In this document: piece after piece, positions 1 to 45,247 of the stretch
How the letters are laid out: the number at the start of each line of letters is the position of its first letter
How positions within the stretch are numbered: the first letter of the stretch is position 1
Assembly (NCBI GenBank): GCA_005239935.1
Contig: SBAZ01000013.1
Location: forward strand, 1-45,247
Direction: 5' to 3'
DNA from: Planctomycetales bacterium
Lineage (GTDB): Bacteria; Omnitrophota; Gorgyraeia; Aquiviventales; Aquiviventaceae
DNA length: 45,247 bases
Notes under the pieces: model-generated
Database searches by the model: none
The model's input: the letters and a program-made list of their open reading frames with translations, nothing else
Told to the model about the DNA's origin: nothing
Made by a program: the position numbers and the translations under genes

Positions 1-463
1 GCAGGATCGGCTCGCAGAGGCCCTTGTACTTGTTGTAGTCGGTAATCGGCACCAGCGGGTGGTCCTCGGTGACCTCCGCCGCGTCGCTGATCCCGTAGAC
101 GCTGCACGTGGACGCGTAAATGAACCGGCGGACCCCGGCGGCCTTGCTCAGTCGCACGAGCGGCTCGAACGCGTCGAAATTGATGGACCGGCTCAGCGCC
201 GGGTTCAGCTCGAAGCTAGGATCGTTCGAGATACAGGCGAGGTGGATGACCACGTCTACGCCCCTGAGTACCCGGCGCAGCAACGCCCGGTCGCGGATGT
301 CCCCCACCACCTGCTCGAGGCCGGGATCGTCCTTGACCCCCTCCAGCGCGTGGTCGCCGAAGAGATACAGGTCGAGGACCCGCACCCGGTGCCCCTGCCG
401 CAGCAGCTTGGGCACCATGGCGCTGCCGACGTAGCCGGCCCCGCCGGTGACGAGGATCGTCAT
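1..463 (-). CDS. NAD-dependent epimerase/dehydratase (extended SDR); C-terminal part lies outside the window
   Basis: Minus-strand translation from the ATG at 463..461 reads MTILVTGGAGYVGSAMVPKLLRQGHRVRVLDLY..., with a Rossmann GxxGxxG. The start overlaps the upstream stop as ATGA at 460-463. It is absent from the ORF track because no stop falls in the window. Confidence 0.8.
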   Translation of the reverse strand, partial: MTILVTGGAGYVGSAMVPKLLRQGHRVRVLDLYLFGDHALEGVKDDPGLEQVVGDIRDRALLRRVLRGVDVVIHLACISNDPSFELNPALSRSINFDAFEPLVRLSKAAGVRRFIYASTCSVYGISDAAEVTEDHPLVPITDYNKYKGLCEPIL

Positions 464-2028
464 TTCAGCAGCGCGGTCACATGCCGCTCGATGGCGTCCT
501 TGTGAAGGATGACGCGGTTGCCCAGATCGGCCACCGCCTGGGCGCCCGCGATGTTGGCCAGGAACGCCACAATGTCCCAGGGCGTCTGCCGGGCGACGAG
601 CAGCGAAGTGATCGCCAGTACCGCGTCCCCCGCGCCCACGCGGTCCGAGACGCGCGTTGCCAGCGCCGGCCCGGGCGTGAAGCCTTCGCCGACTCCGTAA
701 TGCAGCGTCCCGTCCTTGCCGCGGGTCACCGTGAACCGCGGGCAGTCGATCCGCTTGGCCACCTCCAGGAGCAGGTCCCGCTGGACCGCGTGTCGCATTC
801 GCGTCTCCAGCGCGATCTCGTACGCGTTGAGGCACACATAGTCGGCCCGGGAATACTTCGAGATCGTGTTGAGCCCGCGGTTGCCGGCGTTGGCCTGCGT
901 GTTCACGGCTAGGAACCGCGCGCGCCGACACAGGTGCGCGATCGCAGCCGGCGTCAGCATGCCATGCCCGTAGTCCGCGACGATGACCGGCGCCTGCCGG
1001 CCCATGACTTCGCCCAGCGTGCGGCGCAGCGCCTGCTCGTCGGTCGCGCTCGGCGGCTCGTCGTTCATGTAGTACAGCTCAAACATGCGCGCCCCAGTAT
1101 GGGTATCGACGAAACGGCGCTTCACGATCGTGGGGATCCCCCGTCGGCGCACAAGCCATGGGCTGACGCGCGGCGAGAGCGCCTGGCGGATGAACGGCTC
1201 CCGGCTGTCCGCCTCGCCCAGCACCGTGACCAGGTCCACCTGCGCGCAGAACCCGGCCAAGTGGTTTGCGACCGCGAGGCTGCCGCCGGCGTGCGCTTCC
1301 GTGCTGCGGAACTGGAACGCCAGGACCGGATCTTTGGTAGACTTGCCGAGCCCGTCGCAAAAGACGTACTCGTCGATGATGCTTTCGCCCACCACCAGCG
1401 GCCGAGCCGCCGAGGCGGCCTCGAGCGCGTCGAGGACCTGGTCGGCCGAATAACGCTTCCTGAAGGCCCGGAGCCATCGCTCGGCCTCAGGCGGGAGAAG
1501 ACTGAAGTGATCGTTCAACAACCGCGAGGAGCTGAAGGTGATATCGTCGGTAAACGCGATGCGACCCCCGTGCTGTTCCACCGCCTGGCGCTCAGCCTGA
1601 AGCGCCTGCAGGACCTCGCCCGTGACGCTGCGGTACTCGCCGCCCTTGCAATAGACGTCCGGCTTCAGCATCCCGATGGCCTCGACGGCCGACGGCCACC
1701 GGTTGATCGCCACATAGCTGACGGCGGTGAGCGCCGCGATGGCTTCGGCGCGCAGCCGCTGAGGGAACACCGGACGGTGCGAGCCTTTGTTCACGAAGTG
1801 GTCCGGCGTGACGGTCACGATGAGCAAGTCTCCGTGCCTCCGCGCGACCTCGAAGTGACGGATATGCCCAATGTGCAGCAGATCGAAGACCCCGTGGCAG
1901 TGCACGACCCGTTTGCCCTGGCGCCGTGCCCTGGCCAGCATCTCGGCCAGCTCCTCGAGGGTCAAGATCTTGTTCACCGTACCTTGCGGGCGCGACGGCG
2001 GCGTGGCTATGTCAGGCATGCGAACCAC
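460..2028 (-). CDS. Bifunctional cytidylyltransferase-like nucleotidyltransferase (N-terminal) / PfkB-family sugar kinase (C-terminal). HldE/RfaE-like with inverted domain order.
   Basis: N-terminal HxGH nucleotidyltransferase motif (VVHCHGVFDLLHIGHIRHF). C-terminal PfkB signature (DRVGAGDAVLA). 522 aa. An alternative ATG start lies at 2019. Confidence 0.75.
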   Translation of the reverse strand: MVRMPDIATPPSRPQGTVNKILTLEELAEMLARARRQGKRVVHCHGVFDLLHIGHIRHFEVARRHGDLLIVTVTPDHFVNKGSHRPVFPQRLRAEAIAALTAVSYVAINRWPSAVEAIGMLKPDVYCKGGEYRSVTGEVLQALQAERQAVEQHGGRIAFTDDITFSSSRLLNDHFSLLPPEAERWLRAFRKRYSADQVLDALEAASAARPLVVGESIIDEYVFCDGLGKSTKDPVLAFQFRSTEAHAGGSLAVANHLAGFCAQVDLVTVLGEADSREPFIRQALSPRVSPWLVRRRGIPTIVKRRFVDTHTGARMFELYYMNDEPPSATDEQALRRTLGEVMGRQAPVIVADYGHGMLTPAAIAHLCRRARFLAVNTQANAGNRGLNTISKYSRADYVCLNAYEIALETRMRHAVQRDLLLEVAKRIDCPRFTVTRGKDGTLHYGVGEGFTPGPALATRVSDRVGAGDAVLAITSLLVARQTPWDIVAFLANIAGAQAVADLGNRVILHKDAIERHVTALLK

Positions 2029-3002
2029 TCCTTCGTCGCTTCCGCGATCGTCTCAGGCGTCCAGACCGGCGCCCCGTCCCAGTGGTGGATTGCCTCGAGC
2101 ATGATCCGCACGCCGCGTTCGAAGGGCGTCCGCGGCTCCCAGCCCAACGCCTGCCGGATCTTCCCGATCGCCGCCCAGGTACAGTCCGGCTCCCCCGGCC
2201 GCTTGGGCAGGTGCACGACCGAGCCGCCGAGCAGCTCCACGAGCCGGTTGATGCTCTGCGGCGCGCCGCTCCCCACGTTCAGCGCCTCGCCGTGGAGTGT
2301 CGACCGTGCGGCGCCAAGCACGGCCTCGGCCACATCGCTGACGAACACGAAATCCCGTGTTTGGGCGCCACTCCCGACCACCGTCATGGGCTTGCCGGCC
2401 AGCTTCTGGGCCAGGAAGACTCCGAACACGGCACCGTACGCCCCGGACGTGCGGGAGCGCGGACCGTACACATTGAACAACCGCAATGAGACGGCGGGCA
2501 GCCGGTAGACCTGGCCCCAGTGGAACAGCACTTGCTCCGCCAGGTATTTCGCGGCCGCGTACGGATACTGCGGGCGGATGGCCGCAGTTTCAGGCGTCGG
2601 ATACACGTCCGGGATGCCGTAGCACGATGATGAGGCGGCGTACACGAACCGCGCGGCACCGGCCTGCCGCGCGGTCTCGAGCATCACGGTCGTCCCGGTG
2701 ACGTTGGCGTGGAAGTAGTCCAGCGGCCGCTGGATTGACGGCACGATATCGGCCAGCGCTGCAAGGTGGATGATCCAGTCATCCCGGCCCACGAGCCGGC
2801 TCATCGCCTCCGCGTCCGTGACGTCCGCCACTTCCACTGCCAACCGCGGGTCGCGGCGCACGTGTGTGAGGTTCTCCAGCCGACCGGTCGAGCAGTTGTC
2901 CACGACCAGCACGTGGTGGCCTTCACCCAGGAAGCGCTCCACGACATGGCTGCCGATGAACCCGGCCCCACCGGTGATCACGACCCGGGCCGCCACGCTC
3001 AT
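2007..3002 (-). CDS. NAD-dependent sugar epimerase/dehydratase (GalE-like extended SDR)
   Basis: [19 protein letters not shown]..., YPYAAAKY (YxxxK), LRLFNVYGPR. The start at 3002 was chosen because it forms an ATGA overlap with the wzt stop (2999-3002). The longer track ORF to 3044 adds only Gly/Arg-rich residues. Confidence 0.85.
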   Translation of the reverse strand: MSVAARVVITGGAGFIGSHVVERFLGEGHHVLVVDNCSTGRLENLTHVRRDPRLAVEVADVTDAEAMSRLVGRDDWIIHLAALADIVPSIQRPLDYFHANVTGTTVMLETARQAGAARFVYAASSSCYGIPDVYPTPETAAIRPQYPYAAAKYLAEQVLFHWGQVYRLPAVSLRLFNVYGPRSRTSGAYGAVFGVFLAQKLAGKPMTVVGSGAQTRDFVFVSDVAEAVLGAARSTLHGEALNVGSGAPQSINRLVELLGGSVVHLPKRPGEPDCTWAAIGKIRQALGWEPRTPFERGVRIMLEAIHHWDGAPVWTPETIAEATKEWFACLT

Positions 3003-4303
3003 CCCACCTGGGCCTCCAGGCACACGCCCTCTTCCACGCGCCATTCGTGGTCGAACAGCACATCGCCCTGGGTCCGACGGGGCAACGACCCAGACGGGTA
3101 ATACGCGCCGGGCGTCACTTCGAGCACGACCGCGTCATACACCGCATCCGAGAATCCGGATTCGGTGTTGCAGCCAAGGCTCAATCGATACAGTCCAGGG
3201 ACCAGTGGCAGTCGCGGAATGCGGCAGACCGCCACGCCGGCCCGCGTCAGTGGCACCGGCTCGGTGAGCGCGTCGTGGCTGCGGCAGGTCCCCAGGCGAT
3301 TGTTGTACAGGTTCGAGATCGTCACCATGAACGTGGCGTCCTGCACGCGCGCCGCGCCGGCCAGGTCATACTCCAGTTCGATGGTCAGCGGGTCGCCCGA
3401 GGCCAGCGTCCAGGTCTTACCACCGGTACGGTCGGTGACCGCCACGCTGGTCAGCCGCACGACGCCGCCCAGCGACCTCTTACGGCCCGGATGGTCCGCC
3501 AGCGGCAGCGCCCCGCGGCCCTGCCGCCGCTGCTCCTCGGAGACATCCGCCAGGTACCGGTCAATGCAGGCCTGAGTCGGGCCCACATACCGGACGCGCC
3601 CGCCGTCGAGCAGCACGCTGCGTGGGCAGAGCTTGCTCACCGCCTCCATGTTGTGGCTGACGAAGAGAATCGTCCGCCCATTCCCAGAGAGGTCGGACAT
3701 CGTGTTGAGGCACTTCAGCTGAAACGCCGCATCGCCCACCGCCAGAACCTCATCCACGAACAGGACCTCCGTGAGCAGGTGCGCCGCGACGGCGAAGCCG
3801 AGCCGCATGAACATGCCGCTTGAGTAGTGCTTGACCGGCGTGTCCATGAACGGCTCCACGCCCGCGAAGGCCACGATCTCGCCATAGCGCCGCGCAATCT
3901 CGGCCCGGCGCATGCCCAGCACCGCGCCGTTGAGGTAGACGTTCTCGCGCCCGGTCAGCTCGGGATGGAATCCGGTGCCCACCTCCAGCAGCGAGCCGAC
4001 CCGCCCGCGAATGCGCGCCCATCCCTCAGTCGGCTCAGTGATGCGCGAGAGGACCTTCAGGAGGGTGGTCTTACCAGAACCGTTGCGGCCGATCACCCCC
4101 ACCGCCTCGCCGCGACTGATTTCTAGCGCCACGTCCTTCAGCGCCCAGAGCCAGGCCCCGGGTGCGACGCCCTGTGGTGCGCTCCGCCGGTGTCCGGCAG
4201 CGAGCGCGTCGCGCAGCGTCCGGTACGCGGCGCCGCCGCCGAGCCGGTAGCGCTTACCCAGCCCCTCGGCACGGATGACCGGATCGTGCAGGCGGCTGCT
4301 CAT
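2999..4303 (-). CDS. wzt: Polysaccharide/O-antigen ABC exporter ATP-binding protein with a C-terminal carbohydrate-binding-type extension (Wzt-like)
   Basis: Walker A GRNGSGKTTLLK, ABC signature YSSGMFMRLGF, Walker B LFVDEVLAVGD. About 190 extra C-terminal residues resemble the Wzt_C beta-sandwich. The start at internal Met 4303 (MSSRLHDPVIRAEGLGKRY) lies 5 nt after the upstream stop. Confidence 0.85.
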   Translation of the reverse strand: MSSRLHDPVIRAEGLGKRYRLGGGAAYRTLRDALAAGHRRSAPQGVAPGAWLWALKDVALEISRGEAVGVIGRNGSGKTTLLKVLSRITEPTEGWARIRGRVGSLLEVGTGFHPELTGRENVYLNGAVLGMRRAEIARRYGEIVAFAGVEPFMDTPVKHYSSGMFMRLGFAVAAHLLTEVLFVDEVLAVGDAAFQLKCLNTMSDLSGNGRTILFVSHNMEAVSKLCPRSVLLDGGRVRYVGPTQACIDRYLADVSEEQRRQGRGALPLADHPGRKRSLGGVVRLTSVAVTDRTGGKTWTLASGDPLTIELEYDLAGAARVQDATFMVTISNLYNNRLGTCRSHDALTEPVPLTRAGVAVCRIPRLPLVPGLYRLSLGCNTESGFSDAVYDAVVLEVTPGAYYPSGSLPRRTQGDVLFDHEWRVEEGVCLEAQVG

Positions 4304-4307
4304 GACG

Positions 4308-5099
4308 TCACGCCGGGCGGCACAGCAGGTTGACGTGCCAGTGTTCATCCTCGCAGTGCGCTTCGACCTCGCCCATGGAGGCCCCCAGCGCCTCGACCAC
4401 GAAGGCCTGCCGCAGCCGCCGCAGAAACCCCGCCGGGTCGGCGCCGGCCCGGCGCAGGCAAAAGGGATGGAACTCCAAGACAATGACCGCGTCGCGCTGT
4501 GCCGCCAGCGTGTCGGCCGCCCCGGCCAGCGCCTGCGGCTCCGCGCCCTCGATGTCGAGCTTCACGATCAGGCCGCCCGCCGCGCCGCCGTGCGCCGCGA
4601 GGAACTCGTCCACCGTCGTGGCGCCGACGGTCAACTGTTCCGACACCGCGACCGCGTGCGAGGGCCGGCTCATGTCATGCAGACTGTGCAGGGTGGGCGC
4701 GGTCGTCGCATAGAAGGACCGTTCGCCCGGATGTTCCGCCACCGCCAGCGGCACCGGCGTGACGTTCGGGTAGCGGCGCACGTTCCGCGCCAGCAGCCGG
4801 AACACCTCCGGGTGCGGCTCGAACGCGAACACCCGCCCTGAAGGTCCCACAAGTGAGGCAAGGAGGCGCGCGAAGAAACCGAAACTCGCCCCCACGTCCA
4901 GCGCCGTCATGCCGCGCCGCACGAGCCGGCGACAGGCGCGGACCGTTTCGGCCTCGTATGTCCCGCGCACGATGCCCGCGCGCGTCCGCGGGCTCAGGGC
5001 GCCGAAGTGCCCGCCGAAATCCCACCCCTGTAGGCGGGCCATGCCGCGCACCAGCGCGTCATCGGCGGCCTGGGCGGCGCTGCGCAGCTCAGCCAGCAT
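4308..5099 (-). CDS. FkbM-family SAM-dependent methyltransferase
   Basis: ALDVGASFGFFARLL...VFAFEPHPEVFRLLARN...KLDIEGAEPQAL is the typical FkbM pattern. Start at the internal ATG 5099 (MLAELRS...); the track ORF extends to 5201 through Arg/Ser-rich sequence. Confidence 0.8.
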   Translation of the reverse strand: MLAELRSAAQAADDALVRGMARLQGWDFGGHFGALSPRTRAGIVRGTYEAETVRACRRLVRRGMTALDVGASFGFFARLLASLVGPSGRVFAFEPHPEVFRLLARNVRRYPNVTPVPLAVAEHPGERSFYATTAPTLHSLHDMSRPSHAVAVSEQLTVGATTVDEFLAAHGGAAGGLIVKLDIEGAEPQALAGAADTLAAQRDAVIVLEFHPFCLRRAGADPAGFLRRLRQAFVVEALGASMGEVEAHCEDEHWHVNLLCRPA

Positions 5100-6408
5100 C
5101 GCGCCCCCGCGCTTCTGCGGCCGCGAGCGCCCGCTCCGCCGGCCGCGGTGCGGCGACCCGGAAGAGCTCCGCTGCCGTGCGTTCGCAGACGGTGTCCGCA
5201 TACGAGTGCTCGAACGTGGCCCGGGCCCGCTGTTGCAGCCGATGTCGCAGCGGATGGTCAGACAGCGCGCGGATGATCTGGGTGACCAGGCCCGGGCCGT
5301 CGCCAGCCATCAGCACGTTATCCTCATGCACCAGCTCCGGCATGCCCGCGCGGTTGGCAGTATGCGAGACCACGCAACAGCCGTACGAAAGGGCGGACGC
5401 GATGCGGTTGCGGAAGCCGAGCGTGATGGGCGTCGGTACCAGCACGACATCCGCGGAAAGGAACTCCTCGTCCACCGACTCGACGAACCCGCGGATCTTC
5501 ACTTGGGGATCCCGCGCCGCCAGCCGCGCGAGACTCTGGGGCAGGCCGTCCGGACGTCCCACGAAGTGGAGCTGATACCGGTCCGGCCCCCAGCGGCGGT
5601 TGAGGCCGGGGATGATGTGCCGCACCGTCAGCCCGATGGCCGGGAGGTTCACCGGCGCGCCGAGCGGGCTCACCCAGAGGATCTTCCTCGGCCGGTCCTC
5701 CGGCGCCTCACACCGCAGGGCGCGCCAGCCGGGCCCGGCCGCGTCGGTCACCGGCGTCGCCAGGTACCGGCATGGTCTGCCGGAGATCCGCGCGTACCAC
5801 GCCGCGTGGTGCGCGGCCACGGCGCCGCTGGCCTGGCAGCGCCGGATCATCGCGGCCAGGTAGGGCACTTGCTCGCGCCGCATCTTCAAGACATTCGCCC
5901 CCCGCCACAACCACACGGTCCAGCGATCCCGGCCGAACGCGTACCGCCAGTCGTAATACGCGACTAGGTGCAATGGGTCGGTGAACAGCACCATCTTCGG
6001 CGTCCGGTCATAGTCATGCGCCAGCGCCAGGCCACCGTAGTGCAGCAGCAGGAGCACGTCCGGCATGAGCGCGTCCAGCCGCCGGTGCACCGCCGCCCAC
6101 GCAGGCCGGCTGGGAAAGTACGCCTCGACCGGCTGGCGGCGGAGCAGCCATGCGGCGCGAGCCAGGGCGGCGCGCGGGCGCGCCGCCGGCACCGGGAAGG
6201 TCTCAACCTCCGCGCCCAGGCGGCGCAGCGCCTGCACCTGCCGATCCACGCCCTCCCAGCCCGGCTGGACCGCGGCCAGCACACTGACGCGGTGGCCCTG
6301 CGCGAGCAACCAGTGGATCACCGCACTGCTCTTGATGAGCTGCCCCTGCAGGTCTGGCGCGTGGAACCCGAATGAGACCACCGCCACGTGATGCCGCATC
6401 ACGCTCAC
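5089..6408 (-). CDS. Glycosyltransferase, GT4-like (GT-B fold)
   Basis: The C-terminal block VVLVPTPITLGFRNRIASALSYGCCVVSHTANRAGMPELVHEDNVLMAGDGPGL is typical of a GT1/GT4 donor-binding region. GTG start at 6408 overlaps the upstream stop (GTGA). An alternative ATG lies at 6399. Confidence 0.75.
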   Translation of the reverse strand: MSVMRHHVAVVSFGFHAPDLQGQLIKSSAVIHWLLAQGHRVSVLAAVQPGWEGVDRQVQALRRLGAEVETFPVPAARPRAALARAAWLLRRQPVEAYFPSRPAWAAVHRRLDALMPDVLLLLHYGGLALAHDYDRTPKMVLFTDPLHLVAYYDWRYAFGRDRWTVWLWRGANVLKMRREQVPYLAAMIRRCQASGAVAAHHAAWYARISGRPCRYLATPVTDAAGPGWRALRCEAPEDRPRKILWVSPLGAPVNLPAIGLTVRHIIPGLNRRWGPDRYQLHFVGRPDGLPQSLARLAARDPQVKIRGFVESVDEEFLSADVVLVPTPITLGFRNRIASALSYGCCVVSHTANRAGMPELVHEDNVLMAGDGPGLVTQIIRALSDHPLRHRLQQRARATFEHSYADTVCERTAAELFRVAAPRPAERALAAAEARGRDAG

Positions 6409-7679
6409 CGGTCCGTGCCCTGCAGTGCGCCGACGCGCCGGGCGAGGAGCTGCTCAAACTCGGCGAGATACCTCGCGCAGACGACGCTGGGCGCGAACAC
6501 CTCCTCATAGATCCGACGGGCCGCGGCCTGCATCCTGCCGCGCAGCGCGCTGTCGCGGACCGCCTCGAGGATCCGCCGCCCGAGCCCGCGGCCGTCCGCG
6601 GCCAGCAGCACGTTGACCCCGTCCTGCAACTCCGGGTTGCCCAGTCGGCACGCTTCATGCGCGACCACGCAGCAGCCGTAGGAGAGCCCGGTCACGAGCC
6701 GCGTGCGCATCCCGACGCGGTGGGGGCTCGGCACGACGTACACATCCGCCGCGCGCAGCTCCGGCCCGAGGTCCTCAACGTGGCCGCGCAGCCGCACGGA
6801 CGGATGCGCACGCAACGCTCGCTCCTGGCGCGACGTGATGTCCTTCGCGCCGATGAAGTGCAGCTCAAAGCCGGTGCGACCCAGCGCCTGCTCGAGCTGC
6901 GGCAGCGCGCCGTCCAGCAGCAGCCGGATGCCGGTCCAGCCCGCCGTCCCGCCCAGGTGGCCCAGATGCACGATCCTCGGCGGTTCGCGAGGCGGCAGGC
7001 GCTGCCAGGGCTCATCCGGCGCCGGCGTCGGGATGTAGCTGCAGGGAATCCCGTGGCAGCGCAGCCACTCGGCATGCTGTGCCGCGGTCCACGTGACTGC
7101 GTCCACGCGCCGCAACGTGCTGAGCATCCACTGCGGCACGCGCCGCAACCGCATTGCCTCCAGGGCTGCCTGGAGCAGCGCTCGCGGCGAACCACCGCTG
7201 CTGAGCCGGGTGCGTACGACCAGGTGCGTCGGATCGCCGGGCAGGATGAGACGTGGAAGTTCTCGGACACTGCCTAGCGCAGCCGCCACGCCCCAGCCAA
7301 ACCCGAACAGGAGGTCATGCTCTGAGCCCAGCCGCCCGCAGAGCGCGGCCACCTGCTGCCGAATCAGCGGCACGTCATAGTAGCCCTCGTAGTCCTCCAG
7401 CCGCGGCGCCACGACGGCTCTGAGTCTCGCAAGGCGCCCAGGCCGCGCCGGCGCCGACGACCCGCCCTGCGGACGCACGACCCGCACGCCGGCGTCCTCG
7501 ATCGCGCGCAGCCACCGCCCGGCTGCACCATGCGTCGCCGGCGTCTCGGGACGCCCGGCCAAGATATACGTGACGTGATGCCCCTGTGCCGCCAGCTCGG
7601 TCGCCATGCACCAGAGATGCTGCCCCGCCCCGGTGATCGCAGGGCTAGGGATGACGTCACAGACGAAGCCGATGCGCAT
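6405..7679 (-). CDS. Glycosyltransferase, GT4-like; tandem paralogue of 5089..6408
   Basis: N-terminus MRIGFVCDVIPSPAITGAGQHLWCMATELAAQGHHVTYI. The C-terminal block VYVVPSPHRVGMRTRLVTGLSYGCCVVAHEACRLGNPELQDGVNVLLAADGRGL aligns residue by residue with the neighbouring glycosyltransferase. Confidence 0.75.
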   Translation of the reverse strand: MRIGFVCDVIPSPAITGAGQHLWCMATELAAQGHHVTYILAGRPETPATHGAAGRWLRAIEDAGVRVVRPQGGSSAPARPGRLARLRAVVAPRLEDYEGYYDVPLIRQQVAALCGRLGSEHDLLFGFGWGVAAALGSVRELPRLILPGDPTHLVVRTRLSSGGSPRALLQAALEAMRLRRVPQWMLSTLRRVDAVTWTAAQHAEWLRCHGIPCSYIPTPAPDEPWQRLPPREPPRIVHLGHLGGTAGWTGIRLLLDGALPQLEQALGRTGFELHFIGAKDITSRQERALRAHPSVRLRGHVEDLGPELRAADVYVVPSPHRVGMRTRLVTGLSYGCCVVAHEACRLGNPELQDGVNVLLAADGRGLGRRILEAVRDSALRGRMQAAARRIYEEVFAPSVVCARYLAEFEQLLARRVGALQGTDR

Positions 7680-7701
7680 GGGTCCTACGCCACCCTGAGG
7701 A

Positions 7702-8838
7702 TCAGACCGTAGCCTCCAGCCGCTGCACCGCCACGACCCAGGTGCGCATGGCGTGCGCGATCCGGCCGAAGTACGCCTTCACGTCCTGTGGCATGGTGGA
7801 CTTAGGCCAATCCTGGGCCTCCAGCCGGTCCGCCATTTCCAGGTACACATCTTCGTAGGTCGTGCCCCGGAGGGTCCAGCCGTCGATCGCCTGCCAGAGG
7901 GGGTCCGTCAGCTGGATGGACCAGAACTCGAGCTCGAGATCGCGCAGCAGCACGTGGAAGTTGCGCTGATGCAGGCAGGCCGGCAGACCGAACACCAGGC
8001 GGTCTCCCACGGCGTCGAGCGCCTTGCGAAGGAAGAAGCCGGACCAGATGTCGCCGTACCGCTCGACGACGAGCCCCCCGAGTTTCGCGGCGATGGGCAC
8101 GAAATACAGCGCCGGCAGCACGTCGCGGTGGAAGGCGGTGTTCTGGGTGTTGATGGGTGCCCAGGTGCCGGGTGCGAGCATCAGCCGCTCCTCGCGGACC
8201 TTGACCGTCTGCACCGGCTCGGCCAGCCGCGTGATCGAGTCCACATCCGGCTCCCCCAGCCACAGGCCAGCGTTGATCGCGACGCGGCCCTCGGTCATCC
8301 CGGTCTCGAGCCGCTCGTCCTTGGCCCAGCGCTTCGCGTACGGGAACCCGCGCGCGTACACGCGCCGCGCCGGCGCGGTCTCCATCATGTCGCAGGGATT
8401 GAACCACCCGGTGGAGCTGCGCACGGTCTTCAGGGTTAGGCGGGAGCCGACGATCGCATGCGCCGCATACCAGTCTTCTTGACCGACGAAATTGTCGTCG
8501 TCCACCGCCGCGAGGATCTCCGCGCCCTCTTCGGCGGCCATTAGGTAGCCGATGTTGCGCCGGTTGTCCGAATTGTAGGGAATCAGCGGCTTCAGATCCG
8601 GAAACCGGTCGAGGTAGCGCTCCTGGTCCGGCACGTCCACGTAGCGCGCCGCGAACCCCTGCGCCGTCACGCGGGCGGCCAGCTCCCGCACCGCGTCATG
8701 GGGCGTCTTGCGGTCGCCGATGATGATGGCGTTGACGCGGTCCAGGTGTCCGTACTTCGCGAAATTCTCGCGGTAGCCCTCCAGCAGGGACGGGACATTG
8801 ATGGTCGTCATCACGATTGTCAGGCGTGGAGCCGTCAT
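7702..8838 (-). CDS. GT75 / reversibly-glycosylated-polypeptide (RGP, UDP-arabinopyranose mutase) family protein
   Basis: Motifs match my recollection of plant RGP/UAM: AVDDDNFV (plant TIDDDCFV), YARGFPY (FVRGYPF), NAGLWLGEPDVDSITRL (SHGLWLNIPDYDAPTQL), RYGDIWSGFF (RYDDMWAGWC). 378 aa. ATGA overlap with the upstream stop at 8835-8838. Confidence 0.65.
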   Translation of the reverse strand: MTAPRLTIVMTTINVPSLLEGYRENFAKYGHLDRVNAIIIGDRKTPHDAVRELAARVTAQGFAARYVDVPDQERYLDRFPDLKPLIPYNSDNRRNIGYLMAAEEGAEILAAVDDDNFVGQEDWYAAHAIVGSRLTLKTVRSSTGWFNPCDMMETAPARRVYARGFPYAKRWAKDERLETGMTEGRVAINAGLWLGEPDVDSITRLAEPVQTVKVREERLMLAPGTWAPINTQNTAFHRDVLPALYFVPIAAKLGGLVVERYGDIWSGFFLRKALDAVGDRLVFGLPACLHQRNFHVLLRDLELEFWSIQLTDPLWQAIDGWTLRGTTYEDVYLEMADRLEAQDWPKSTMPQDVKAYFGRIAHAMRTWVVAVQRLEATV

Positions 8839-9707
8839 CCGCTGCGAACCTCTATGGCGGCCAGAAGTGACCGCACGATGTCGTCCGTCGTATGCTGCGG
8901 CCGCCAGCCCAGGTCGGCGCCCGCGCGTGCGATGCTCGTGAACAGGCTGAAGGCTTGCCCGGTGGTCGCCGCCACCTCCGTCCGGCCCTGGCCCACGAGG
9001 GCCACCACGCGCGCGGCCAGCTCCGCCATGGTGACCGGCGCGCCTGTGCTCAGATTGTAGGTCCGCGATTCAAATCCGCCCCTGCCGAGCAGCCCCACGG
9101 CGGCCGCGAACGCTGAAGCCACGTCCTCCGGGTGTACGAAGTCCCGGCGGTGGCGCCCGCCTCCGAACAGCTGAATCGTGCCAGCCCGCCGTGCGATTTC
9201 GGTGAAGTCGCCGATCGCGTGTCCCTCCTTGCAGCCGGGCCCTACGACCAGCGTCGGGCGCAGAATCACGGAGCGGATGCCGTACCGCGCGTAGGCGCGG
9301 GTCATCACCTCGGCCGCCACCTTGCTCGCCGCGTAGGGATGGCGTGGCGCATAGGGCGAAGCCTCAGTCATCGCCTCTTCCCCTGCCCCGTGCACGGTCA
9401 GGCTCGAGGTGAGAATGAACTGACGCACCCCGGTGGCCCGGCACGCCTCGAGCAGGTGCACCGTCCCCAAGGCGTTGACCGCAAAATACTCCTGCGGCCG
9501 CTCGGCGCTCGGCTGCGCCCCGCAGAGCGCCGCCAGGTGGCACACCAGCTCCGGGCCGGCGCGCCGCAGCGCGGCGAGGCAGGCTGATGGATCGAGCACA
9601 TCCAGCGAGGTCCGGTCCGTCACCGTGACGTCGTGCGCGGCGCGCAGCGCCTCCGCGATGTACCGCCCCAGAAACCCCTGACCGCCGGTCACCAGCACTC
9701 GCGCCAT
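8835..9707 (-). CDS. NAD(P)-dependent sugar epimerase/reductase (short extended SDR of RmlD-like size)
   Basis: MARVLVTGGQGFLGRYIAEAL, YAASKVAAE (YxxxK), 290 aa. The pattern DRTSLDVLDPSACLAALRRAGPELVCHLAAL resembles dTDP-4-dehydrorhamnose reductase-type proteins, but the assignment is not secure. Confidence 0.7.
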   Translation of the reverse strand: MARVLVTGGQGFLGRYIAEALRAAHDVTVTDRTSLDVLDPSACLAALRRAGPELVCHLAALCGAQPSAERPQEYFAVNALGTVHLLEACRATGVRQFILTSSLTVHGAGEEAMTEASPYAPRHPYAASKVAAEVMTRAYARYGIRSVILRPTLVVGPGCKEGHAIGDFTEIARRAGTIQLFGGGRHRRDFVHPEDVASAFAAAVGLLGRGGFESRTYNLSTGAPVTMAELAARVVALVGQGRTEVAATTGQAFSLFTSIARAGADLGWRPQHTTDDIVRSLLAAIEVRSG

Positions 9708-9713
9708 CGCCGC

Positions 9714-10565
9714 CTAGTAGCCCACCGGAATCCGAAACAGCCGCCGGTGCGTCGCCTGCAGTTCGCGGTAGAGCCGCGTGTTCACGAAGATCACGTCCGC
9801 CTCTGGGCTGGCTCCGACCCGCCCGTGGTCGTACACCTGGATGAGCCGGAACCCCTCGCGCTCGATCACCGGCCGCTCGTCCTCGAAGATCGTCTGCCCC
9901 TCATACAGCCGGATGCGTCGGTCGCCGGAGTACACCGTCTCCAGCTGCACGAAGAGGCAGTGCGGCAGATACCGCCCCAGGCTCAGAAAGACGTCGAGGT
10001 CGGTGCCCTGCGCATCAATCTTGAGGAAGTGGATGACCTCCTCCTGCAGCCCATGTACCTCGATCAGGCGCGACAACGGCCACACCGGCACGGTCCGCGT
10101 CCGCACCAGCCCCTCGATCGACCGGTCCACGAACCAGCGCGTGGCGCGCTGGGACGGGTCATGTGTAATGTTCGCTGCGTCCATCCGCAGGAGCGAGTTG
10201 CACGACGGGTCTGTGTACTCGTACAAGGTACGCTCCTGCTCCGGACCCCTGGCCACCGCCGCCTCGACGAAGACCGAGTACGGCTGCACATGCGGGTGCC
10301 GAACCGGGTCGATCCCGATGGACCAGACCGGCGGATACACGCGCTGCGAGAACCGTCGCAGGAACTTGCCGATGAAGCATCCCACGTCAATCAGTACGAT
10401 GCGCGGCGGATCCATTGCGTTCAGGCATCGCGTGATTCCATCCAGGGGATGCTCCGGCTGCCGAAGCAGCGTGTGCTTCGCCGCCAGGACCCACCCGTGG
10501 CGCCGTTTCACGCGGTCCTTCGCGCGCTGCCAGAGGGTCGGTGGCGCGGCCGTGCTGACCGGCAT
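9714..10565 (-). CDS. FkbM-like methyltransferase (second copy, divergent)
   Basis: VLIDVGCFIGKFL...HFLKIDAQGTDLDVF is an FkbM-type pattern. Start at the internal ATG 10565 (MPVSTAAPPTLW), 2 nt after the upstream stop. The track ORF to 10910 adds Gly/Arg-rich sequence that overlaps fcl. Confidence 0.6.
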   Translation of the reverse strand: MPVSTAAPPTLWQRAKDRVKRRHGWVLAAKHTLLRQPEHPLDGITRCLNAMDPPRIVLIDVGCFIGKFLRRFSQRVYPPVWSIGIDPVRHPHVQPYSVFVEAAVARGPEQERTLYEYTDPSCNSLLRMDAANITHDPSQRATRWFVDRSIEGLVRTRTVPVWPLSRLIEVHGLQEEVIHFLKIDAQGTDLDVFLSLGRYLPHCLFVQLETVYSGDRRIRLYEGQTIFEDERPVIEREGFRLIQVYDHGRVGASPEADVIFVNTRLYRELQATHRRLFRIPVGY

Positions 10566-10567
10566 GG

Positions 10568-11521
10568 TCACCGCCCCGCCGTCTGGGTTTGCCGCGCCCG
10601 GTACCAGGCGACGGTCCGGGCTAGGCCCTCGCGCAGCGGCGTCCTGGCCCGCCAGCCCAGCTCGCGCTCGGCCTTGCTGACGTCCATGCAGCGGTGCGCC
10701 TGCCCATCGGGGCGCGCGGCGTCCCACACGATCTGGCCACGAAAGCCAGTCACCTCCCGCAGCCGCTCCACGACCTCGCGGACAGAGGTCTCCACCCCCG
10801 TGGAGAGGTTCACCAGTTCTGGTCGGTCGTACACCTCGGTGGCGCGCAGCAGCCCCTCGGCCACGTCCGCGGCATAGACGAAGTCCCGCGTAGGCGAGCC
10901 GGTGCCCCACACCCCCACCTCCGGCCGCTCCTCGTCCACCGCCTCGACGAATTTTCGTACCAGCGCTGGGACCACATGCGCCCGCTCCAGATCAAAATTG
11001 TCATGCGGCCCATACAGGTTGCCCGGCACGCCGAGCACACTGACGAATCCGTACTGCCGGCCATAGGCCTGGGATTGGATGTGCAGCATCCGCTTCGCGA
11101 GCGAATACGGCGCGCTCTCCGCCTGCGGAAAGCCGTCCCACAGCGAGGTCTCGCGCAGTGGCTGTGGGGCATGCTCCGGGTAGCCGCAGCCCGCGGCCGC
11201 GGCAACAAACTTTCGCGCGCCAGCGCGCCAGGCGTGGTGGAGCATGAGGATGCCCATCATGGCGTTCCGGTAGAAAAAGTCGGCCGGGTAGGCCGCGTTC
11301 GCCCCGATGCCGCCGACGAGTCCTGCGAGATGGATCACCACCTCGGCCGGATGCTCCTGGAACAGCCGCTCCACCTCGGCCTCGTGGGTCAGGTCGTACT
11401 CGCGGCTGCGCACCACGAACACCGAGGTGCACCCCGCGGTCGCCAGCCGCTCCACAACGTGCGAGCCCAGGAATCCGGCCCCGCCGGTCACCAGCACCCG
11501 CCGCCCGGCCCAGAAGCTCAT
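10568..11521 (-). CDS. fcl: GDP-L-fucose synthase family (Fcl/WcaG-like) NADPH-dependent 3,5-epimerase/4-reductase
   Basis: MSFWAGRRVLVTGGAGFLGSH, GANAAYPADFFYRNAMMG, PYSLAKR, NLYGPHDNFDLERAHVVPALVRKF, VWGTGSPTRDF. This is collinear with my recollection of E. coli Fcl. ATGA overlap with the gmhB stop at 11518-11521. Confidence 0.85.
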   Translation of the reverse strand: MSFWAGRRVLVTGGAGFLGSHVVERLATAGCTSVFVVRSREYDLTHEAEVERLFQEHPAEVVIHLAGLVGGIGANAAYPADFFYRNAMMGILMLHHAWRAGARKFVAAAAGCGYPEHAPQPLRETSLWDGFPQAESAPYSLAKRMLHIQSQAYGRQYGFVSVLGVPGNLYGPHDNFDLERAHVVPALVRKFVEAVDEERPEVGVWGTGSPTRDFVYAADVAEGLLRATEVYDRPELVNLSTGVETSVREVVERLREVTGFRGQIVWDAARPDGQAHRCMDVSKAERELGWRARTPLREGLARTVAWYRARQTQTAGR

Positions 11522-12078
11522 CGCACACCGGCTCCGTGGTGCAGCCGGCGGCCCAGCTGGGCCACCGCGTCTGCCAGGTTTGCTGCGACGAGGTCCGGCG
11601 CCACCGCGCCCTCCCCGCACACGCGGTGGCCCTCCCCGGTCCGCACCAGCACCGAGAAGGCGCCGATCTGTCGGCCGAACTCCACGTCGCATGCGTTGTC
11701 GCCGATCACGAGGCTCTCCTCCAGGGCGAAGCCGAACCGCCGCGCAGCCTCGTAGGCCAGCAGCGGCGCCGGCTTGCGGCACGCGCACCCCTCTTCCGGC
11801 AGGTGCGGGCAAAAATAGACAGCTTCCACGGCCACGTGCGCCGCCTCCAGCAGTTGGAGCATCCGCGCGTGGATCTGCGCCAGCTGCTCCAGTGTCACCA
11901 GCCCGCGCCCGATGCCGGACTGGTTGGTGATGACGATCAGGCCGAAGCCGAGGCGCTGCAGCCGGCGCAATGCCGCGCCAGCGCCCGGCAGCAGCGCCAC
12001 ATCCTCGACGCGCGAGAGATAATGGTGTTTCGTCAGAATCGTGCCGTCGCGGTCCAGCAACGCGTAACGGCGGCTCAC
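11518..12078 (-). CDS. gmhB: D-glycero-D-manno-heptose 1,7-bisphosphate phosphatase (HAD-IIIA)
   Basis: LLDRDGT (HAD motif I), VITNQSGIGRG, zinc-site pattern CPHLPEEGCACRKP, GDNACD. GTG start overlaps the upstream stop (GTGA at 12075-12078). Confidence 0.85.
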   Translation of the reverse strand: MSRRYALLDRDGTILTKHHYLSRVEDVALLPGAGAALRRLQRLGFGLIVITNQSGIGRGLVTLEQLAQIHARMLQLLEAAHVAVEAVYFCPHLPEEGCACRKPAPLLAYEAARRFGFALEESLVIGDNACDVEFGRQIGAFSVLVRTGEGHRVCGEGAVAPDLVAANLADAVAQLGRRLHHGAGVR

Positions 12079-12812
12079 GGGCCAGACGCTCCGGTCAGCC
12101 GCTGCACATGCGCCCCGGCCTGCGCGTACGCCTCAGGGACGCCGATGTCGAGTAGCGCCTCTGCCCCGGTCCACGCGGCCAGCCCGCGCCCGACCCATGC
12201 CGGGAACACCTCTCGCTCGAGGGACACCGGCCGGCCGGCGCCGATGGAGGCCAGGAACGCCTGGCTCAGCAGATACACCCCGGCGCTGACCCATCCGGGG
12301 CCGCCGGCGGCCGATTTCTCCACGAATCTCCGCACCATGCCGTTCTCGGCCAGGTCCACCGCCCCGTAGCGGGTCGTGTCCGACTGCCGCGCCAGCGCCA
12401 GCGTGGCCGCCGCGCCGCTCGCGCGATGCCAGGCCAGGAAGGCGCGTAGATCCAGCCGGCACAGCGAATCGCCGTTGAGCGCCAGCACCGGCTCGCTCGT
12501 GAGCAGCGGCCGCGCCAGGCGCAGCGCTCCCGCCGTGCCGAGCGGCGAGAGCTCCTGTGAATACCGCAGGTTCACCGTGCCGTATTTGACGCCCAAGGCC
12601 TGGGTGATCATCGCGCCGCGATCGCCGGTGCACAGCACCGCCTCGGCCACGCCACCGTGCTGCAGCTGTTCGAGAATGTAGGACACCGCTGGCCGGCCGG
12701 CCACCGGCGCCAGCGCCTTCGGCCGGTCCGGGACCGCCGGACGCAGCCGCCGTCCCTGTCCGCCGACCAGCACGGCGGCCACGAGTCCCTCCGGCCCGTC
12801 GGCGGCGGTCAC
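12075..12812 (-). CDS. hddC: Sugar-1-phosphate nucleotidyltransferase, HddC-like (heptose-1-phosphate guanylyltransferase type)
   Basis: The N-terminus AAVLVGGQGRRLRPAVPDRPKALAPVAGRP matches the G-x-G-x-R-L nucleotidyltransferase signature. The gene sits between the hddA-like kinase and gmhB. GTGA overlap at 12809-12812. Confidence 0.65.
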   Translation of the reverse strand: MTAADGPEGLVAAVLVGGQGRRLRPAVPDRPKALAPVAGRPAVSYILEQLQHGGVAEAVLCTGDRGAMITQALGVKYGTVNLRYSQELSPLGTAGALRLARPLLTSEPVLALNGDSLCRLDLRAFLAWHRASGAAATLALARQSDTTRYGAVDLAENGMVRRFVEKSAAGGPGWVSAGVYLLSQAFLASIGAGRPVSLEREVFPAWVGRGLAAWTGAEALLDIGVPEAYAQAGAHVQRLTGASGP

Positions 12813-13825
12813 GGCGTGGTGCTCCGCCAGGTCTGCAGCCCGTGGTCGTCAAACGCGACGTCGGTGAACCGGCCGCCGTGGCGTTCCAGCTCCTGCCGCA
12901 ACGTGTGCTGCCGGTCGGTTTCGCAGAAGAGCAGCAGGTACCCGCCCCCGCCCGCGCCGAGCAGCTTGCCACCGGTGGCGCCGCGGTGCATGGCGAGCTG
13001 GTACAGCTCCTCCGCCTTGGTGCCCTCGGCGACGTGCGGGTTCATGCGCTTCTTGTTCTCATACGCCGCGCTCAGCAGCTCGCCGAAGCGGCGCAGCCGC
13101 CCCTTCAGCAGCGCCTCCTTCGCCTCATAGGCCAGCTGATGCAGCGCCTGCAACCCGGCAATCGTCTCGGCGCGGCCCTCCTTGTAATAGCGCGCCTGCT
13201 TCTGGACCAGCCCCAGGTCCGGCCGCACTTGGCCCAAGTAGCACACCAGGAGGTGCGCCTCGAGGTCGTTCAGAATCCCCTGGGGGATGCGCAGGGGGTT
13301 TACCAGCACCCGGTCCTTGTGGAACTCGATGAGGTTGAACCCGCCGAAGGTCGTCGCATACTGGTCCTGCTTGCCCCCGGCGATGCCCAAGTCCACGCGC
13401 TCGATCACGAAATTAAGCTCCGCCAGCTCGTACGGATCCAGGACGGTGTTCGTGTACTCCGCGAGCGCGCCGATCATGGCGGAGGTCACCGCCGAGGAGC
13501 CACCCAACCCGCTGCCGGGGGGCGCGTCGCAGCGGACATCCAGGTTGAACCCGACCTCGACCCCCATGCGCCGGACCACCGCCTTGGCCAGCTCCAGCAC
13601 ACCATCGCGGGGGGGATCCTCATCGACCGCGTAGGAAACCTCAACGTTGAGATCCAGCGAGCGCATTCGCACGCCGGCGTCGTCACGCGGGTAGAGGCTG
13701 ACGTACGCGTACCGGTTGATCGTGCTCGAGAGCACCGCCCCCCCCTGCTCCTCGTAATAGTGCGGCAGATCCGTCCCGCCCCCGGCAAAGCTGATGCGCA
13801 GCGGTGATTTCGCGCGGATGATCAT
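12809..13825 (-). CDS. hddA: GHMP-family sugar kinase, HddA-like (D-glycero-alpha-D-manno-heptose 7-phosphate kinase type)
   Basis: MIIRAKSPLRISFAGGGTDLPHYY, and the GHMP motif PPGSGLGGSSAVTSA. ATG at 13825 was chosen. An alternative upstream ATG at 13891 would overlap the preceding gene. Confidence 0.7.
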   Translation of the reverse strand: MIIRAKSPLRISFAGGGTDLPHYYEEQGGAVLSSTINRYAYVSLYPRDDAGVRMRSLDLNVEVSYAVDEDPPRDGVLELAKAVVRRMGVEVGFNLDVRCDAPPGSGLGGSSAVTSAMIGALAEYTNTVLDPYELAELNFVIERVDLGIAGGKQDQYATTFGGFNLIEFHKDRVLVNPLRIPQGILNDLEAHLLVCYLGQVRPDLGLVQKQARYYKEGRAETIAGLQALHQLAYEAKEALLKGRLRRFGELLSAAYENKKRMNPHVAEGTKAEELYQLAMHRGATGGKLLGAGGGGYLLLFCETDRQHTLRQELERHGGRFTDVAFDDHGLQTWRSTTP

Positions 13826-13877
13826 CGCCCTGGGCGCGCTCCGGGGCCGCGCGGCCGGTGCGGCGGGCGCGGCCGGC

Positions 13878-14816
13878 TTAGAAAAAGGCATTGCTGTACG
13901 GGTTGAAGACATCGAGCAGCGGGGCCGCGCGGCCAACCTCTACGATGCCGTCATCCAGCGTCCGCGCCACGCGGAAACCCGTGGATCGCAGCTTCGAAAA
14001 ATCCACGACGTAATTGCGCTGGTCTGGATCCCGCCCAGTCTCGGAGTACTCGACCTCGCACGCCACATGCTGCTGGATCCGGCGCGCCAGCTCGCGCTTC
14101 GTGACGTTGAGCGACTCGTCCCCGAGGTTGAACACTTGATCGCGCATCGCTGGGAGGTGCTCGAGCGCGAAGAGAAATGCGCGGCCGAAATCCCCTACGT
14201 GCAGAAAGGCGCGCATGTAATCGGGCTCATACACCACGAGCCGCCGGTCGCGGACCGCCCGGTACACGAAGTCGTTGAGCAGCAGGTCCAACCGCATTAA
14301 CGGCGAGAGCCCGAACGCGGTCGCCGGCCGGAACACGACGGTGTTGCCGCTCGCCAGTAGCAGTTGCTCGGCGGCGAGCTTTGTCCGGCCGTAGAGCGTG
14401 AGAGGCTCCGGCGCCATCGCCTCGGTGCACCGCTCCCTGGCGCCTGCGCCGTAATTGCTGAGGCTCGAGGCAAACACCAGGGGCACTCGCGTCCCGCGGA
14501 TCTGATCCAGCAGCCGGGTCGCCTCGAGGTTCACCTGCTGTGCCAGCCAGGGGTCCTTCTGGCAAGCCGGAAAGCCGACGATGGCCGCGAGATGGATGAT
14601 GGCGTCCATGTCCGCGATGGCCTGGCGCACCGTGGCCTCATCGCGCACGTCACCGCGCATGACTTCCAGGGATGGGTGGCCGCTCATCGGCACCAGTCCG
14701 GCCGCACCCTTGCGCAGGTTGTCCAGCACGCGGACGCGGTAGCCCGCCTCGAGCAGCACGGGCACCATGACGGACCCGATATATCCGGCGCCGCCGGTCA
14801 CAAGGAGACTACGCAT
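13878..14816 (-). CDS. NAD-dependent epimerase/dehydratase (extended SDR)
   Basis: MRSLLVTGGAGYIGSVMVPVLLEAGYRVRVLDNL. The N-terminus is close to the partial SDR at 1..463. 312 aa. Confidence 0.8.
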   Translation of the reverse strand: MRSLLVTGGAGYIGSVMVPVLLEAGYRVRVLDNLRKGAAGLVPMSGHPSLEVMRGDVRDEATVRQAIADMDAIIHLAAIVGFPACQKDPWLAQQVNLEATRLLDQIRGTRVPLVFASSLSNYGAGARERCTEAMAPEPLTLYGRTKLAAEQLLLASGNTVVFRPATAFGLSPLMRLDLLLNDFVYRAVRDRRLVVYEPDYMRAFLHVGDFGRAFLFALEHLPAMRDQVFNLGDESLNVTKRELARRIQQHVACEVEYSETGRDPDQRNYVVDFSKLRSTGFRVARTLDDGIVEVGRAAPLLDVFNPYSNAFF

Positions 14817-15156
14817 GCACCGCCGCTTCGGCGGCCGGCGCCGCCGGCCGTCCGCTCGACTCCGCCACCTTGAGCTGCTCCTCGCAAAAGCGCATCCAGA
14901 GCATCGCCCGGTCCCGCTGCTGTGCGTGAAAGGCGCAGCGTGGGCACCGCAGCACGTCCCAGAGCCGCTGGTACCAGGCGGTCCGCGGTTCGCCGTAGAG
15001 CCAGAGGAAGAGGTGGTTCTCCAAAATCAGCTCGACATCCTCTCGCAGTTCCTTCGTCAGCATCGGGATGGGCCGGGCCTGGCCCTGCTGCAGCGCGTGC
15101 AGCGTGTGCAGACAGCGCTCGGTGATCACGGCCGCGGCGTTGCGGAAGCACCTCAT
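14809..15156 (-). CDS. Hypothetical small protein (115 aa) with a CxxC motif
   Basis: The composition is balanced (W, F, L, E-rich), unlike the shadow ORFs. It contains CPRC. The stop overlaps the downstream SDR start by 8 nt, and its own ATG overlaps the upstream stop (ATGA at 15153-15156). Confidence 0.5.
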   Translation of the reverse strand: MRCFRNAAAVITERCLHTLHALQQGQARPIPMLTKELREDVELILENHLFLWLYGEPRTAWYQRLWDVLRCPRCAFHAQQRDRAMLWMRFCEEQLKVAESSGRPAAPAAEAAVHA

Positions 15157-15335
15157 GCGCGACTCCCCATATAGATCGGCTCGGGCCGGCGCTTGCCGCA
15201 GTACGGGCAGAAACGGAAGCGCGCGATGCGCTCGTCGGTCCAGGCCTCGTCTTCAAAGACCAGAATGTGCCGGCGGTAGAGCTCCGAATACTTCAGGTGC
15301 TGGCAGCCCCGCCGCAGCAGCACAGCCAGTGTCAT
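15153..15335 (-). CDS. Hypothetical small protein (60 aa), zinc-ribbon-like (CxH...CxxC)
   Basis: MTLAVLLRRGCQHLKYSELYRRHILVFEDEAWTDERIARFRFCPYCGKRRPEPIYMGSRA. Third codon positions are mostly G/C. ATGA overlaps occur at both ends (15332-15335 and 15153-15156). Confidence 0.5.
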   Translation of the reverse strand: MTLAVLLRRGCQHLKYSELYRRHILVFEDEAWTDERIARFRFCPYCGKRRPEPIYMGSRA

Positions 15336-16333
15336 CGCGCCGCCCCCGCCGTTGCGGCCGCCCTCCCGGCGCCCGGCCGGGCCAGCGCGGCCGCGAAGTG
15401 GTCTGCAATCCGCCGGCACGAACATGCCAGGACAGGCCGCAAGGCCTCCGGGGTGCACCCGCCCAGATGCGGGGTGATGATAAGATTCGTGTGCGTCCGG
15501 GCGTAGCGCACCAGGGGATGACGGGCGATGTTCGGCTCGCCCTCAAGCACATCCAGCCCGGCCGCCGCGACCTGCCCCCGCTCGAGCGCTGCGAGCAGCG
15601 CTTGCTCGTCGACCACCGCGCCGCGCGAGGTGTTCACCAGGACGGCGCCTGGCTTCAGCCGCCGGAATGCTTCGGGCCCGAGCAGGTGCCGCGTCTGCTC
15701 GTTGAGCGGCGCATGGACCGAGACAACATCTGACGCCTCCAACAGCGGCCAGAGCGCCCTGCGCTCGATGCCCTCCGGCCACGGGCTGACATGCGGGTCA
15801 TAGCCCAGGATGCGCATGCCGAAGGTCTCCGCGTACCGCGCCATCCACTGCCCGAGCCGGCCGCAGCCGATGACCCCCAGGATTTTCCCGCGCAGCATCA
15901 TCCCGGCAAACGCCTGGCGGCGCCATCCTCCGTGGAGCACATCCTCGGTGGCCCCGCGCAACCGACGGGCGCAGGCCAGCAGCAGCAGCCAGGCATGCTC
16001 CGCCGTCGCCGTGATCTCGCGTAGTACCTCCTGCTGGTCCTGCATCGTCAGCAGCGGCACGCCCTGACGGGCCAGTGCGCCGGCATCCACATGATCCGCG
16101 CCGGTGGCGGCGGCGACGAAGAGCTGGAGTCGGCGCGCCAGCGCCAGCCGCCGCGCTCCGAACGGCACCTGCAGCGACGCGTCCAGCACCGCGTCGCAGC
16201 GGCCAAGCCACCGGTCCGCCTCGGCCGCCGTCTCCGCATGCTGCACGGTGCAGCCCAACAGCAGACCACGGACCTCCTCCAGCCGCTCACGCGGCCCCAG
16301 ATAGAGCACCAGGGGCCTGACAGCGCCGTTCAT
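15332..16333 (-). CDS. D-isomer-specific 2-hydroxyacid dehydrogenase family (PGDH/glycerate dehydrogenase-like)
   Basis: GKILGVIGCGRLGQWMARYA (NAD GxGxxG), VNTSRGAVVDEQALLAAL, GLDVLEGEP, ITPHLGG. Confidence 0.85.
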   Translation of the reverse strand: MNGAVRPLVLYLGPRERLEEVRGLLLGCTVQHAETAAEADRWLGRCDAVLDASLQVPFGARRLALARRLQLFVAAATGADHVDAGALARQGVPLLTMQDQQEVLREITATAEHAWLLLLACARRLRGATEDVLHGGWRRQAFAGMMLRGKILGVIGCGRLGQWMARYAETFGMRILGYDPHVSPWPEGIERRALWPLLEASDVVSVHAPLNEQTRHLLGPEAFRRLKPGAVLVNTSRGAVVDEQALLAALERGQVAAAGLDVLEGEPNIARHPLVRYARTHTNLIITPHLGGCTPEALRPVLACSCRRIADHFAAALARPGAGRAAATAGAAR

Positions 16334-16343
16334 GGGTGCCGTG

Positions 16344-17360
16344 TCACCGCTCAGTCAAGAGTTCGTGAAGCGTGGATTCGACCGTTGCCGGGTCCCGCGC
16401 CGAGAAGTACCAGTCGATGGTGCGGTGCAGCCCGTCCCAGAATGTGACCGTAGGCCCCCAGTCCAGTAGCCGCTTCGCGAGCCGGTTGTCCGCCACGCGG
16501 TTCAGCGGGCCGGTGGGCATGTGCGGCGCGGTCTGGATCCTGGCCGTGTGGCCGGTGTACCGGAGAATTTCCTGCGCACATTCGATGACCTTGATGCGCT
16601 CCATGGTGCCGAGGTTGACCGCGGTGCCGTCCTCAATCCGCTCGCCGGCGAGGATCAGGCCGGAGACGATATCGTCCACATGGGTCCAGTTGCGGATCTG
16701 CTCCCCGGTGCCCCAGATGACGTACGGGTCCTCCTTGATGAACGCCCGCGCGATCATCGCGATCACCGCGTGGTTTTCATGGCCCCGCGGCCCGTAGACC
16801 GTGAAGAATCGGCACGAGGCCGACCTGAGCCCGCGTTCCTTGTAGTAGGCCTTCAGCGTCAGTTCGCCCATCAGCTTCGCCCACCCGTAGAGGTTGTCCG
16901 CGTCATATGGCGGGCCGACCATGTCCTCGGTCAGATACAGCTCCTTCGAGGGATCCATCTGGATGTAATTGGGATAGACGCACCCGGACGAGGCGAACAC
17001 CACCTTCTCCACGCCAGCGTCCGCGGCCAGTTTGAAGAGTTGGCCGTCCAGGATGAGGTTCGTGGAGCAGGCGACCTGGTGCAGGTCCACGTAGCCCCGG
17101 CCGCCATGGTCGGCCGCTAGGTGGAAGATGACCTGCATCCGCTCCACGGCCTGCCGCGCGACGGCCGGGTCCAGCAGGTCCGCTTGCCGGAAGTCCACGG
17201 TCTCGCGCTGCAGGTGCTCGCGCAGGTTTTCCAGCTTCCCGCTGGAGAGATTGTCCACGACGCGCACGCGAGCGCCCCGAGCCGCCAGCGCGTCCACCAG
17301 ATGCGACCCGATGAACGACGCCCCGCCGGTCACCAACACTCGCTTGCCGCTCCAGAACAT
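16344..17360 (-). CDS. NAD-dependent epimerase/dehydratase (extended SDR)
   Basis: MFWSGKRVLVTGGASFIGSHLVDAL, YGWAKLMGE (YxxxK). Internal ATG at 17360 is preceded by GGAGAGAGG. The track ORF to 17432 adds Gly/Arg-rich residues. Confidence 0.8.
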   Translation of the reverse strand: MFWSGKRVLVTGGASFIGSHLVDALAARGARVRVVDNLSSGKLENLREHLQRETVDFRQADLLDPAVARQAVERMQVIFHLAADHGGRGYVDLHQVACSTNLILDGQLFKLAADAGVEKVVFASSGCVYPNYIQMDPSKELYLTEDMVGPPYDADNLYGWAKLMGELTLKAYYKERGLRSASCRFFTVYGPRGHENHAVIAMIARAFIKEDPYVIWGTGEQIRNWTHVDDIVSGLILAGERIEDGTAVNLGTMERIKVIECAQEILRYTGHTARIQTAPHMPTGPLNRVADNRLAKRLLDWGPTVTFWDGLHRTIDWYFSARDPATVESTLHELLTER

Positions 17361-17374
17361 CCTCTCTCCTTCGG

Positions 17375-19192
17375 TTAGTGCGCGCCGTGCCGGACAACCG
17401 CCACCAGGCGCCGCCCGCCTGCCACCGGCCACCGTTCAACCGTGCCGAATCCCGTCAAGAACTCCTCGCCGGCGCGGCCCACTTCAGACTCCGCCGTCAC
17501 GACGACATCCACCGGCCGCGTCCCTGGCGCGTAGATCGCCTGCCAGTCCAGCCGCATGTACCCCTCATCCGGATAGAGTGCCGCGATCTCCTTGGTGAAC
17601 CGGTAGCCGGTATAGAAACTTCCGGTCGCCAGCGCAGCCGACGGTTGCCGGACTGCCCCGTTGATCTGATACGCCACCACCGGCGAGCGTCCCATCCGGT
17701 GCGCCAGGACGCCGAGCCGGCGGTCGATCACCTGCTTTTCCGCCCATCCCTCGGCCACGAGCCGGTGATGTGCCTTCACATCCCGGACCGCCGCCCCGGC
17801 CAGCAACGCCAGCACTGCCACCGCGCCCGCGGCCGCGCTGCGGCGGATCCAGCCGGGCGGGCTGACCCAGGCCCGGGTCAGCCAGGCCAGCCCGGCGGCT
17901 GTCCCGACCGCGACCGGTGTCAGAAACCGCACCGCAGCGCCGCTGGCCGCATAGGAGACACCGTCCACCGCGTGATTCCTCAGCCCAGCCACCAACCCGA
18001 ACGTCAGACTCAGCAGCGCGATCACCCCGAGCCCGACCTCACCAGGATCCGGCCCGCGCGCTCTGAGCACCCAGGCCAGCCGGGCCGCGACCAGCCCGGT
18101 AATGAGCAGAACGGCCGCGGTCCAGCCTGGCACATCCCGGATCAGCTGGGCCAGCTCGGCAGCGATGACGCCGGCGCCCAACCGCGCCTCCGGTTGCCAG
18201 AACGCGCCGACGGTGGCATCCACCACATGGTGCAGCATTTCCCCGTATCGGTGGGCGGCGATGAACGTGGAAAGCAGCCAGCCTGCGGCCGCGCCCCCTG
18301 CCGCCTCAAGCGCAAACCGGAACATACCTTCCAGCCGCCGCCACGGCGCGGACCCCGGCCCACACAGGTGGCTCGCCAGACCCAACGCCCAGGCCAGCAG
18401 CAGCACCGGCTGGCCGATGTGGAGCACCGCCGCCAGCCGCGGCGAACTGCGCCAGAAATCTGTTGCCGCGATCAGGAGCGCAACCCCCACGACACCGGCC
18501 AGCCAGGCCGCCAGTATCGGCCAGGTGAGACGGCACCGCGCCGGCTGCCGCGCGGCCCACAGCCACCCCATGGCCGCGCAGCCGGCCAGCACTGCTGCCG
18601 CGACCGGCAGATAGACGATCTTGACGGCGCACGCCAGGCCGGCCCAGGCCCCGGCGGCGAAGAGCTGCCGGGTCTGCGGCGGCTGTCCCGGGCGACAGGC
18701 GTCGAGCAGGCTCGCCCAAAGCAGCAACCCGACTGCCACCAGGAACATCTCAGAACTCCAGTAGGTGGCGTACATCAGCGATGACGCATGGAGAAACGGC
18801 ACGCCAAGGATCGCGGCCCGCAGCAGCCACGGCAGTTGGGTGGGCAGCGCCGCGGCGAAACGCCACAGGGCCGCGACGGTGGCTGCGAGCCCGATCGCGT
18901 ACGCCACGGCAAGAAAACGCGCCAGCGCGTCGAGACGCGTGCCCAACAACCGCGTCAGTGCGGCGCCGAGCACATACACCGGAGTTCCCGGGTGGTACGC
19001 CAGCTCCGGGGGCTGCCCGCGCGCCACCTGGAAGCTGTTGAACGCGAAATCCATCTCCACATCAGTGGACATGATCCAGTACGGCCGCGGTATCACCAGC
19101 ACTTTGTAGGCCCAGACCGATGCCAGCAGCAGGGCGATCACCGCGAACGCCGAAACCCGTGGCCGCATGGCGTGCGCGGAGGCCCCGGTCAT
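17375..19192 (-). CDS. Polytopic membrane protein, probable GT-C-fold (GT39/GT83, PMT_2/ArnT-like) glycosyltransferase
   Basis: More than 10 hydrophobic segments. The first loop, STDVEMDFAFNSFQVARGQPPELAYHPGTPVYVLGA, resembles the acidic loop plus HPPL motif of ArnT/PMT_2 enzymes. About 130 aa at the C-terminus look soluble. ATGA overlap with the upstream stop at 19189-19192. Confidence 0.5.
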   Translation of the reverse strand: MTGASAHAMRPRVSAFAVIALLLASVWAYKVLVIPRPYWIMSTDVEMDFAFNSFQVARGQPPELAYHPGTPVYVLGAALTRLLGTRLDALARFLAVAYAIGLAATVAALWRFAAALPTQLPWLLRAAILGVPFLHASSLMYATYWSSEMFLVAVGLLLWASLLDACRPGQPPQTRQLFAAGAWAGLACAVKIVYLPVAAAVLAGCAAMGWLWAARQPARCRLTWPILAAWLAGVVGVALLIAATDFWRSSPRLAAVLHIGQPVLLLAWALGLASHLCGPGSAPWRRLEGMFRFALEAAGGAAAGWLLSTFIAAHRYGEMLHHVVDATVGAFWQPEARLGAGVIAAELAQLIRDVPGWTAAVLLITGLVAARLAWVLRARGPDPGEVGLGVIALLSLTFGLVAGLRNHAVDGVSYAASGAAVRFLTPVAVGTAAGLAWLTRAWVSPPGWIRRSAAAGAVAVLALLAGAAVRDVKAHHRLVAEGWAEKQVIDRRLGVLAHRMGRSPVVAYQINGAVRQPSAALATGSFYTGYRFTKEIAALYPDEGYMRLDWQAIYAPGTRPVDVVVTAESEVGRAGEEFLTGFGTVERWPVAGGRRLVAVVRHGAH

Positions 19193-21108
19193 CCGCCGCC
19201 CCGTCCCACCGCGGCGAGGGCGATGGAGCCCTCGGGTGCCTGCGCGGCCGGCTGCAGGTGCGCTTCACACCAGGCCTGGAGGACATACACCGCCCAGACC
19301 TGCGACCACAGGGCGCGCCGGACCAGATACCGTGCCCACAGCGCGGTCACCCCAGCGCGCTCGAGCAACCCATGGAGCGGGCCAGTCGCGAAGCGCTCCG
19401 CCAGCTCATCGCGCCATGGACCGCGCATCCACTCATCCAGCGGGAAGACAAACCCCTGCTTGCGCCGATCCAGCACGTGCGCAGGGACCCAGGGTCGCAC
19501 CGCGTCGATCAGCAGCGACTTCGGGCGGCCACCGAAGACGAGGCTGGCTGGCAGGCCGGCAACCCATTCCGCCAGCCGGTGGTCCAGCAGCGGCGCCCGC
19601 ACCTCCAGCCCGTGCGCCATGCTCATGGCATCCGCGTCCCGCAGGAGCTGGTTCTGCAGGTAGCACCGGCACTCGAGCCAGCTGACCTGGCGCGCGGGCG
19701 CGGCCAGCGGCATGTCGGGGCAGGTGGCCTGACCGAGTATGTCGTCCGGCGCGGCCTCGCGCACGTGCCGGTCGAGTACGGCCTCGAGTTCCTCATCGAG
19801 CAGGAGCCCCTTGACCGCCAGGTAGCCGGACTCGGTCGAGGGCGCGCGGCGCAGGAAGACGCGCACTTTGCGCAGCCGGCTCTCGGTCGCGCCGCGGAGC
19901 ACGCGCGCCATCGCCCGGCGGCAGAGCGGCCCGAGCGCGCGGCCGGCGCGGCGCAGCCGCGGCACGCGCCGAAAGGACGTGTAGCCGCCAAAGAGCTCAT
20001 CGCCGCCAAGCCCGGAGAGCGCGACGATCGTGCCGGAGGCGCGCGTCAGACGCGAGACCAGGTACGTGTTCAGGCCGTCCACGCTGGGCTGATCCATCGC
20101 CTGGATGATCTGGGGGAGCGCCTCGCGGACACCGGCTGCGGTCACCCGGCAGCTCATGTGGCGTGTGTCCAGGTGGCGGGAGACGGCCTCGGCGAACGGC
20201 CCCTCGTCGTACAGCGCCTCCTCGAACGTCAGTGAGAAGGTGCGCAGGTCGACGACGCCGGCCTGCCGCATGAGCGCCACCACGGCGCTGGAATCCGTGC
20301 CTCCCGAGAGAAAGGCGCCCAACGGCACGTCACTGATCAGGCACGCGCGGACCGCTTCGATGAGCCGCGCGCGCAGGTCCTCGAGCGCCTCGGCCCGCCG
20401 CACCGGCCGCTCCGGTGGGTAGGACACCTCCCAGTACCGCGTGACGGCGAAGGTGCCAGGCTTGATGACCGCGTAGCAGCCCGGCTCAAGGGACTGCACG
20501 CCACGGAGGATCGTGCGTGGCGCCGGCACCGAGCCCAACGCCAGATACGCCTGCACGGCCGCTGGGTCCGGCTCAGGAGCCGCCACGCCCGCAGCGAGCA
20601 AGGCCCGGACCTCCGAGGCGAACGCCACCGCCTCGCCGACTCGCCGCAGATACAGCGGCTTTTCGCCGAAGCGGTCGCGCGCCAGCAGCAACTGCTGCCG
20701 GGTCGCGTCCCAGACCGCGAACGCGAACATGCCCTGGAACTGCCGCACGCAGTCCGGACCGAACACCTCATAGGCGTGCACGATCACCTCGGTGTCGGTG
20801 CGGGATCGGAACCGGTGACCCCGTGCGATGAGCTGCGCCCGGAGTGCCTCGAAGTTATAGAGTTCCCCGTTGTGCACCGCCCAGACGGTGCCATCCTCGT
20901 TGCCCATGGGCTGGTGGCCGGCGTCCGACAGATCCAGGATCGCCAGACGGCGGCTGCCCAGCGCGACGGTGCCCTGGTCCCTGGCCGAAAACACCGCCAC
21001 ACCCTCGTCATCCGGCCCACGGTGGGCCTGCGCCGCGATGAGGCGGCGGCAGAGCGCCTCGGCTTCTCCCACCGCCGCCGGAATCAGCACGCCGGCAATG
21101 CCGCACAC
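19189..21108 (-). CDS. Asparagine synthase (glutamine-hydrolysing) family amidotransferase (AsnB/WbpS-like)
   Basis: GTG at 21108 places Cys at position 2 (CGIAGVL...), as an Ntn amidotransferase requires. RGPDDEG, HNGELYNF, PP-loop SGGTDSS. The start lies 2 nt after the wzm stop. Confidence 0.85.
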   Translation of the reverse strand: MCGIAGVLIPAAVGEAEALCRRLIAAQAHRGPDDEGVAVFSARDQGTVALGSRRLAILDLSDAGHQPMGNEDGTVWAVHNGELYNFEALRAQLIARGHRFRSRTDTEVIVHAYEVFGPDCVRQFQGMFAFAVWDATRQQLLLARDRFGEKPLYLRRVGEAVAFASEVRALLAAGVAAPEPDPAAVQAYLALGSVPAPRTILRGVQSLEPGCYAVIKPGTFAVTRYWEVSYPPERPVRRAEALEDLRARLIEAVRACLISDVPLGAFLSGGTDSSAVVALMRQAGVVDLRTFSLTFEEALYDEGPFAEAVSRHLDTRHMSCRVTAAGVREALPQIIQAMDQPSVDGLNTYLVSRLTRASGTIVALSGLGGDELFGGYTSFRRVPRLRRAGRALGPLCRRAMARVLRGATESRLRKVRVFLRRAPSTESGYLAVKGLLLDEELEAVLDRHVREAAPDDILGQATCPDMPLAAPARQVSWLECRCYLQNQLLRDADAMSMAHGLEVRAPLLDHRLAEWVAGLPASLVFGGRPKSLLIDAVRPWVPAHVLDRRKQGFVFPLDEWMRGPWRDELAERFATGPLHGLLERAGVTALWARYLVRRALWSQVWAVYVLQAWCEAHLQPAAQAPEGSIALAAVGRGGG

Positions 21109-21110
21109 CG

Positions 21111-21992
21111 TCACCGCCCTCCGGAGCCGAGAATGTCGGCGAATACCCGCTCGCGCCGCCGGAAATACCAGGCGCCGCCGAGGAACAGCACCCCGGAGGC
21201 CCCGGCCGAGACCGCGAGCACTGGGCCCGGGGCGGTGCCGACACCGAAGAGCGCCCACCGGAAACCCTCCACGACGCCAACCATCGGGTTGAGTGCGTAG
21301 AGCGGCCGCCATGCCAGAGGCACCATACTGCTCGGATAGACGACTGGCGTGACGAACAACCACAGCTGGGTCAGAAACGGCAGCACGTACCGGACATCAC
21401 GGTACTCGAGGTTCAGCGCCGACAGCCAGAAGCCCAGGCCGAGCGACGTCATCAGCATCAGGAGGACGAACGACGGCAACCAGACAATGCCGAGGGTGGG
21501 CGCCAGGCCGTAGTACACCATGAGGCCCACGAGCAGGATCGAGGCGATGGCAAAATCCACCAGTGCGGCGAGCACCGTGGAAAGCGGCACGAGCAGCCGC
21601 GGAAAATAGACGCGGGTGATCAGGCGTTGGTCCGCCAGCAGGCTGCCGGCTGATTCGGACAGCGCCCGGGAGAAGATCTGCCACGGTAACAGGCCAGCGT
21701 ATGCGAACACGGGATACGGGATCCCCTCGGACGGCAACTGCGCCAACTGGCCGAAAAAGAGCGTGAACACGAGCATCATGGACAGCGGCTGCGCCACGGC
21801 CCAGGCGATGCCGATGGCTGTCTGCTTATAGCGCACCTTCAAGTCCCGCCAGACGAGGAAATAGGCGAGTTCGCGGTACCGCCACAGGTCCCGCAGTCCC
21901 AGGCTGAAGCCCCGGGTTGCACGGATGTCGATCACCTCTGGCGGCAGCCTGGGAGCCCATGCGTTGGCCTCGGACATCGTGGCTGTTGTCAT
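21111..21992 (-). CDS. wzm: ABC-2 type polysaccharide exporter permease (Wzm/KpsM/TagG-like)
   Basis: [35 protein letters not shown] is the ABC-2 signature region, followed by six hydrophobic segments. ATG at 21992 forms an ATGA overlap with the uxs stop. Confidence 0.85.
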
Positions 21993-22939
21993 GACTTCGC
22001 GAGTGCCTGCGCGTGCTGGCGAAACCATCCGATGGTCGCCGCCAGGCCCTCCCGAACCGGCACGCGCGGCCGCCACCCCGTTAACCGGGTAATCGTGGCC
22101 AGGTCCGGCCGGCGCTGCTTCGGGTCATCCGTCGGCAGGGGGCGGAATTCGATCCGGCTGCCAGCGCCGTTGACGAGCTCCAACACCAATTTGGCCAGTT
22201 CCAAAATGGTCCATTCCTCAGGATTCCCCACGTTCACCGGGTCGGGATGTGCCACGTCCATAAGCCCGCGGATTCCCTCCACTAGGTCATCGACATAGCA
22301 GAGGCTGCGTGTCTGCCCGCCGTCGCCGTACACGGTCAGGGCCTCGCCGCGCAGGGCCTGGCTGATGAAGTTCGGGATGGCGCGGCCATCGTTCAGGCGC
22401 ATCCGCGGCCCGTAGGTGTTGAAAATGCGGACGATGCGGGTATCGATCCCGTGTTCCCGGTGGTAGGCCATCGTCAGCGCCTCCGCGAACCGCTTGGTCT
22501 CGTCATAGACGCCGCGCGGCCCCACGGGGTTGACCCGGCCCCAGTACGTCTCCGGCTGGGGATGGACTTCCGGGTCCCCATAGACCTCCGACGTCGAGGC
22601 CAGCATGAACCTGGCTCCCTTCGCCTTGGCCATGCCCAGCATATTCAGCGTGCCGAGGGAGCCGACCTTCAGCGTCGGAATGGGATACTTGAGGTAGTCC
22701 GGGGGGCTGGCTGGTGAAGCAAAATGGAGGATATAGTCCACGGGTGCCGGCAGGTCAAGCGGCTTGCTGATGTCGTGCTGGAGGAAGCGGAACCGGCGCC
22801 CGGCGCGCAAGTGGGCCACGTTGCTCTGCGTGCCGGTGATGAAGTTGTCCACGCACACGATGTCGTGGTCGTCGCGCAGCAACCGCTCGCAGAGATGCGA
22901 CCCGATGAACCCTGCCCCGCCGGTGATGAGGACCTGCAT
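21989..22939 (-). CDS. uxs: UDP-glucuronate decarboxylase (UDP-xylose synthase)
   Basis: [88 protein letters not shown]. All are UXS hallmark blocks. Confidence 0.9.
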
Positions 22940-23220
22940 CAGCTGAACTCGTCCGTCGGGGTGGTGCCGACTTGTGACACGTCCTGCAGCTTGAGCACCG
23001 CCTGCCGCACGAGCCGAATGCCGCGGTGCTTATTGGACGCACGCCGGATGAACCCCTTGTGCTCGAGCGCGTTGAGCCGGTCGACCGCGGACTTGTAGGA
23101 GAAGATCTGGCAGGCGTCTTGGATTTCACGGATGAGGGGAGCGCGGCGGTGCTCGCCGATGTAGCGCTGGATGAAGTCCAGGACCGCTTGCTGCTTGTGG
23201 GTGAGCGCGAACAGTGCCAG
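22939..23220 (-). CDS. LexA N-terminal DNA-binding-domain-only winged-helix protein (no S24 peptidase domain); putative non-canonical CTG start
   Basis: Hand translation of the open frame 22942..23244 gives (L)[92 protein letters not shown]. It is collinear with the LexA wHTH (LTxRQQxVxDxI...EI...L.AL..KG.I....RGIRL). There is no in-frame ATG/GTG/TTG near the N-terminus. A GGAG sits 6 nt before the CTG at 23220. The stop overlaps the uxs ATG by 1 nt (TGATG). Confidence 0.6.
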
Positions 23221-23292
23221 ACCGGGCTCCGGAAGTTCGGGGACTCAAAAGATTACAATAAAACGGTGAGAAAACTTACTATATTAGCGCGT

Positions 23293-23321
23293 AGCATAAC
23301 ACGCGACCCCTGTGGGGTCAA
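23293..23321 (-). promoter_or_regulatory. Sigma70-like promoter candidate for the downstream operon (LexA-like ORF through to at least position 1)
   Basis: The minus strand reads TTGACC-17 nt-TATGCT (-35 at 23321..23316, -10 at 23298..23293). It lies in the only AT-rich gap (about 23240-23300) between 34 kb and 1. Confidence 0.5.
23305..23319 (-). promoter_or_regulatory. Perfect palindrome GACCCC-nnn-GGGGTC overlapping the -35/spacer (operator candidate)
   Basis: The plus strand reads gacccc tgt ggggtc at 23305-23319. It lies 4 nt downstream of the lhgO-like stop and has no U-tract after it. Confidence 0.45.
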
Positions 23322-23322
23322 C

Positions 23323-24579
23323 TCATTGTCGCGTGAAGACAACAGCCCCCTGCTCGTGGCGAGGATGCACCGCCCCGACGGCCGCCAGGCGGTCGGCCAC
23401 GTGCCGGGCGATTGCCAGGCAGGCTGTCGCGGCGGGTGAGGGGGCATTCCGCACGAAGACTGCCCCGGGCTGTTCGACCAGGTCGAAGTCGTCGAGCAAC
23501 CGTCCGTCCGCCCCCACCGCCTGCGCCCGCACCCCGCTGCCCCCAGGCCGCAGATCGCTTGCGCGGATCTCGGGGACCAGCCGCTGGACCGACCGCACCA
23601 ACGCGCGCCGGCTCCAGGATCGGTAGGCTTCGCTCAGTCCTGCGCGCCAGAAGCGCCGCGTCATCCGCCAAAAGCCGCCAAACCGCGCGAGCTCACTGAG
23701 GTCCTGCCAATCCCAGTCGGTGCGCGTGTAGCCCTCCCGCTTGAGTGCGAGGACCGCGTTGGGCCCGACGTGCACCGTTCCGTCCACCGTGCGCGTCACG
23801 TGCACGCCGAGAAATGGCAGTTGGGGATCCGGCACCGGGTAGATCATCCCGCGCACGAGCGCCCGACGCTCCGGCACCAGGTCGTAGTAGTCGCCGCGGA
23901 AGGGCACGATGCGCACGTCGTCCTCCCCGCCGGCGGTGCGCGCCAGGCGGTCGGCAAAGAGCCCGGCGCAGCTCACCAGGCTGCGCGTGCCGAGCGCTCC
24001 ACGGTCAGTCTCCACGACCCACCCATCGGCCTGGGGGGCGACACGCCGGACGTTCGTGGACGTGCGGATCTCGGCGCCGCGGTGCATGGCGCCGTCCCCG
24101 AGTGCGCGCGCGACGCGGCCGAAGTCCACCACGGCCGCACCCGGCACGTGGAGGGCGTGCAGGCCAGCCGCATGCGGCTCCACATCCCGCAGGCGGTCCG
24201 GGCCGATCAGCGCCAGGTCCGGCACCCCGTTCGCCTGCCCGCGCTCGTACAGGGCGCGCAGCCGCGGCACCTCCTCAGGTGTGGTGGCCACGATGACCTT
24301 CCCCACGACCGCGGTCGGAATGCCGTGTTCCTGGCAGAACTCCAGGAGACGCCGGCGGCCCTCCAGGCACAGTGCGGCCTTGAGCGAGCCCGGGCGGTAG
24401 TAGATGCCGGAGTGGACGACGCCGCTGTTGTGCGTGGTCTGGTGCGCGCCGAGGGAGGACTCTTTCTCGAGGACGACGACCCGGCACCCGGGCCGGCGCG
24501 CCGTGAGTTCGGCCGCCACCGCCAGACCGACGATGCCGCCGCCGATCACCACGACGTCCGCCGCGGGATGGTCCGGCAT
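23323..24579 (-). CDS. lhgO: FAD-dependent L-2-hydroxyglutarate oxidase/dehydrogenase family (LhgO-like)
   Basis: MPDHPAADVVVIGGGIVGLAVAAEL (FAD GxGxxG), HQTTHNSGVVHSGIYYRPGSLKA (LhgO hallmark), VRNAPSPAATA. Internal ATG at 24579, 14 nt after the upstream stop. The 127-aa extension in the track ORF is Arg/Ala-rich. Confidence 0.8.
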   Translation of the reverse strand: MPDHPAADVVVIGGGIVGLAVAAELTARRPGCRVVVLEKESSLGAHQTTHNSGVVHSGIYYRPGSLKAALCLEGRRRLLEFCQEHGIPTAVVGKVIVATTPEEVPRLRALYERGQANGVPDLALIGPDRLRDVEPHAAGLHALHVPGAAVVDFGRVARALGDGAMHRGAEIRTSTNVRRVAPQADGWVVETDRGALGTRSLVSCAGLFADRLARTAGGEDDVRIVPFRGDYYDLVPERRALVRGMIYPVPDPQLPFLGVHVTRTVDGTVHVGPNAVLALKREGYTRTDWDWQDLSELARFGGFWRMTRRFWRAGLSEAYRSWSRRALVRSVQRLVPEIRASDLRPGGSGVRAQAVGADGRLLDDFDLVEQPGAVFVRNAPSPAATACLAIARHVADRLAAVGAVHPRHEQGAVVFTRQ

Positions 24580-24593
24580 GGGCGTGACGACCC

Positions 24594-25706
24594 TCACCTC
24601 GCGCTCAGCGCGCGCTGCACCGTCGCGACGACGCGGGTGATCGTTCCGCGCGCCATCTCGGGATACAGTGGCAGCGACAGTACCTGCCGCGCCGCGGCCT
24701 CGGCGGCCGGAAGCCGCTCGTGCCGCCGCCTCCGGAGCGCGGGCTGCGCCGGGACCGTCGAGGGGTAGGCGACTTGGCAGGCGATGCCGGCCGCGGCGAG
24801 TGCGCGCTGCACGCGGTCGCGGCGCGGCGTGCGGATCGTGTAGAGCGCATACGCGTGTCGGGTTCCTGGCCGCTCCTGCGGCAGTGCGTGGCGCGGCAGC
24901 CCTGTGCGCTGCAACAGCGATGTGTACGCGGCCGCGTGGCGGCGCCGGGCCGCATTCCATCCCCGCAGATGGTGCAGCTTCACCCGGAGAATCGCTGCTT
25001 GCAGTTCATCCAACCGGCTGTTGGTCCCGACGGCCAGGTGCCGGTACCGCGCGTGGCTGCCATGCGCCCGGAGGAGCCGGACCTGTTCGGCAAGCCTGGC
25101 GTCGCTCGTGACGACCATCCCCGCATCCCCATAGGCTCCGAGGTTCTTGCTTGGGTAGAAGCTCAGACAACCCGCCGCGCCGAAACTCCCGACCGGCCGC
25201 CCACCCTGCGCCGCGCCCAGTGCCTGCGCGCAGTCCTCAACCAGCACCAGCCCGCGGGCGCGCGCCAGAGCGCCCAGCGCGCGCATGTCGCAGGGATGCC
25301 CGTACAGGTGTACTGGGAGGAGCGCGCGGGTCCGGCGCGTCAGCCGGCGGCGGACGTCCTGTGGATCGAGGGTGTAGGTGGCCGCGTCGATGTCCGCGAA
25401 GACCGGGGTTGCGCCGACCGCCAGGATCGCTTCAGCCGTCGCAAAGAAGGTAAAGCCGCTCGTGATGACCTCGTCGCCCGAGCTGATGCCGGCGGCGCGC
25501 AACGCGAGGATCAGCGCATCGGTGCCCGAGGCCACCGCGACGGCGTAGCACGTCCCGCAGAAGGCCGCCACCTCTCGTTCGAGCGCCTCGACTTCCGGGC
25601 CAAGGATGAACTGCCCGCTGGCCAGCACGCGGCGGATGGCCGCGTCAACAGCTGGCTTCAGCGAGCGGTACTGCGCCTGCAGGTCTACAAGCGGGATCGT
25701 CGGCAT
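24594..25706 (-). CDS. DegT/DnrJ/EryC1/StrS-family PLP-dependent sugar aminotransferase
   Basis: MPTIPLVDLQAQYRSLKPAVDAAIRRVLASGQFILGPEVEALEREVAAFCG..., ASGTDALILALRA, FYPSKNLGAYGDAG (catalytic Lys). Internal ATG at 25706. Confidence 0.85.
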   Translation of the reverse strand: MPTIPLVDLQAQYRSLKPAVDAAIRRVLASGQFILGPEVEALEREVAAFCGTCYAVAVASGTDALILALRAAGISSGDEVITSGFTFFATAEAILAVGATPVFADIDAATYTLDPQDVRRRLTRRTRALLPVHLYGHPCDMRALGALARARGLVLVEDCAQALGAAQGGRPVGSFGAAGCLSFYPSKNLGAYGDAGMVVTSDARLAEQVRLLRAHGSHARYRHLAVGTNSRLDELQAAILRVKLHHLRGWNAARRRHAAAYTSLLQRTGLPRHALPQERPGTRHAYALYTIRTPRRDRVQRALAAAGIACQVAYPSTVPAQPALRRRRHERLPAAEAAARQVLSLPLYPEMARGTITRVVATVQRALSAR

Positions 25707-25743
25707 GCAACGCGCGGGGGCTGCTGGACGGACGGGCCGGCGC

Positions 25744-26694
25744 CTAGCGCCGCGGCACTGGGGGATGCTCCTTGAACCACGCGACGGTGCGTGTGAGGCC
25801 CTCGGCGAACCGCACCGAGCCCTTCCACTTGAGTAACTTGGAGGTTTTGGCCGGGTCCACCAGCGTGCGCCGGACATCGCCGGGACGCGGCGGCACGTGC
25901 TTCGGCGGAACCGAGAGGCCCAGGATCGCATTCAGCTCCCTCAGGATGTCGAGCACGGTGTTCTCCTCTCCGAGCGCGATGTTGAGCACTTCCCCGCCGA
26001 GACCGGGAACTTCCGAGGCCAGGATGGTCGCCTCGACGACGTTCTGGACGTACGTGAAGTCCCGCGACTGCAGCCCGTCCCCGTAGACCGGAGGAGATTC
26101 TTTCCGCAGCAGGCAGTAGATAAATTTCGGAATGACCACGGCGTACTCATCTTCCAGGCTCTGGCGGGGGCCGAAGACGTTGAAGTACCGCAGCGACACC
26201 GTCTCGAGGCCGAAGGCCCGGTAGAACATCTCGCAGACGACCTCGCCGGCGAGCTTGGACGAGCCGTAGGGGGACACCGGATGGACCGGGTGGTCCTCCC
26301 GCTGCGGGAAGAGCGTGGTTTCCCCGTACACCGAACTGGAGGACACGCACACGGCGCGCTGCACCTTGGCCTTGATGGCCTCCTCCAGCATGCCGGTCAC
26401 CGCCAGGGCGTTCACCTCCATGTAGCCGGAGGGGTCCTTCATGGACTTCGGCACGCTGCGCCAGGCCGCCTCGTGGATGATGCGCTCGATGCCCTGCATC
26501 GCCTTCGCCATGAGCGCCCGGTCGCGGATGTCGCCCTGGAGAAACTCGATGCGGTCCTTGACCTGCGCCAGATTCTCGGGTCGGCCGGAGGAGAGATCGT
26601 CGACCACCCGCACCTGATGGCCCTTCGCCACGAGCGCATCCACCACATGGGAGCCCACGAACCCTGCGCCGCCAGTCACCAGGTACCGTGCCAT
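25744..26694 (-). CDS. UDP-sugar 4-epimerase (WbpP/TviC-like extended SDR)
   Basis: MARYLVTGGAGFVGSHVVDAL, SSSSVYG, YGSSKLAGE, LRYFNVFGPRQ, PVYGDGLQSRDFTYV. It lies directly downstream of the TviB-like dehydrogenase. Confidence 0.75.
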   Translation of the reverse strand: MARYLVTGGAGFVGSHVVDALVAKGHQVRVVDDLSSGRPENLAQVKDRIEFLQGDIRDRALMAKAMQGIERIIHEAAWRSVPKSMKDPSGYMEVNALAVTGMLEEAIKAKVQRAVCVSSSSVYGETTLFPQREDHPVHPVSPYGSSKLAGEVVCEMFYRAFGLETVSLRYFNVFGPRQSLEDEYAVVIPKFIYCLLRKESPPVYGDGLQSRDFTYVQNVVEATILASEVPGLGGEVLNIALGEENTVLDILRELNAILGLSVPPKHVPPRPGDVRRTLVDPAKTSKLLKWKGSVRFAEGLTRTVAWFKEHPPVPRR

Positions 26695-26708
26695 GATCCG
26701 CGGATCCG

Positions 26709-29516
26709 TTACAGCGGTACGACGCGACGCGCGCGCCGTCCCTGGGCTCCAAAATGGTTCCGGGTGTCCACAATGACGCGGGCGTGGCGCAGGACCTGGT
26801 CGTAGTCCACGTGTGTGTGGTTGGTCAGCAGGACCACGCAGTCGGCCCCGCGCAGCTGGGCAGGGGTCAGCGGGACCGACCGCTGCACCTGGCCGTTCAG
26901 CTCGGCGGTCGGCACGTGCGGGTCATGGTAGCGGACGACCGCGCCGCGCTCGGCGAGGTGCTTCACGACGTCGAAGGCTGGGGAGTCGCGCGTATCGCTG
27001 ACGTCCTTCTTATAGGCCAGTCCAAGCAGGAGCACGACGGCCCCCTTCAGCGCCCGGCGACGCTCGTTGAGGATGCGGCCCACGCGCTCCGCGACGACTT
27101 CGGGCATGCCGCCGTTAATCTGTGTGGCGAGCTCAATGAAGCGCGCCTCATAGCCGTGCACCCGCACCTTCCACGCCAGATACATGGGGTCCGATGGAAT
27201 GCAGTTGTGCACAATAATGCCATAACTCGTGACGAACGTATGGGTCGTGTCCACTTCGGCGGAATACACCATGCGGCGTCCCCGCTCCGTACGACGCTCC
27301 CGCAACGGCACCCCGACGTAGCCGTCGTACCTGCGGAACGAGCGGTTCGGCATGCGCTTGACATGCCCGTTCAGATACCCCAAGAGCCTCCGACGCTTGT
27401 GCCCATCAAGCCATCCGGCGCATCGGCGTACCTGTGTCTCGCCCGTGATGTAGAGGAGGTTCGGCCGGCGCTTGAAGCTCGGCACAATGCCCGATCCCTG
27501 TAATAGCAGAACCACTTGCTGAAAGAGCCGAGGATTCACGGTGTAGTAGTTCACCACGCCACGGTTGACGCGCGTGCGATACCATCGTCCGCGCTTCATG
27601 GCCACGCGCCAGCCGTGCGCCGTCTCCACCCCGCCGTCACCGCGCAGGAGTCCAGCCAGGACCGCCTCACGGTGCCTGACGCTCAACCCGAACACCACGT
27701 CAGGAATCCGCATCGAATAGGAGTCGATGCCACAGCGCAAGGCATCCCGAAGCAGGATGCCGAAAGGCACGCACGACACCTTCACATGGGAGGTCCGCCA
27801 CTGCCGATCGTCGAAGGTGCTCCAACGAAACCCTAGACCATTCAGAATCCGTTTGACGTCCTCCAGGTATTCGCGCTCCGCTCGATTGAATGAGAACCGG
27901 ACACGCAGGGATTCGTCCTCCGTGATGCACCCCTCGCTCAGGTAGTAGCCGAGGAGGCGGCACACGTCTTCGGTCAGATCGATGACCGCCGGGCAGGCGG
28001 TCCAAGATGGTCCTTTGCCGGACGTCAGTCGCACCTCACGGTGATCGACCGCGGGAAATCCCGGCTGCCGACGGGCCTCAAGGTAGGCAGCCAGTGGAAT
28101 CGCGTTGCGCCGATAATACTCCCAGGGGTCTCGGCGGTACCGCTTCAGCACCGGCCGCAGCCATGGACGGAATCGCTTCCAGGACCACCCGTTCGGCATA
28201 ATCCGGATCCGTTCACGATATGCCGGGTGGCCCGCGAAATGCTCAATCAGATCCACCGCGTGCTGCGGGACCCCCTGGGGTAGCGAGTCCATCACGACCA
28301 ATTCATCGCTCGCCAGGACGTCCTGCGCAAACTTGACACCCAATCGCCCATTCTGGATGACCATGGGGTGCCGGTTCGTGACGCGCAATTCGCGGCCGTC
28401 CCCGGCGCGCAAGTGCACCATCGGGCCGTCATAGGGCCTGGAGACAAGCCACTGCAAGGGCCGAAAGATGCTTTTGCGGCGTTTCAGGTCAAACGACAGT
28501 GTCTGAAGCCCCCGCGGCCGGATGAACGTCATGCCCTGGCGCCGGTGGACACGTTCGGGCTGCTCCATTGCCAGCTGATGAAACGCCTCTTTGAAACTGG
28601 TCACCTCCACGGTCTCCCCGCGTTTCAGCACAAGAATCTCGCGTCCATCCAGGCAATGCCCACCGATGCCAGGGCCGGGATAAAACGGCATAAACCCGAA
28701 CGGCTTCGTGCGCGCCCCTTCGATGACCTCCCAGACGTTGATGCCGAGGCGGTCACAGATGAGGGCGATCTCGTTGACCAAGCCGATATTCACGGCCCGG
28801 AAGGTGTTCTCGAGGATCTTGACCATCTCCGCGGTCTTCGCCGAAGACACCGGCACCGTCTTATGGATGACCGAGCCGTAGAGGGCGGCCGCCAACTGCG
28901 TGCACGCCGGCGTGGCCCCACCGACCACCTTCGGAATGGTCCGCGTCGTGTAGGTGGCGTTGCCCGGATCGATGCGCTCCGGCGAGAAGGCGAGTGCAAT
29001 GTCCCGGCCGACCTTCAGTCTACGCGCCTCGAGCGCGGGCTGCACGACTTCTTCGGTCGTGCCGGGGTACGTGGTGCTCTCAAGGACGATCAGCTGCCCG
29101 CGGCGCGCCCGGCGCGCAATCTCCTGTGTGGCCGAGAGGATGTAGGACATGTCCGGCTCGCGCGTCTTCCGCAGGGGGGTGGGGACACAGATGATGATGG
29201 CGTCCTGGGTCGCCAGGCCCGCGAAGGAGGTGCTCGCGCTCAAGCGGCGCCCCTTGCGCGCCGCGGCCAGGTCCTCGCTCGAGACATCCTCGATGTACGA
29301 GCGCGCGCTCAGCACGCCGCGCACGCGCCGCTTGTCCGGGTCGAACCCCGTCACCCGGAAGCCTTCCTTGGCGAACTCGACCGCCAACGGCAGACCGACG
29401 TACCCAAGGCCCAAGACCCCGACGCGCGCGGTCCGGCGCTCGATGCGCCGCGCCAGACGGGCCAGCGGCGGCGAGAGGGTTTTCCGTACCGCCTTCTTCG
29501 AGCGTCGGCTCGGCAT
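26709..29516 (-). CDS. UDP-N-acetyl-hexosamine 6-dehydrogenase family (TviB/WbpO/WecC-like), intein-containing precursor
   Basis: VGVLGLGYVGLPLAVEFAKEGF (NAD fold), IIICVPTP, LESTTYPGTTE, then PGPGIGGH|intein|CIPSDPMYLAWK, and a C-terminal LGLAYKKDVSDTRDSPA. ATG at 29516 lies 5 nt after the rfbB stop. 935 aa, of which 451 aa are extein. Confidence 0.85.
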   Translation of the reverse strand: MPSRRSKKAVRKTLSPPLARLARRIERRTARVGVLGLGYVGLPLAVEFAKEGFRVTGFDPDKRRVRGVLSARSYIEDVSSEDLAAARKGRRLSASTSFAGLATQDAIIICVPTPLRKTREPDMSYILSATQEIARRARRGQLIVLESTTYPGTTEEVVQPALEARRLKVGRDIALAFSPERIDPGNATYTTRTIPKVVGGATPACTQLAAALYGSVIHKTVPVSSAKTAEMVKILENTFRAVNIGLVNEIALICDRLGINVWEVIEGARTKPFGFMPFYPGPGIGGHCLDGREILVLKRGETVEVTSFKEAFHQLAMEQPERVHRRQGMTFIRPRGLQTLSFDLKRRKSIFRPLQWLVSRPYDGPMVHLRAGDGRELRVTNRHPMVIQNGRLGVKFAQDVLASDELVVMDSLPQGVPQHAVDLIEHFAGHPAYRERIRIMPNGWSWKRFRPWLRPVLKRYRRDPWEYYRRNAIPLAAYLEARRQPGFPAVDHREVRLTSGKGPSWTACPAVIDLTEDVCRLLGYYLSEGCITEDESLRVRFSFNRAEREYLEDVKRILNGLGFRWSTFDDRQWRTSHVKVSCVPFGILLRDALRCGIDSYSMRIPDVVFGLSVRHREAVLAGLLRGDGGVETAHGWRVAMKRGRWYRTRVNRGVVNYYTVNPRLFQQVVLLLQGSGIVPSFKRRPNLLYITGETQVRRCAGWLDGHKRRRLLGYLNGHVKRMPNRSFRRYDGYVGVPLRERRTERGRRMVYSAEVDTTHTFVTSYGIIVHNCIPSDPMYLAWKVRVHGYEARFIELATQINGGMPEVVAERVGRILNERRRALKGAVVLLLGLAYKKDVSDTRDSPAFDVVKHLAERGAVVRYHDPHVPTAELNGQVQRSVPLTPAQLRGADCVVLLTNHTHVDYDQVLRHARVIVDTRNHFGAQGRRARRVVPL
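27204..28655 (-). mobile_element. Intein A (484 aa) with a LAGLIDADG homing-endonuclease domain
   Basis: It starts with Cys (CLDGREILV), has block B TxxH (VTNRHP), carries LAGLIDADG motifs LLGYYLSEGC and VLAGLLRGDGG, and ends IIVHN followed by the +1 Cys. Codon arithmetic was checked against the sequence at both junctions. Confidence 0.85.
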
Positions 29517-29521
29517 CGGCC

Positions 29522-30556
29522 TCAGTCTGCCCGCGCCGTGTCTGTTCGCGCCGCGCGGGGCTCCGCGGAATCGAGCCAGTGGTACGACTCCTCGCGCAGC
29601 CCCGCCACAAGCGGCAGCCACCAGTCGGCGTGGTGTCGATACCAGGTGACGGTCCGCGCGAGTCCCTCACGGAACTCTGTCGCCGGCGCCCAGCCAAGTG
29701 CACGCAGCTTCGAATCCTCCACTCCATAGCGCCAGTCATGCCCCGGCCGGTCCGGTACGTGCTGGAGCAACCCGGACCCGCAGCCGACAAGTTGCAGCAC
29801 CGCGGTCGCTGTCTGCAGATTGGCCGCCTCGTGACCGCTCCCGATATTGTAGATCTCACCGGGTTCGCCGCACGACACCAATACCTCGAGCGCCCGGCAG
29901 AGATCCTCCACGAAGAGCCAGCTGCGGCGCTGCGAGCCATCGCCGTAGAGTGGAATGGGCTGCTGTTCGAGCGCCCGCGTGATGCACAGGGGAATGAATT
30001 TCTCCGGGAACTGGCCGGGCCCATACGCATTGGTCGGCCGCGCGACCACGACCGGCACGCCATAGCTGTGATGGTACGCGAGGACGAATCCGTCGGCTGC
30101 GGCCTTGCTCGCGGCGTACGGACTGCGCGGCGCCAGCCGTGCGGTCTCATTCACCTCACCGGACAGCATCGGCCCGTAGACCTCATCAGTACTCACATGC
30201 AGAATGCGCTCGACCCCCGCCCGCCGCGCCTCCTCCAGCAGGACCCTGGTACCCTCTACATTGGTGCGCACGAACGGGGCTGCGTTCGTGATGGAGCGGT
30301 CCACGTGGGTTTCTGCCGCGCAGTGCACGACGACCTGACAACCAGCCACCGCCATGGCAACCTGCCGTGGGTCTGTCACGTCTCCGCGCACCAGCCGGTA
30401 GCCCGTCAGCCTCGCCACATCCTCCACACGCGCGGTGGACGCCGCATACGTCAATACGTCGAGGTTGACGATCTCGTCCCCGGGATGTGTTGCCCGCCAC
30501 CGGCGGATAACATGCGAGCCGATGAAGCCGCACCCACCGGTCACCAGGATGCGCAT
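29522..30556 (-). CDS. rfbB: dTDP-glucose 4,6-dehydratase
   Basis: MRILVTGGCGFIGSHVIR, VVHCAAETHVDRSI, HVSTDEVYG, SPYAASKAAAD, YGPGQFPEKFIPL, LYGDGSQRRSWLFVED. The start shares 1 nt with the rfbA stop (TGATG at 30554-30558). Confidence 0.9.
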   Translation of the reverse strand: MRILVTGGCGFIGSHVIRRWRATHPGDEIVNLDVLTYAASTARVEDVARLTGYRLVRGDVTDPRQVAMAVAGCQVVVHCAAETHVDRSITNAAPFVRTNVEGTRVLLEEARRAGVERILHVSTDEVYGPMLSGEVNETARLAPRSPYAASKAAADGFVLAYHHSYGVPVVVARPTNAYGPGQFPEKFIPLCITRALEQQPIPLYGDGSQRRSWLFVEDLCRALEVLVSCGEPGEIYNIGSGHEAANLQTATAVLQLVGCGSGLLQHVPDRPGHDWRYGVEDSKLRALGWAPATEFREGLARTVTWYRHHADWWLPLVAGLREESYHWLDSAEPRAARTDTARAD

Positions 30557-31320
30557 CACTGCACCTGGGCCGGCTCGGCGCCAATGGCATCGCCGCGACC
30601 CGCCCTCGTCTTCTGCCGAACCAGCGCCGTGGCCCGGAAGAGGCTCTCCGGATGCCCGGCGTCCGTCCACCAGCCCTCGAGGACGTCGTGGTGCATCCGC
30701 CCGCGGTCGATGTAGAGGTTGTTCACATCGGTGATCTCCATCTCCCCCCGCGTCGACGGCCGCAGCGCCCGGATCATGTCGAATACCTCGGTGTCATACA
30801 TGTAGACGCCCGCAACGGCGTACGGTGACGGCGGATCTTTGGGTTTCTCGTGGATGCGAATCACGCGCTCCTCCTTCAACTCCGCCACCCCAAACCGCCA
30901 CGGGTCTTCGACCTCCTTCAACAGCACCCGAGCCCCTTCGCGCTGAGCGGCAAACCGTTCCACATACGCGCCGATGCTGCGCTCCAGGATGTTGTCTCCT
31001 AGGATGACGATGATCCGTTCCCCGCCCGCGAAGTGCTCCGCGAGGCTCAGCGCATCTGCAATGCCTCCCTCCCCCCGCTGGTAGGTATAGTCCAAATGCT
31101 TGAGGCCGAAGTCCTCTCCATTGCCAAGCAGGCGAAGAAAATCGCCCGCATTGTTGCCGCCGGTCACAAGCAGAATCTCGCGAATGCCCGCGTCGACCAG
31201 CGTTTGGATGGGATAGTACACCATCGGCCGGTCATAGACCGGCAAGAGATGCTTGTTGGTGATCCGCGTCAGTGCACCGAGCCGCGTCCCCAACCCGCCA
31301 GCCAAGACGACACCCTTCAT
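30556..31320 (-). CDS. rfbA: Glucose-1-phosphate thymidylyltransferase-type sugar nucleotidyltransferase (short form)
   Basis: MKGVVLAGGLGTRLGALTRITNKHLLPVYDRPMVYYPI, ILGDNI. ATGA overlap with the ugd stop (31317-31320). It lies immediately upstream of rfbB. Confidence 0.8.
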   Translation of the reverse strand: MKGVVLAGGLGTRLGALTRITNKHLLPVYDRPMVYYPIQTLVDAGIREILLVTGGNNAGDFLRLLGNGEDFGLKHLDYTYQRGEGGIADALSLAEHFAGGERIIVILGDNILERSIGAYVERFAAQREGARVLLKEVEDPWRFGVAELKEERVIRIHEKPKDPPSPYAVAGVYMYDTEVFDMIRALRPSTRGEMEITDVNNLYIDRGRMHHDVLEGWWTDAGHPESLFRATALVRQKTRAGRGDAIGAEPAQVQ

Positions 31321-34055
31321 GATCCCGAGCGCTCCGTCCCGCGTCCAACTCCGACGTAGGTGAACCCGAGCTTACGCATCTGCTCCGGCTCGTAGATGTT
31401 GCGTCCGTCGAGGAGCAGCGGCCGGCGCAGCAGTTTCTTGATGCGCCCGAAGTCGAGCTCCTTGAACTCGTTCCACTCCGTGACAACGGCCAGGCAGTCC
31501 GCGCCCCGCGCCGCCTCATACGGGTCCTTGCACATGGTCACCTTCGGCAGCAGATGGGCCGCTTCCTTCATGGCCTGCGGGTCGAAGGCCTTGACGGTCG
31601 CGCCCTCGTCCTGCAGCGCTTCGATGATGTCGATGGCGGGTGCATAGCGCATGTCATCCGTGTTGGGCTTGAACGCCAGCCCCAGGACCCCCACCGTCTT
31701 GCCCTTCAAGTTCCAGAGCGCGCGCTTGAGCTTGGCCACGAAACTCCGCTTGGCTTCCTCGTTGATCTTGCGCACCGCCTTGAGGAGCTCGAAGTCGTAG
31801 CCCAGCGTCTCCGCGATCTTGATAAAGGCGTCCACGTCCTTCGGAAAGCAGTTGTGGACAACCAAGCCGGTTCCGGCTACTAAGAGTTGATTGTCCGTCT
31901 CTACACTGTAGACGTACGTGCGGTCCTCGTAGGCCTTCACACGCCGGACCGGCAAGAGCACGTATCCCGGCCGGCGCCGGAATCCGCGCTGCCTGATCCG
32001 GCGCTGATACCGCCCCAAGGCCTGGTCAATCCGCCGGCGCTTCGCTGGCCCAAATACGTCTCGCAGCGATCGGAGCTGCTCAAGACCGCTGACACGCAGA
32101 ATATACGCGGGCCGAGTGGACTGGTTCATCCATCGCTCGTGCAGCGAGGGGACGATCCCCAGCGACTGCAGCAGCAGCACCACGCCTTCGGCCAACGCCT
32201 TGCTGGTCGTCGCGTACTCAAACACCACGTTCCGCCCACCCTGGAGCGCGGTGATGGAACCATCCCCGCTAAAGAGCCCCTGCAGCAAGGCCCGTCGCAG
32301 TCGAGGGGGGACGTTAAACGCGATGGTCGGCAGTCGCTTATCATGGGAGCTCGTCCCGCACTGCAGCACATCCCGCACCAGCCACGCCAAGAGTCTGCTC
32401 GACACGACAGTCGAGACGGCACCAGGAAACCAGACGACGTCGAACCGGATGCCGTAGCGATGCAGCATGGCATGGAGATCCCTCACATAGCCGCGCTCGT
32501 GTCGCCCGAACGAGATCCCAAGGCGCTCGCGAACCCCTCGCGCCCCTGATTCAGCCGAAATCCAGCCCTCCGCGAGGTAGTAGCCCAGCCAGCGCAGGAG
32601 CCTGGCATCCACCGGAAAGACTGCGGGAATCGTTGTCGCCTTGCCTCGTGCCGTGAAGAGCCGGATGCGCGACGGCTCGACCTGCAGTCCGCGAGCCTCC
32701 TGCAGATGTCGGTACACGCCCCACGCCATGACGCCATGGCGCGCGACGTCATACGGAGACTTAGCAAGCGTGCGGGGAATCGCCCCCAGCCAGCGGCTAG
32801 GAATACGCTCAAACGCTCCATCGGTCGCACGCAACCGCACCGAGAGTGCGGTACCACGCCGCTCGAGGGTTTCTAAGACATTGATCGTCCGTGCGGGCTC
32901 CAGCGTTGGAAGCCTTGTCGGGCTCACCAAGAGGTCGCCCTCGCGCACATCTCGTGCCTCGCGGATCTCAAGCGCCGTGGACCTCTCGTGCGCCACCATG
33001 ATCGGGTGATTGGCCGTCACGCGGACACGGCGCCCCATCATGGTTTCGAGTTCGACAAAGGGCCCCTCATACCATCGGCGCGTCAGACATCGAATGCCTG
33101 TCAGCGTGGCCCGGCGGCGTGTCTGGTCGAACGACAGCATCCGTCCACCTGCTGGCACCGCCACGTCAACCTCTTCCACGCGGCCGGCAACCGGATGCCG
33201 AGCGAAGATGTCCTGGAAGCGCTGCACGCTCACATGGGGACTGTTGAGCATGTACGTCGATTCCGTCCCCTCAAAACAAAACCCGCCGTAGCCGACGCCT
33301 GCATTGAGGAACGAGCGGCCGATGCGCGGATCCAGCCCCATGCCGTGGGCCACCTGCTGGATGTCGGCGCCGGAGCGCTCGCACACCTGGGCCACCGCAT
33401 TGATGAACGAAATCTTCATGGAGAGGAAGGAGTTCGACGCGTGCTTGATGAGTTCGGCGCTGGCGATATCGGTGACGACGATCGGGCAGCCGAAGGGCTT
33501 GTAGAGCTCGGTGAGCAGCTGTTTCGCCTTGGCGCTCTCCACCCCGAGGACCACGCGGTCCGGCTTCATCGTGTCCTGGATGGCCGTTCCCTCGCGAAGG
33601 AACTCGGGGTTCGAGGCGACGTCGAAGGGCACCTTGCGCTTGCGGTAGGTCTTGATGGTGTGGTACACCCAGGCCCCGGTCTGGACCGGCACGGTGGACT
33701 TTTCCACGATGAGGCGGTAGCTCGTCATGTGCTCCGCGATGCCGCGCGCCACCGCCTCGACATACGTGAGATCGGCCTCGCCGGTGTCCCGCTGGGGTGT
33801 GCCCACGGCGATGAAGAGGATGAGGGACTTCGCGACCGCCTCTTTCACCGATGCGGTGAACGTGAGCCGCTGCTCCTTCACGTTCCGGTGCACGAGTTCC
33901 TCAAGCCCCGGCTCGTAGTAGGGCATGAGGCCGCGTTTGAGGTTGGCGATGCGCTTCGCATCGTTGTCGAGCATGGTGACTCGGTTGCCCAGGTCGGCGA
34001 AGACCGCCCCGCTGACCAGGCCGACATGCCCGGCCCCAACGACACAGAGATTCAT
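31317..34055 (-). CDS. ugd: UDP-glucose 6-dehydrogenase, intein-containing precursor
   Basis: MNLCVVGAGHVGLVSGAVFADLG, LFIAVGTP, NPEFLREGTAIQD, GVGYGGF|intein|CFPKDVDAFIK, LGLAFKPNTDDMRYAP. ATG at 34055 is preceded by AGAGGA. 912 aa, of which 436 aa are extein. Confidence 0.9.
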   Translation of the reverse strand: MNLCVVGAGHVGLVSGAVFADLGNRVTMLDNDAKRIANLKRGLMPYYEPGLEELVHRNVKEQRLTFTASVKEAVAKSLILFIAVGTPQRDTGEADLTYVEAVARGIAEHMTSYRLIVEKSTVPVQTGAWVYHTIKTYRKRKVPFDVASNPEFLREGTAIQDTMKPDRVVLGVESAKAKQLLTELYKPFGCPIVVTDIASAELIKHASNSFLSMKISFINAVAQVCERSGADIQQVAHGMGLDPRIGRSFLNAGVGYGGFCFEGTESTYMLNSPHVSVQRFQDIFARHPVAGRVEEVDVAVPAGGRMLSFDQTRRRATLTGIRCLTRRWYEGPFVELETMMGRRVRVTANHPIMVAHERSTALEIREARDVREGDLLVSPTRLPTLEPARTINVLETLERRGTALSVRLRATDGAFERIPSRWLGAIPRTLAKSPYDVARHGVMAWGVYRHLQEARGLQVEPSRIRLFTARGKATTIPAVFPVDARLLRWLGYYLAEGWISAESGARGVRERLGISFGRHERGYVRDLHAMLHRYGIRFDVVWFPGAVSTVVSSRLLAWLVRDVLQCGTSSHDKRLPTIAFNVPPRLRRALLQGLFSGDGSITALQGGRNVVFEYATTSKALAEGVVLLLQSLGIVPSLHERWMNQSTRPAYILRVSGLEQLRSLRDVFGPAKRRRIDQALGRYQRRIRQRGFRRRPGYVLLPVRRVKAYEDRTYVYSVETDNQLLVAGTGLVVHNCFPKDVDAFIKIAETLGYDFELLKAVRKINEEAKRSFVAKLKRALWNLKGKTVGVLGLAFKPNTDDMRYAPAIDIIEALQDEGATVKAFDPQAMKEAAHLLPKVTMCKDPYEAARGADCLAVVTEWNEFKELDFGRIKKLLRRPLLLDGRNIYEPEQMRKLGFTYVGVGRGTERSGS
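31851..33278 (-). mobile_element. Intein B (476 aa) with a LAGLIDADG homing-endonuclease domain
   Basis: It starts with Cys (CFEGTESTY), has block B TxxH (VTANHP), carries LAGLIDADG motifs WLGYYLAEGW and LLQGLFSGDGS, and ends LVVHN followed by the +1 Cys of CFPKD. Both junction codons were verified in the sequence (tgt at 33278..33276; aac at 31853..31851). Confidence 0.85.
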
Positions 34056-34116
34056 GGTTCCATCCTCTTTGGAGGACGACACTTACGCGAAGCGCGTGCG
34101 TGGCACGAAGGCGCTA

Positions 34117-34125
34117 ATTATACCA
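34117..34125 (-). promoter_or_regulatory. Extended -10 promoter candidate (TGgTATAAT) upstream of ugd
   Basis: The minus strand reads ctggTATAATtagc (plus-strand attata at 34117-34122, cca at 34123-34125). It sits in the 107-nt gap between the lptD-like stop and the ugd ATG. No good -35 is present. Confidence 0.45.
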
Positions 34126-34162
34126 GATGCTCGGCGGGGAAGCGACTGCTTGCCCAGGCGCC

Positions 34163-36994
34163 TCAGCGAACCGGGGAGAACGGACTGCTTTGGGAACCCT
34201 GTTTCGGCTGGTGGTACGACGTCTCCATCTCAATCGGCAGTTCTGGATAGGCCTTGAGGGTGAGGGTCAGGAAGACCTCTTCCCCGTATTCCCGGTCGAC
34301 GCGATACACAAATTCGGCCACCCAATCGTGCAGGTCCCGGCGAAGGTTGTATTGGTACTCGCGGAGGTTCTCAAACCGCTTCGCACCTCCAACCACCTCT
34401 TTCCACGTGTAGCGGTTGAAGGCCCCGACCTGCCACTTTTCGGTGAGCCTCCAGTCCCACTGCAGGACGCTCTCCGTCTTGTCGTTCCTCGAGTAGCGGT
34501 GGCCCAGCCCTGCATACCACTGACCTTGGGGGATGAAGGAGAGTCCGCCGCGCGGGCCGGGCTGGAAGCCCACCGGCGCGGGGGAGGTGATGTGCGGCGC
34601 AGACTGCGCCAGCGGCTGGTCCTTGCCGCCCACCATGACCAGGTCCACGTTCCAGTCCGCGAACCGGGAGTCCGTCGTCCGCTTGTCGACGTGCGCAGGC
34701 GCGGTCCAGTCGGACTCCACCCGCAGCCAGGACCAGGGGTAGAGCTCGAGGTCAAACTCCCAACTGCCAAGCTCGCCGCCTCCCTTGTTGCCGCTGCCGG
34801 CGAACGTGTACGGCACGGACGCCAGCAGCCGCGCCAACTCCACGGTCTGCGGGCGCCCGGTCGGACCGGGCCGCTTCGTCTGCAGCTTGTTCTCGAGCCC
34901 GAAACTCAACTGGTTCAGGGGCGAGGCGGCGAGGGCGAAGTTGAGCAGGTCATTCGACACCGTCGGCTCGTGCACGTAACTGTACCCGACGCTCGGCGTC
35001 AGGACGTGCCGGAGCTGGTTGATGTTGAGCCCCAGGACGTTGGTCGTCAGCGGGAACACGCGGAAGAGCTTCAGGCTGGTGTCCACCCCGCCGGAGAACT
35101 GCCCGCTGAGGATGGCGTCGTCCGCCTCGCGCCCATGGGTCTGCTTGTCCTTGGAGTAGTACGTCTGCCGCACCCCGGCGCGCGGCGTCACTTCCAGCGG
35201 CCGCAGCAGGCCCAGCGCGTAGCTGACCTGCTCGAACCAGTCCGCGCGGATGGCCTCGGTGTCCTCGCCGGAGTTGGCGGTCTTGCTGTTCAGATTGGCC
35301 GCGTCGAACTTCGTCTCGGAGAAGAACCGCGTCTGGCCAATCGGGGTCTTGCGGATGTCCATCGTCACCCGGGGCAGCTCTTCGGTGACCGACTGGAACC
35401 GGTTGAGCCGCTTGCGCCCCACGGCGGTGAGTGCGTACTGCTCCGTGTTGGTCACCGAGGACACGAAACTCTCCGCCACGTCCTCATCGACGAACTCCTC
35501 ACGGAACAGGAACTCCTTCCGGAAGTTGACGTCGCTGTATTCCTGGAGGTCGGTGATCACCGTCGTGTCCGTGAGCGGACGCCAGGTGTGGCGCCACAGG
35601 ATGCGGTACCGGTCCGCCTCGGCCCCGTTGGGCAGGGCCGAGGGCGGCTCGGTGTCGTTCGGATCGGGATTGTAGTACAGCTTCAGCAGGCCCTTGCCCA
35701 TCCGCTGGTTGTCAAACTGGTGGTCGAGCCCGGTCCCCCAGCCGAAGTGCTCCCGCCAGTCCAACTTCACGGTGCCCTGATGCGCATCCGTACCCGGCAC
35801 CTTGTACCGATAGCCGCCGAGGGCGTACGAGCCCCACGGCTTGCGTTTGCCCGGAATGAGGAAAAACGGCGTCTGGCGGTCGGCCACCGTCAAGAACGGC
35901 AGGTACAAGAACGGCAGTTGGTCCACGATGACCGCCGCGCTGCGGACGCGCGCGAGTTTCTCGCCCGAGAAGACGATCGCCCGCTGGCCCGCGAACTTGA
36001 AGTGCGGCGGTTCGAACTCGCACGAGGTAATGTAGCCCGGGGTGACTTGATAGACGCCCTCGGCGATGTGCTCGACGCTGCGTCCGTGTTCGTGCCAGGG
36101 GGGCGCTGAGACCGTGCCCTGGAGGAACCGGCCCTTCTTGGTGTCCAGGTTGTAGTGCACCATCTCGCCCCGGAAGACCTGCGCACCCTCCTCGAGCCGC
36201 ACCCGGCCCTCGGCGTACACGTCGTGCGTGTCCGTGAACAGGGTCATCCGATCGCACGTGATCAGGGTATTCTCGAACACGACCTCCACGTCCCCCTCGG
36301 CCACCGCGAGCTTCCGGTCCGGCAGGCTGGTCATCTGCCGCCCGTTGATCCGCACGGCCCCCGCCGGAAGCCGCGGGCGACCAGCCAGGCTCGGGGAGAC
36401 GACTTCGGAGGGCGGCGGCTCGGCCGGCATGCCGCTGACGACGACCGGGCCCAACTCAACCGACGGCTCGCCGCCAGGCCGCGCGACGCCGGCAGGCGCC
36501 TCAGCCGCGACGGTGGGCGGCGCCGCTGGCACAGGCTCGGTCGGTGCAGGCCCGGCCGGAACGACGGCGGGCTGACGAGTCGCAGCCTCGCGGACGGCTT
36601 CGGCCTGTGCGCGGGCGCGCTGCTGCTTGGCATCCTGTTCGGCTTGACGCGCCAGCGCCTCCAGCTCGGCATCCCACCGGGCCTGCTCCGTGCGCAGCTG
36701 GCGCTCGCGCCGCTTCTGCTCCGCGGCATGGCGGCGCTGGGCGCGCTCCTCCTCGCGCAGGCGCGTCTCTAAGTCAGCCTGACGTTCACGGGGCAGCGGT
36801 TGGAAGGCGGGCGGTGCCTCGACTCGCTGCTGGCACAGGGTCTGATGGAGCGCGGCGCGGGGGTTGGCCGGGTCCACGCGCAGGATTGCGTCGGCGGCGG
36901 CCAGGCAGGCGGCATAGTTGCCCTCGCGGATCGCGCCCTTGACGTCCTGCCACAGTCGGGGCACGTCGGCGGCGGGCACGGCGTCCGGCGGCAT
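34163..36994 (-). CDS. lptD: LptD/OstA-family outer-membrane LPS-assembly protein homologue with a long N-terminal TPR/coiled-coil/Ala-Pro-rich extension
   Basis: OstA-like segment: DVYAEGRVRLEEGAQVFRGEMVHYNLDTKKGRF. LptD-like segment: GYITSCEFEPPHFKFAGQRAIVF...VDQLPFLYLPFLTVADRQTPFFLIPG. A long beta-rich C-terminal region follows. The true start is probably upstream, near 37063 (see findings). Confidence 0.7.
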   Translation of the reverse strand: MPPDAVPAADVPRLWQDVKGAIREGNYAACLAAADAILRVDPANPRAALHQTLCQQRVEAPPAFQPLPRERQADLETRLREEERAQRRHAAEQKRRERQLRTEQARWDAELEALARQAEQDAKQQRARAQAEAVREAATRQPAVVPAGPAPTEPVPAAPPTVAAEAPAGVARPGGEPSVELGPVVVSGMPAEPPPSEVVSPSLAGRPRLPAGAVRINGRQMTSLPDRKLAVAEGDVEVVFENTLITCDRMTLFTDTHDVYAEGRVRLEEGAQVFRGEMVHYNLDTKKGRFLQGTVSAPPWHEHGRSVEHIAEGVYQVTPGYITSCEFEPPHFKFAGQRAIVFSGEKLARVRSAAVIVDQLPFLYLPFLTVADRQTPFFLIPGKRKPWGSYALGGYRYKVPGTDAHQGTVKLDWREHFGWGTGLDHQFDNQRMGKGLLKLYYNPDPNDTEPPSALPNGAEADRYRILWRHTWRPLTDTTVITDLQEYSDVNFRKEFLFREEFVDEDVAESFVSSVTNTEQYALTAVGRKRLNRFQSVTEELPRVTMDIRKTPIGQTRFFSETKFDAANLNSKTANSGEDTEAIRADWFEQVSYALGLLRPLEVTPRAGVRQTYYSKDKQTHGREADDAILSGQFSGGVDTSLKLFRVFPLTTNVLGLNINQLRHVLTPSVGYSYVHEPTVSNDLLNFALAASPLNQLSFGLENKLQTKRPGPTGRPQTVELARLLASVPYTFAGSGNKGGGELGSWEFDLELYPWSWLRVESDWTAPAHVDKRTTDSRFADWNVDLVMVGGKDQPLAQSAPHITSPAPVGFQPGPRGGLSFIPQGQWYAGLGHRYSRNDKTESVLQWDWRLTEKWQVGAFNRYTWKEVVGGAKRFENLREYQYNLRRDLHDWVAEFVYRVDREYGEEVFLTLTLKAYPELPIEMETSYHQPKQGSQSSPFSPVR

Positions 36995-37133
36995 CGCCCG
37001 TCCAGGCGAAGGCGGTCCTGCGGCCGCAAGGGCCAGGGCCAGCAGGAGCCGGGTGGGTTTCAGCAGGGGCTCTCGCAGAATCGTGTGTGACGAGCGTGCC
37101 GCGCGTACCCGCTGGGCGGTTGCGTGGAGGTCC

Positions 37134-37859
37134 TCACCGCCGTCGTGAGGCCGGCACCGCCGCGGTGCGGGCCCGCCGCGCTGCGGTCGCGCCGGCGGTC
37201 TTCCAGGCCTTGGCCGACTCGGGCAGCCGCTCCCAATCCTGCAGGAACCGGTCGAGCCCGCTGTCCGTCAGCGGATGCTTCACCAAGGCCTCAAGGACGG
37301 TGAAGGGCATCGTCGCGATGTCGGCGCCGATGCGGGCGGCCTCGACCACGTGCATCGGGTGGCGCACGCTGGCCACGAGAATCTGGGTCGAGAACCCGTA
37401 GTTGGCATAGATCGTCTTGATGTCCCGGATGAGGCCCATGCCGTCGGCGCTGATGTCATCCAGGCGCCCGACGAATGGTGACACGCACCAGGCGCCGGCC
37501 TTGGCCGCGAGGAGCGCCTGGCTGGGCGAGAAACACAGGGTGACGTTCACGCGGATCTGCTGCGCGGAGAGCTGCCGGGTGGCCTTCAGGCCCTCCTTCG
37601 TCAGCGGGCACTTGACCACGATGTGCTGGTGCAGCTTCGCGAACACCCGGCCCTCCTCGACCATCTCCGCGGCGTCGCGGCTCGTGGTCTCCATGCTGAC
37701 CGGACCGTTGACCGTCTCGCAGATTTCCTGGAGGAGCGGAAAGAAGTCCTTCCCTTCCTTGGCGACCAGGCTGGGGTTGGTGGTGACCCCGTCGATCGCT
37801 CCCCAGCTCATCGCCTCGCGGATTTCGCCCAGGTGTGCTGAATCCAGGAAGAGTTTCAT
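37134..37859 (-). CDS. tal: Transaldolase / fructose-6-phosphate aldolase (short TalC/FSA type)
   Basis: [61 protein letters not shown]. Confidence 0.9.
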
Positions 37860-37875
37860 GCAGGTCCCTCGCCGC

Positions 37876-38853
37876 TTACGTCTCGCCCCGTCCCGTCTCC
37901 CAAACTAACACGGCCGCGCCGAGAATTCCAGCCTCATCTCCCAGCGCGGCCCGCACCACGCGCACGGCCCGTCCCGGCGTGCACATCGCCTCCGCACGGA
38001 GGGTGCGCCGCATGGCCGGACCGAACGAGGACCAGTTGTTCGCGATGCCCCCGGCCAGGATGATGCGCTCCGGGCTCAGGATGTTCACCACGTTGGCCAG
38101 CCCGAGGCCCAGCCGCCGGCCGATCTCGGCCCACACTGCCTGGGCGCGGCGGTCACCGGCGCGGGCCGCCTGGCCGATCCATCGGGGCGCGAGACGGCCT
38201 CCGCCGCGCCCCTCCATGATGTGCCGCAGCCGCGGCGCGCCTTGTCGTAGCGCCCGGCGGCCCAGGGCCAGGATCGCGGTCGTGCCCACCAGTGCCTCGA
38301 GGCACCCGCGTCGTCCGCACCCGCAGCGCGGCCCCCCGGCCTGCACGACCATGTGGCCAATTTCGCCGGCGCTGCCCGCCGCGCCCCGCAGCAGCCGCCC
38401 ATCGCAGATGATGCCCCCGCCGACTCCGGTGCCCAGCGTGAGGCACACGAGGTGCCGGGCGCCACGGCCCGCGCCCAGGCGCCACTCGCCGAGCGTCACT
38501 ACGTTCGCATCATTGTCGACGCGGCACCGGCAGCCAAGCCGCCGTTCAAACAGCCGTTGCAGCGGCACCTCCCGCCATCCCGGCACGTTCACGCAGGTAT
38601 GCACGATCCCGCGCGCCGCATCCACCGGCCCAGGGGCTCCGACGGCGAGGCCCCGCAGGCGGGCGGGACGCGCGCCGACGCTGCGCGCCAGGTCGTCCAC
38701 CGCGCTGGACACGGCGTCCACGAACGCGCGCGGGCCACGCAGCGCCGAGGAGCGGATCACGCGGCTGGGTCCTAGCCGCCCGGAGGGGGCGACCAGGCCG
38801 ATCTTGGTGTTCGTGCCTCCGAAATCAACGCCCACGGTCCACCGCCCGCTCAT
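37876..38853 (-). CDS. ROK-family sugar kinase (glucokinase-like)
   Basis: [25 protein letters not shown], zinc motif [24 protein letters not shown] overlap with the upstream stop (38850-38853). Confidence 0.8.
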
Positions 38854-40139
38854 CCCGGTGTCCGCTCACCCGAGAGGTCGGGCGCCCACCGCGCCACCCG
38901 ATTGCGCCCCGCGCGCTTGGCGGCGTAGAGCGCCTGGTCGGCCCGGTCGATCAGCTGCGGCAGGGCCTGCGCATCCTGCGGAAAGCCCGCGAGCCCGATG
39001 CTGATCGTCTGAGTCAGCAGCTCATCGTAGGCGCGGATGGGGTGGACCTCGACGATCTGGCGAAGACGCTGGGCGATGGGCAGGGCCTGCTCCACATCGG
39101 TCTCGGTCAGCAGCATGATGAACTCTTCCCCGCCGAAGCGCGCGAGGAGGTCGATTTCGCGCAGATTCCGCTGCAGGAGCGCGCTGACGTCCTTGAGCAC
39201 TACGTCGCCGACGAGGTGGCCGTAGGTGTCATTCTTCTGCTTGAACCGGTCCAGGTCCATCATGAGGAGCGTGCATGCCAGCCCATGGCGTCGGGACCGG
39301 CGCAGCTCTTCCTCGGCGCGCTGGAGGAAGTAGGAGCGCACGAACAGCCCGGTCAGCGCATCCGTCACCGCGAGCGCCTCGACCTCTTCATAGAGGGAGA
39401 TGCGTGACAGCTGGAGCGCGAGTTGGTGGGCCACCAGTCCCAGCGTCGCGGCTCGCGGCGCGGACAGCTCCTCGGCCGCGAGCACGCCCAGCAGCTCCTG
39501 GTCCCGCCGGATGGGCGCCCACGTGACGCGCCCGGTCTGCACCGGCGCGTCCGGCGCCCGGCCGCCGGACGCTGCGCCCCGAGCCTGTTCAAGTAGAGCG
39601 CGGTCCGACTCGTCGGGCTCACGAGCCCCCTCCGGCAGGAACCGGCCGTCGCTGCTGCGCCCGGCGTGCCAGATCGTCGCCGGCTCCTTGACGCATGCGA
39701 TGAGGCGCAGCCGCCGCGCATCGAGCAAGCGCAGCGTCAGCTCCGCTGTCGTCGCGAAGAGCTCGTCCACATGGGCCGCGCGGGAGGCGTCCTTCGTGAT
39801 GTGGTACACCTCCGTCATCTCACTGATCTGCCGCTCCAATTGTTGTGTCGCGGTCTGCAGGGACAACAGGGCCCGTGCGGCTTCGGAGAGCCGCGCCAGC
39901 CGCCGGGCCTCTTCAGCCTGACTGGAGGCTAGCAGCGCCTGATCGCGCCGCTGCTGCGCGTCCAGCAGCCACGGCGTGGCCCCGAGCGTCACGAGCTGAG
40001 CCCAGCCGACCCAGGTCGTCAGCATGGTGGCCTGCGTCCAGATGAAGACGAGGAGCGTCAGGGAGGTGCACACACCCGTCGCCCACCAGGGAGAGGACAA
40101 CGCCGAGAGCATGGCCAGCGTCCACAGGGCCACGATCAT
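38850..40139 (-). CDS. Membrane-anchored diguanylate cyclase (GGDEF domain, GGEEF active site, RxxD I-site)
   Basis: N-terminal hydrophobic segments. DALTGLFVRSYF, MMDLDRFKQKNDTYGHLVGD, REIDLLARFGGEEF. ATG at 40139 gives an ATGA overlap with the upstream stop; an alternative GTG lies at 40148. Confidence 0.85.
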   Translation of the reverse strand: MIVALWTLAMLSALSSPWWATGVCTSLTLLVFIWTQATMLTTWVGWAQLVTLGATPWLLDAQQRRDQALLASSQAEEARRLARLSEAARALLSLQTATQQLERQISEMTEVYHITKDASRAAHVDELFATTAELTLRLLDARRLRLIACVKEPATIWHAGRSSDGRFLPEGAREPDESDRALLEQARGAASGGRAPDAPVQTGRVTWAPIRRDQELLGVLAAEELSAPRAATLGLVAHQLALQLSRISLYEEVEALAVTDALTGLFVRSYFLQRAEEELRRSRRHGLACTLLMMDLDRFKQKNDTYGHLVGDVVLKDVSALLQRNLREIDLLARFGGEEFIMLLTETDVEQALPIAQRLRQIVEVHPIRAYDELLTQTISIGLAGFPQDAQALPQLIDRADQALYAAKRAGRNRVARWAPDLSGERTPG

Positions 40140-41566
40140 GCCGCACACACCTGGTTCCGCCCCGCCCCTTTCGCCGCGTAGAGCCGCTGGTCGGCCACGC
40201 GGATGAGCTCCAGTTCCACCTGGCCGTCGTCCGGCGCGGCCGCGACCCCGACCGAGACCGTGACCGGCCGCTCGCCCGTGCGCCCGCCGCCCCGGAAGCG
40301 TCTCTCGATGGCCCGCCGAACCGCCTCCGCGACATCGCCGGCCTCCGGCCGCTTGGTCCGCGGCAGGAACGCCGCGAATTCCTCGCCGCCGTAACGCGCC
40401 ACCACCGCATCGGCAGGCAGCGTCGAGCGCAGCACCTCCCCCACCGCCTTCAGCACCAGGTCGCCGGCCGTGTGGCCGAACGTGTCGTTGTAGAGCTTGA
40501 AGTGGTCCACATCGAGCATGAGCATCCCGACCGGCTCCCGCGAACGCATCGCGCGGGTCAGCTCACGGGTAAGGGCCTCCTGAAAGGGCCGCCGCAGCAG
40601 CAGGTCGGTCAGCCCGTCGGTGACGGCCAGTCGCTGGGTCTGGGCGAAGAGGCGGGCGTTCGCCGTGGCCGTCGCCGCCAGGTCCATCAGGATCCCGAGG
40701 AAGCGCAGATCGTCCTGCGTGTAGATGCCGGGGGTCGGGCTGTCGAGCCGCAGGACGCCCTCCGCGCGCTGCCCCAGGACCAGCGGGCAGGCCATGACGG
40801 CGCTCACGGGCCGCTCGGCCAAGACGCCCATGGTGAAGCGAAAGTCGCGCCGCACGTCGCTCACCAGGAGCGGGCGCTGCGTGCGCAGGACGTGCCGATC
40901 GAACTGGTCCCCCAGCTTCGCGCGGATCGTCAGCCCCGCGCGCCGTTTGGAGGCCACGAGCGCCAGTTCCGACAGCCCCGGCTCGACGAGGAACAGCAAA
41001 CACGCGTCAGATTTGCCGATCAGCCCGAAGGCGCGCTCCACCACGAAGTCCGCAATCGCCGCCACGTCGCTCATCCCGACGAGCTGCTCGGCGATCGACT
41101 GCAGCTGCCCATAGCGCGCGTGCTTCCGCTGGAGGGCCTCGCGGGTCTGGCGGGCGGCCTCGATGGCCTGGTCCTTCAGCGCCTGCTCCTCGTCAAGATC
41201 CTCGAGGACCTGCCGCATGCGCACGATGCGGCGCTCGCGCCGCTGCCGCTGCCAGGCGGCCGCCGCGACCAGCAGGGTGAGCGCGGCCACATCGGCGCTG
41301 ATCGCCGGAGCCTGTCGCACGCCCCAGGCCCAGACCGCGCCCAGGAATACCAGCACGCTCAGCGCGGCCGCCACCGCCCGCCCGAAGACGACCCACGCGT
41401 AGGTGCCCAGGGCGACCAGAAAGAGGAGCAGCGTGTGCAGCAGCGCGGTGTCCTGCGCGCTGCCGCGCACGAGGTTCGTGACCACCGTTGTGCCCAGCAG
41501 GACGTACGCCAGGCCCACGAGGCCGCGCAGGATCAGGGTAGCGCGCAGCGAGGGTGCAGCGTTCAC
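40136..41566 (-). CDS. Membrane-anchored GAF-GGDEF diguanylate cyclase (GGEEF, no I-site Arg)
   Basis: About 4 N-terminal TM segments, a coiled-coil linker, and a GAF-like region. DGLTDLLLRRPF, MLDVDHFKLYNDTFGHTAGD, LPADAVVARYGGEEF. Confidence 0.85.
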   Translation of the reverse strand: MNAAPSLRATLILRGLVGLAYVLLGTTVVTNLVRGSAQDTALLHTLLLFLVALGTYAWVVFGRAVAAALSVLVFLGAVWAWGVRQAPAISADVAALTLLVAAAAWQRQRRERRIVRMRQVLEDLDEEQALKDQAIEAARQTREALQRKHARYGQLQSIAEQLVGMSDVAAIADFVVERAFGLIGKSDACLLFLVEPGLSELALVASKRRAGLTIRAKLGDQFDRHVLRTQRPLLVSDVRRDFRFTMGVLAERPVSAVMACPLVLGQRAEGVLRLDSPTPGIYTQDDLRFLGILMDLAATATANARLFAQTQRLAVTDGLTDLLLRRPFQEALTRELTRAMRSREPVGMLMLDVDHFKLYNDTFGHTAGDLVLKAVGEVLRSTLPADAVVARYGGEEFAAFLPRTKRPEAGDVAEAVRRAIERRFRGGGRTGERPVTVSVGVAAAPDDGQVELELIRVADQRLYAAKGAGRNQVCAA

Positions 41567-41609
41567 GGCAGCTCCAGACCGCGGCGGCGGGAGGGACCGG
41601 CCGATAGGA

Positions 41610-42712
<1,103 letters not shown>

Positions 42713-42713
<1 letters not shown>

Positions 42714-43555
42714 CAGCGTGCGAGGAGGCCGACGAGCCGGCTCAGGGTCGCGCGCAGATCGCGCCGGTGCACGATGAGGTCGATGAGGCCGTGTTCCAAG
42801 AGGAACTCCGCGCGCTGGAAGCCTTCGGGGAGCTTCTGGCGGATGGTGGATTCGATGACGCGCGGGCCGGTGAACCCGATGAGCGCCTTTGGCTCGGCCA
42901 GAATGAGGTCACCCAGGGTCGCGAAGCTGGCGAGGACACCGGCCATCGTGGGGTGCGTCAGCACCGACAGGAACACGCCCCCGCTGGCATCCAGTCGCAT
43001 GAGGGCGCTCGCGGTCTTGGCCATCTGCATGAGGCTGAACATGCCCTCCTGCATCCGGGCCCCGCCGCCGGAGCCCGAGATGATGATCAGGGGCCTGTGC
43101 GACTCCGTCGCGCGCTCGATGGCCCGGGTGAGCCGCTCGCCGACCACCGAGCCCATGGAGCCCATCATGAAGCGTGAATCCGTGATGCCGAGGACGACGT
43201 CACGCCCGTCCAGCCGCCCGGCGCCCGTCAGGCAGGCGTCCGTCATCCCGGAGGTTTGCTGCTCCTCCACCACCTTCTCGGGATAGGGCGTCGGCACGCT
43301 GAACTCCAGGGGGTCCGACGGGGCCAGGTCGGTGTCCCACTCCTCGAACGTGCCTGGATCGAACGTCATGCCGAGCCGCTCGCGGGCCGTGAGCGGGAAA
43401 TGGAAGTCGCACTTGGCGCACACCCGGAGATTCTCCTCCAGCGCCTTGTTATAGATGAGCTGCCCGCACGATTCACACTTCGTCCACAGCCCCGCGGGAA
43501 TCTCCCGCGTCCGGCGGCGCGACAGGCTGGACTGGCGTTTACTGAACAGTTTCAT
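42713..43555 (-). CDS. accD: Acetyl-CoA carboxylase carboxyltransferase beta subunit
   Basis: Zinc ribbon WTKCESCGQLIYNKALEENLRVCAKCDFHF, then GSMGSVVGE...SGSGGARMQEG. Internal ATG at 43555 is preceded by GGTGGTGGG. The stop shares 1 nt with the downstream ATG. Confidence 0.9.
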
Positions 43556-43698
43556 CCCACCACCTGCTCGCGTCCCGCCCGTGCGGGACGCGCGGCACGT
43601 TGCCATCTGGTCACTGGGACGATCCCGCGAGCCGCCGCGCACGCAGCGAGCGGCACCACCATCCTTCGTTCGATCGCTGCGACGGGCAGGTGGTGGGA
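43555..43698 (-). promoter_or_regulatory. accD 5' leader structure: a 13-nt perfect anti-SD/SD inverted repeat enclosing a 10-bp GC hairpin
   Basis: Plus-strand tcccaccacctgc (43555-43567) is the exact reverse complement of gcaggtggtggga (43686-43698). In the mRNA the 3' arm covers the SD and the A of the ATG. A nested hairpin cgcgtcccgc-ccgt-gcgggacgcg lies at 43569-43592. Confidence 0.5.
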
Positions 43699-43746
43699 CC
43701 GCGTGGGCGGCGCGGCAGCGCGCCGGGGACGTGCCAATGGGTTGCT

Positions 43747-43776
43747 ATCCTAGCACAGCGTCGAAAGCACCGTCAA
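43747..43776 (-). promoter_or_regulatory. Sigma70-like promoter candidate for accD
   Basis: The minus strand reads TTGACG-18 nt-TAGGAT (-35 at 43776..43771, overlapping the DUF1015 stop; -10 at 43752..43747). Confidence 0.4.
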
Positions 43777-45023
43777 TGCGCCCTGGGCACGGCACCGGCA
43801 GCCGACGGCTCGAACGGATAGAAGGTCAGCCCTGAGGGGACCTTGGGATCAAAATACGTGGACTTTGGCGGCATGACGTGCCCAGCTCGTGCCAGCTGGT
43901 ACACCGTCGGCAGAGGGATCTCACGCAGCAGCCAGGCAGCCTGCGCCGTGCCCTCCTGCAGGGCCGTCCAGACGTCTGCCGGCTTGCCGGTGTAGCGGAC
44001 CTGCTCAGGCGCAACCCCCGCCGCAGGCAGCACGAGGCCGTGCAGCACCGACACGTCCAGCGCCGCCAGCCCCTGCGGCTGTCCCGACCCAGCCATCCAC
44101 CGGGTGCGTGCCTCGGAGCGCACCTGGATCCTGTAGGCGGCGGAGCCTGCGCAGTAGCCGAAGCAGCCCTGTGCCGCGCCCTGACGCTGCACCCACGCAA
44201 GCGCCGCAGGCCCGTCGGCCACAGGCTCGACATCGCACGTCGCCGCCAGCACATCGAGGTCGATGGGGCCGTCGAGCAGCCGGTGGATCGGATGGACGAC
44301 CAGCGCCGGGTCGGCCATCGAGACGCAATAGGCCATGAGCCCGCGGCAGCGCCCGCGGTTCGCGGCGGCGACCTCGAACCGGTGGTGCCCATCGGCGATC
44401 AGCAGCGGCGACGCCGCCAGGTGCCGCTCGAACGCCGCCGCCAAGTCCGGGCCCTGCAGCGCCCAGCACTGGACCTCCTCGGCGCCCACTCGGCCGGTCG
44501 CGGTGGGCGGCCCGGCGCAGGCATCGCCCAGCGCCTGCTGCATCCGGCCGGCCTCGTCAGGATACACAAGAAAAACCGGCTCCAGATTGGCCCGCACAGC
44601 CTCGAGGAGTTTCGTGCGGTCCGCTTTCGGCCCGGCCAGCGTGCGCTCATGCTTCAGCACATCCGCCACGCCGGCCTCCAAGTCGAGGAGCGCGATGACG
44701 CCCAACCGGGTGCGACGCGCCCCGGCCGGATCCGCGAAGGTCTGCTTGACGGCGTACAGCGCCGCAGCCGCATCCTGCTCCAGGACGCCCTCCCGGCGCC
44801 ACGCGAGAAAGTCGGCGCGCGCGCGGGTGTAGCGGTTGTCGGCGTCCGTGTCCGTGGGGTGCTGCCGCCCAAGGATCAGGCGGACCACGTTGTGCGGCGA
44901 GGCGGCGTAGAGTGCCTCCTGCTCCGTCGGGGTGATCACGTCGTAGGGGGGTGCCAGGAGCGCGCTGAGGTCGCCCGCCGCGGGCGCGTAGCGCAGCGCC
45001 TGGAAGGGCTTAAGAGTCGCCAT
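43773..45023 (-). CDS. DUF1015-family protein
   Basis: MATLKPFQALRYAPAAGDLSALLAPPYDVITPTEQEALYAASPHNVVRLILG is the characteristic DUF1015 N-terminus. LIADGHHRFE. Confidence 0.75.
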   Translation of the reverse strand: MATLKPFQALRYAPAAGDLSALLAPPYDVITPTEQEALYAASPHNVVRLILGRQHPTDTDADNRYTRARADFLAWRREGVLEQDAAAALYAVKQTFADPAGARRTRLGVIALLDLEAGVADVLKHERTLAGPKADRTKLLEAVRANLEPVFLVYPDEAGRMQQALGDACAGPPTATGRVGAEEVQCWALQGPDLAAAFERHLAASPLLIADGHHRFEVAAANRGRCRGLMAYCVSMADPALVVHPIHRLLDGPIDLDVLAATCDVEPVADGPAALAWVQRQGAAQGCFGYCAGSAAYRIQVRSEARTRWMAGSGQPQGLAALDVSVLHGLVLPAAGVAPEQVRYTGKPADVWTALQEGTAQAAWLLREIPLPTVYQLARAGHVMPPKSTYFDPKVPSGLTFYPFEPSAAGAVPRAH

Positions 45024-45247
45024 GCGCAGGGTGCGCGTGGGCGAGCGTGTGCGTGTGGTGGCGGTGGGCCGTCGCGACCGGGACCACGATGTCGCTGATA
45101 CAGCACGGCACCCAGACGGCGAGGACGATGATGGCGAAGACCGGGAAGATCTGCTGGACGTCGGTCATCCAGCCGGTGAACCCGAACGAGATCAAGTAGA
45201 GGAGCGAGGCCGCGCTGCTGACGAACACATGCGCCCCATGCGAAAAC
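45010..45247 (-). CDS. Membrane protein with a His-rich C-terminal tail (possible metal transporter); N-terminus lies outside the window
   Basis: Two hydrophobic segments, then ...ATAHRHHTHTLAHAHPAHGDS*. The frame stays open to the window edge. There is a 14-nt overlap with the DUF1015 start. Confidence 0.4.
   Translation of the reverse strand, partial: FSHGAHVFVSSAASLLYLISFGFTGWMTDVQQIFPVFAIIVLAVWVPCCISDIVVPVATAHRHHTHTLAHAHPAHGDS

Follow-up and report, generated by a model that had tools for sequence, protein, structure and literature searches.

What does a GT75 protein do in the surface-polysaccharide gene cluster of an uncultured PVC-group bacterium, and on which sugar does it act? The question is raised by a 378-aa reading frame in the window, the 45,247-nt stretch of DNA (contig SBAZ01000013.1) analysed here. 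A first-pass annotation had described its product as a plant-type reversibly glycosylated polypeptide (RGP), which together with Ugd, Uxs and unassigned epimerase-like SDRs would complete the plant route to UDP-L-arabinofuranose. The reading frame and its four motif blocks were all found as described, namely DDDNF (residues 113–117), RGFPY (residues 163–167, with the catalytic Arg), GLWLGEPDVDSITRL (residues 191–205), and RYGDIWSG (residues 260–267). The third codon position has a G+C content of 89%, like that of the real genes of the window. A Pfam profile search matched the protein to PF03214 (RGP) with 56.3 bits (gathering cut-off 23.8 bits) and E = 4e-15, residues 8–374 aligning with profile positions 8–340 of 342. 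This match is far above chance and bears out the proposed GT75/RGP membership, while NCBIfam offered no model matching the protein. The AF2 model (pLDDT 93.3) contains the GT-A N-terminal domain, the GT75-specific core, and the C-terminal helical domain, and superimposes on MtdL with a TM of 0.92–0.94 and an rmsd of 1.7 Å over ~376 alignment columns; its distant structural matches are transferases. On profile and model, the protein is a genuine GT75 family member and, by family, a sugar-ring mutase of predicted activity.

The structures of MtdL (PDB 7XPR, 7XPS, 7XPT, 7XPU, 7XPV, 8HL8, and 7YUA) are its closest characterised relative, with E = 1.3e-66, 228 bits, and an identity of 36–39% (38.6% over 337 aligned positions). 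The plant UAM structure 8CID (rice UAM2) reached E = 4e-6, 29 bits, and a TM of 0.66–0.72, and the identity with plant UAM was 26%, calculated with a plant sequence that was validated against 8CID. Judged by both sequence and modelled structure, the protein resembles the bacterial GDP-sugar mutase MtdL, not the plant type that had been assigned to it. Knowledge of GT75 mutases in bacteria dates from 2017, and the homologues of the window protein amount to 2,528 clusters in public genomes and metagenomes (50% identity, E ≤ 1e-3). Nearly all named prokaryotic matches are labelled just "hypothetical protein", and the named relatives come from Planctomycetota. For the window itself, an origin in Planctomycetota had at first been assumed on the strength of these relatives, but AccD, with 81–83% identity to Omnitrophica MAG proteins, indicates Omnitrophota. 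MtdL, from the A201A pathway of the actinomycete Marinactinospora thermotolerans, is a Mn2+-dependent pyranose-furanose mutase of GDP-L-galactose and GDP-L-fucose, and Hyg20, from the hygromycin A pathway of Streptomyces hygroscopicus, is a GT75 mutase that accepts the same substrates (PMC9937993). Both have been characterised and MtdL has been crystallised, so that bacterial mutases of the RGP type are less unusual than had been supposed; the two are the sole characterised bacterial GT75 enzymes, and the activity shown for them is confined to hexoses (PMC9937993). The window protein shares with them the family, the three-domain fold, and the Mn2+-binding and catalytic residues. It differs from MtdL in falling into a separate clade of the tree, and its setting is a Wzm/Wzt surface-polysaccharide cluster, whereas MtdL and Hyg20 belong to actinomycete antibiotic clusters.

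The functional roles of the aligned residues were taken from the MtdL study (PMC9937993). All 17 mapped catalytic and ligand-binding residues of MtdL are kept in the alignment, among them D113-D114-D115, R163, D198, T231, Q232, and R260, and further D263, H290, R292, H295, D91, and R94. The cation-binding D113-D114-D115 and H290 align with MtdL D109-D111 and H287, and R163, D198, and D263 align with MtdL R159, D195, and D260, which are invariant in 89 of 89 sequences (86 from the fetched loci, the window protein, MtdL, and Ata16). The DXD, the nucleophilic or glycosylated Arg, the Asp base, and the His are also common to the plant RGP/UAM proteins (OsUAM1, AtRGP1–3), which belong to the same Pfam and CAZy family. 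The residues around the base and the sugar tell the two types apart. In MtdL, T13 and S86 are the key sites of base selectivity, S86D abolishing GDP binding and N42D weakening it merely ~6-fold, while plant UDP-type enzymes carry Pro, Asp, and Asp at MtdL positions 13, 42, and 86, and Ser and Gly at sugar-site positions 87 and 228 (PMC9937993). In the window protein, T11 aligns with MtdL T13 and S90 with MtdL S86 (Thr in 88/89 and Ser in 83/89 of the aligned sequences), and the third base contact, Asn42 in MtdL, is replaced by Lys44, as in 78/89. The plant base residues are thus absent in favour of Thr11, Lys44, and Ser90, and the sugar site has Asp91, Thr231, and Gln232 instead of the plant Ser, Gly, and Met. 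Mutase activity is abolished by D87S in MtdL and likewise by S91D in AtRGP2, and swaps at positions 87/228 abolish or reduce the activity of both enzymes (PMC9937993). With GDP-type residues at the two key base sites, as in MtdL and Hyg20, we infer that the protein would be GDP-specific.

Table 1. Features of the window, with the basis of each assignment.
Feature	Position	Strand	Basis
Wzt ABC-transporter ATPase with C-terminal glycan-binding domain	2999..4483	minus	PF00005 + PF14524 Wzt_C
FkbM methyltransferase, possible chain-terminating methylation	4308..5201	minus	PF05050
Second GT4 glycosyltransferase	5089..6408	minus	PF13692
GT4 glycosyltransferase, candidate user of furanose donor	6405..7679	minus	PF13692
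GT75 NDP-pyranose/furanose mutase, predicted GDP-heptopyranose mutase	7702..8838	minus	378 aa; PF03214, MtdL structure matches, AF2 model
SDR290, short extended SDR, RmlD/Rmd-like, candidate C4 reductase or extra epimerase	8835..9707	minus	290 aa; Pfam Epimerase
FkbM-family methyltransferase inside cassette	9714..10565	minus	PF05050
Fcl-like GDP-4-keto-sugar 3,5-epimerase/4-reductase, Ala for triad Ser	10568..11512	minus	NF047922, 270 bits (cut-off 500)
GmhB-like heptose 1,7-bisphosphate 7-phosphatase	11518..12078	minus	NF006506, 155 bits (cut-off 178)
Sugar-1-phosphate guanylyltransferase, ManC/HddC-like	12075..12812	minus	NF052502, 159 bits; HddC NF049965, 106 bits
HddA-like D-glycero-D-manno-heptose 7-phosphate kinase	12809..13936	minus	NF049969, 250 bits, full length (cut-off 600)
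SDR312, Cj1427-like GDP-heptose C4 dehydrogenase	13878..14816	minus	260 bits to PDB 6VO6/6VO8
SDR362, unassigned epimerase moderately like GDP-mannose 3,5-epimerase	16344..17432	minus	PDB search
Wzm ABC-2 permease	21111..22076	minus	PF01061
Uxs, UDP-glucuronate decarboxylase, in UDP-sugar block outside cassette	21989..22939	minus	385 bits to human UXS1
Ugd, UDP-glucose 6-dehydrogenase, intein-split, outside cassette	31317..34082	minus	NF047673 TuaD, 565 bits, two pieces

The GT75 gene closes a cassette that runs, in the direction of transcription, through SDR312, the heptose 7-phosphate kinase, the guanylyltransferase, GmhB, the Fcl-like gene, and an SDR (Table 1). NCBIfam matches to heptose-pathway models all lie below the curated cut-offs. 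The HddA-like kinase, whose probable true start is Met38 at about 13825, scored 208–244 bits against the heptose kinases in the PDB (4USM/4USK, 4N3O, 3K85) and 73–77 against fucokinase, and for the nucleotidyltransferase the guanylyltransferase models, themselves below cut-off, outrank the UDP/dTDP-type models. Of the two structures matched by SDR312, 6VO6 is presumably Cj1427, judging by the depositor's name string. SDR312 has no equivalent of Gmd Glu135 and keeps the YxxxK motif; a divergent 4,6-dehydratase, considered for this gene, was ruled out by the missing catalytic Glu. The Fcl-like protein is nearer to true GDP-fucose synthase (E. coli Fcl, 204 bits) than to the Campylobacter heptose reductases (C. 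jejuni MlghC/DdahC, ~150–158 bits). It keeps Cys109, Tyr136, Lys140, and His179, while Ser107 is replaced by Ala in the window and in 8 orthologues, and because of this loss of the triad Ser its activity is uncertain. SDR290 is best matched in the PDB by GalE-type enzymes and GDP-6-deoxy-D-mannose reductase (80–95 bits). Its stop overlaps the GT75 start in ATGA, and from this arrangement the two genes are taken as translationally coupled, with GT75 last in the cassette. The first GT4 gene starts 22 nt past the GT75 stop. The FkbM reading frame inside the cassette reaches 10910, with its likely start at the in-frame ATG at 10565, 5 nt past the Fcl-like stop; no orthologue was found inside the cassette in other loci, and a gene of this kind at this place is peculiar to the window. 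A tblastn search of the window with E. coli GmhA gave no match at E ≤ 1e-3, and the gmhA gene may lie outside the window, elsewhere in the genome. Scanning the window for tRNAs and for Rfam families gave no matches.

The cassette is conserved well beyond this contig. Ten distinct loci of the close clade offer 5 kb or more of sequence upstream of GT75, and the order of the core is kept in 10/10 of them, with SDR312 as the first gene and both SDR312 and the Fcl-like gene preceding GT75 in every case. The HddA-like kinase is present in eight of the ten and SDR290 lies directly upstream of GT75 in seven, while the guanylyltransferase is missing from 4/10 and GmhB from most related cassettes. One locus (L017) repeats the whole order of the window, GmhB included, and the P0003 contig carries the cassette with GmhB, the kinase, and GT75, but without SDR312. 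Heptose genes also occur near GT75 in three further lineages in other arrangements (L044; L051/L055/L056; L008). In other GT75 clades, by comparison, the order is Gmd-Fcl-GT75 (L027, L028, L058), and the context therefore tracks the predicted substrate. The conserved partners of the window gene are GDP-heptose genes, not the Ugd and Uxs that had been named as its pathway partners, and not the GDP-mannose epimerase or Gmd/Fcl that accompany the MtdL/Hyg20 type; the predicted substrate is therefore a heptose.

Taking sequence, predicted structure, and genomic context together, we consider it moderately probable that the protein is a GDP-heptopyranose to GDP-heptofuranose mutase feeding an ABC-transporter-dependent glycan. 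The predicted chemistry is that of MtdL and Hyg20, a flavin-independent, Arg-mediated ring contraction. By homology to MtdL, Asp115 and His290 would hold Mn2+ on the diphosphate, and Arg163 would attack C1, displacing GDP and forming a covalent Arg-sugar intermediate, with Asp263 as the general base; the ring would then open and reclose through O4, and GDP would re-add to give the GDP-furanose. We infer that the substrate is a heptose, and likewise its stereochemistry and the glycan for which it is destined. In the pathway so proposed, the HddA-like kinase would convert heptose 7-phosphate to the 1,7-bisphosphate and the GmhB-like phosphatase would convert this to the 1-phosphate. On the GDP-sugar, the Cj1427-like SDR312 may form a 4-keto-heptose with the 6-OH retained. 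The Fcl-like enzyme, possibly with SDR290, may carry out C3/C5 epimerisation and C4 reduction to a GDP-heptopyranose of L-configuration, for which the analogous substrates of MtdL and Hyg20 make L-galacto plausible. GT75 would turn this product into GDP-heptofuranose, from which the downstream GT4 transferases may build a methyl-capped polysaccharide for export by the Wzm/Wzt ABC transporter.

The kinase, phosphatase, guanylyltransferase, and C4 dehydrogenase of the window are homologous to enzymes of the C. jejuni GDP-heptose pathways (HddA, GmhB, HddC, Cj1427, MlghB/C, DdahA-C). The epimerase step would be taken by an Fcl-like SDR in the window and is taken by a cupin in Campylobacter. Unlike the Campylobacter 6-deoxy-heptose routes, the cassette encodes a C4 dehydrogenase and lacks any 4,6-dehydratase, and the heptose product would therefore keep its 6-OH. 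The ring-contracting enzymes differ as well, HS10.16 and HS41.15 of Campylobacter being predicted GDP-6-deoxy-heptopyranose mutases described as FADH2-dependent and of the Glf type. The cassette could yield a D-glycero-L-hexo-heptofuranose, possibly O-methylated, a sugar that to our knowledge has been described in no glycan.

The mutase might instead act on a hexose, converting GDP-L-galactopyranose or GDP-L-fucopyranose to the furanose as MtdL and Hyg20 do, with the heptose genes serving another residue of the same glycan. The known bacterial substrates agree with this, as do the retention of every MtdL sugar-contact residue, the affinity of the Fcl-like neighbour to true GDP-fucose synthase, and the Gmd-Fcl-GT75 order of other clades; in addition, SDR362, with 121–125 bits to GDP-mannose 3,5-epimerase (GME), could supply GDP-L-galactose, and its homologues adjoin GT75 in other clades (L011, L043, L048, L054). 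The PDB matches of SDR362 are ambiguous, however (6PMH 136 bits, UXS1 127 bits), since it is equally like UXS and an archaeal epimerase, and in close-clade loci it is absent from the stretch of 10 kb that precedes GT75. No Gmd orthologue is present in the window either, and the Fcl-like enzyme is therefore left there without a supplier of the 6-deoxy-4-keto hexose. The invariant partner in the close clade is SDR312, mostly accompanied by the heptose kinase, and around the kinase cassette and GT75 of the P0003 contig there are no glycosyltransferases or other sugar genes. Weighing these points, we regard a hexose substrate as unlikely, although it retains appreciable weight.

Two further readings are far less probable. 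For a plant-type UDP-L-arabinopyranose mutase at the end of a route through Ugd, Uxs, and a 4-epimerase speaks that plant GT75 members catalyse this reaction (PMC9937993), that Ugd and Uxs are real, and that the window does contain several GalE-like SDRs without an assigned role, as the first-pass annotation had said. That annotation was right about the presence of Ugd and Uxs and wrong about their closeness to GT75, as they lie 22 and 13 kb away, outside the cassette. An Uxs orthologue was found in 0/92 distinct related loci, and Ugd, which is interrupted by intein and LAGLIDADG domains and was therefore counted with extein-only probes, has homologues in 7 distant loci and in 0/14 close-clade loci. 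Together with the scores against MtdL and plant UAM, the base and sugar sites, and the loss of activity on swapping Asp and Ser at the latter, this makes a UDP-arabinose mutase very improbable. It is similarly hard to credit that the protein is no mutase in vivo but an Arg-linked protein or primer that glycosylates itself, or else an ordinary glycosyltransferase of the GT-A type. GT75 members do autoglycosylate the conserved Arg and some plant members have no mutase activity (PMC9937993), and the GT-A fold and the transferases among its distant structural matches are compatible with such a role. The inactive plant members, however, have lost the equivalents of His287 and Arg257 (PMC9937993), whereas H290 and R260 are present here, along with all residues whose mutation abolishes the mutase activity of MtdL. 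Its place at the end of a nucleotide-sugar cassette, in some cases without transferases close by, also fits a precursor-forming enzyme.

Mammals lack furanose sugars, which on microbial surfaces are often immunodominant or essential, and furanose nucleotide donors are difficult to make chemically. A link between GT75 and heptose appears to be unreported so far. We tentatively suggest, at somewhat less than even odds, that a GT75 clade encountered to date in uncultured Planctomycetota and probably also in Omnitrophota consists of flavin-independent GDP-heptopyranose mutases, the first GT75 enzymes to act on a seven-carbon sugar. If so, heptoses would join pentoses and hexoses among the substrates of the Mn2+/arginine mechanism of GT75, and there would be a second route to heptofuranose, mechanistically unrelated to the predicted FADH2-type mutases of Campylobacter. 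It would also provide a flavin-free biocatalyst for GDP-heptofuranose and indicate that the envelopes of little-studied PVC-group bacteria contain a sugar not yet described. At least three GT75 contexts recur, each predicting a substrate, namely Gmd-Fcl, an SDR362-type epimerase, and the GDP-heptose cassette, and these offer a simple annotation rule for a large prokaryotic family.

The 378-aa GT75 protein is encoded by an open reading frame with 89% G+C at codon position 3, as in other window genes. The four motif blocks described in the first-pass annotation are all found, DDDNF (113–117), RGFPY (163–167), GLWLGEPDVDSITRL (191–205), and RYGDIWSG (260–267), and the profile search suggested there gave a significant, near end-to-end match to Pfam PF03214 (RGP, reversibly glycosylated polypeptide; 56.3 bits, E = 4e-15, cut-off 23.8). 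No NCBIfam model matched the protein. The presence of a GT75/RGP-family gene is confirmed, while the accompanying interpretation was right about the family but not about the plant subtype, the UDP nucleotide, or the UDP-arabinose pathway.

A search of all PDB sequences ranks seven entries deposited as 'Transglycosylse' highest (7XPR and its companions; E = 1.3e-66, 228 bits); these are MtdL. The plant UDP-L-arabinopyranose mutase (UAM) 8CID scores 29 bits (E = 4e-6). MtdL belongs to GT75 and acts in the biosynthesis of the antibiotic A201A in Marinactinospora thermotolerans; it interconverts the pyranose and furanose forms of GDP-L-galactose and of GDP-L-fucose, with Mn2+ rather than FAD as cofactor (PMC9937993). 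Since MtdL and Hyg20, the only bacterial GT75 members characterized at the time of that study, were already known, an RGP-type mutase in a bacterium, regarded as unusual at first pass, is not new in itself (PMC9937993). The AlphaFold2 model (pLDDT 93.3, pTM 0.92) superimposes on MtdL with a TM of 0.92–0.94 and an rmsd of 1.7 Å, compared with 0.66–0.72 and 8.4 Å on rice UAM2 (8CID). Amino acid identity is 36–39% to MtdL and 26% to a plant RGP1 sequence, itself shown to be plant-type by its 355-bit match to 8CID. The protein thus shares with MtdL the GT75 family, the fold, GDP-type residues at the two key base-selectivity sites, and bacterial-type sugar-site residues, and it matches plant UAM far more weakly in sequence and structure, so the label 'plant-type' is not borne out.

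The functional residues of MtdL (PMC9937993), transferred through a HMMER alignment, are all conserved, Ser228 as a conservative change to Thr231. They include the DXD motif (D113-D114-D115), the Mn2+ ligand H290, the Arg nucleophile R163 together with D198 and the general base D263 as partner residues, R260, which contacts the beta-phosphate and ring oxygen, the loop A residues R292 and H295, and Q232, D91, and R94. Mutation of most of these residues abolishes MtdL mutase activity (PMC9937993). The preference of MtdL for GDP rather than UDP depends chiefly on Thr13 and Ser86; plants have Pro/Asp at these sites, and S86D abolishes GDP binding (PMC9937993). In a MAFFT alignment with full-length MtdL and Ata16, the window protein carries Thr11 and Ser90 there. 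The third base-selectivity site, MtdL Asn42, is Lys44, and Lys occupies it in 78 of 89 aligned sequences. At the sugar site, MtdL Asp87 and Ser228 correspond to plant Ser and Gly, and exchanging these residues between the two enzyme types lowers or eliminates activity in either recipient (PMC9937993); the window protein is of the bacterial type here, with Asp91 and Thr231.

Every gene between 460 and 45023 is encoded on the minus strand, and those upstream of GT75 form a putative heptose cassette (see table), in which PDB 6VO6 is taken by us to be Cj1427. Every heptose-pathway profile match in the window falls below the NCBI equivalog cut-off. SDR312 (a short-chain dehydrogenase/reductase, SDR, named by length) and its orthologs retain YxxxK but have no counterpart of the Glu diagnostic of 4,6-dehydratases. 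Neither a Gmd nor a GmhA ortholog was found in the window with the E. coli proteins as queries. The Fcl-like enzyme keeps Cys109, His179, Tyr136, and Lys140 and has Ala (motif AGCGYPEHA) where E. coli GDP-fucose synthase carries Ser107 of its catalytic triad. The same Ala occurs in eight heptose-cassette orthologs (L001, L003–L005, L007, L015–L017), and Fcl in fucose-type contexts has Ser or Thr. The Ala variants retain Cys and His, the residues needed for epimerization, and may only epimerize, leaving reduction to SDR290. The FkbM methyltransferase inside the cassette is peculiar to this window, being absent from all related cassettes; the cassette sugar may therefore exist here in an O-methylated form.

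Genes of the window discussed in the text
Feature	Position	Strand	Remark
HldE-like bifunctional protein	460-2028	minus
GT75	7702..8838	minus	378 aa
SDR290	8835..9707	minus	TGA overlaps GT75 ATG as ATGA
FkbM methyltransferase	9714..10565	minus	ORF reaching 10910; between Fcl-like gene and SDR290
Fcl-like SDR	10568..11512	minus	204 bits to E. coli GDP-fucose synthase; about 150-158 to Campylobacter MlghC/DdahC
GmhB-like phosphatase	11518..12078	minus	155 bits, cut-off 178
Sugar-1-P guanylyltransferase	12075..12812	minus	best-scoring models are guanylyltransferase
HddA-like heptose-7-P kinase	12809..13936	minus	250 bits to HddA model; 208-244 to solved heptose-7-phosphate kinases; 73-77 to fucokinase
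SDR312, Cj1427-like C4 dehydrogenase	13878..14816	minus	260 bits to PDB 6VO6/6VO8
Candidate ORF	14809-15156		115 aa
Candidate ORF	15153-15458		101 aa
Polytopic membrane protein	17375-19192		605 aa
Asn-synthase-like amidotransferase	19189-21363
Wzm	21111..22076	minus	ABC-transporter partner of Wzt
Uxs	21989..22939	minus	385 bits to human UXS1
WecC/TviB-like dehydrogenase	26709-29621	minus	intein
RmlB-like dehydratase	29621-30556	minus	'HVSTDEVYG'
RmlA-like	30556-31320
Ugd, TuaD-like	31317..34082	minus	intein-split just before catalytic Cys
GGDEF diguanylate cyclases	38850-41566		two, tandem
AccD	42713-43642

Related GT75 loci came from a genome scan (9), a metagenome scan (80), and contig look-ups, and all were probed with the window's own proteins. 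The close clade, with GT75 at least 55% identical to the window protein, is monophyletic in a rough NJ tree. In all 10 distinct close-clade loci with at least 5 kb upstream, SDR312 and the Fcl-like gene precede GT75 on the same strand; the HddA-like kinase is present in eight of them and the guanylyltransferase in six. L017 retains the complete gene order of the window, GmhB included. One further contig carries the cassette without SDR312, among unrelated flanking genes and with no transferases, an arrangement that points to a stand-alone unit for precursor synthesis. Heptose genes lie near GT75 in other arrangements in three more lineages (L044; L051/L055/L056; L008). In other clades, Gmd (54–56% identical to E. 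coli Gmd), Fcl, and GT75 follow one another (L027, L028, L058), or an epimerase of the SDR362 type adjoins GT75 (L011, L043, L048, L054), often with a GT2 gene next. The partners thus differ by clade in a pattern that predicts the substrate, and gene context could serve this purpose across the largely unannotated prokaryotic family. In an exhaustive HMMER search, GT75 homologs with E <= 1e-3 form 2,528 clusters (50% identity), and those with E <= 1e-30 form 279; the named matches in word-indexed searches are nearly all labelled 'hypothetical protein'.

We infer that the GT75 protein is a bacterial mutase whose gene belongs to a conserved GDP-heptose cassette, with a predicted heptose substrate. 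From gene context, this substrate would be the cassette end product, the Fcl-like enzyme and/or SDR290 epimerizing and reducing the precursor to an L-configured heptose with the 6-OH intact. If L-galacto, this heptose would agree in configuration with the substrates of MtdL and Hyg20. By homology to MtdL, Mn2+ would connect the diphosphate of the bound GDP-pyranose to Asp115 and His290, Arg163 would displace GDP from C1 with the assistance of Asp263, the ring would open and reclose through O4, and the return of GDP would yield the GDP-furanose. Heptofuranoses occur in the C. jejuni serotypes HS:10 and HS:41, whose mutases are predicted to be FADH2-dependent (PMC10680097). A GT75 route to heptofuranose, if true, would be mechanistically distinct from these, and no paper in the collection searched connects GT75 with heptoses.

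Alternatively, the protein may act on a GDP-hexose, as SDR362 (16344..17432), partly similar to GDP-mannose 3,5-epimerase, could supply GDP-L-galactose; given the cassette context, this is considered rather unlikely. Far less probable still is the first-pass reading, a UDP-L-arabinopyranose mutase ending a Ugd/Uxs route. Both genes are indeed present, but they lie 22 kb (Ugd) and 13 kb (Uxs) from GT75. No Ugd homolog was detected in any close-clade locus with extein-only probes, and no Uxs ortholog in any locus probed. Given these results and the GDP-type and bacterial-type residues, such a function is very improbable.

The Ugd/Uxs block also contains RmlA/RmlB-like genes, a WecC/TviB-like dehydrogenase, a WbpP/WbgU-like epimerase, and an aminotransferase; the RmlA-like gene adjoins that of the RmlB-like dTDP-glucose 4,6-dehydratase, so the cluster draws on UDP-, dTDP-, and GDP-sugars. 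The Ugd/TuaD-like and WecC/TviB-like NDP-sugar dehydrogenases are paralogs (30% identical), each with a LAGLIDADG-containing intein at the same site, immediately before the catalytic Cys (junctions 'GYGGF|CFEG...VVHN|CFPKD' and 'GIGGH|CLDG...IVHN|CIPSD', respectively). Downstream (3') of GT75 are genes for two GT4 transferases, for another FkbM methyltransferase, and for a Wzt ATPase whose C-terminal domain is of the glycan-binding type. With Wzt, Wzm, and the GT4 genes, the cluster looks like an ABC-transporter-dependent polysaccharide locus.

AccD is 81–83% identical to 'Candidatus Omnitrophica' MAG proteins, and those relatives of the GT75 cassette (7702-14816) that carry an organism name are from Planctomycetota MAGs (57–62% identity). 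Omnitrophota and Planctomycetota both belong to the PVC group, and the discordance could reflect transfer within this group or sparse sampling. In the HldE-like protein the nucleotidyltransferase domain is N-terminal and the PfkB kinase domain C-terminal, the opposite of the arrangement in E. coli HldE, and its NCBIfam scores are all well below cut-off. The polytopic membrane protein, which has no Pfam match, adjoins the Asn-synthase-like amidotransferase, and the two may act as a polymerase/ligase-like protein and an enzyme that forms uronamides. The two small candidate ORFs between SDR312 and a 2-hydroxyacid dehydrogenase carry CxxC motifs and have no Pfam match. Just past the glycan cluster, two GGDEF diguanylate cyclases are encoded in tandem, and one of them also contains a GAF domain.

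Follow-up and report, generated by a model that had tools for sequence, protein, structure and literature searches.

The stretch of DNA analysed here, referred to as the window, comprises 45,247 nucleotides of an Omnitrophota assembly of 1.63 Mb (68% GC, 92% complete). On its minus strand, a frame is open from 23244 to 22942, with 101 sense codons between a TGA at 23247-23245 and a second TGA at 22941-22939. This frame is located between a gene for an L-2-hydroxyglutarate-oxidase-like protein (lhgO-like) and uxs, which codes for a UDP-glucuronate decarboxylase-like protein. Along the minus strand, the following features were identified.

23323..24600, minus strand: L-2-hydroxyglutarate-oxidase-like gene (lhgO-like), upstream (NF008726, 533.8 bits against a cut-off of 299); the start at 24600 is approximate, and the longest open reading frame reaches 24960
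23316..23321, minus strand: -35 hexamer TTGACC, beginning 1 nt after the stop codon of the lhgO-like gene
23293..23298, minus strand: -10 hexamer TATGCT, with TG upstream and a 17-nt spacer (promoter scan)
23271..23282, minus strand: AT-rich box 1, ATAGTAAGTTTT, an extended -10-like element
23248..23259, minus strand: AT-rich box 2, ATTGTAATCTTT, 23 nt downstream of box 1
23245..23247, minus strand: upstream in-frame TGA, closing the frame (from the sequence)
23227..23230, minus strand: putative Shine-Dalgarno sequence GGAG, 6 nt before the CTG (from the sequence and the spacing in orthologues)
23218..23220, minus strand: inferred initiation codon CTG, aligned with the ATG, GTG and TTG starts of orthologues
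22939..23220, minus strand: predicted coding sequence of a stand-alone LexA-type winged-helix protein of 93 aa, including the stop codon TGA at 22941-22939
23020..23208, minus strand: LexA_DNA_bind (PF01726) domain (Pfam match and superposition of the AlphaFold2 model on the LexA N-terminal domain)
21989..22939, minus strand: uxs, UDP-glucuronate decarboxylase-like, 316 aa (Epimerase and GDP_Man_Dehyd), with its ATG overlapping the TGA of the LexA-like ORF

ATG, GTG and TTG are all absent from the open frame ahead of the winged-helix domain. In this 5' part, near-cognate start codons are limited to the CTG at 23220-23218 and a second CTG at 23214-23212. The ORF was missed by the gene callers because these accept only ATG, GTG and TTG. 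The original prediction had described the open frame between two TGAs without a canonical start, the two CTG codons as candidate initiators with GGAG and a 6-nt spacer before the first, the missing start as the reason for the absence of the ORF from the ORF track, and a stop codon overlapping the ATG of uxs (TGATG). All of these points were borne out. The extent given for the ORF, 22939-23244, holds for the open frame, but the predicted coding part covers only 23220..22939, with bases 23244..23221 forming an in-frame untranslated leader.

The frame contains neither stops nor frameshifts. Two independent Logan assemblies, each built from its own sequencing run, agree with the window at 100% identity across 23571-21652 and 23344-21805, the CTG included, by which an assembly error at this codon was ruled out. 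The locus is carried by runs SRR6261452 and SRR6943130. The ORF is also uncalled in the gene predictions of both assemblies.

Operon organization

The uxs gene product of the window was matched to the structures of human UXS1 with an E value of 3e-114. Downstream genes on the same strand code for Wzm, Wzt, an AsnB-like amidotransferase and several SDR epimerases/dehydratases, as well as for glycosyltransferases, FkbM-type methyltransferases and heptose-type enzymes. A search for homologues at the head of polysaccharide clusters had been proposed, and such homologues were found, with uxs directly next in 63 of the 76 evaluable loci. In 48 of these 63 loci, the stop codon overlaps the uxs start, in the form of ATGA (31 loci) or of TGATG or TAATG (17 loci). 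The recognisable ORFs downstream in the other 13 loci are DegT-, RmlA-, RmlC-, Wzm-, Wzx- or CapD-like glycan genes. On the upstream side, 27 of 67 orthologous loci have the lhgO-like gene as direct neighbour, in the same orientation. By its gene order, the ORF was shown to occupy the predicted position of first cistron in a glycan operon of the ABC-transporter type (Wzm/Wzt), with putative coupling to uxs.

A LexA-type winged helix

The original prediction had assigned the ORF to the LexA N-terminal winged helix, with no S24 autopeptidase domain following, and both parts of this assignment hold. PF01726 (LexA_DNA_bind) was matched over frame residues 13-75 with an E value of 4e-16 and 59 bits, above the cut-off of 23.7. 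No other Pfam family was matched by the ORF, except for DsrC below the threshold (E 0.23), and the NGN and KOW domains of NusG-like antiterminators (RfaH, UpxY, LoaP) were not found in the ORF by the Pfam search. For the LexA equivalog TIGR00498, only model positions 3-85 of 203 were matched, with a score of 61.4 bits lying below the cut-off of 110.95 bits. Since this match is both partial and below the cut-off, the S24 part is considered to be absent. The ORF stops after 93 aa, an Ala-Gly autocleavage site is not present in the 93-aa protein, and in the alignment the chain ends in the linker region of LexA.

The AlphaFold2 model (pLDDT 77.5 overall and 88-92 over the core) consists of a three-helix winged helix, a helix of lower confidence at residues 72-82 and a disordered tail; a dimerisation element of the 93-aa protein was not confidently predicted in this model. 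Among the Foldseek matches, LexA structures, comprising complexes with DNA and N-terminal domains, were at the top (3jsp, 3jso, 3k2z and 1lea), with an rmsd of 1.5 Å and 38-39% identity, and LexA N-terminal domains were also matched when the sequence profile of the family was compared to the PDB.

In the genome, three PF01726 loci were identified, two of which code for full-length LexA paralogues that begin with ATG and contain the GDSM...K motifs. Because two full-length LexA genes are present, the ORF is regarded as a third paralogue of a truncated type and not as an SOS repressor. Its recognition helix differs from those of both full-length paralogues, and its neighbours are glycan genes and not SOS genes.

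A conserved family in Omnitrophota

Among 5.8 billion proteins searched, 95 homologues with lengths of 77-145 aa were identified, each containing PF01726 alone, and 94 of them share 57-81% identity with the protein of the window. Scans of genomes and metagenome contigs yielded 80 distinct orthologues, which are 66-130 aa long and come essentially all from Candidatus Omnitrophota; the related loci derive from Candidatus Omnitrophota MAGs, for the most part from groundwater. Among the GTDB species representatives, all 29 short-type matches (29/29) were Omnitrophota-like records. The matches examined from outside the phylum were all long, with open frames of 138-455 aa, and carry the S24-type GxSM motif in all but four cases. 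When 1.84 billion cluster representatives were searched with a profile, 26 short clusters were obtained at E < 1e-20, and the weaker matches were more distant S24-less LexA-type proteins, some of them with two tandem winged helices. The original prediction had called a stand-alone LexA-type winged helix at a surface-glycan cluster not a textbook arrangement. It is, however, no oddity of one genome, but a conserved family of the Omnitrophota, and LexA-type winged-helix proteins lacking S24, either single or in tandem, are common in metagenomes.

An alignment of 24 sequences contains 22 invariant columns, including the Cys, SYKS-x-x-DRL and NKHRGI, and all of these residues are present in the protein of the window. 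The family signature consists of K9, Q10, E23, P28, I30, R31, E32, C37, I39, S41, Y42, K43, S44, D47, R48, L49, A51, R60, K64, H65, R66 and I68, and over 78 orthologues 29 columns are conserved to at least 90%. By sequence and model, the family is predicted to be built of the winged-helix domain, a short C-terminal helix of low confidence and a disordered tail, without S24. In a literature search, no publication was found on LexA in Omnitrophota or on a short family of the LexA N-terminal domain.

The start codon

To define the start column, 78 orthologues were anchored on the conserved Leu-Thr of helix 1. At 4-7 codons 5' of this anchor, 47 of the 78 have a canonical start, which is ATG in 18, GTG in 18 and TTG in 11, while the column is CTG in the other 31. 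In about 75% of the members the start is thus not ATG, and in about 40% it is CTG. The uxs genes of these loci begin with ATG 53 times out of 63. No canonical codon is present anywhere in the open frame of 17 of the 31 CTG orthologues, and in a further 9 the only canonical start lies 10-45 codons upstream in unconserved sequence. An in-frame stop is located 3-19 codons 5' of the CTG in 28 of the 31 loci. In two of them, L011 and L160, this stop is only 3 codons upstream, leaving the CTG as the sole near-cognate codon; in the related L007 and L120, the position is taken by TTG. GGAG lies exactly 6 nt 5' of the CTG in 21 of the 31 members, and 6 nt is also the commonest distance among the GTG and TTG members. 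A close comparison is provided by L109 and L110, with CTG, and L115, with GTG, which code for proteins of 88-89% identity and differ at the start codon.

In the window, the CTG at 23220 aligns with the start column and the CTG at 23214 with a conserved Lys codon, for which reason the start was placed at 23220, giving a protein of 93 aa; this placement is also based on the two independent assemblies, in which the CTG is reproduced. The orthologue alignment thus favours the first of the two codons originally proposed. Taken together, the comparative evidence is strong that translation starts at CUG 23220, probably positioned by the GGAG 6 nt upstream.

In E. coli, CUG initiates translation poorly, and bacteria do not commonly use it as a start codon (PMC11497404). 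What makes the finding unusual is the predicted use of CTG as the most frequent start codon of the family. An explanation at the level of the whole genome was not obtained: in a crude count, CTG after a Shine-Dalgarno sequence occurs at 0.33x the expectation from codon usage, the same value as for CTC, so that genome-wide CTG initiation was rejected. An initiator tRNA gene was not found in the 92%-complete assembly. The relatives carry a canonical initiator-tRNA anticodon arm, GGGCUCAUAACCC, which spoke against an altered initiator tRNA, and consequently nothing obvious makes CUG initiation efficient. Recoding of stop codons was also discarded, the upstream in-frame stops of the orthologues being a mixture of TGA, TAA and TAG.

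A real gene with a different start is a very unlikely reading, whether the second CTG (23214), some other near-cognate codon or a mechanism not involving CUG is invoked. The two in-frame CTG codons are separated by only 2 codons, the CUG initiation complexes of E. coli were reported to be unstable (PMC11497404), and in four orthologues a GTG or TTG follows 1-3 codons after the CTG that bears the Shine-Dalgarno sequence, so that both codons are possible there. In contrast, the first CTG falls into the start column of the orthologues with GGAG at the usual spacing of the family, and a start at the second would use the position of the conserved Lys. Another near-cognate codon is not available in L011 and L160, and the leader frame of the window contains no ATH codon.

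That the ORF is a decaying LexA-like remnant, in which the start was mutated from ATG to CTG and expression was lost, can hardly be believed. The absence of a canonical start, the failure of gene callers to report the ORF and the lack, in the protein of the window, of a C-terminal tail motif common to many orthologues would fit such decay. However, the 31 distinct CTG-start orthologues all have intact frames, a check that had been named in the original prediction, and their pairwise identity goes down to 51%, while the residues conserved in the family are kept at 87-100%, a level equal to or above that of the members with canonical starts. As these residues are kept despite this divergence, the CTG-start members are not considered to be pseudogenes. 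The spacing of the Shine-Dalgarno sequence and the overlap of the stop codon with the start of uxs are conserved as well, and the frame of the window is undisturbed. By these comparisons, the ORF was confirmed as a real, intact and conserved predicted gene and not a remnant, belonging to a family which was previously uncharacterised.

Promoter region and leader

A scan of 20 kb (window 3401-23400) gave a single sigma-70-like promoter, TTGACC-17-TATGCT at 23321-23293, and the LexA-like ORF lies directly behind it, in agreement with the original prediction of a first cistron. In the same interval, terminator-like sites were not in excess over shuffled sequence. The motif cTTGAC was identified in 45 of 72 non-redundant orthologous upstream regions.

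Downstream of the -10 hexamer, the two AT-rich boxes were considered. The strict form of the box, ATDGTAANNTTT, has two matches in the 1.63-Mb assembly, both at the LexA-like locus. At least one box was found in 37 of 54 promoters of high-GC orthologues as against 0 of 1404 control windows, and in all of the seven orthologue promoters with two boxes the spacing is 23-24 nt. As an operator of the protein, the 12-nt box (ATRGTAAnnTTT, two copies) was nevertheless rejected, since it precedes unrelated genes throughout the phylum. In a scan of 301 genomes, TTGAC-N13-15-ATRGTAAYNTTT was identified ahead of MerR-like and ArnT-like genes, rimP, a tRNA gene and genes for ATP sulfurylase and APS kinase, of bioY, a LacI-type gene and hrcA, and also of wzi in genome G039. 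Because of this occurrence before many unrelated genes, the box is read as the extended -10 consensus of the phylum (TRTGn-TAAYAT). In GC-rich genomes, the promoter at this locus is nearly the sole remaining match to the consensus, which suggests that the promoter of the LexA-like/uxs operon is strong and constrained.

A palindrome at the -35 region, GACCCC-ACA-GGGGTC, had been noted separately. It was not found to be conserved, and the arms of inverted repeats in the orthologues are of the lengths seen in shuffled sequences. With generic boxes and a palindrome that is not conserved, no family-specific operator was identified. The leader sequences vary among the orthologues; a structured RNA leader or riboswitch was dismissed, as there was no meaningful Rfam match and the leader fold had a z value of -0.42.

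Proposed role of the protein

The probable reading of the locus is that of a functional, CTG-started member of an S24-less winged-helix family, encoded by the first cistron of a glycan operon and serving as a regulator of the cluster. Transcription would begin at the near-consensus promoter with its extended -10, making the LexA-like gene the first to be transcribed. CUG 23220 would initiate translation, placed by the GGAG 6 nt upstream, and the overlap of the stop codon with the start of uxs would couple the two genes, with the glycan cluster following. The protein would act as a sequence-specific DNA-binding regulator tied to this cluster, and its targets may be the cluster or its own promoter. 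Because the cleavage domain is absent, it would be free from RecA-stimulated autocleavage. The weak start codon would keep the regulator scarce in spite of a strong promoter shared with highly expressed genes for sugar nucleotides. By its position and fold, the 93-aa protein is a candidate for a dedicated regulator of the glycan cluster.

It is unlikely that the protein is made but serves another purpose, for example as a leader for the coupling of uxs, or that it acts at other targets or together with the full-length LexA proteins. Such a role would agree with the frequent overlap with uxs (48 of 63 loci) and with the missing specific operator, and the two-box arrangement, although unique in the genome, can be explained by tandem promoter elements. 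However, a coupling leader would not be expected to retain a fully conserved winged helix, with its 22 invariant columns and 29 columns at or above 90%. The recognition helix is unlike that of either full-length LexA paralogue, and loci in which uxs is replaced still have the gene ahead of glycan genes.

A wider reading, which is possible but doubtful, is that the Omnitrophota repurposed the LexA N-terminal domain as a dedicated glycan regulator whose synthesis is deliberately held down by true initiation at CUG. The uxs/glycan operon would then be tuned by the amount of regulator, which would depend on the strength of the start codon and perhaps on the activity of IF3. If this is true, CUG, the preferred start of the high-GC clade of the family, would be a start codon that can be used in this phylum and on which selection can act.

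The family represents a conserved group of genes which has been systematically missed or truncated in a major uncultured phylum by gene callers restricted to ATG, GTG and TTG, and several of its database entries begin at an internal Met. As a comparative case for functional initiation at CUG it is also unusually clean, with ATG, GTG, TTG and CTG in one column at identical Shine-Dalgarno spacing. Since the start column toggles among these codons at identical spacing, start-codon strength as an evolved dial of expression is directly testable. Further, the protein is the first candidate regulator for the surface-glycan clusters of the Omnitrophota, in which the biology of the cell envelope is almost unknown, and it points to a route by which the LexA DNA-binding domain may be reused outside the SOS response.

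Comparison to known systems

With the LexA repressor (TIGR00498; 1lea, 3jso/3jsp, 3k2z), the protein shares the winged-helix fold and PF01726. At 93 aa it is about the size of the N-terminal fragment released by LexA autocleavage (about 84 aa), and it terminates where the linker and cleavage-site segment of LexA aligns (TIGR00498 up to position 85). In contrast to LexA, it has neither the S24 Ser/Lys peptidase domain nor the Ala-Gly cleavage site, and in consequence RecA-dependent inactivation is not expected for it. It also lacks the dimerisation which is supplied by the C-terminal domain of LexA; in E. coli, the lone LexA N-terminal domain binds DNA weakly. The recognition helix of the family, C-x-I-x-SYKS-x-x-DRL with an invariant Cys, is different from that of LexA, and the gene is linked to glycan genes, while two ordinary LexA genes are kept in the genome.

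The S24-less LexA-type proteins identified in metagenomes (P0115, P0117, P0121, P0122 and P0126) likewise contain LexA_DNA_bind without a peptidase. They are, however, more distant (E 1e-12 to 1e-23) and do not have the SYKS/NKHRGI signature, and unlike in the Omnitrophota family some of the chains hold two winged helices.

For the position of a regulator at the head of a surface-glycan operon, other examples exist. UpxY and UpxZ head the capsule loci of Bacteroides, and in enterobacteria RfaH acts with the ops/JUMPstart leader. As in these systems, a regulatory gene or element heads a long surface-glycan operon on a single strand. The folds are unrelated, since UpxY/UpxZ and RfaH are antiterminators of the NusG/KOW type, whereas the Omnitrophota protein is a winged helix of the LexA type, and in contrast to RfaH and ops, the leaders of the Omnitrophota family showed neither a conserved RNA nor an ops-like element.

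With respect to the start codon, weak or non-canonical starts are known in bacteria for infC (AUU) and lacI (GUG), and rare CUG starts are allowed by translation table 11. The LexA-like gene resembles genes of the infC and lacI type, in that a regulatory protein would be kept at a low level by the combination of a poor start codon with a good Shine-Dalgarno sequence.

Promoter of the Winged-Helix Gene

In a scan of 301 genomes, the sequence TTGAC-N14-(T)ATRGTAAYATTT was found 26 times (loci L175-L200), against 5 matches of the control, and the genes located 3' of the matches are diverse. The element, with its extended -10 region of the TRTGn type, seems to be a recognisable consensus promoter of Omnitrophota. 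In the genome of the window, which has a GC content of 68%, the strict box is present solely at the winged-helix locus, in two copies that are 23 nt apart. The pair could act as promoters in tandem, or it could be a sigma-dependent pause site. The same consensus promoter also precedes a homologue of the capsule-assembly protein Wzi (PF14052, E 2.5e-61; locus L172, G039:C25:62000-64000, ORF 520-2001) in genome G039, where the initial transcribed sequence, TTCTCACC, is similar as well. G039 contains both the Wzi homologue and a winged-helix gene.

Consensus-promoter sites
window 23248-23282, minus strand: pair of strict boxes
G039:C25:62457-62487: site before the wzi homologue

Gene Order at the Locus

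Directly 5' of the winged-helix gene and on the same strand, a gene for L-2-hydroxyglutarate oxidase was identified, both in the window and at 27 of 67 orthologous loci, so that the conserved order is lhgO, promoter, winged-helix gene, and uxs.

window 23323-24600, minus strand: L-2-hydroxyglutarate oxidase gene, lhgO (NF008726, 534 bits)

The closest relative in the genome collection, at locus L025 (CAZKXY010000017.1; 73% identity), likewise has a CTG start. Its leader is longer and GC-rich, and a long inverted repeat, ACCCCGCCCCACGG...CCGTGGGGCGGGGT, is located where the AT-rich boxes would stand. At this locus, uxs is not the first long ORF scanned 3' of the winged-helix ORF.

Start Codons and Initiator tRNA

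The deposited sequences of several family members (P0071, P0090, P0093, and P0094; loci L015 and L038) start at an internal Met, which lies within helix 1 or immediately ahead of it, with N-termini such as MFDYIQ..., MLEYIQ..., MLEFIW..., and MKQRSVL.... At the P0094 locus, a CTG start is located 5' of the deposited Met. This suggests that gene callers systematically truncate or miss the family.

In the window's own assembly (G000), 38 tRNAs were identified by ARAGORN. Since neither of the two with a CAU anticodon has the initiator-type GGG/CCC anticodon stem, the initiator tRNA gene probably falls in the 8% of the genome that the assembly lacks.

Comparison to LexA and Its Relatives

Besides the truncated-type gene, the 1.6-Mb genome of the window codes for two full-length LexA paralogues with differing recognition helices.

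G000:C123:18037-18759, minus strand: full-length LexA paralogue 1
G000:C107:395-1051, minus strand: full-length LexA paralogue 2

Five metagenomic proteins (P0115, P0117, P0121, P0122, and P0126) contain two tandem LexA-type winged helices per chain and no S24 domain, as "single-chain dimers". In some of them, an N-terminal zinc-ribbon-like CxxC...CxxC segment is present.

In the 93-aa protein, a single Cys, Cys37 (window about 23110-23112), is located in the turn of the helix-turn-helix. This residue is invariant in 78 of 78 orthologues and is not present in canonical LexA; its role could be redox-related or structural. Many orthologues end with a short motif, [PS][LV][EQ]G[AV] with a hydrophobic residue after it, for example, PSLEGAGEGVAV, PVVQGAV, or SLEGAI; the window's protein, ending in ...TPTDEFS (window 22942-22965), is without it. 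The motif aligns near the cleavage-site and linker region of LexA. The N-terminal fragment of LexA exposes a tail recognised by ClpX, and the C-terminal motif of the orthologues recalls this tail.

Follow-up and report, generated by a model that had tools for sequence, protein, structure and literature searches.

Two paralogous nucleotide-sugar dehydrogenases, encoded close together in the window (the whole stretch of 45,247 nucleotides analyzed here), each carry an intein that abuts the catalytic Cys on its N-terminal side. How did two related inteins come to occupy the same site in neighboring genes, and what may their presence mean for the enzymes? Most members of the UDP-glucose/GDP-mannose dehydrogenase family have no intein.

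Two inteins at one catalytic site

The two dehydrogenase precursors, Ugd and a WecC-like protein, are listed in Table 1. Their longest open forms extend upstream as far as GTG 34082 for Ugd (31317..34082(-), 921 aa) and GTG 29621 for the WecC-like protein (26709..29621(-), 970 aa); a look-up of the 921-aa form gave no match, and the 935-aa length of the WecC-like precursor is also given by the gene call on an independent contig (L001). Both exteins contain PF03721, PF00984 and PF03720 (the NAD-binding, central and UDP-binding domains), and both spliced products are above the TIGR03026 cut-off. Spliced Ugd scores 577 bits against the NCBIfam TuaD equivalog model (cut-off 700), and its best PDB matches are all UDP-glucose dehydrogenases, the nearest being 4a7p (E=1e-130). 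For the other spliced protein the nearest equivalog models are UDP-ManNAc dehydrogenases, with TviB behind; it falls below the NCBIfam cut-offs for WecC (257-276 bits versus 459 and 750) and TviB (213 versus 592 bits), and the nearest PDB entries are 4r16 and Cap5O 3ojl. The likeness of this dehydrogenase to WecC is thus one of sequence only.

As the preliminary description had stated, the genes contain two LAGLIDADG inteins, of 484 and 476 aa, and the boundaries given for them are exact to the base. The junctions, marked here by slashes, read ...GPGIGGH/C-LDGRE...IIVHN/C-IPSDP in the WecC-like ORF and ...GVGYGGF/C-FEGTE...LVVHN/C-FPKD in the Ugd ORF. Patterns were scanned with an alignment of the two inteins, since one of eight inteins was too divergent for the purpose. 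All class-1 splicing residues (Cys1, TxxH, His-Asn and Cys+1) are present in both, and Cys1 is invariant (70/70 relatives); counting TxxH, His-Asn and the two acidic LAGLIDADG residues as well, conservation is 65-70 of 70. Pfam matches Intein_splicing and LAGLIDADG_3 in both inteins, the latter with E-values of 1.7e-9 (WecC) and 5e-21 (Ugd). Modeled with AlphaFold (pLDDT 88.6), the Ugd intein has PI-PkoII (2cw7) as its top Foldseek match (E=1e-28), with TliVMA, PI-PfuI and PI-SceI next (to 1e-13), and the WecC intein would share the Hint fold by virtue of its full-length homology (30-33%) to the Ugd intein. By their sequence, both inserts are recognizable as canonical class-1 bifunctional inteins, each with a predicted Hint domain and a nested LAGLIDADG endonuclease. 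The acidic residue of motif 1 (Glu) is kept in 67/70 family members and that of motif 2 (Asp) in 65/70, which suggests selection for endonuclease activity. Block F of both inteins has Ser in place of the Asp found in most inteins, and the usual block F His is absent from the Ugd lineage; these are family-wide variants, kept across dozens of occupied alleles, and may affect how fast the inteins splice.

Both inteins directly precede the Cys of GGxC, which, following established UGDH enzymology, we take to be the catalytic nucleophile of the GGxCxxxD motif. In each dehydrogenase the PF00984 match is interrupted at position 65 of the 94-position profile, and the spliced exteins place GYGGF-C-FPKD over GIGGH-C-IPSDP, Cys on Cys in a single alignment column. 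Splicing in silico restores GGxCxxxD as GGF-C-FPKD and GGH-C-IPSD. The equivalence of the two sites had been proposed earlier together with whole-length homology of the inserts, and both proposals were borne out: the inteins are 30% identical over their full length by BLASTP (E=8e-52) and 33% identical in a global alignment. The exteins of the two proteins are 29-31% identical.

Table 1. Features of the dehydrogenase genes, their inteins and the neighboring genes (positions in the window)
Feature	Position	Strand	Remarks
Ugd (UDP-glucose 6-dehydrogenase) precursor	31317..34055	-	912 aa from likely start ATG 34055
Ugd N-extein	33279..34055	-	C-terminal end ...GVGYGGF
Ugd intein	31851..33278	-	476 aa; Cys1 ... 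His-Asn, then Cys+1
Ugd intein block B	33000..33026	-	VRVTANHPI (TxxH motif VTANH)
Ugd intein LAGLIDADG motif 1	32565..32591	-	WLGYYLAEG; acidic residue Glu237
Ugd intein LAGLIDADG motif 2	32259..32285	-	LQGLFSGDG; acidic residue Asp339
Ugd C-extein	31317..31850	-	starts at catalytic Cys (CFPKDVDAF...); includes stop codon
rmlA-like glucose-1-phosphate thymidylyltransferase	30556..31320	-	between the two dehydrogenase genes; start overlaps ugd stop by 4 bp
rmlB, dTDP-glucose 4,6-dehydratase	29522..30556	-	above TIGR01181 cut-off; ends 5 nt ahead of WecC start codon
WecC-like nucleotide-sugar dehydrogenase precursor	26709..29516	-	935 aa from likely start ATG 29516
WecC N-extein	28656..29516	-	C-terminal end ...GPGIGGH; GC3 0.89
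WecC intein	27204..28655	-	484 aa; Cys1 ... His-Asn, then Cys+1
WecC intein block B	28362..28388	-	LRVTNRHPM (TxxH motif)
WecC intein LAGLIDADG motif 1	27930..27956	-	LLGYYLSEG; acidic residue Glu241
WecC intein LAGLIDADG motif 2	27633..27659	-	LAGLLRGDG; acidic residue Asp340
WecC C-extein	26709..27203	-	starts at catalytic Cys (CIPSDPMYL...); includes stop codon
NAD-dependent sugar epimerase/dehydratase	25744..26694	-	14 nt downstream of WecC gene
DegT/PseC-type sugar aminotransferase	24594..25706	-	member of the WecC/Ugd gene string
UXS-like UDP-glucuronate decarboxylase ([11 protein letters not shown])	21989..22939	-	without intein

Gene neighborhood and base composition

The two dehydrogenase genes lie, as described before, in one tightly packed gene string on a common strand, with gene spacing of -4 to +14 nt; 3195 bp, with rmlA and rmlB, separate the two inteins. 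A promoter and terminator scan of the string gave nothing above shuffles, so the word operon reflects just the spacing and the common strand. The UXS-like decarboxylase is likely a consumer of the Ugd product. A sugar epimerase/dehydratase also follows the WecC-like gene in a syntenic Omnitrophota locus (L002) and in a distant contig of 38% GC (L125). The independent Logan contig L001, found via the RmlA protein, is 99.99% identical to positions 24702-33255 and covers the entire WecC-like gene, intein included, and the greater part of the Ugd intein. Thus, the double-intein arrangement is not an artefact of one assembly. A scan of viral contigs yielded only three weak partial matches, so nothing points to carriage by a virus.

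In both genes the intein has a lower GC3 than the exteins (0.76 versus 0.88 in WecC, z=-4.6; 0.75 versus 0.89 in Ugd, z=-5.7). Overall GC is lowered in the WecC intein (0.62 versus 0.68 in the exteins) but not in the Ugd intein (0.64 versus 0.63-0.65). The preliminary description had reported some 60-nt lines inside the inteins as much less GC-rich than the host, and its counts of 28/60 and 43/60 G+C are exact; the line with 28/60, at 27181-27240, spans the C-terminal intein junction, however. A foreign origin had been read from this composition, and the case for it is weak. The GC3 dip is also found in the orthologous inteins of L002 and of a second relative (L005), and in L125 the intein and its host gene are both AT-rich, with a GC3 of 0.30 for the intein near the 0.33-0.36 of its exteins. 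Recent foreign import was accordingly rejected, and the dip is a standing property of long-resident inteins rather than a mark of recent arrival.

Relatives of the two inteins

The locus shows synteny and 68-81% identity with two Omnitrophota MAGs, and its assignment to Omnitrophota is based on these. The WecC intein shares 60% identity with its counterpart in the L002 ortholog, and the Ugd intein 59% with that in the L005 Ugd, levels of amino-acid identity (59-60%) at which synonymous sites are saturated; between the window and the same relatives, extein identity is 73-81%. A survey for intein-free alleles, as suggested earlier, found an empty Ugd site in L002, where WecC is occupied. Spliced Ugd is 76% identical to this intein-free Ugd over 431 aa, with no indel at the junction. 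The WecC allele of L005 is truncated at a contig edge. In another WecC ortholog (P0027, 70-73% identical), the endonuclease region is precisely absent, leaving a 192-aa mini-intein. Occupation of both genes is the minority state, seen in 2 of 8 informative loci, and an occupied WecC stands beside an empty Ugd in six loci. L125 repeats the double-intein Ugd-WecC arrangement in the same gene neighborhood.

Further afield, the site is occupied in Omnitrophota, Chloroflexota, Acidobacteriota, Planctomycetota, cyanobacteria and CPR bacteria, and related inteins lie exactly at the GGH/C site in two archaeal (DPANN) loci (L041 and L051). At least three paralogous dehydrogenase subfamilies are occupied (the Ugd, WecC/Cap5O and WbpA/TviB types). 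A profile search returned 564 proteins at E<1e-30, and the best 150 representatives of these include about 32 of Ugd type and about 31 of WecC type. Homologs of the Ugd intein are all found in .../CFPKD exteins and those of the WecC intein all in .../CIPxDP exteins. In a neighbor-joining tree (100 bootstraps, 70 leaves, about 450 columns of very divergent sequences), the Ugd inteins of the window and L005 group at 100%, as do the WecC inteins of the window and L002. The Ugd-hosted inteins are monophyletic at 79%; deeper branching is weakly resolved, including the monophyly of the WecC-hosted inteins, within which the WbpA-type hosts nest. Over long range, the identity of inteins tracks that of their exteins poorly (r=0.13 and 0.40), so vertical descent is local only and horizontal homing must also have occurred.

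Origin of the two inteins

Two class-1 inteins of old, host-specific lineages, which persist as selfish elements and splice to leave active dehydrogenases, probably account for this locus. One large intein family would target the GGxC site across Ugd, WecC/Cap5O and WbpA/TviB types in bacteria and archaea. The two inteins of the window would be two old lineages within that family, each bound to one host paralog and each already in its gene in the ancestry common to the related Omnitrophota genomes; neither would be a copy of the other made within this genome. The occupied, empty and endonuclease-deleted mini-intein alleles across relatives would represent the homing cycle. Both inteins sit at the host gene's most constrained codon, and losing one imprecisely there would destroy the function of the enzyme. 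Ectopic homing between the paralogous sites and independent invasion had both been put forward as origins. Independent invasion is the better fit, given the separate host-specific lineages and their 100% bootstrap sisters in orthologous genes.

In a recent ectopic homing or gene conversion event, the endonuclease would have cut the paralogous GGxC and the intein would have been copied across 3.2 kb. The shared alignment column, the full-length homology, the closeness of the two inteins and the likeness of the intein-less target sites at 21/36 nt are all in keeping with such an event. However, it is very improbable, as the inteins are merely 30-33% identical, about the level of the exteins, their 59-60% identical counterparts sit in orthologous genes elsewhere, and all homologs sort by host type. 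In addition, the smallest clade holding both window inteins always has at least 26 of the 70 leaves in the bootstrap trees, and the six loci with an empty Ugd beside an occupied WecC indicate that crossing between the paralogs is not easy. Recent intragenomic copying was rejected on identity and phylogeny, and is effectively refuted for the recent time scale. The similar levels of intein and extein identity could also mean that an intein was at the site before the duplication that gave rise to Ugd and WecC and has diverged with the paralogs since, and the block F Ser of all dehydrogenase-hosted inteins, against the Asp of PurL-hosted relatives, points the same way. An intein of that age is nonetheless improbable. 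Empty alleles are found in close relatives, as in the Ugd of L002, and beside occupied genes in the six loci; inteins of WbpA-type hosts branch within those of WecC hosts; over long range the identities of intein and extein correlate weakly; and most of the dehydrogenase family is intein-free. Closely related inteins in the unrelated host PurL also show that host switching does occur.

Probable dependence on splicing

After translation, Cys1 would carry out an N-S acyl shift, followed by trans-thioesterification with the enzyme's own catalytic Cys as the +1 nucleophile and cyclization of the terminal Asn. Ligation of the exteins would then yield normal Ugd (436 aa) and the WecC-like dehydrogenase (451 aa). 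We infer that both inteins splice and have active endonucleases, and that neither precursor is an active enzyme until spliced. It is a sound inference that both dehydrogenases would depend on protein splicing. The non-canonical block F Ser, and the Ugd lineage without the block F His, might instead be taken to mean that the inteins no longer splice and that both dehydrogenases are pseudogenes. This is hardly credible for frames that are open over 2.7-2.8 kb with all essential splicing residues intact, for exteins that are 73-81% identical to relatives with a high, host-like GC3, and for block F variants conserved across dozens of occupied alleles.

The preliminary description had also speculated that splicing is a redox-conditional gate on glycan synthesis. 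The inteins would then have been co-opted to release active Ugd and WecC together in permissive conditions alone, redox state being one example, and so to coordinate two glycan-precursor branches. Both nucleophiles are Cys, the +1 Cys being the enzyme's catalytic thiol, there is precedent in the redox-conditional splicing, by way of catalytic cysteines, of other inteins such as Mycobacterium smegmatis DnaBi1 (PMC6195587), and the double arrangement recurs in the same neighborhood in the very distant organism of L125. However, the exteins have no extra Cys near either junction (GYGGF and GIGGH), the close relative L002 manages without one of the inteins, and dual occupancy is found in just two of the eight informative loci. 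Ordinary selfish dynamics are consistent with the mini-intein derivative and with the conservation of the endonuclease residues. Such a gate is unlikely. That the inteins were retained together as a redox or stress switch acting through Cys1/Cys+1, with the recurrence in L125 due to selection and not chance, is quite unlikely; if true, it would control the supply of nucleotide sugars to envelope glycans in two branches.

The mobile element at this locus is of a known sort, and the case, though a good one, is ordinary, with no new kind of element or mechanism. What it adds is that the site is used in bacteria as well as archaea, that host-specific intein lineages have settled in at least three paralogous subfamilies, and that two such lineages can reside together in one gene string. 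Paralogous targets with occupied, empty and mini-intein alleles among close relatives make it a compact natural system, in which it could be measured how LAGLIDADG specificity limits jumps between paralogs and asked whether splicing at the catalytic thiol of a metabolic enzyme is conditional.

Comparison with known inteins

A literature search found no match tying inteins to nucleotide sugar dehydrogenase, MJ1054, UDP GD or Omnitrophota by these names; a Campylobacter phage paper naming both intein and dehydrogenase terms was set aside, as it concerns unrelated genes. Archaeal UDP-glucose dehydrogenase inteins are already catalogued (PMC4760082, PMC4071816, PMC2874743), among them the InBase 'UDP GD' inteins, such as that of Methanocaldococcus jannaschii, the halobacterial 'udp' and 10 COG1004 inteins of Euryarchaeota (Novikova et al. 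2016). Their host protein family is the same as that of the window inteins, whereas the hosts in the window are bacterial (Omnitrophota-like) and two paralogous subfamilies are occupied in one gene string. The M. jannaschii and halobacterial alleles may share the insertion site of the window inteins and may be related to them. PI-PkoII, TliVMA, PI-PfuI and PI-SceI likewise have a LAGLIDADG endonuclease set within a Hint domain, along with a DNA-recognition region, and PI-PkoII is also matched at the sequence level (E=2e-15), but these four inteins are 12-20% identical to the window inteins and have other hosts and other target sites.

The closest relatives outside the dehydrogenase family are the PurL-hosted inteins of cyanobacteria, Nitrospira and Acidobacteriota. 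They align colinearly with the family along the full 486-position profile and carry Cys1, HN and Cys+1, but differ in host, in site (YGN/C.../C[VI]GVPTVGG) and in block F, which has Asp where the dehydrogenase inteins have Ser. The Pyrococcus abyssi PolII and MoaA inteins are also conditional and redox-sensitive. As in M. smegmatis DnaBi1 (PMC6195587), the Cys nucleophiles of the window inteins could in principle be trapped in disulfides; unlike in redox-sensitive inteins, their flanking extein residues show no evident partner Cys. Related inteins at equivalent sites of paralogs within one genome have been described for the MCM, DNA polymerase and Msh paralogs of Anaeramoeba, for which both inter-paralog transfer and independent acquisition were discussed (PMC10710043). 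The hosts there are eukaryotic replication and repair proteins rather than prokaryotic metabolic enzymes and, unlike in the Anaeramoeba cases, the phylogeny of the window inteins favors two long-separated, host-specific lineages.

Two homologous inteins at one site in paralogous dehydrogenases

According to Pfam, Ugd (UDP-glucose 6-dehydrogenase) and the WecC-like protein of the window each have the three UDP-glucose/GDP-mannose dehydrogenase family domains, and in both the central domain (PF00984) is interrupted at profile position 65 of 94. With the inserts excised the two proteins are colinear at 29% identity, GYGGF-C-FPKD falling on GIGGH-C-IPSDP. The insertion column is therefore the same, Cys on Cys, as the preliminary description had held, and its coordinates for both inteins were reproduced exactly. 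Spliced Ugd best matched the TuaD UDP-glucose 6-dehydrogenase model and, in the PDB, UDP-glucose dehydrogenases; the spliced WecC-like product is nearest to UDP-ManNAc dehydrogenases (WecC, Cap5O, PDB 4r16) while falling under every equivalog cut-off.

Both inserts contain LAGLIDADG_3 and Intein_splicing domains (Pfam) and can be aligned from end to end (BLASTP, 30% identity, E=8e-52; global alignment, 33% identity). As the alignment takes in the stretch that lies between the N-terminal Hint part and the endonuclease, the likeness far exceeds the generic splicing blocks. Cys1, the block B TxxH, the terminal His-Asn, Cys+1 and both LAGLIDADG acidic residues are retained in the two inteins, bearing out their earlier description as homologous LAGLIDADG inteins, and the key splicing and LAGLIDADG positions are kept in 65-70 of 70 members of the family. 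The AlphaFold model of the Ugd intein (pLDDT 88.6, pTM 0.88) has as structural matches, in order, PI-PkoII (E=1e-28), TliVMA, PI-PfuI and PI-SceI.

Locations of the features discussed (slash, intein insertion point or splice junction)
Feature	Coordinates	Strand	Details
Window, WecC-like ORF	26709..29621	-	970 aa; probable true start ATG 29516
Window, WecC intein	27204..28655	-	484 aa; GPGIGGH/CLDGRE...YGIIVHN/CIPSDPMYL
Window, WecC intein-less site			CCTGGCATCGGTGGGCAT/TGCATTCCATCGGACCCC
Window, Ugd ORF	31317..34082	-	921 aa; probable true start ATG 34055
Window, Ugd intein	31851..33278	-	476 aa; GVGYGGF/CFEGTE...TGLVVHN/CFPKDVDAF
Window, Ugd intein-less site			GTCGGCTACGGCGGGTTT/TGCTTTCCGAAGGACGTG
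Window, UXS-like gene	21989..22939	-
Window, FAD oxidoreductase ORF	23323..24960	-
Window, 605-aa ORF	17375..19192	-	GC3 0.84
L003, Ugd gene	10001-12373
L003, UXS-like gene	15113-17095		intein 15239-16651; RIFN/TYGPRM
L004, WecC gene	8986-11539		ORFs 8986-9999 and 10001-11539
L026, PurL intein	6001-7443		Tolypothrix tenuis PCC 7101
L125, gene string	1-5737		ugd (intein; cut by contig end), wecC (intein), epimerase, UXS-like, DegT

Nearly all window genes lie on the minus strand, with GC3 of 0.83-0.93. The host genes belong to a string (LptD-like, ugd, rmlA, rmlB, wecC-like, epimerase, DegT aminotransferase) whose members are spaced by -4 to +14 nt, and a UXS-like decarboxylase gene without an intein lies beyond the aminotransferase. 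A scan for promoters and terminators found no signal, so the string is a putative operon, inferred from gene spacing. Several ORFs of the high-GC window begin with long Arg/Ala/Pro-rich extensions ahead of the conserved domain, among them the FAD oxidoreductase ORF (the first ~130 residues) and the WecC-like ORF (the first 35 residues); these are most likely over-extended frames and not real protein. The 605-aa ORF, whose GC3 is gene-like, gave nothing in a Pfam scan at E<=1e-5, and the comparable neighbourhood of L002, a related Omnitrophota locus, holds a 603-aa PMT_2 glycosyltransferase-like protein.

Origin of the two inteins

Ectopic homing between the paralogous sites and independent invasion by one intein lineage had been offered as explanations for the pair. 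In word-indexed searches the hit sets of the two inteins do not overlap, relatives of the Ugd intein all lying in .../CFPKD exteins and those of the WecC intein in .../CIPxDP exteins. Searched with a profile, 1.84 billion representatives gave 18,747 matches at E<1e-3 and 564 at E<1e-30; the best 150 included ~32 Ugd-hosted and ~31 WecC-hosted inteins and a few in WbpA/TviB-type hosts (GLVGGH/C.../CIGVDPYY), with PurL-hosted inteins as the closest outsiders. In a neighbour-joining tree (70 leaves, 451 columns, 100 bootstraps) the Ugd-hosted inteins form one clade (79% bootstrap), and the window Ugd and WecC inteins pair with those of two other Omnitrophota MAGs, L005 and L002 respectively, each with 100% bootstrap. 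The smallest clade with both window inteins held at least 26 of the 70 leaves in every bootstrap tree. Each is thus sister to the orthologous intein of another genome, and the two are cousins rather than copies of each other; their proposed homology holds, while copying within the genome does not. Block F has Ser in all dehydrogenase-hosted inteins, against the canonical Asp in the PurL group; this fits a dehydrogenase-site family that arose once and divided long ago into host-specific lineages.

PurL inteins (YGN/C...HN/C[VI]GVPTVGG) occur in many cyanobacteria, Nitrospira and Pyrinomonadaceae (loci L016-L030 and others), with an example from Tolypothrix in the table. The genome of Oscillatoria sp. 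HE19RPO has both PurL-hosted and WecC-hosted members of the family (L020, L039).

The preliminary description also read low GC as a sign of foreign origin. Its two 60-nt counts were right and GC3 is lower in both inteins (WecC, 0.76 against 0.88, z=-4.6; Ugd, 0.75 against 0.89, z=-5.7), the lowest among all real genes of the window; overall GC, however, is lower in the WecC intein only (0.62 against 0.68 in the exteins; Ugd, 0.64 against 0.63-0.65). The Arg codons CGT, CGA and AGG are commoner in both. A recent import was rejected, as the orthologous inteins show the same GC3 dip in L002 (0.71, exteins 0.83-0.84) and L005 (0.69, exteins 0.75-0.89), and the intein of the AT-rich locus L125 matches its host (0.30, exteins 0.33-0.36). 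Given these values, intein composition tracks the intein's own host gene across hosts ~30 GC points apart and does not point to recent import. The small standing GC3 offset fits long residence and weaker codon selection. Among distant relatives, intein identity follows extein identity only loosely (r=0.13 and 0.40), some inteins being as similar as their exteins or more so; this indicates that horizontal homing between orthologous sites also happened over deep time.

Occupied, empty and shortened alleles

Relatives of the window locus show the stages usual in the life of an intein. L002 (GCA_030697665.1) shares synteny with the window (TAL, LptD, ugd, rmlA, rmlB, wecC, epimerase, DegT); its 431-aa Ugd has no intein (GGY-C-FPKD), and its WecC intein is 60% identical to that of the window. 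L005 has a Ugd intein with 59% identity to the window's; its WecC gene is cut short by the contig end. As exteins are 73-81% identical among these three loci, the inteins diverge faster than their hosts. The 521-aa metagenomic protein P0027, a WecC orthologue with 70-73% identity to the window's, has a gap at about residues 424-714 of the window precursor, leaving a 192-aa mini-intein that equals the window WecC intein minus the entire endonuclease and DNA-recognition region. Among eight fetched loci with both gene types visible, six have an occupied WecC and an empty Ugd; both genes are occupied in only two, the window (with its near-identical twin contig L001) and L125. The latter (Ga0164318_10005776, a metagenomic contig of 37.8% GC) is a second, highly divergent double-intein arrangement, with exteins 42-53% and the WecC intein 37% identical to those of the window.

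On L004 a WecC gene with an intein appears as two ORFs in different frames, and the profile match is interrupted within the intein; the allele is frameshifted and decaying, or else the sequence contains an error. The metagenomic contig L003 encodes a Ugd whose intein is reduced to 349 aa and, ~3 kb downstream, a UXS-like UDP-glucuronate decarboxylase with a LAGLIDADG intein, so inteins interrupt the enzymes of two successive steps towards UDP-xylose there; the corresponding site in the window is intact.

Splicing, site specificity and known inteins

In the best-supported reading, both inserts are ordinary class-1 bifunctional inteins. They would be spliced out post-translationally, with the host's own catalytic Cys serving as +1 nucleophile, so that working Ugd and WecC-like proteins result, and they may persist because their target is the gene's most constrained codon context. 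Because the catalytic residue is where each insert breaks up the central domain, it is a sound inference from sequence that the two enzymes would depend on splicing. The reconstituted Ugd and WecC target sites have 21 of 36 nt in common; this and the six loci with empty Ugd and occupied WecC speak against easy passage of the endonucleases from one paralogue to the other. Conditional splicing acting as a redox gate, as suggested earlier, has precedent in other inteins (PMC6195587), but the window inteins lack a flanking extein Cys and one of them is missing in close relatives, leaving such a gate a low-probability speculation. The preliminary observation was confirmed, its interpretation in part.

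Our literature search found no paper on bacterial or Omnitrophota dehydrogenase inteins or on the double-intein arrangement; sequence databases contain many dehydrogenase-intein proteins. UDP-glucose dehydrogenase is among the intein hosts listed in an InBase-based review (PMC2874743), a halobacterial 'udp' intein allele is described (PMC4071816), and COG1004 of Euryarchaeota has 10 inteins (PMC4760082). The window locus is a bacterial case of this already catalogued host family, and offers a natural system in which to study how specific inteins are for the site of one paralogue and whether splicing might be conditional. In Anaeramoeba, ancient paralogues within the MCM, DNA polymerase and Msh families have been described that carry homologous inteins at the equivalent position (PMC10710043).

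What the first reader, a model, noticed from the sequence alone, without database searches (positions are those of the whole stretch)
31851..33278. Intein B: 476-aa LAGLIDADG intein splitting UDP-glucose 6-dehydrogenase
The junctions read GVGYGGF|CFEGTESTY ... GTGLVVHN|CFPKDVDAFIK. Excision restores GGFCFPKD, the catalytic-Cys motif of Ugd, and leaves a 436-aa enzyme of normal length. Cys1, TxxH (VTANHP), the terminal HN and the +1 Cys are present. The LAGLIDADG motifs WLGYYLAEG and LQGLFSGDG retain their acidic residues. Ugd feeds Uxs, whose gene lies about 9 kb downstream in the direction of transcription, so the whole UDP-GlcA/UDP-Xyl branch depends on splicing.
Basis: seen in the sequence. 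Interest (0 to 1): 0.7.

Follow-up and report, generated by a model that had tools for sequence, protein, structure and literature searches.

The report
Homing-endonuclease intein splitting UDP-glucose dehydrogenase
The UDP-glucose dehydrogenase gene of this bacterium is interrupted just before its catalytic cysteine by a full-length self-splicing intein carrying a LAGLIDADG homing endonuclease. It is a real but ordinary new member of the already described 'udp' intein allele.

Summary
Window 31851..33278 (- strand) encodes a 476-aa in-frame insert in a 912-aa Ugd precursor (31317..34055). The junctions are GGF|C...HN|CFPKD, and removing the insert leaves a 436-aa enzyme.

The insert is an intein with a homing endonuclease:
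- It passes the Pfam gathering thresholds for Intein_splicing and LAGLIDADG_3.
- Its AlphaFold model matches PI-PkoII, TliVMA, PI-PfuI and PI-SceI.
- All splicing nucleophiles and both endonuclease acidic residues are present, and they are conserved in 36 relatives.

The spliced product aligns without a gap to Sphingomonas UgdH (E 1e-130).

Two syntenic Candidatus Omnitrophota genomes settle the native-domain rival. One carries the same intein (59% identical). The other has an uninterrupted Ugd that is 78% identical.

The allele is not new. Haloarchaeal Ugd inteins, the published 'udp' allele, sit at the same site. A scan of species genomes found 411 related loci, most of the best ones in Ugd.

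The one unusual feature lies outside the given coordinates. A paralogous sugar dehydrogenase 2.2 kb downstream carries a second, distantly related intein at the homologous site. This pairing was not seen in the other 80 loci.

Splicing, endonuclease activity and the pathway's dependence on splicing are inferred, not shown.

The parts
31317..34055 (-). ugd precursor gene: 912 codons plus stop. An alternative upstream GTG lies at 34082.
   Evidence: Unbroken ORF. Pfam UDPG_MGDP_dh N, central and C domains are split around the insert. GAGGA lies 7 nt upstream of the ATG.
33279..34055 (-). N-extein, 259 aa, ending GVGYGGF
   Evidence: It is 80% identical to the L001 Ugd and 78% identical to the L071 Ugd.
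31851..33278 (-). Intein B, 476 aa: a Hint splicing domain with an inserted LAGLIDADG endonuclease
   Evidence: Pfam Intein_splicing 39.5 bits and LAGLIDADG_3 E 5e-21. AlphaFold model with pLDDT 83. Foldseek hit to PI-PkoII at E 2.5e-27, TM 0.70.
33276..33278 (-). Cys1, the block A nucleophile
   Evidence: Cys in 36 of 36 related inteins.
33006..33017 (-). Block B motif T-A-N-H (T88, H91)
   Evidence: T in 34/36 and H in 36/36.
32049..32609 (-). LAGLIDADG homing endonuclease domain (approximate limits, intein aa 224-410)
   Evidence: Two LAGLIDADG_3 stretches. Alignment to the PI-PkoII endonuclease domain. I-DmoI fold matches.
32565..32588 (-). First LAGLIDADG motif, LGYYLAEG (catalytic E237)
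   Evidence: E in 36/36.
32259..32285 (-). Second LAGLIDADG motif, LQGLFSGDG (catalytic D339)
   Evidence: D in 36/36.
31851..31856 (-). Block G: penultimate His475 and terminal Asn476
   Evidence: H in 35/36 and N in 35/36.
31848..31850 (-). Cys+1: the first C-extein residue and also the catalytic cysteine of Ugd (GGxCFPKD)
   Evidence: It aligns with GYGGSCFPKD of UgdH 4a7p.
31320..31850 (-). C-extein, 177 aa. The stop codon is at 31317..31319 and overlaps the ATG of the next gene (ATGA).
27204..28655 (-). Intein A, 484 aa. It sits at the homologous site (GGH|C...HN|CIPSD) of the paralogous nucleotide-sugar dehydrogenase ORF 26709..29621.
   Evidence: 30% identical to intein B over the full length (E 5e-55), while the exteins are 29% identical.
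21989..22939 (-). uxs, UDP-glucuronate decarboxylase, the consumer of the Ugd product
   Evidence: E 3e-114 to human UXS1 (4gll/2b69), far above all other SDR enzymes.

Best explanation
This is a bifunctional class-1 intein, the 'udp' allele.

Proposed mechanism:
1. The ugd gene is translated as a 912-aa precursor. The 476-aa intein sits between Phe259 and the catalytic Cys of the enzyme.
2. Cys1 makes a thioester by N-S acyl shift, helped by the block B residues Thr88 and His91.
3. The N-extein is passed to Cys+1.
4. Asn476 cyclises, helped by His475, and releases the intein.
5. An S-N shift leaves a normal peptide bond. The result is a 436-aa Ugd with the motif GGFCFPKD restored.

The precursor is expected to be catalytically dead, because the central domain is split at the active-site cysteine.

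The released intein carries a two-motif LAGLIDADG endonuclease. That endonuclease is expected to cut intein-less ugd alleles at the sequence encoding GGx|CFPKD, so that repair copies the intein in (homing).

What is shown: the anatomy, the family membership, the fold, residue conservation, and empty-site alleles in close relatives.
What is inferred: splicing activity, endonuclease activity, its target, and inactivity of the precursor.
For: Identity of the insert:
- Exact in-frame insert with canonical junctions.
- Curated profile hits above threshold.
- NCBIfam matches only to the intein portions of intein-containing proteins.
- PI-PkoII is the best solved relative by sequence and by fold. All the top fold hits are intein endonucleases.
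- C1, H91, E237 and D339 are invariant in 36 family members. T88, H475 and N476 are nearly so.

Identity of the host:
- The spliced product matches TuaD as a single stretch (3-431 against 4-433 of 439) and NDP-sugDHase likewise.
- It matches UgdH 4a7p at E 1e-130 with no gap at the junction.

Evidence from relatives:
- Two Candidatus Omnitrophota MAGs share the gene order LptD-Ugd-RmlA-RmlB-DH-Epim-DegT...Uxs.
- L001 has the intein (59% identical). L071 has an uninterrupted Ugd that is 78% identical. L070 also has an empty site.
- The same site is occupied in 54 of the best 80 genome loci.
- It is occupied in at least 21 of the 149 best-scoring clusters (50% identity) from the exhaustive protein search.
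- It is occupied in Halorubrum and Natronomonas.

Composition: intein GC3 is 0.75 against 0.88-0.90 for the exteins. This fits an element under different codon constraint or of foreign origin.
Against: - No experiment exists. Splicing and cleavage are predicted from residues only.
- The position equivalent to block F:4, which from memory is usually Asp, is Ser here. Ser is also found there in 26 of 36 relatives, so it looks like a family trait rather than decay.
- The intein is more diverged from L001's (59%) than the exteins are (about 78%). The data do not show recent mobility in this lineage, and the endonuclease could be inactive despite its intact motifs.
- The exact protein is not in the public collection searched, so there is no independent copy of this very sequence.
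Confidence: 0.9

Rival explanations
1. Domesticated regulatory intein. Splicing is conditional, for example blocked by a Cys1-Cys+1 disulfide or by another environmental cue. The cell would use it, together with intein A in the paralogous dehydrogenase, as a post-translational switch on sugar-nucleotide supply for the polysaccharide cluster.
For: - Both nucleophiles are cysteines, and Cys+1 is the enzyme's catalytic residue.
- Two inteins sit at homologous catalytic sites in one apparent operon.
- This pairing was not found in the other 80 loci.
- Redox-conditional splicing is known for some Cys1/Cys+1 inteins (from memory, not tested here).
Against: - Close relatives manage with either site empty (L071, L070, L047). 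That is the pattern of a selfish element, not a required regulator.
- The endonuclease motifs are fully kept. A purely regulatory intein has no need of them.
- No sequence feature specific to regulation was found.
Confidence: 0.06
2. Decayed intein. The insert no longer splices, and the ugd gene is in effect inactivated.
For: - Ser instead of Asp at the block F:4-equivalent position.
- 41% divergence from the nearest relative's intein.
Against: - The 912-codon frame is intact.
- Every nucleophile and assisting residue is present and conserved family-wide.
- Ser at that position is the majority state in the family.
- The gene is translationally coupled to rmlA by an ATGA overlap, and its product is needed by the downstream uxs.
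- Truly degraded relatives look different. P0014 is 349 aa and has lost the first LAGLIDADG motif.
Confidence: 0.03
3. A native lineage-specific insertion domain of Ugd, or an assembly chimera, rather than a mobile element.
For: None was found beyond the fact that the window comes from a single assembly.
Against: - Orthologues that are 78% identical lack the insert precisely at the junction.
- An independent assembly (L001) has the same architecture.
- The profiles and the fold are those of inteins.
Confidence: 0.01

Closest known systems
The 'udp' intein allele of UDP-glucose 6-dehydrogenase. It is listed as a halobacterial allele with relatives in Methanocaldococcus jannaschii and other methanococci, Thermococcus, Dictyoglomus and a Fervidibacteria bacterium (Soucy et al. 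2014, PMC4071816). UDP-glucose dehydrogenase is also named as an intein host in the 2010 review PMC2874743, citing InBase.
   Same: - The host enzyme is the same.
- The insertion point is the same, checked here on Halorubrum distributum and Natronomonas gomsonensis proteins: GGS|C...HN|CFPKD.
- The architecture is the same: Cys1, HN, Cys+1 and a LAGLIDADG endonuclease.
- The sizes are similar.
   Different: - The host is a bacterium, probably Candidatus Omnitrophota by synteny. This is an inference.
- An archaeal Ugd intein at the same site (L049, Woesearchaeota) is only about 30% identical to intein B. The haloarchaeal inteins were compared with L049 (33-35%), not directly with intein B.
- The -1 residue is Phe instead of Ser.
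- The sites of the Methanocaldococcus jannaschii and Dictyoglomus examples were not checked here.
PI-PkoII, the second intein of Thermococcus kodakarensis DNA polymerase (PDB 2cw7)
   Same: It is the best solved relative by sequence (E 2e-15) and by fold (E 2.5e-27, TMq 0.70). It has the same Hint plus LAGLIDADG layout, with aligned motifs LGYYVSEG / LGYYLAEG and FIGDG / FSGDG.
   Different: The host protein and insertion site differ. Identity is about 20%. PI-PkoII is 537 aa, so it carries extra segments.
Intein A of the same window (27204..28655) and its lineage in UDP-ManNAc-dehydrogenase-like paralogues
   Same: It occupies the homologous position, immediately before the catalytic Cys of a UDPG_MGDP_dh family enzyme. 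It belongs to the same intein family: 30% identical over the full length, E 5e-55.
   Different: The intein clade is different. Inteins cluster by host gene in the NJ tree, so A and B are not recent copies of each other. The DNA around the two sites matches at only 29 of 60 positions.
PurL inteins of cyanobacteria, Nitrospira and Fervidibacter (loci L054-L080)
   Same: They belong to the same intein family (26-33% identity), and all key residues are shared.
   Different: The host is unrelated: the site is YGN|C...HN|CVGVPT in phosphoribosylformylglycinamidine synthase. The host name is recognised from the motif, from memory, and was not profile-tested.

Membership tests
Intein (Hint-fold protein-splicing element, class 1) | An in-frame insert whose removal restores a contiguous, normal-length host protein | tested here: met
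   The 436-aa product gives a single-stretch match to TuaD and NDP-sugDHase. Its alignment to 4a7p has no gap at the junction.
Intein (Hint-fold protein-splicing element, class 1) | A Cys/Ser at position 1, a block B TxxH, a C-terminal HN, and a Cys/Ser/Thr at +1 | tested here: met
   C1, T88-A-N-H91, H475-N476 and C+1 were verified by translation. They are conserved in 34-36 of 36 relatives.
Intein (Hint-fold protein-splicing element, class 1) | A profile match to the intein splicing domain above the curated threshold | tested here: met
   PF14890 scores 39.5 bits against a cutoff of 35.8. The short TIGR01445 and TIGR01443 models match only below or near their cutoffs.
Intein (Hint-fold protein-splicing element, class 1) | A Hint fold | tested here: met
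   The AlphaFold model (pLDDT 83, pTM 0.84) matches PI-PkoII, TliVMA, PI-PfuI, PI-SceI and mini-inteins.
Intein (Hint-fold protein-splicing element, class 1) | Intein-less alleles of the same host gene exist | tested here: met
   L071 (78% identical Ugd, syntenic) and L070 have an uninterrupted site.
Intein (Hint-fold protein-splicing element, class 1) | Autocatalytic protein splicing actually occurs | not testable with these tools
   This needs expression of the ORF and detection of the ligated exteins.
LAGLIDADG homing endonuclease (two-motif, monomeric, intein-borne PI-type) | Two LAGLIDADG motifs, each with its catalytic acidic residue | tested here: met
   LGYYLAEG (E237) and LQGLFSGDG (D339). 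PF14528 scores E 5e-21 in two stretches. E and D are each present in 36/36 relatives.
LAGLIDADG homing endonuclease (two-motif, monomeric, intein-borne PI-type) | The alpha-beta-beta-alpha-beta-beta-alpha endonuclease fold | tested here: met
   I-DmoI and I-OnuI structures match the central domain with TMt 0.67-0.78.
LAGLIDADG homing endonuclease (two-motif, monomeric, intein-borne PI-type) | Site-specific cleavage of the intein-less allele | not testable with these tools
   The candidate target is the joined extein DNA or the L071 empty site. It needs a cleavage assay.
'udp' intein allele (intein at the catalytic-Cys site of UDP-glucose 6-dehydrogenase) | The host is a UDP-glucose 6-dehydrogenase | tested here: inconclusive
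   The best matches are Ugd proteins: TuaD at 577 bits and UgdH 4a7p at E 1e-130. The TuaD equivalog cutoff of 700 is not reached. The subfamily model NDP-sugDHase is passed (458 vs 190).
'udp' intein allele (intein at the catalytic-Cys site of UDP-glucose 6-dehydrogenase) | The same insertion position as the published allele | tested here: met
   Halorubrum distributum and Natronomonas proteins show GGS|C...HN|CFPKD. The halobacterial 'udp' allele is listed in PMC4071816. The M. jannaschii sequence itself was not examined.

The most novel reading that the evidence does not exclude
The two inteins, B in Ugd and A in the neighbouring UDP-ManNAc-dehydrogenase-like paralogue, both sit directly on the catalytic cysteines of enzymes of one operon. 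Together they could act as a coordinated, condition-sensitive switch (for example redox-sensitive). Such a switch would gate the supply of oxidised sugar nucleotides (UDP-GlcA, UDP-Xyl and an acidic amino sugar) for the cell-envelope polysaccharide encoded by this cluster.
Probability: 0.05. Interest if true: 0.7.

Novelty: new member of a known kind. Interest (0 to 1): 0.3.

Why it matters
The practical value is for annotation. The gene should be annotated as an intein-containing ugd with a 436-aa mature product, not as a 912-aa fusion or a split gene.

For intein biology the finding adds a probable Omnitrophota host to a widespread allele. It also gives a compact natural comparison set. Syntenic relatives carry the intein in Ugd only, in the paralogue only, or (this window) in both. 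That set could be used to study homing, loss and site specificity at a catalytic-cysteine site.

It does not open a new kind of mechanism.

Tried and rejected
- Exact-sequence look-up of the 912-aa precursor found nothing, so the source record could not be identified.
- Literature searches for 'intein' with 'nucleotide sugar dehydrogenase', 'UDP GD' or 'Omnitrophota' returned no papers.
- I considered that inteins A and B might be recent copies of each other, by a within-genome jump between paralogues. I rejected this for three reasons. They are only 30% identical. Each is closest to the intein at the same gene in a syntenic relative (59-60%). In an NJ tree the inteins group by host gene. The tree has no bootstrap, so deep branching is not resolved.
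- I considered that the F at position -1 might be an intein-linked change. I rejected this because the intein-less L071 has Tyr there and L001 has Phe, so an aromatic residue is a trait of this Ugd lineage.
- The sigma-70 promoter scan found no two-hexamer promoter upstream of ugd. One terminator-like hit at the N junction lies within chance expectation.
- dN/dS between the window and L001 inteins was not attempted, because 59% amino-acid identity means synonymous sites are saturated.
Full report
**Observation.** The window has an unbroken ORF at 31317..34082 on the minus strand. The probable start is the ATG at 34055, which lies 7 nt after a GAGGA. This gives a 912-aa product. A 476-aa segment, CFEGTESTY...GTGLVVHN, maps exactly to 31851..33278. 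Its removal leaves 436 aa with GVGYGGF joined to CFPKDVDAFIK. The coordinates, lengths and junctions are therefore confirmed as written.

**What the insert is.**
- Pfam gives LAGLIDADG_3 at E 5e-21 in two stretches, and Intein_splicing at 39.5 bits against a gathering score of 35.8.
- NCBIfam hits from the insert fall only on the intein portions of intein-containing proteins (Tes, PolII large subunit, DnaB, GyrA, RFC).
- The nearest solved structure by sequence is the intein endonuclease PI-PkoII, E 2e-15, with both the Hint part and the endonuclease part aligned.
- An AlphaFold model built on a six-sequence alignment has pLDDT 83 and pTM 0.84.
- Its best fold matches are PI-PkoII (E 2.5e-27, TM 0.70), the TliVMA and PhoVMA inteins, PI-PfuI and PI-SceI. 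I-DmoI-type endonucleases follow for the central domain, and mini-inteins for the splicing domain.
- In 36 inteins of this family from three host genes, C1, H91, E237 and D339 are invariant, and T88, H475 and N476 are nearly so.
- The position equivalent to block F:4 is Ser here and in 26 of the 36, and Asp in the other 10. I read this as a family trait, not decay.

**What the host is.**
- The precursor matches the three UDPG_MGDP_dh domains, with the central domain cut at profile position 65 of 94.
- The in-silico spliced protein matches TuaD (577 bits, residues 3-431 against 4-433 of 439) and the nucleotide-sugar dehydrogenase subfamily model (458 bits, full length). Each match is a single stretch, where the precursor gives two.
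- It aligns with Sphingomonas UgdH 4a7p at E 1e-130 with no gap at the junction, GYGGfCFPKD against GYGGSCFPKD.
- Cys+1 is therefore the catalytic cysteine of the enzyme.
- The TuaD equivalog cutoff (700) is not reached, so UDP-glucose specificity is the best-supported assignment rather than a curated call.

**Relatives and empty sites.**
- A genome scan seeded with the motif R[LWI][CLV]G[YL]YL[AS]EG found 411 loci encoding a relative.
- Among the best 80, 54 sit in Ugd at this same site and 9 in the paralogue type. The other 17 sit in another host, recognisable as PurL from the flanks (YGN|C...HN|CVGVPT).
- The exhaustive protein search gave 2203 representative clusters at E <= 0.001. At least 21 of the top 149 are complete Ugd precursors with GGx|C...HN|C[FL]PKD.
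- The closest locus, L001 (a Candidatus Omnitrophota MAG), shares the gene order LptD-like, Ugd, RmlA, RmlB, second dehydrogenase. Its Ugd exteins are 76-80% identical and its intein at the same site is 59% identical.
- A second Omnitrophota MAG, L071, shares the order through Epim, DegT and Uxs. Its Ugd is 78% identical but uninterrupted: GGY|CFPKD is contiguous at L071:5490/5491.
- L070 likewise has an uninterrupted Ugd next to an intein-bearing paralogue. L047 shows the reverse: Ugd is filled and the paralogue is empty.
- This presence/absence pattern among close, syntenic relatives rules out a native domain and is the signature of a mobile intein.
- Intein GC3 is 0.75 against 0.88-0.90 in the exteins. 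The same dip is seen in intein A.

**Mechanism.** The standard class-1 pathway fits every residue:
1. N-S shift at Cys1.
2. Transesterification to Cys+1.
3. Asn476 cyclisation assisted by His475.
4. S-N shift.

The precursor should be inactive, because the catalytic Cys is the +1 residue and the central domain is split. The endonuclease has both catalytic acidic residues. Its presumed target is the empty ugd site, for which the L071 sequence and the joined extein sequence of the window are candidates (44 of 60 nt identical). All activity statements are inferences.

**Pathway context.**
- The ORF at 21989..22939 is a UDP-glucuronate decarboxylase: E 3e-114 to human UXS1, against E 5e-38 or weaker for other SDR enzymes.
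- The ugd stop overlaps the rmlA start (ATGA).
- The window is a large minus-strand polysaccharide cluster. It holds many SDR enzymes, an aminotransferase, glycosyltransferases and Wzm/Wzt-type ABC transporter parts.
- The claim that the whole branch depends on splicing cannot be established from 45 kb.

**Comparison with what is known.**
- UDP-glucose dehydrogenase is a listed intein host in InBase-era reviews (PMC2874743).
- Soucy et al. 2014 define a single 'udp' allele. It occurs in 7 halobacteria, 6 other Euryarchaeota including M. jannaschii, and 2 bacteria (PMC4071816). An allele there means a distinct insertion position.
- I checked haloarchaeal members directly. The Halorubrum distributum and Natronomonas gomsonensis proteins read GGS|C...HN|CFPKD, the same site.
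- The finding is therefore a new member of a known allele, in a bacterial lineage that is probably Omnitrophota.

**The second intein.** The least ordinary aspect lies outside the given coordinates.
- The paralogous dehydrogenase at 26709..29621 scores best against the UDP-ManNAc dehydrogenase models, below their cutoffs.
- It carries a 484-aa intein at 27204..28655 at the homologous site, GGH|C...HN|CIPSD.
- A and B are 30% identical. Each is closest to the intein of the same gene in the syntenic MAGs. In an NJ tree, inteins cluster by host gene (no bootstrap). They are therefore independent residents, not recent copies of each other.
- None of the other 80 loci shows two inteins within its flanks. 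L001 cannot be judged, because its contig ends at the paralogue's junction.

**Verdict.** The finding is ordinary in kind, so interest is modest.

Noticed in passing
window 27204..28655 (-), within ORF 26709..29621: A second full-length LAGLIDADG intein ('intein A', 484 aa) sits at the homologous catalytic-Cys site (GGH|C...HN|CIPSD) of a paralogous nucleotide-sugar dehydrogenase, 2.2 kb downstream of the ugd stop codon. It is 30% identical to intein B. No other of the 80 related loci shows two inteins together.
   Followed up: partly
window 31851..33278 and 27204..28655: Both inteins have a clearly lower third-position GC than their exteins: 0.75 and 0.76 against 0.85-0.90. Overall GC is similar for B (0.64 vs 0.63-0.65) and lower for A (0.62 vs 0.68-0.69).
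   Followed up: partly
L001:13732-14534: The Omnitrophota contig JACQHS010000085 ends within 2 nt of the point where the paralogue's intein would begin (...FYPGPGI, then the contig ends). This may be an assembly break caused by intein presence/absence variation in the sampled population.
   Followed up: no
window 7702..8838 (-): This ORF matches Pfam PF03214 (reversibly glycosylated polypeptide / UDP-arabinopyranose mutase family, E 4e-15). It lies in the same cluster as Ugd and Uxs, which hints at a plant-like UDP-Xyl to UDP-Ara(f) branch in this bacterium.
   Followed up: no
window 34117..34125 (-) and 31317..31320: TGGTATAAT, an extended -10-like sequence, lies in the 80-nt gap between the LptD-like gene and ugd. 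The two-hexamer scan did not call a promoter there. The ugd stop and the rmlA start overlap as ATGA, which suggests translational coupling.
   Followed up: partly
L054, L056-L058, L060, L063, L065, L067, L078, L080: Inteins of the same family (26-33% identical) sit at YGN|C...HN|CVGVPTVGGE in proteins of about 1200 aa (PurL-like by motif). The hosts are cyanobacteria, Nitrospira, Gaiellaceae and Candidatus Fervidibacter.
   Followed up: partly
P0014 (790 aa, from a 4.8-Mb contig) and P0104: Some Ugd inteins at this site are shortened (349 and 308 aa). At least in P0014 the first LAGLIDADG motif is lost. These are examples of endonuclease decay within the same allele.
   Followed up: no
window 17375..19192 (-) and 12133..12972 (-): Two long ORFs inside the polysaccharide cluster (605 and 279 aa) have no Pfam match at E <= 1e-5. 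In this 68% GC sequence, long ORFs can also arise by chance.
   Followed up: no
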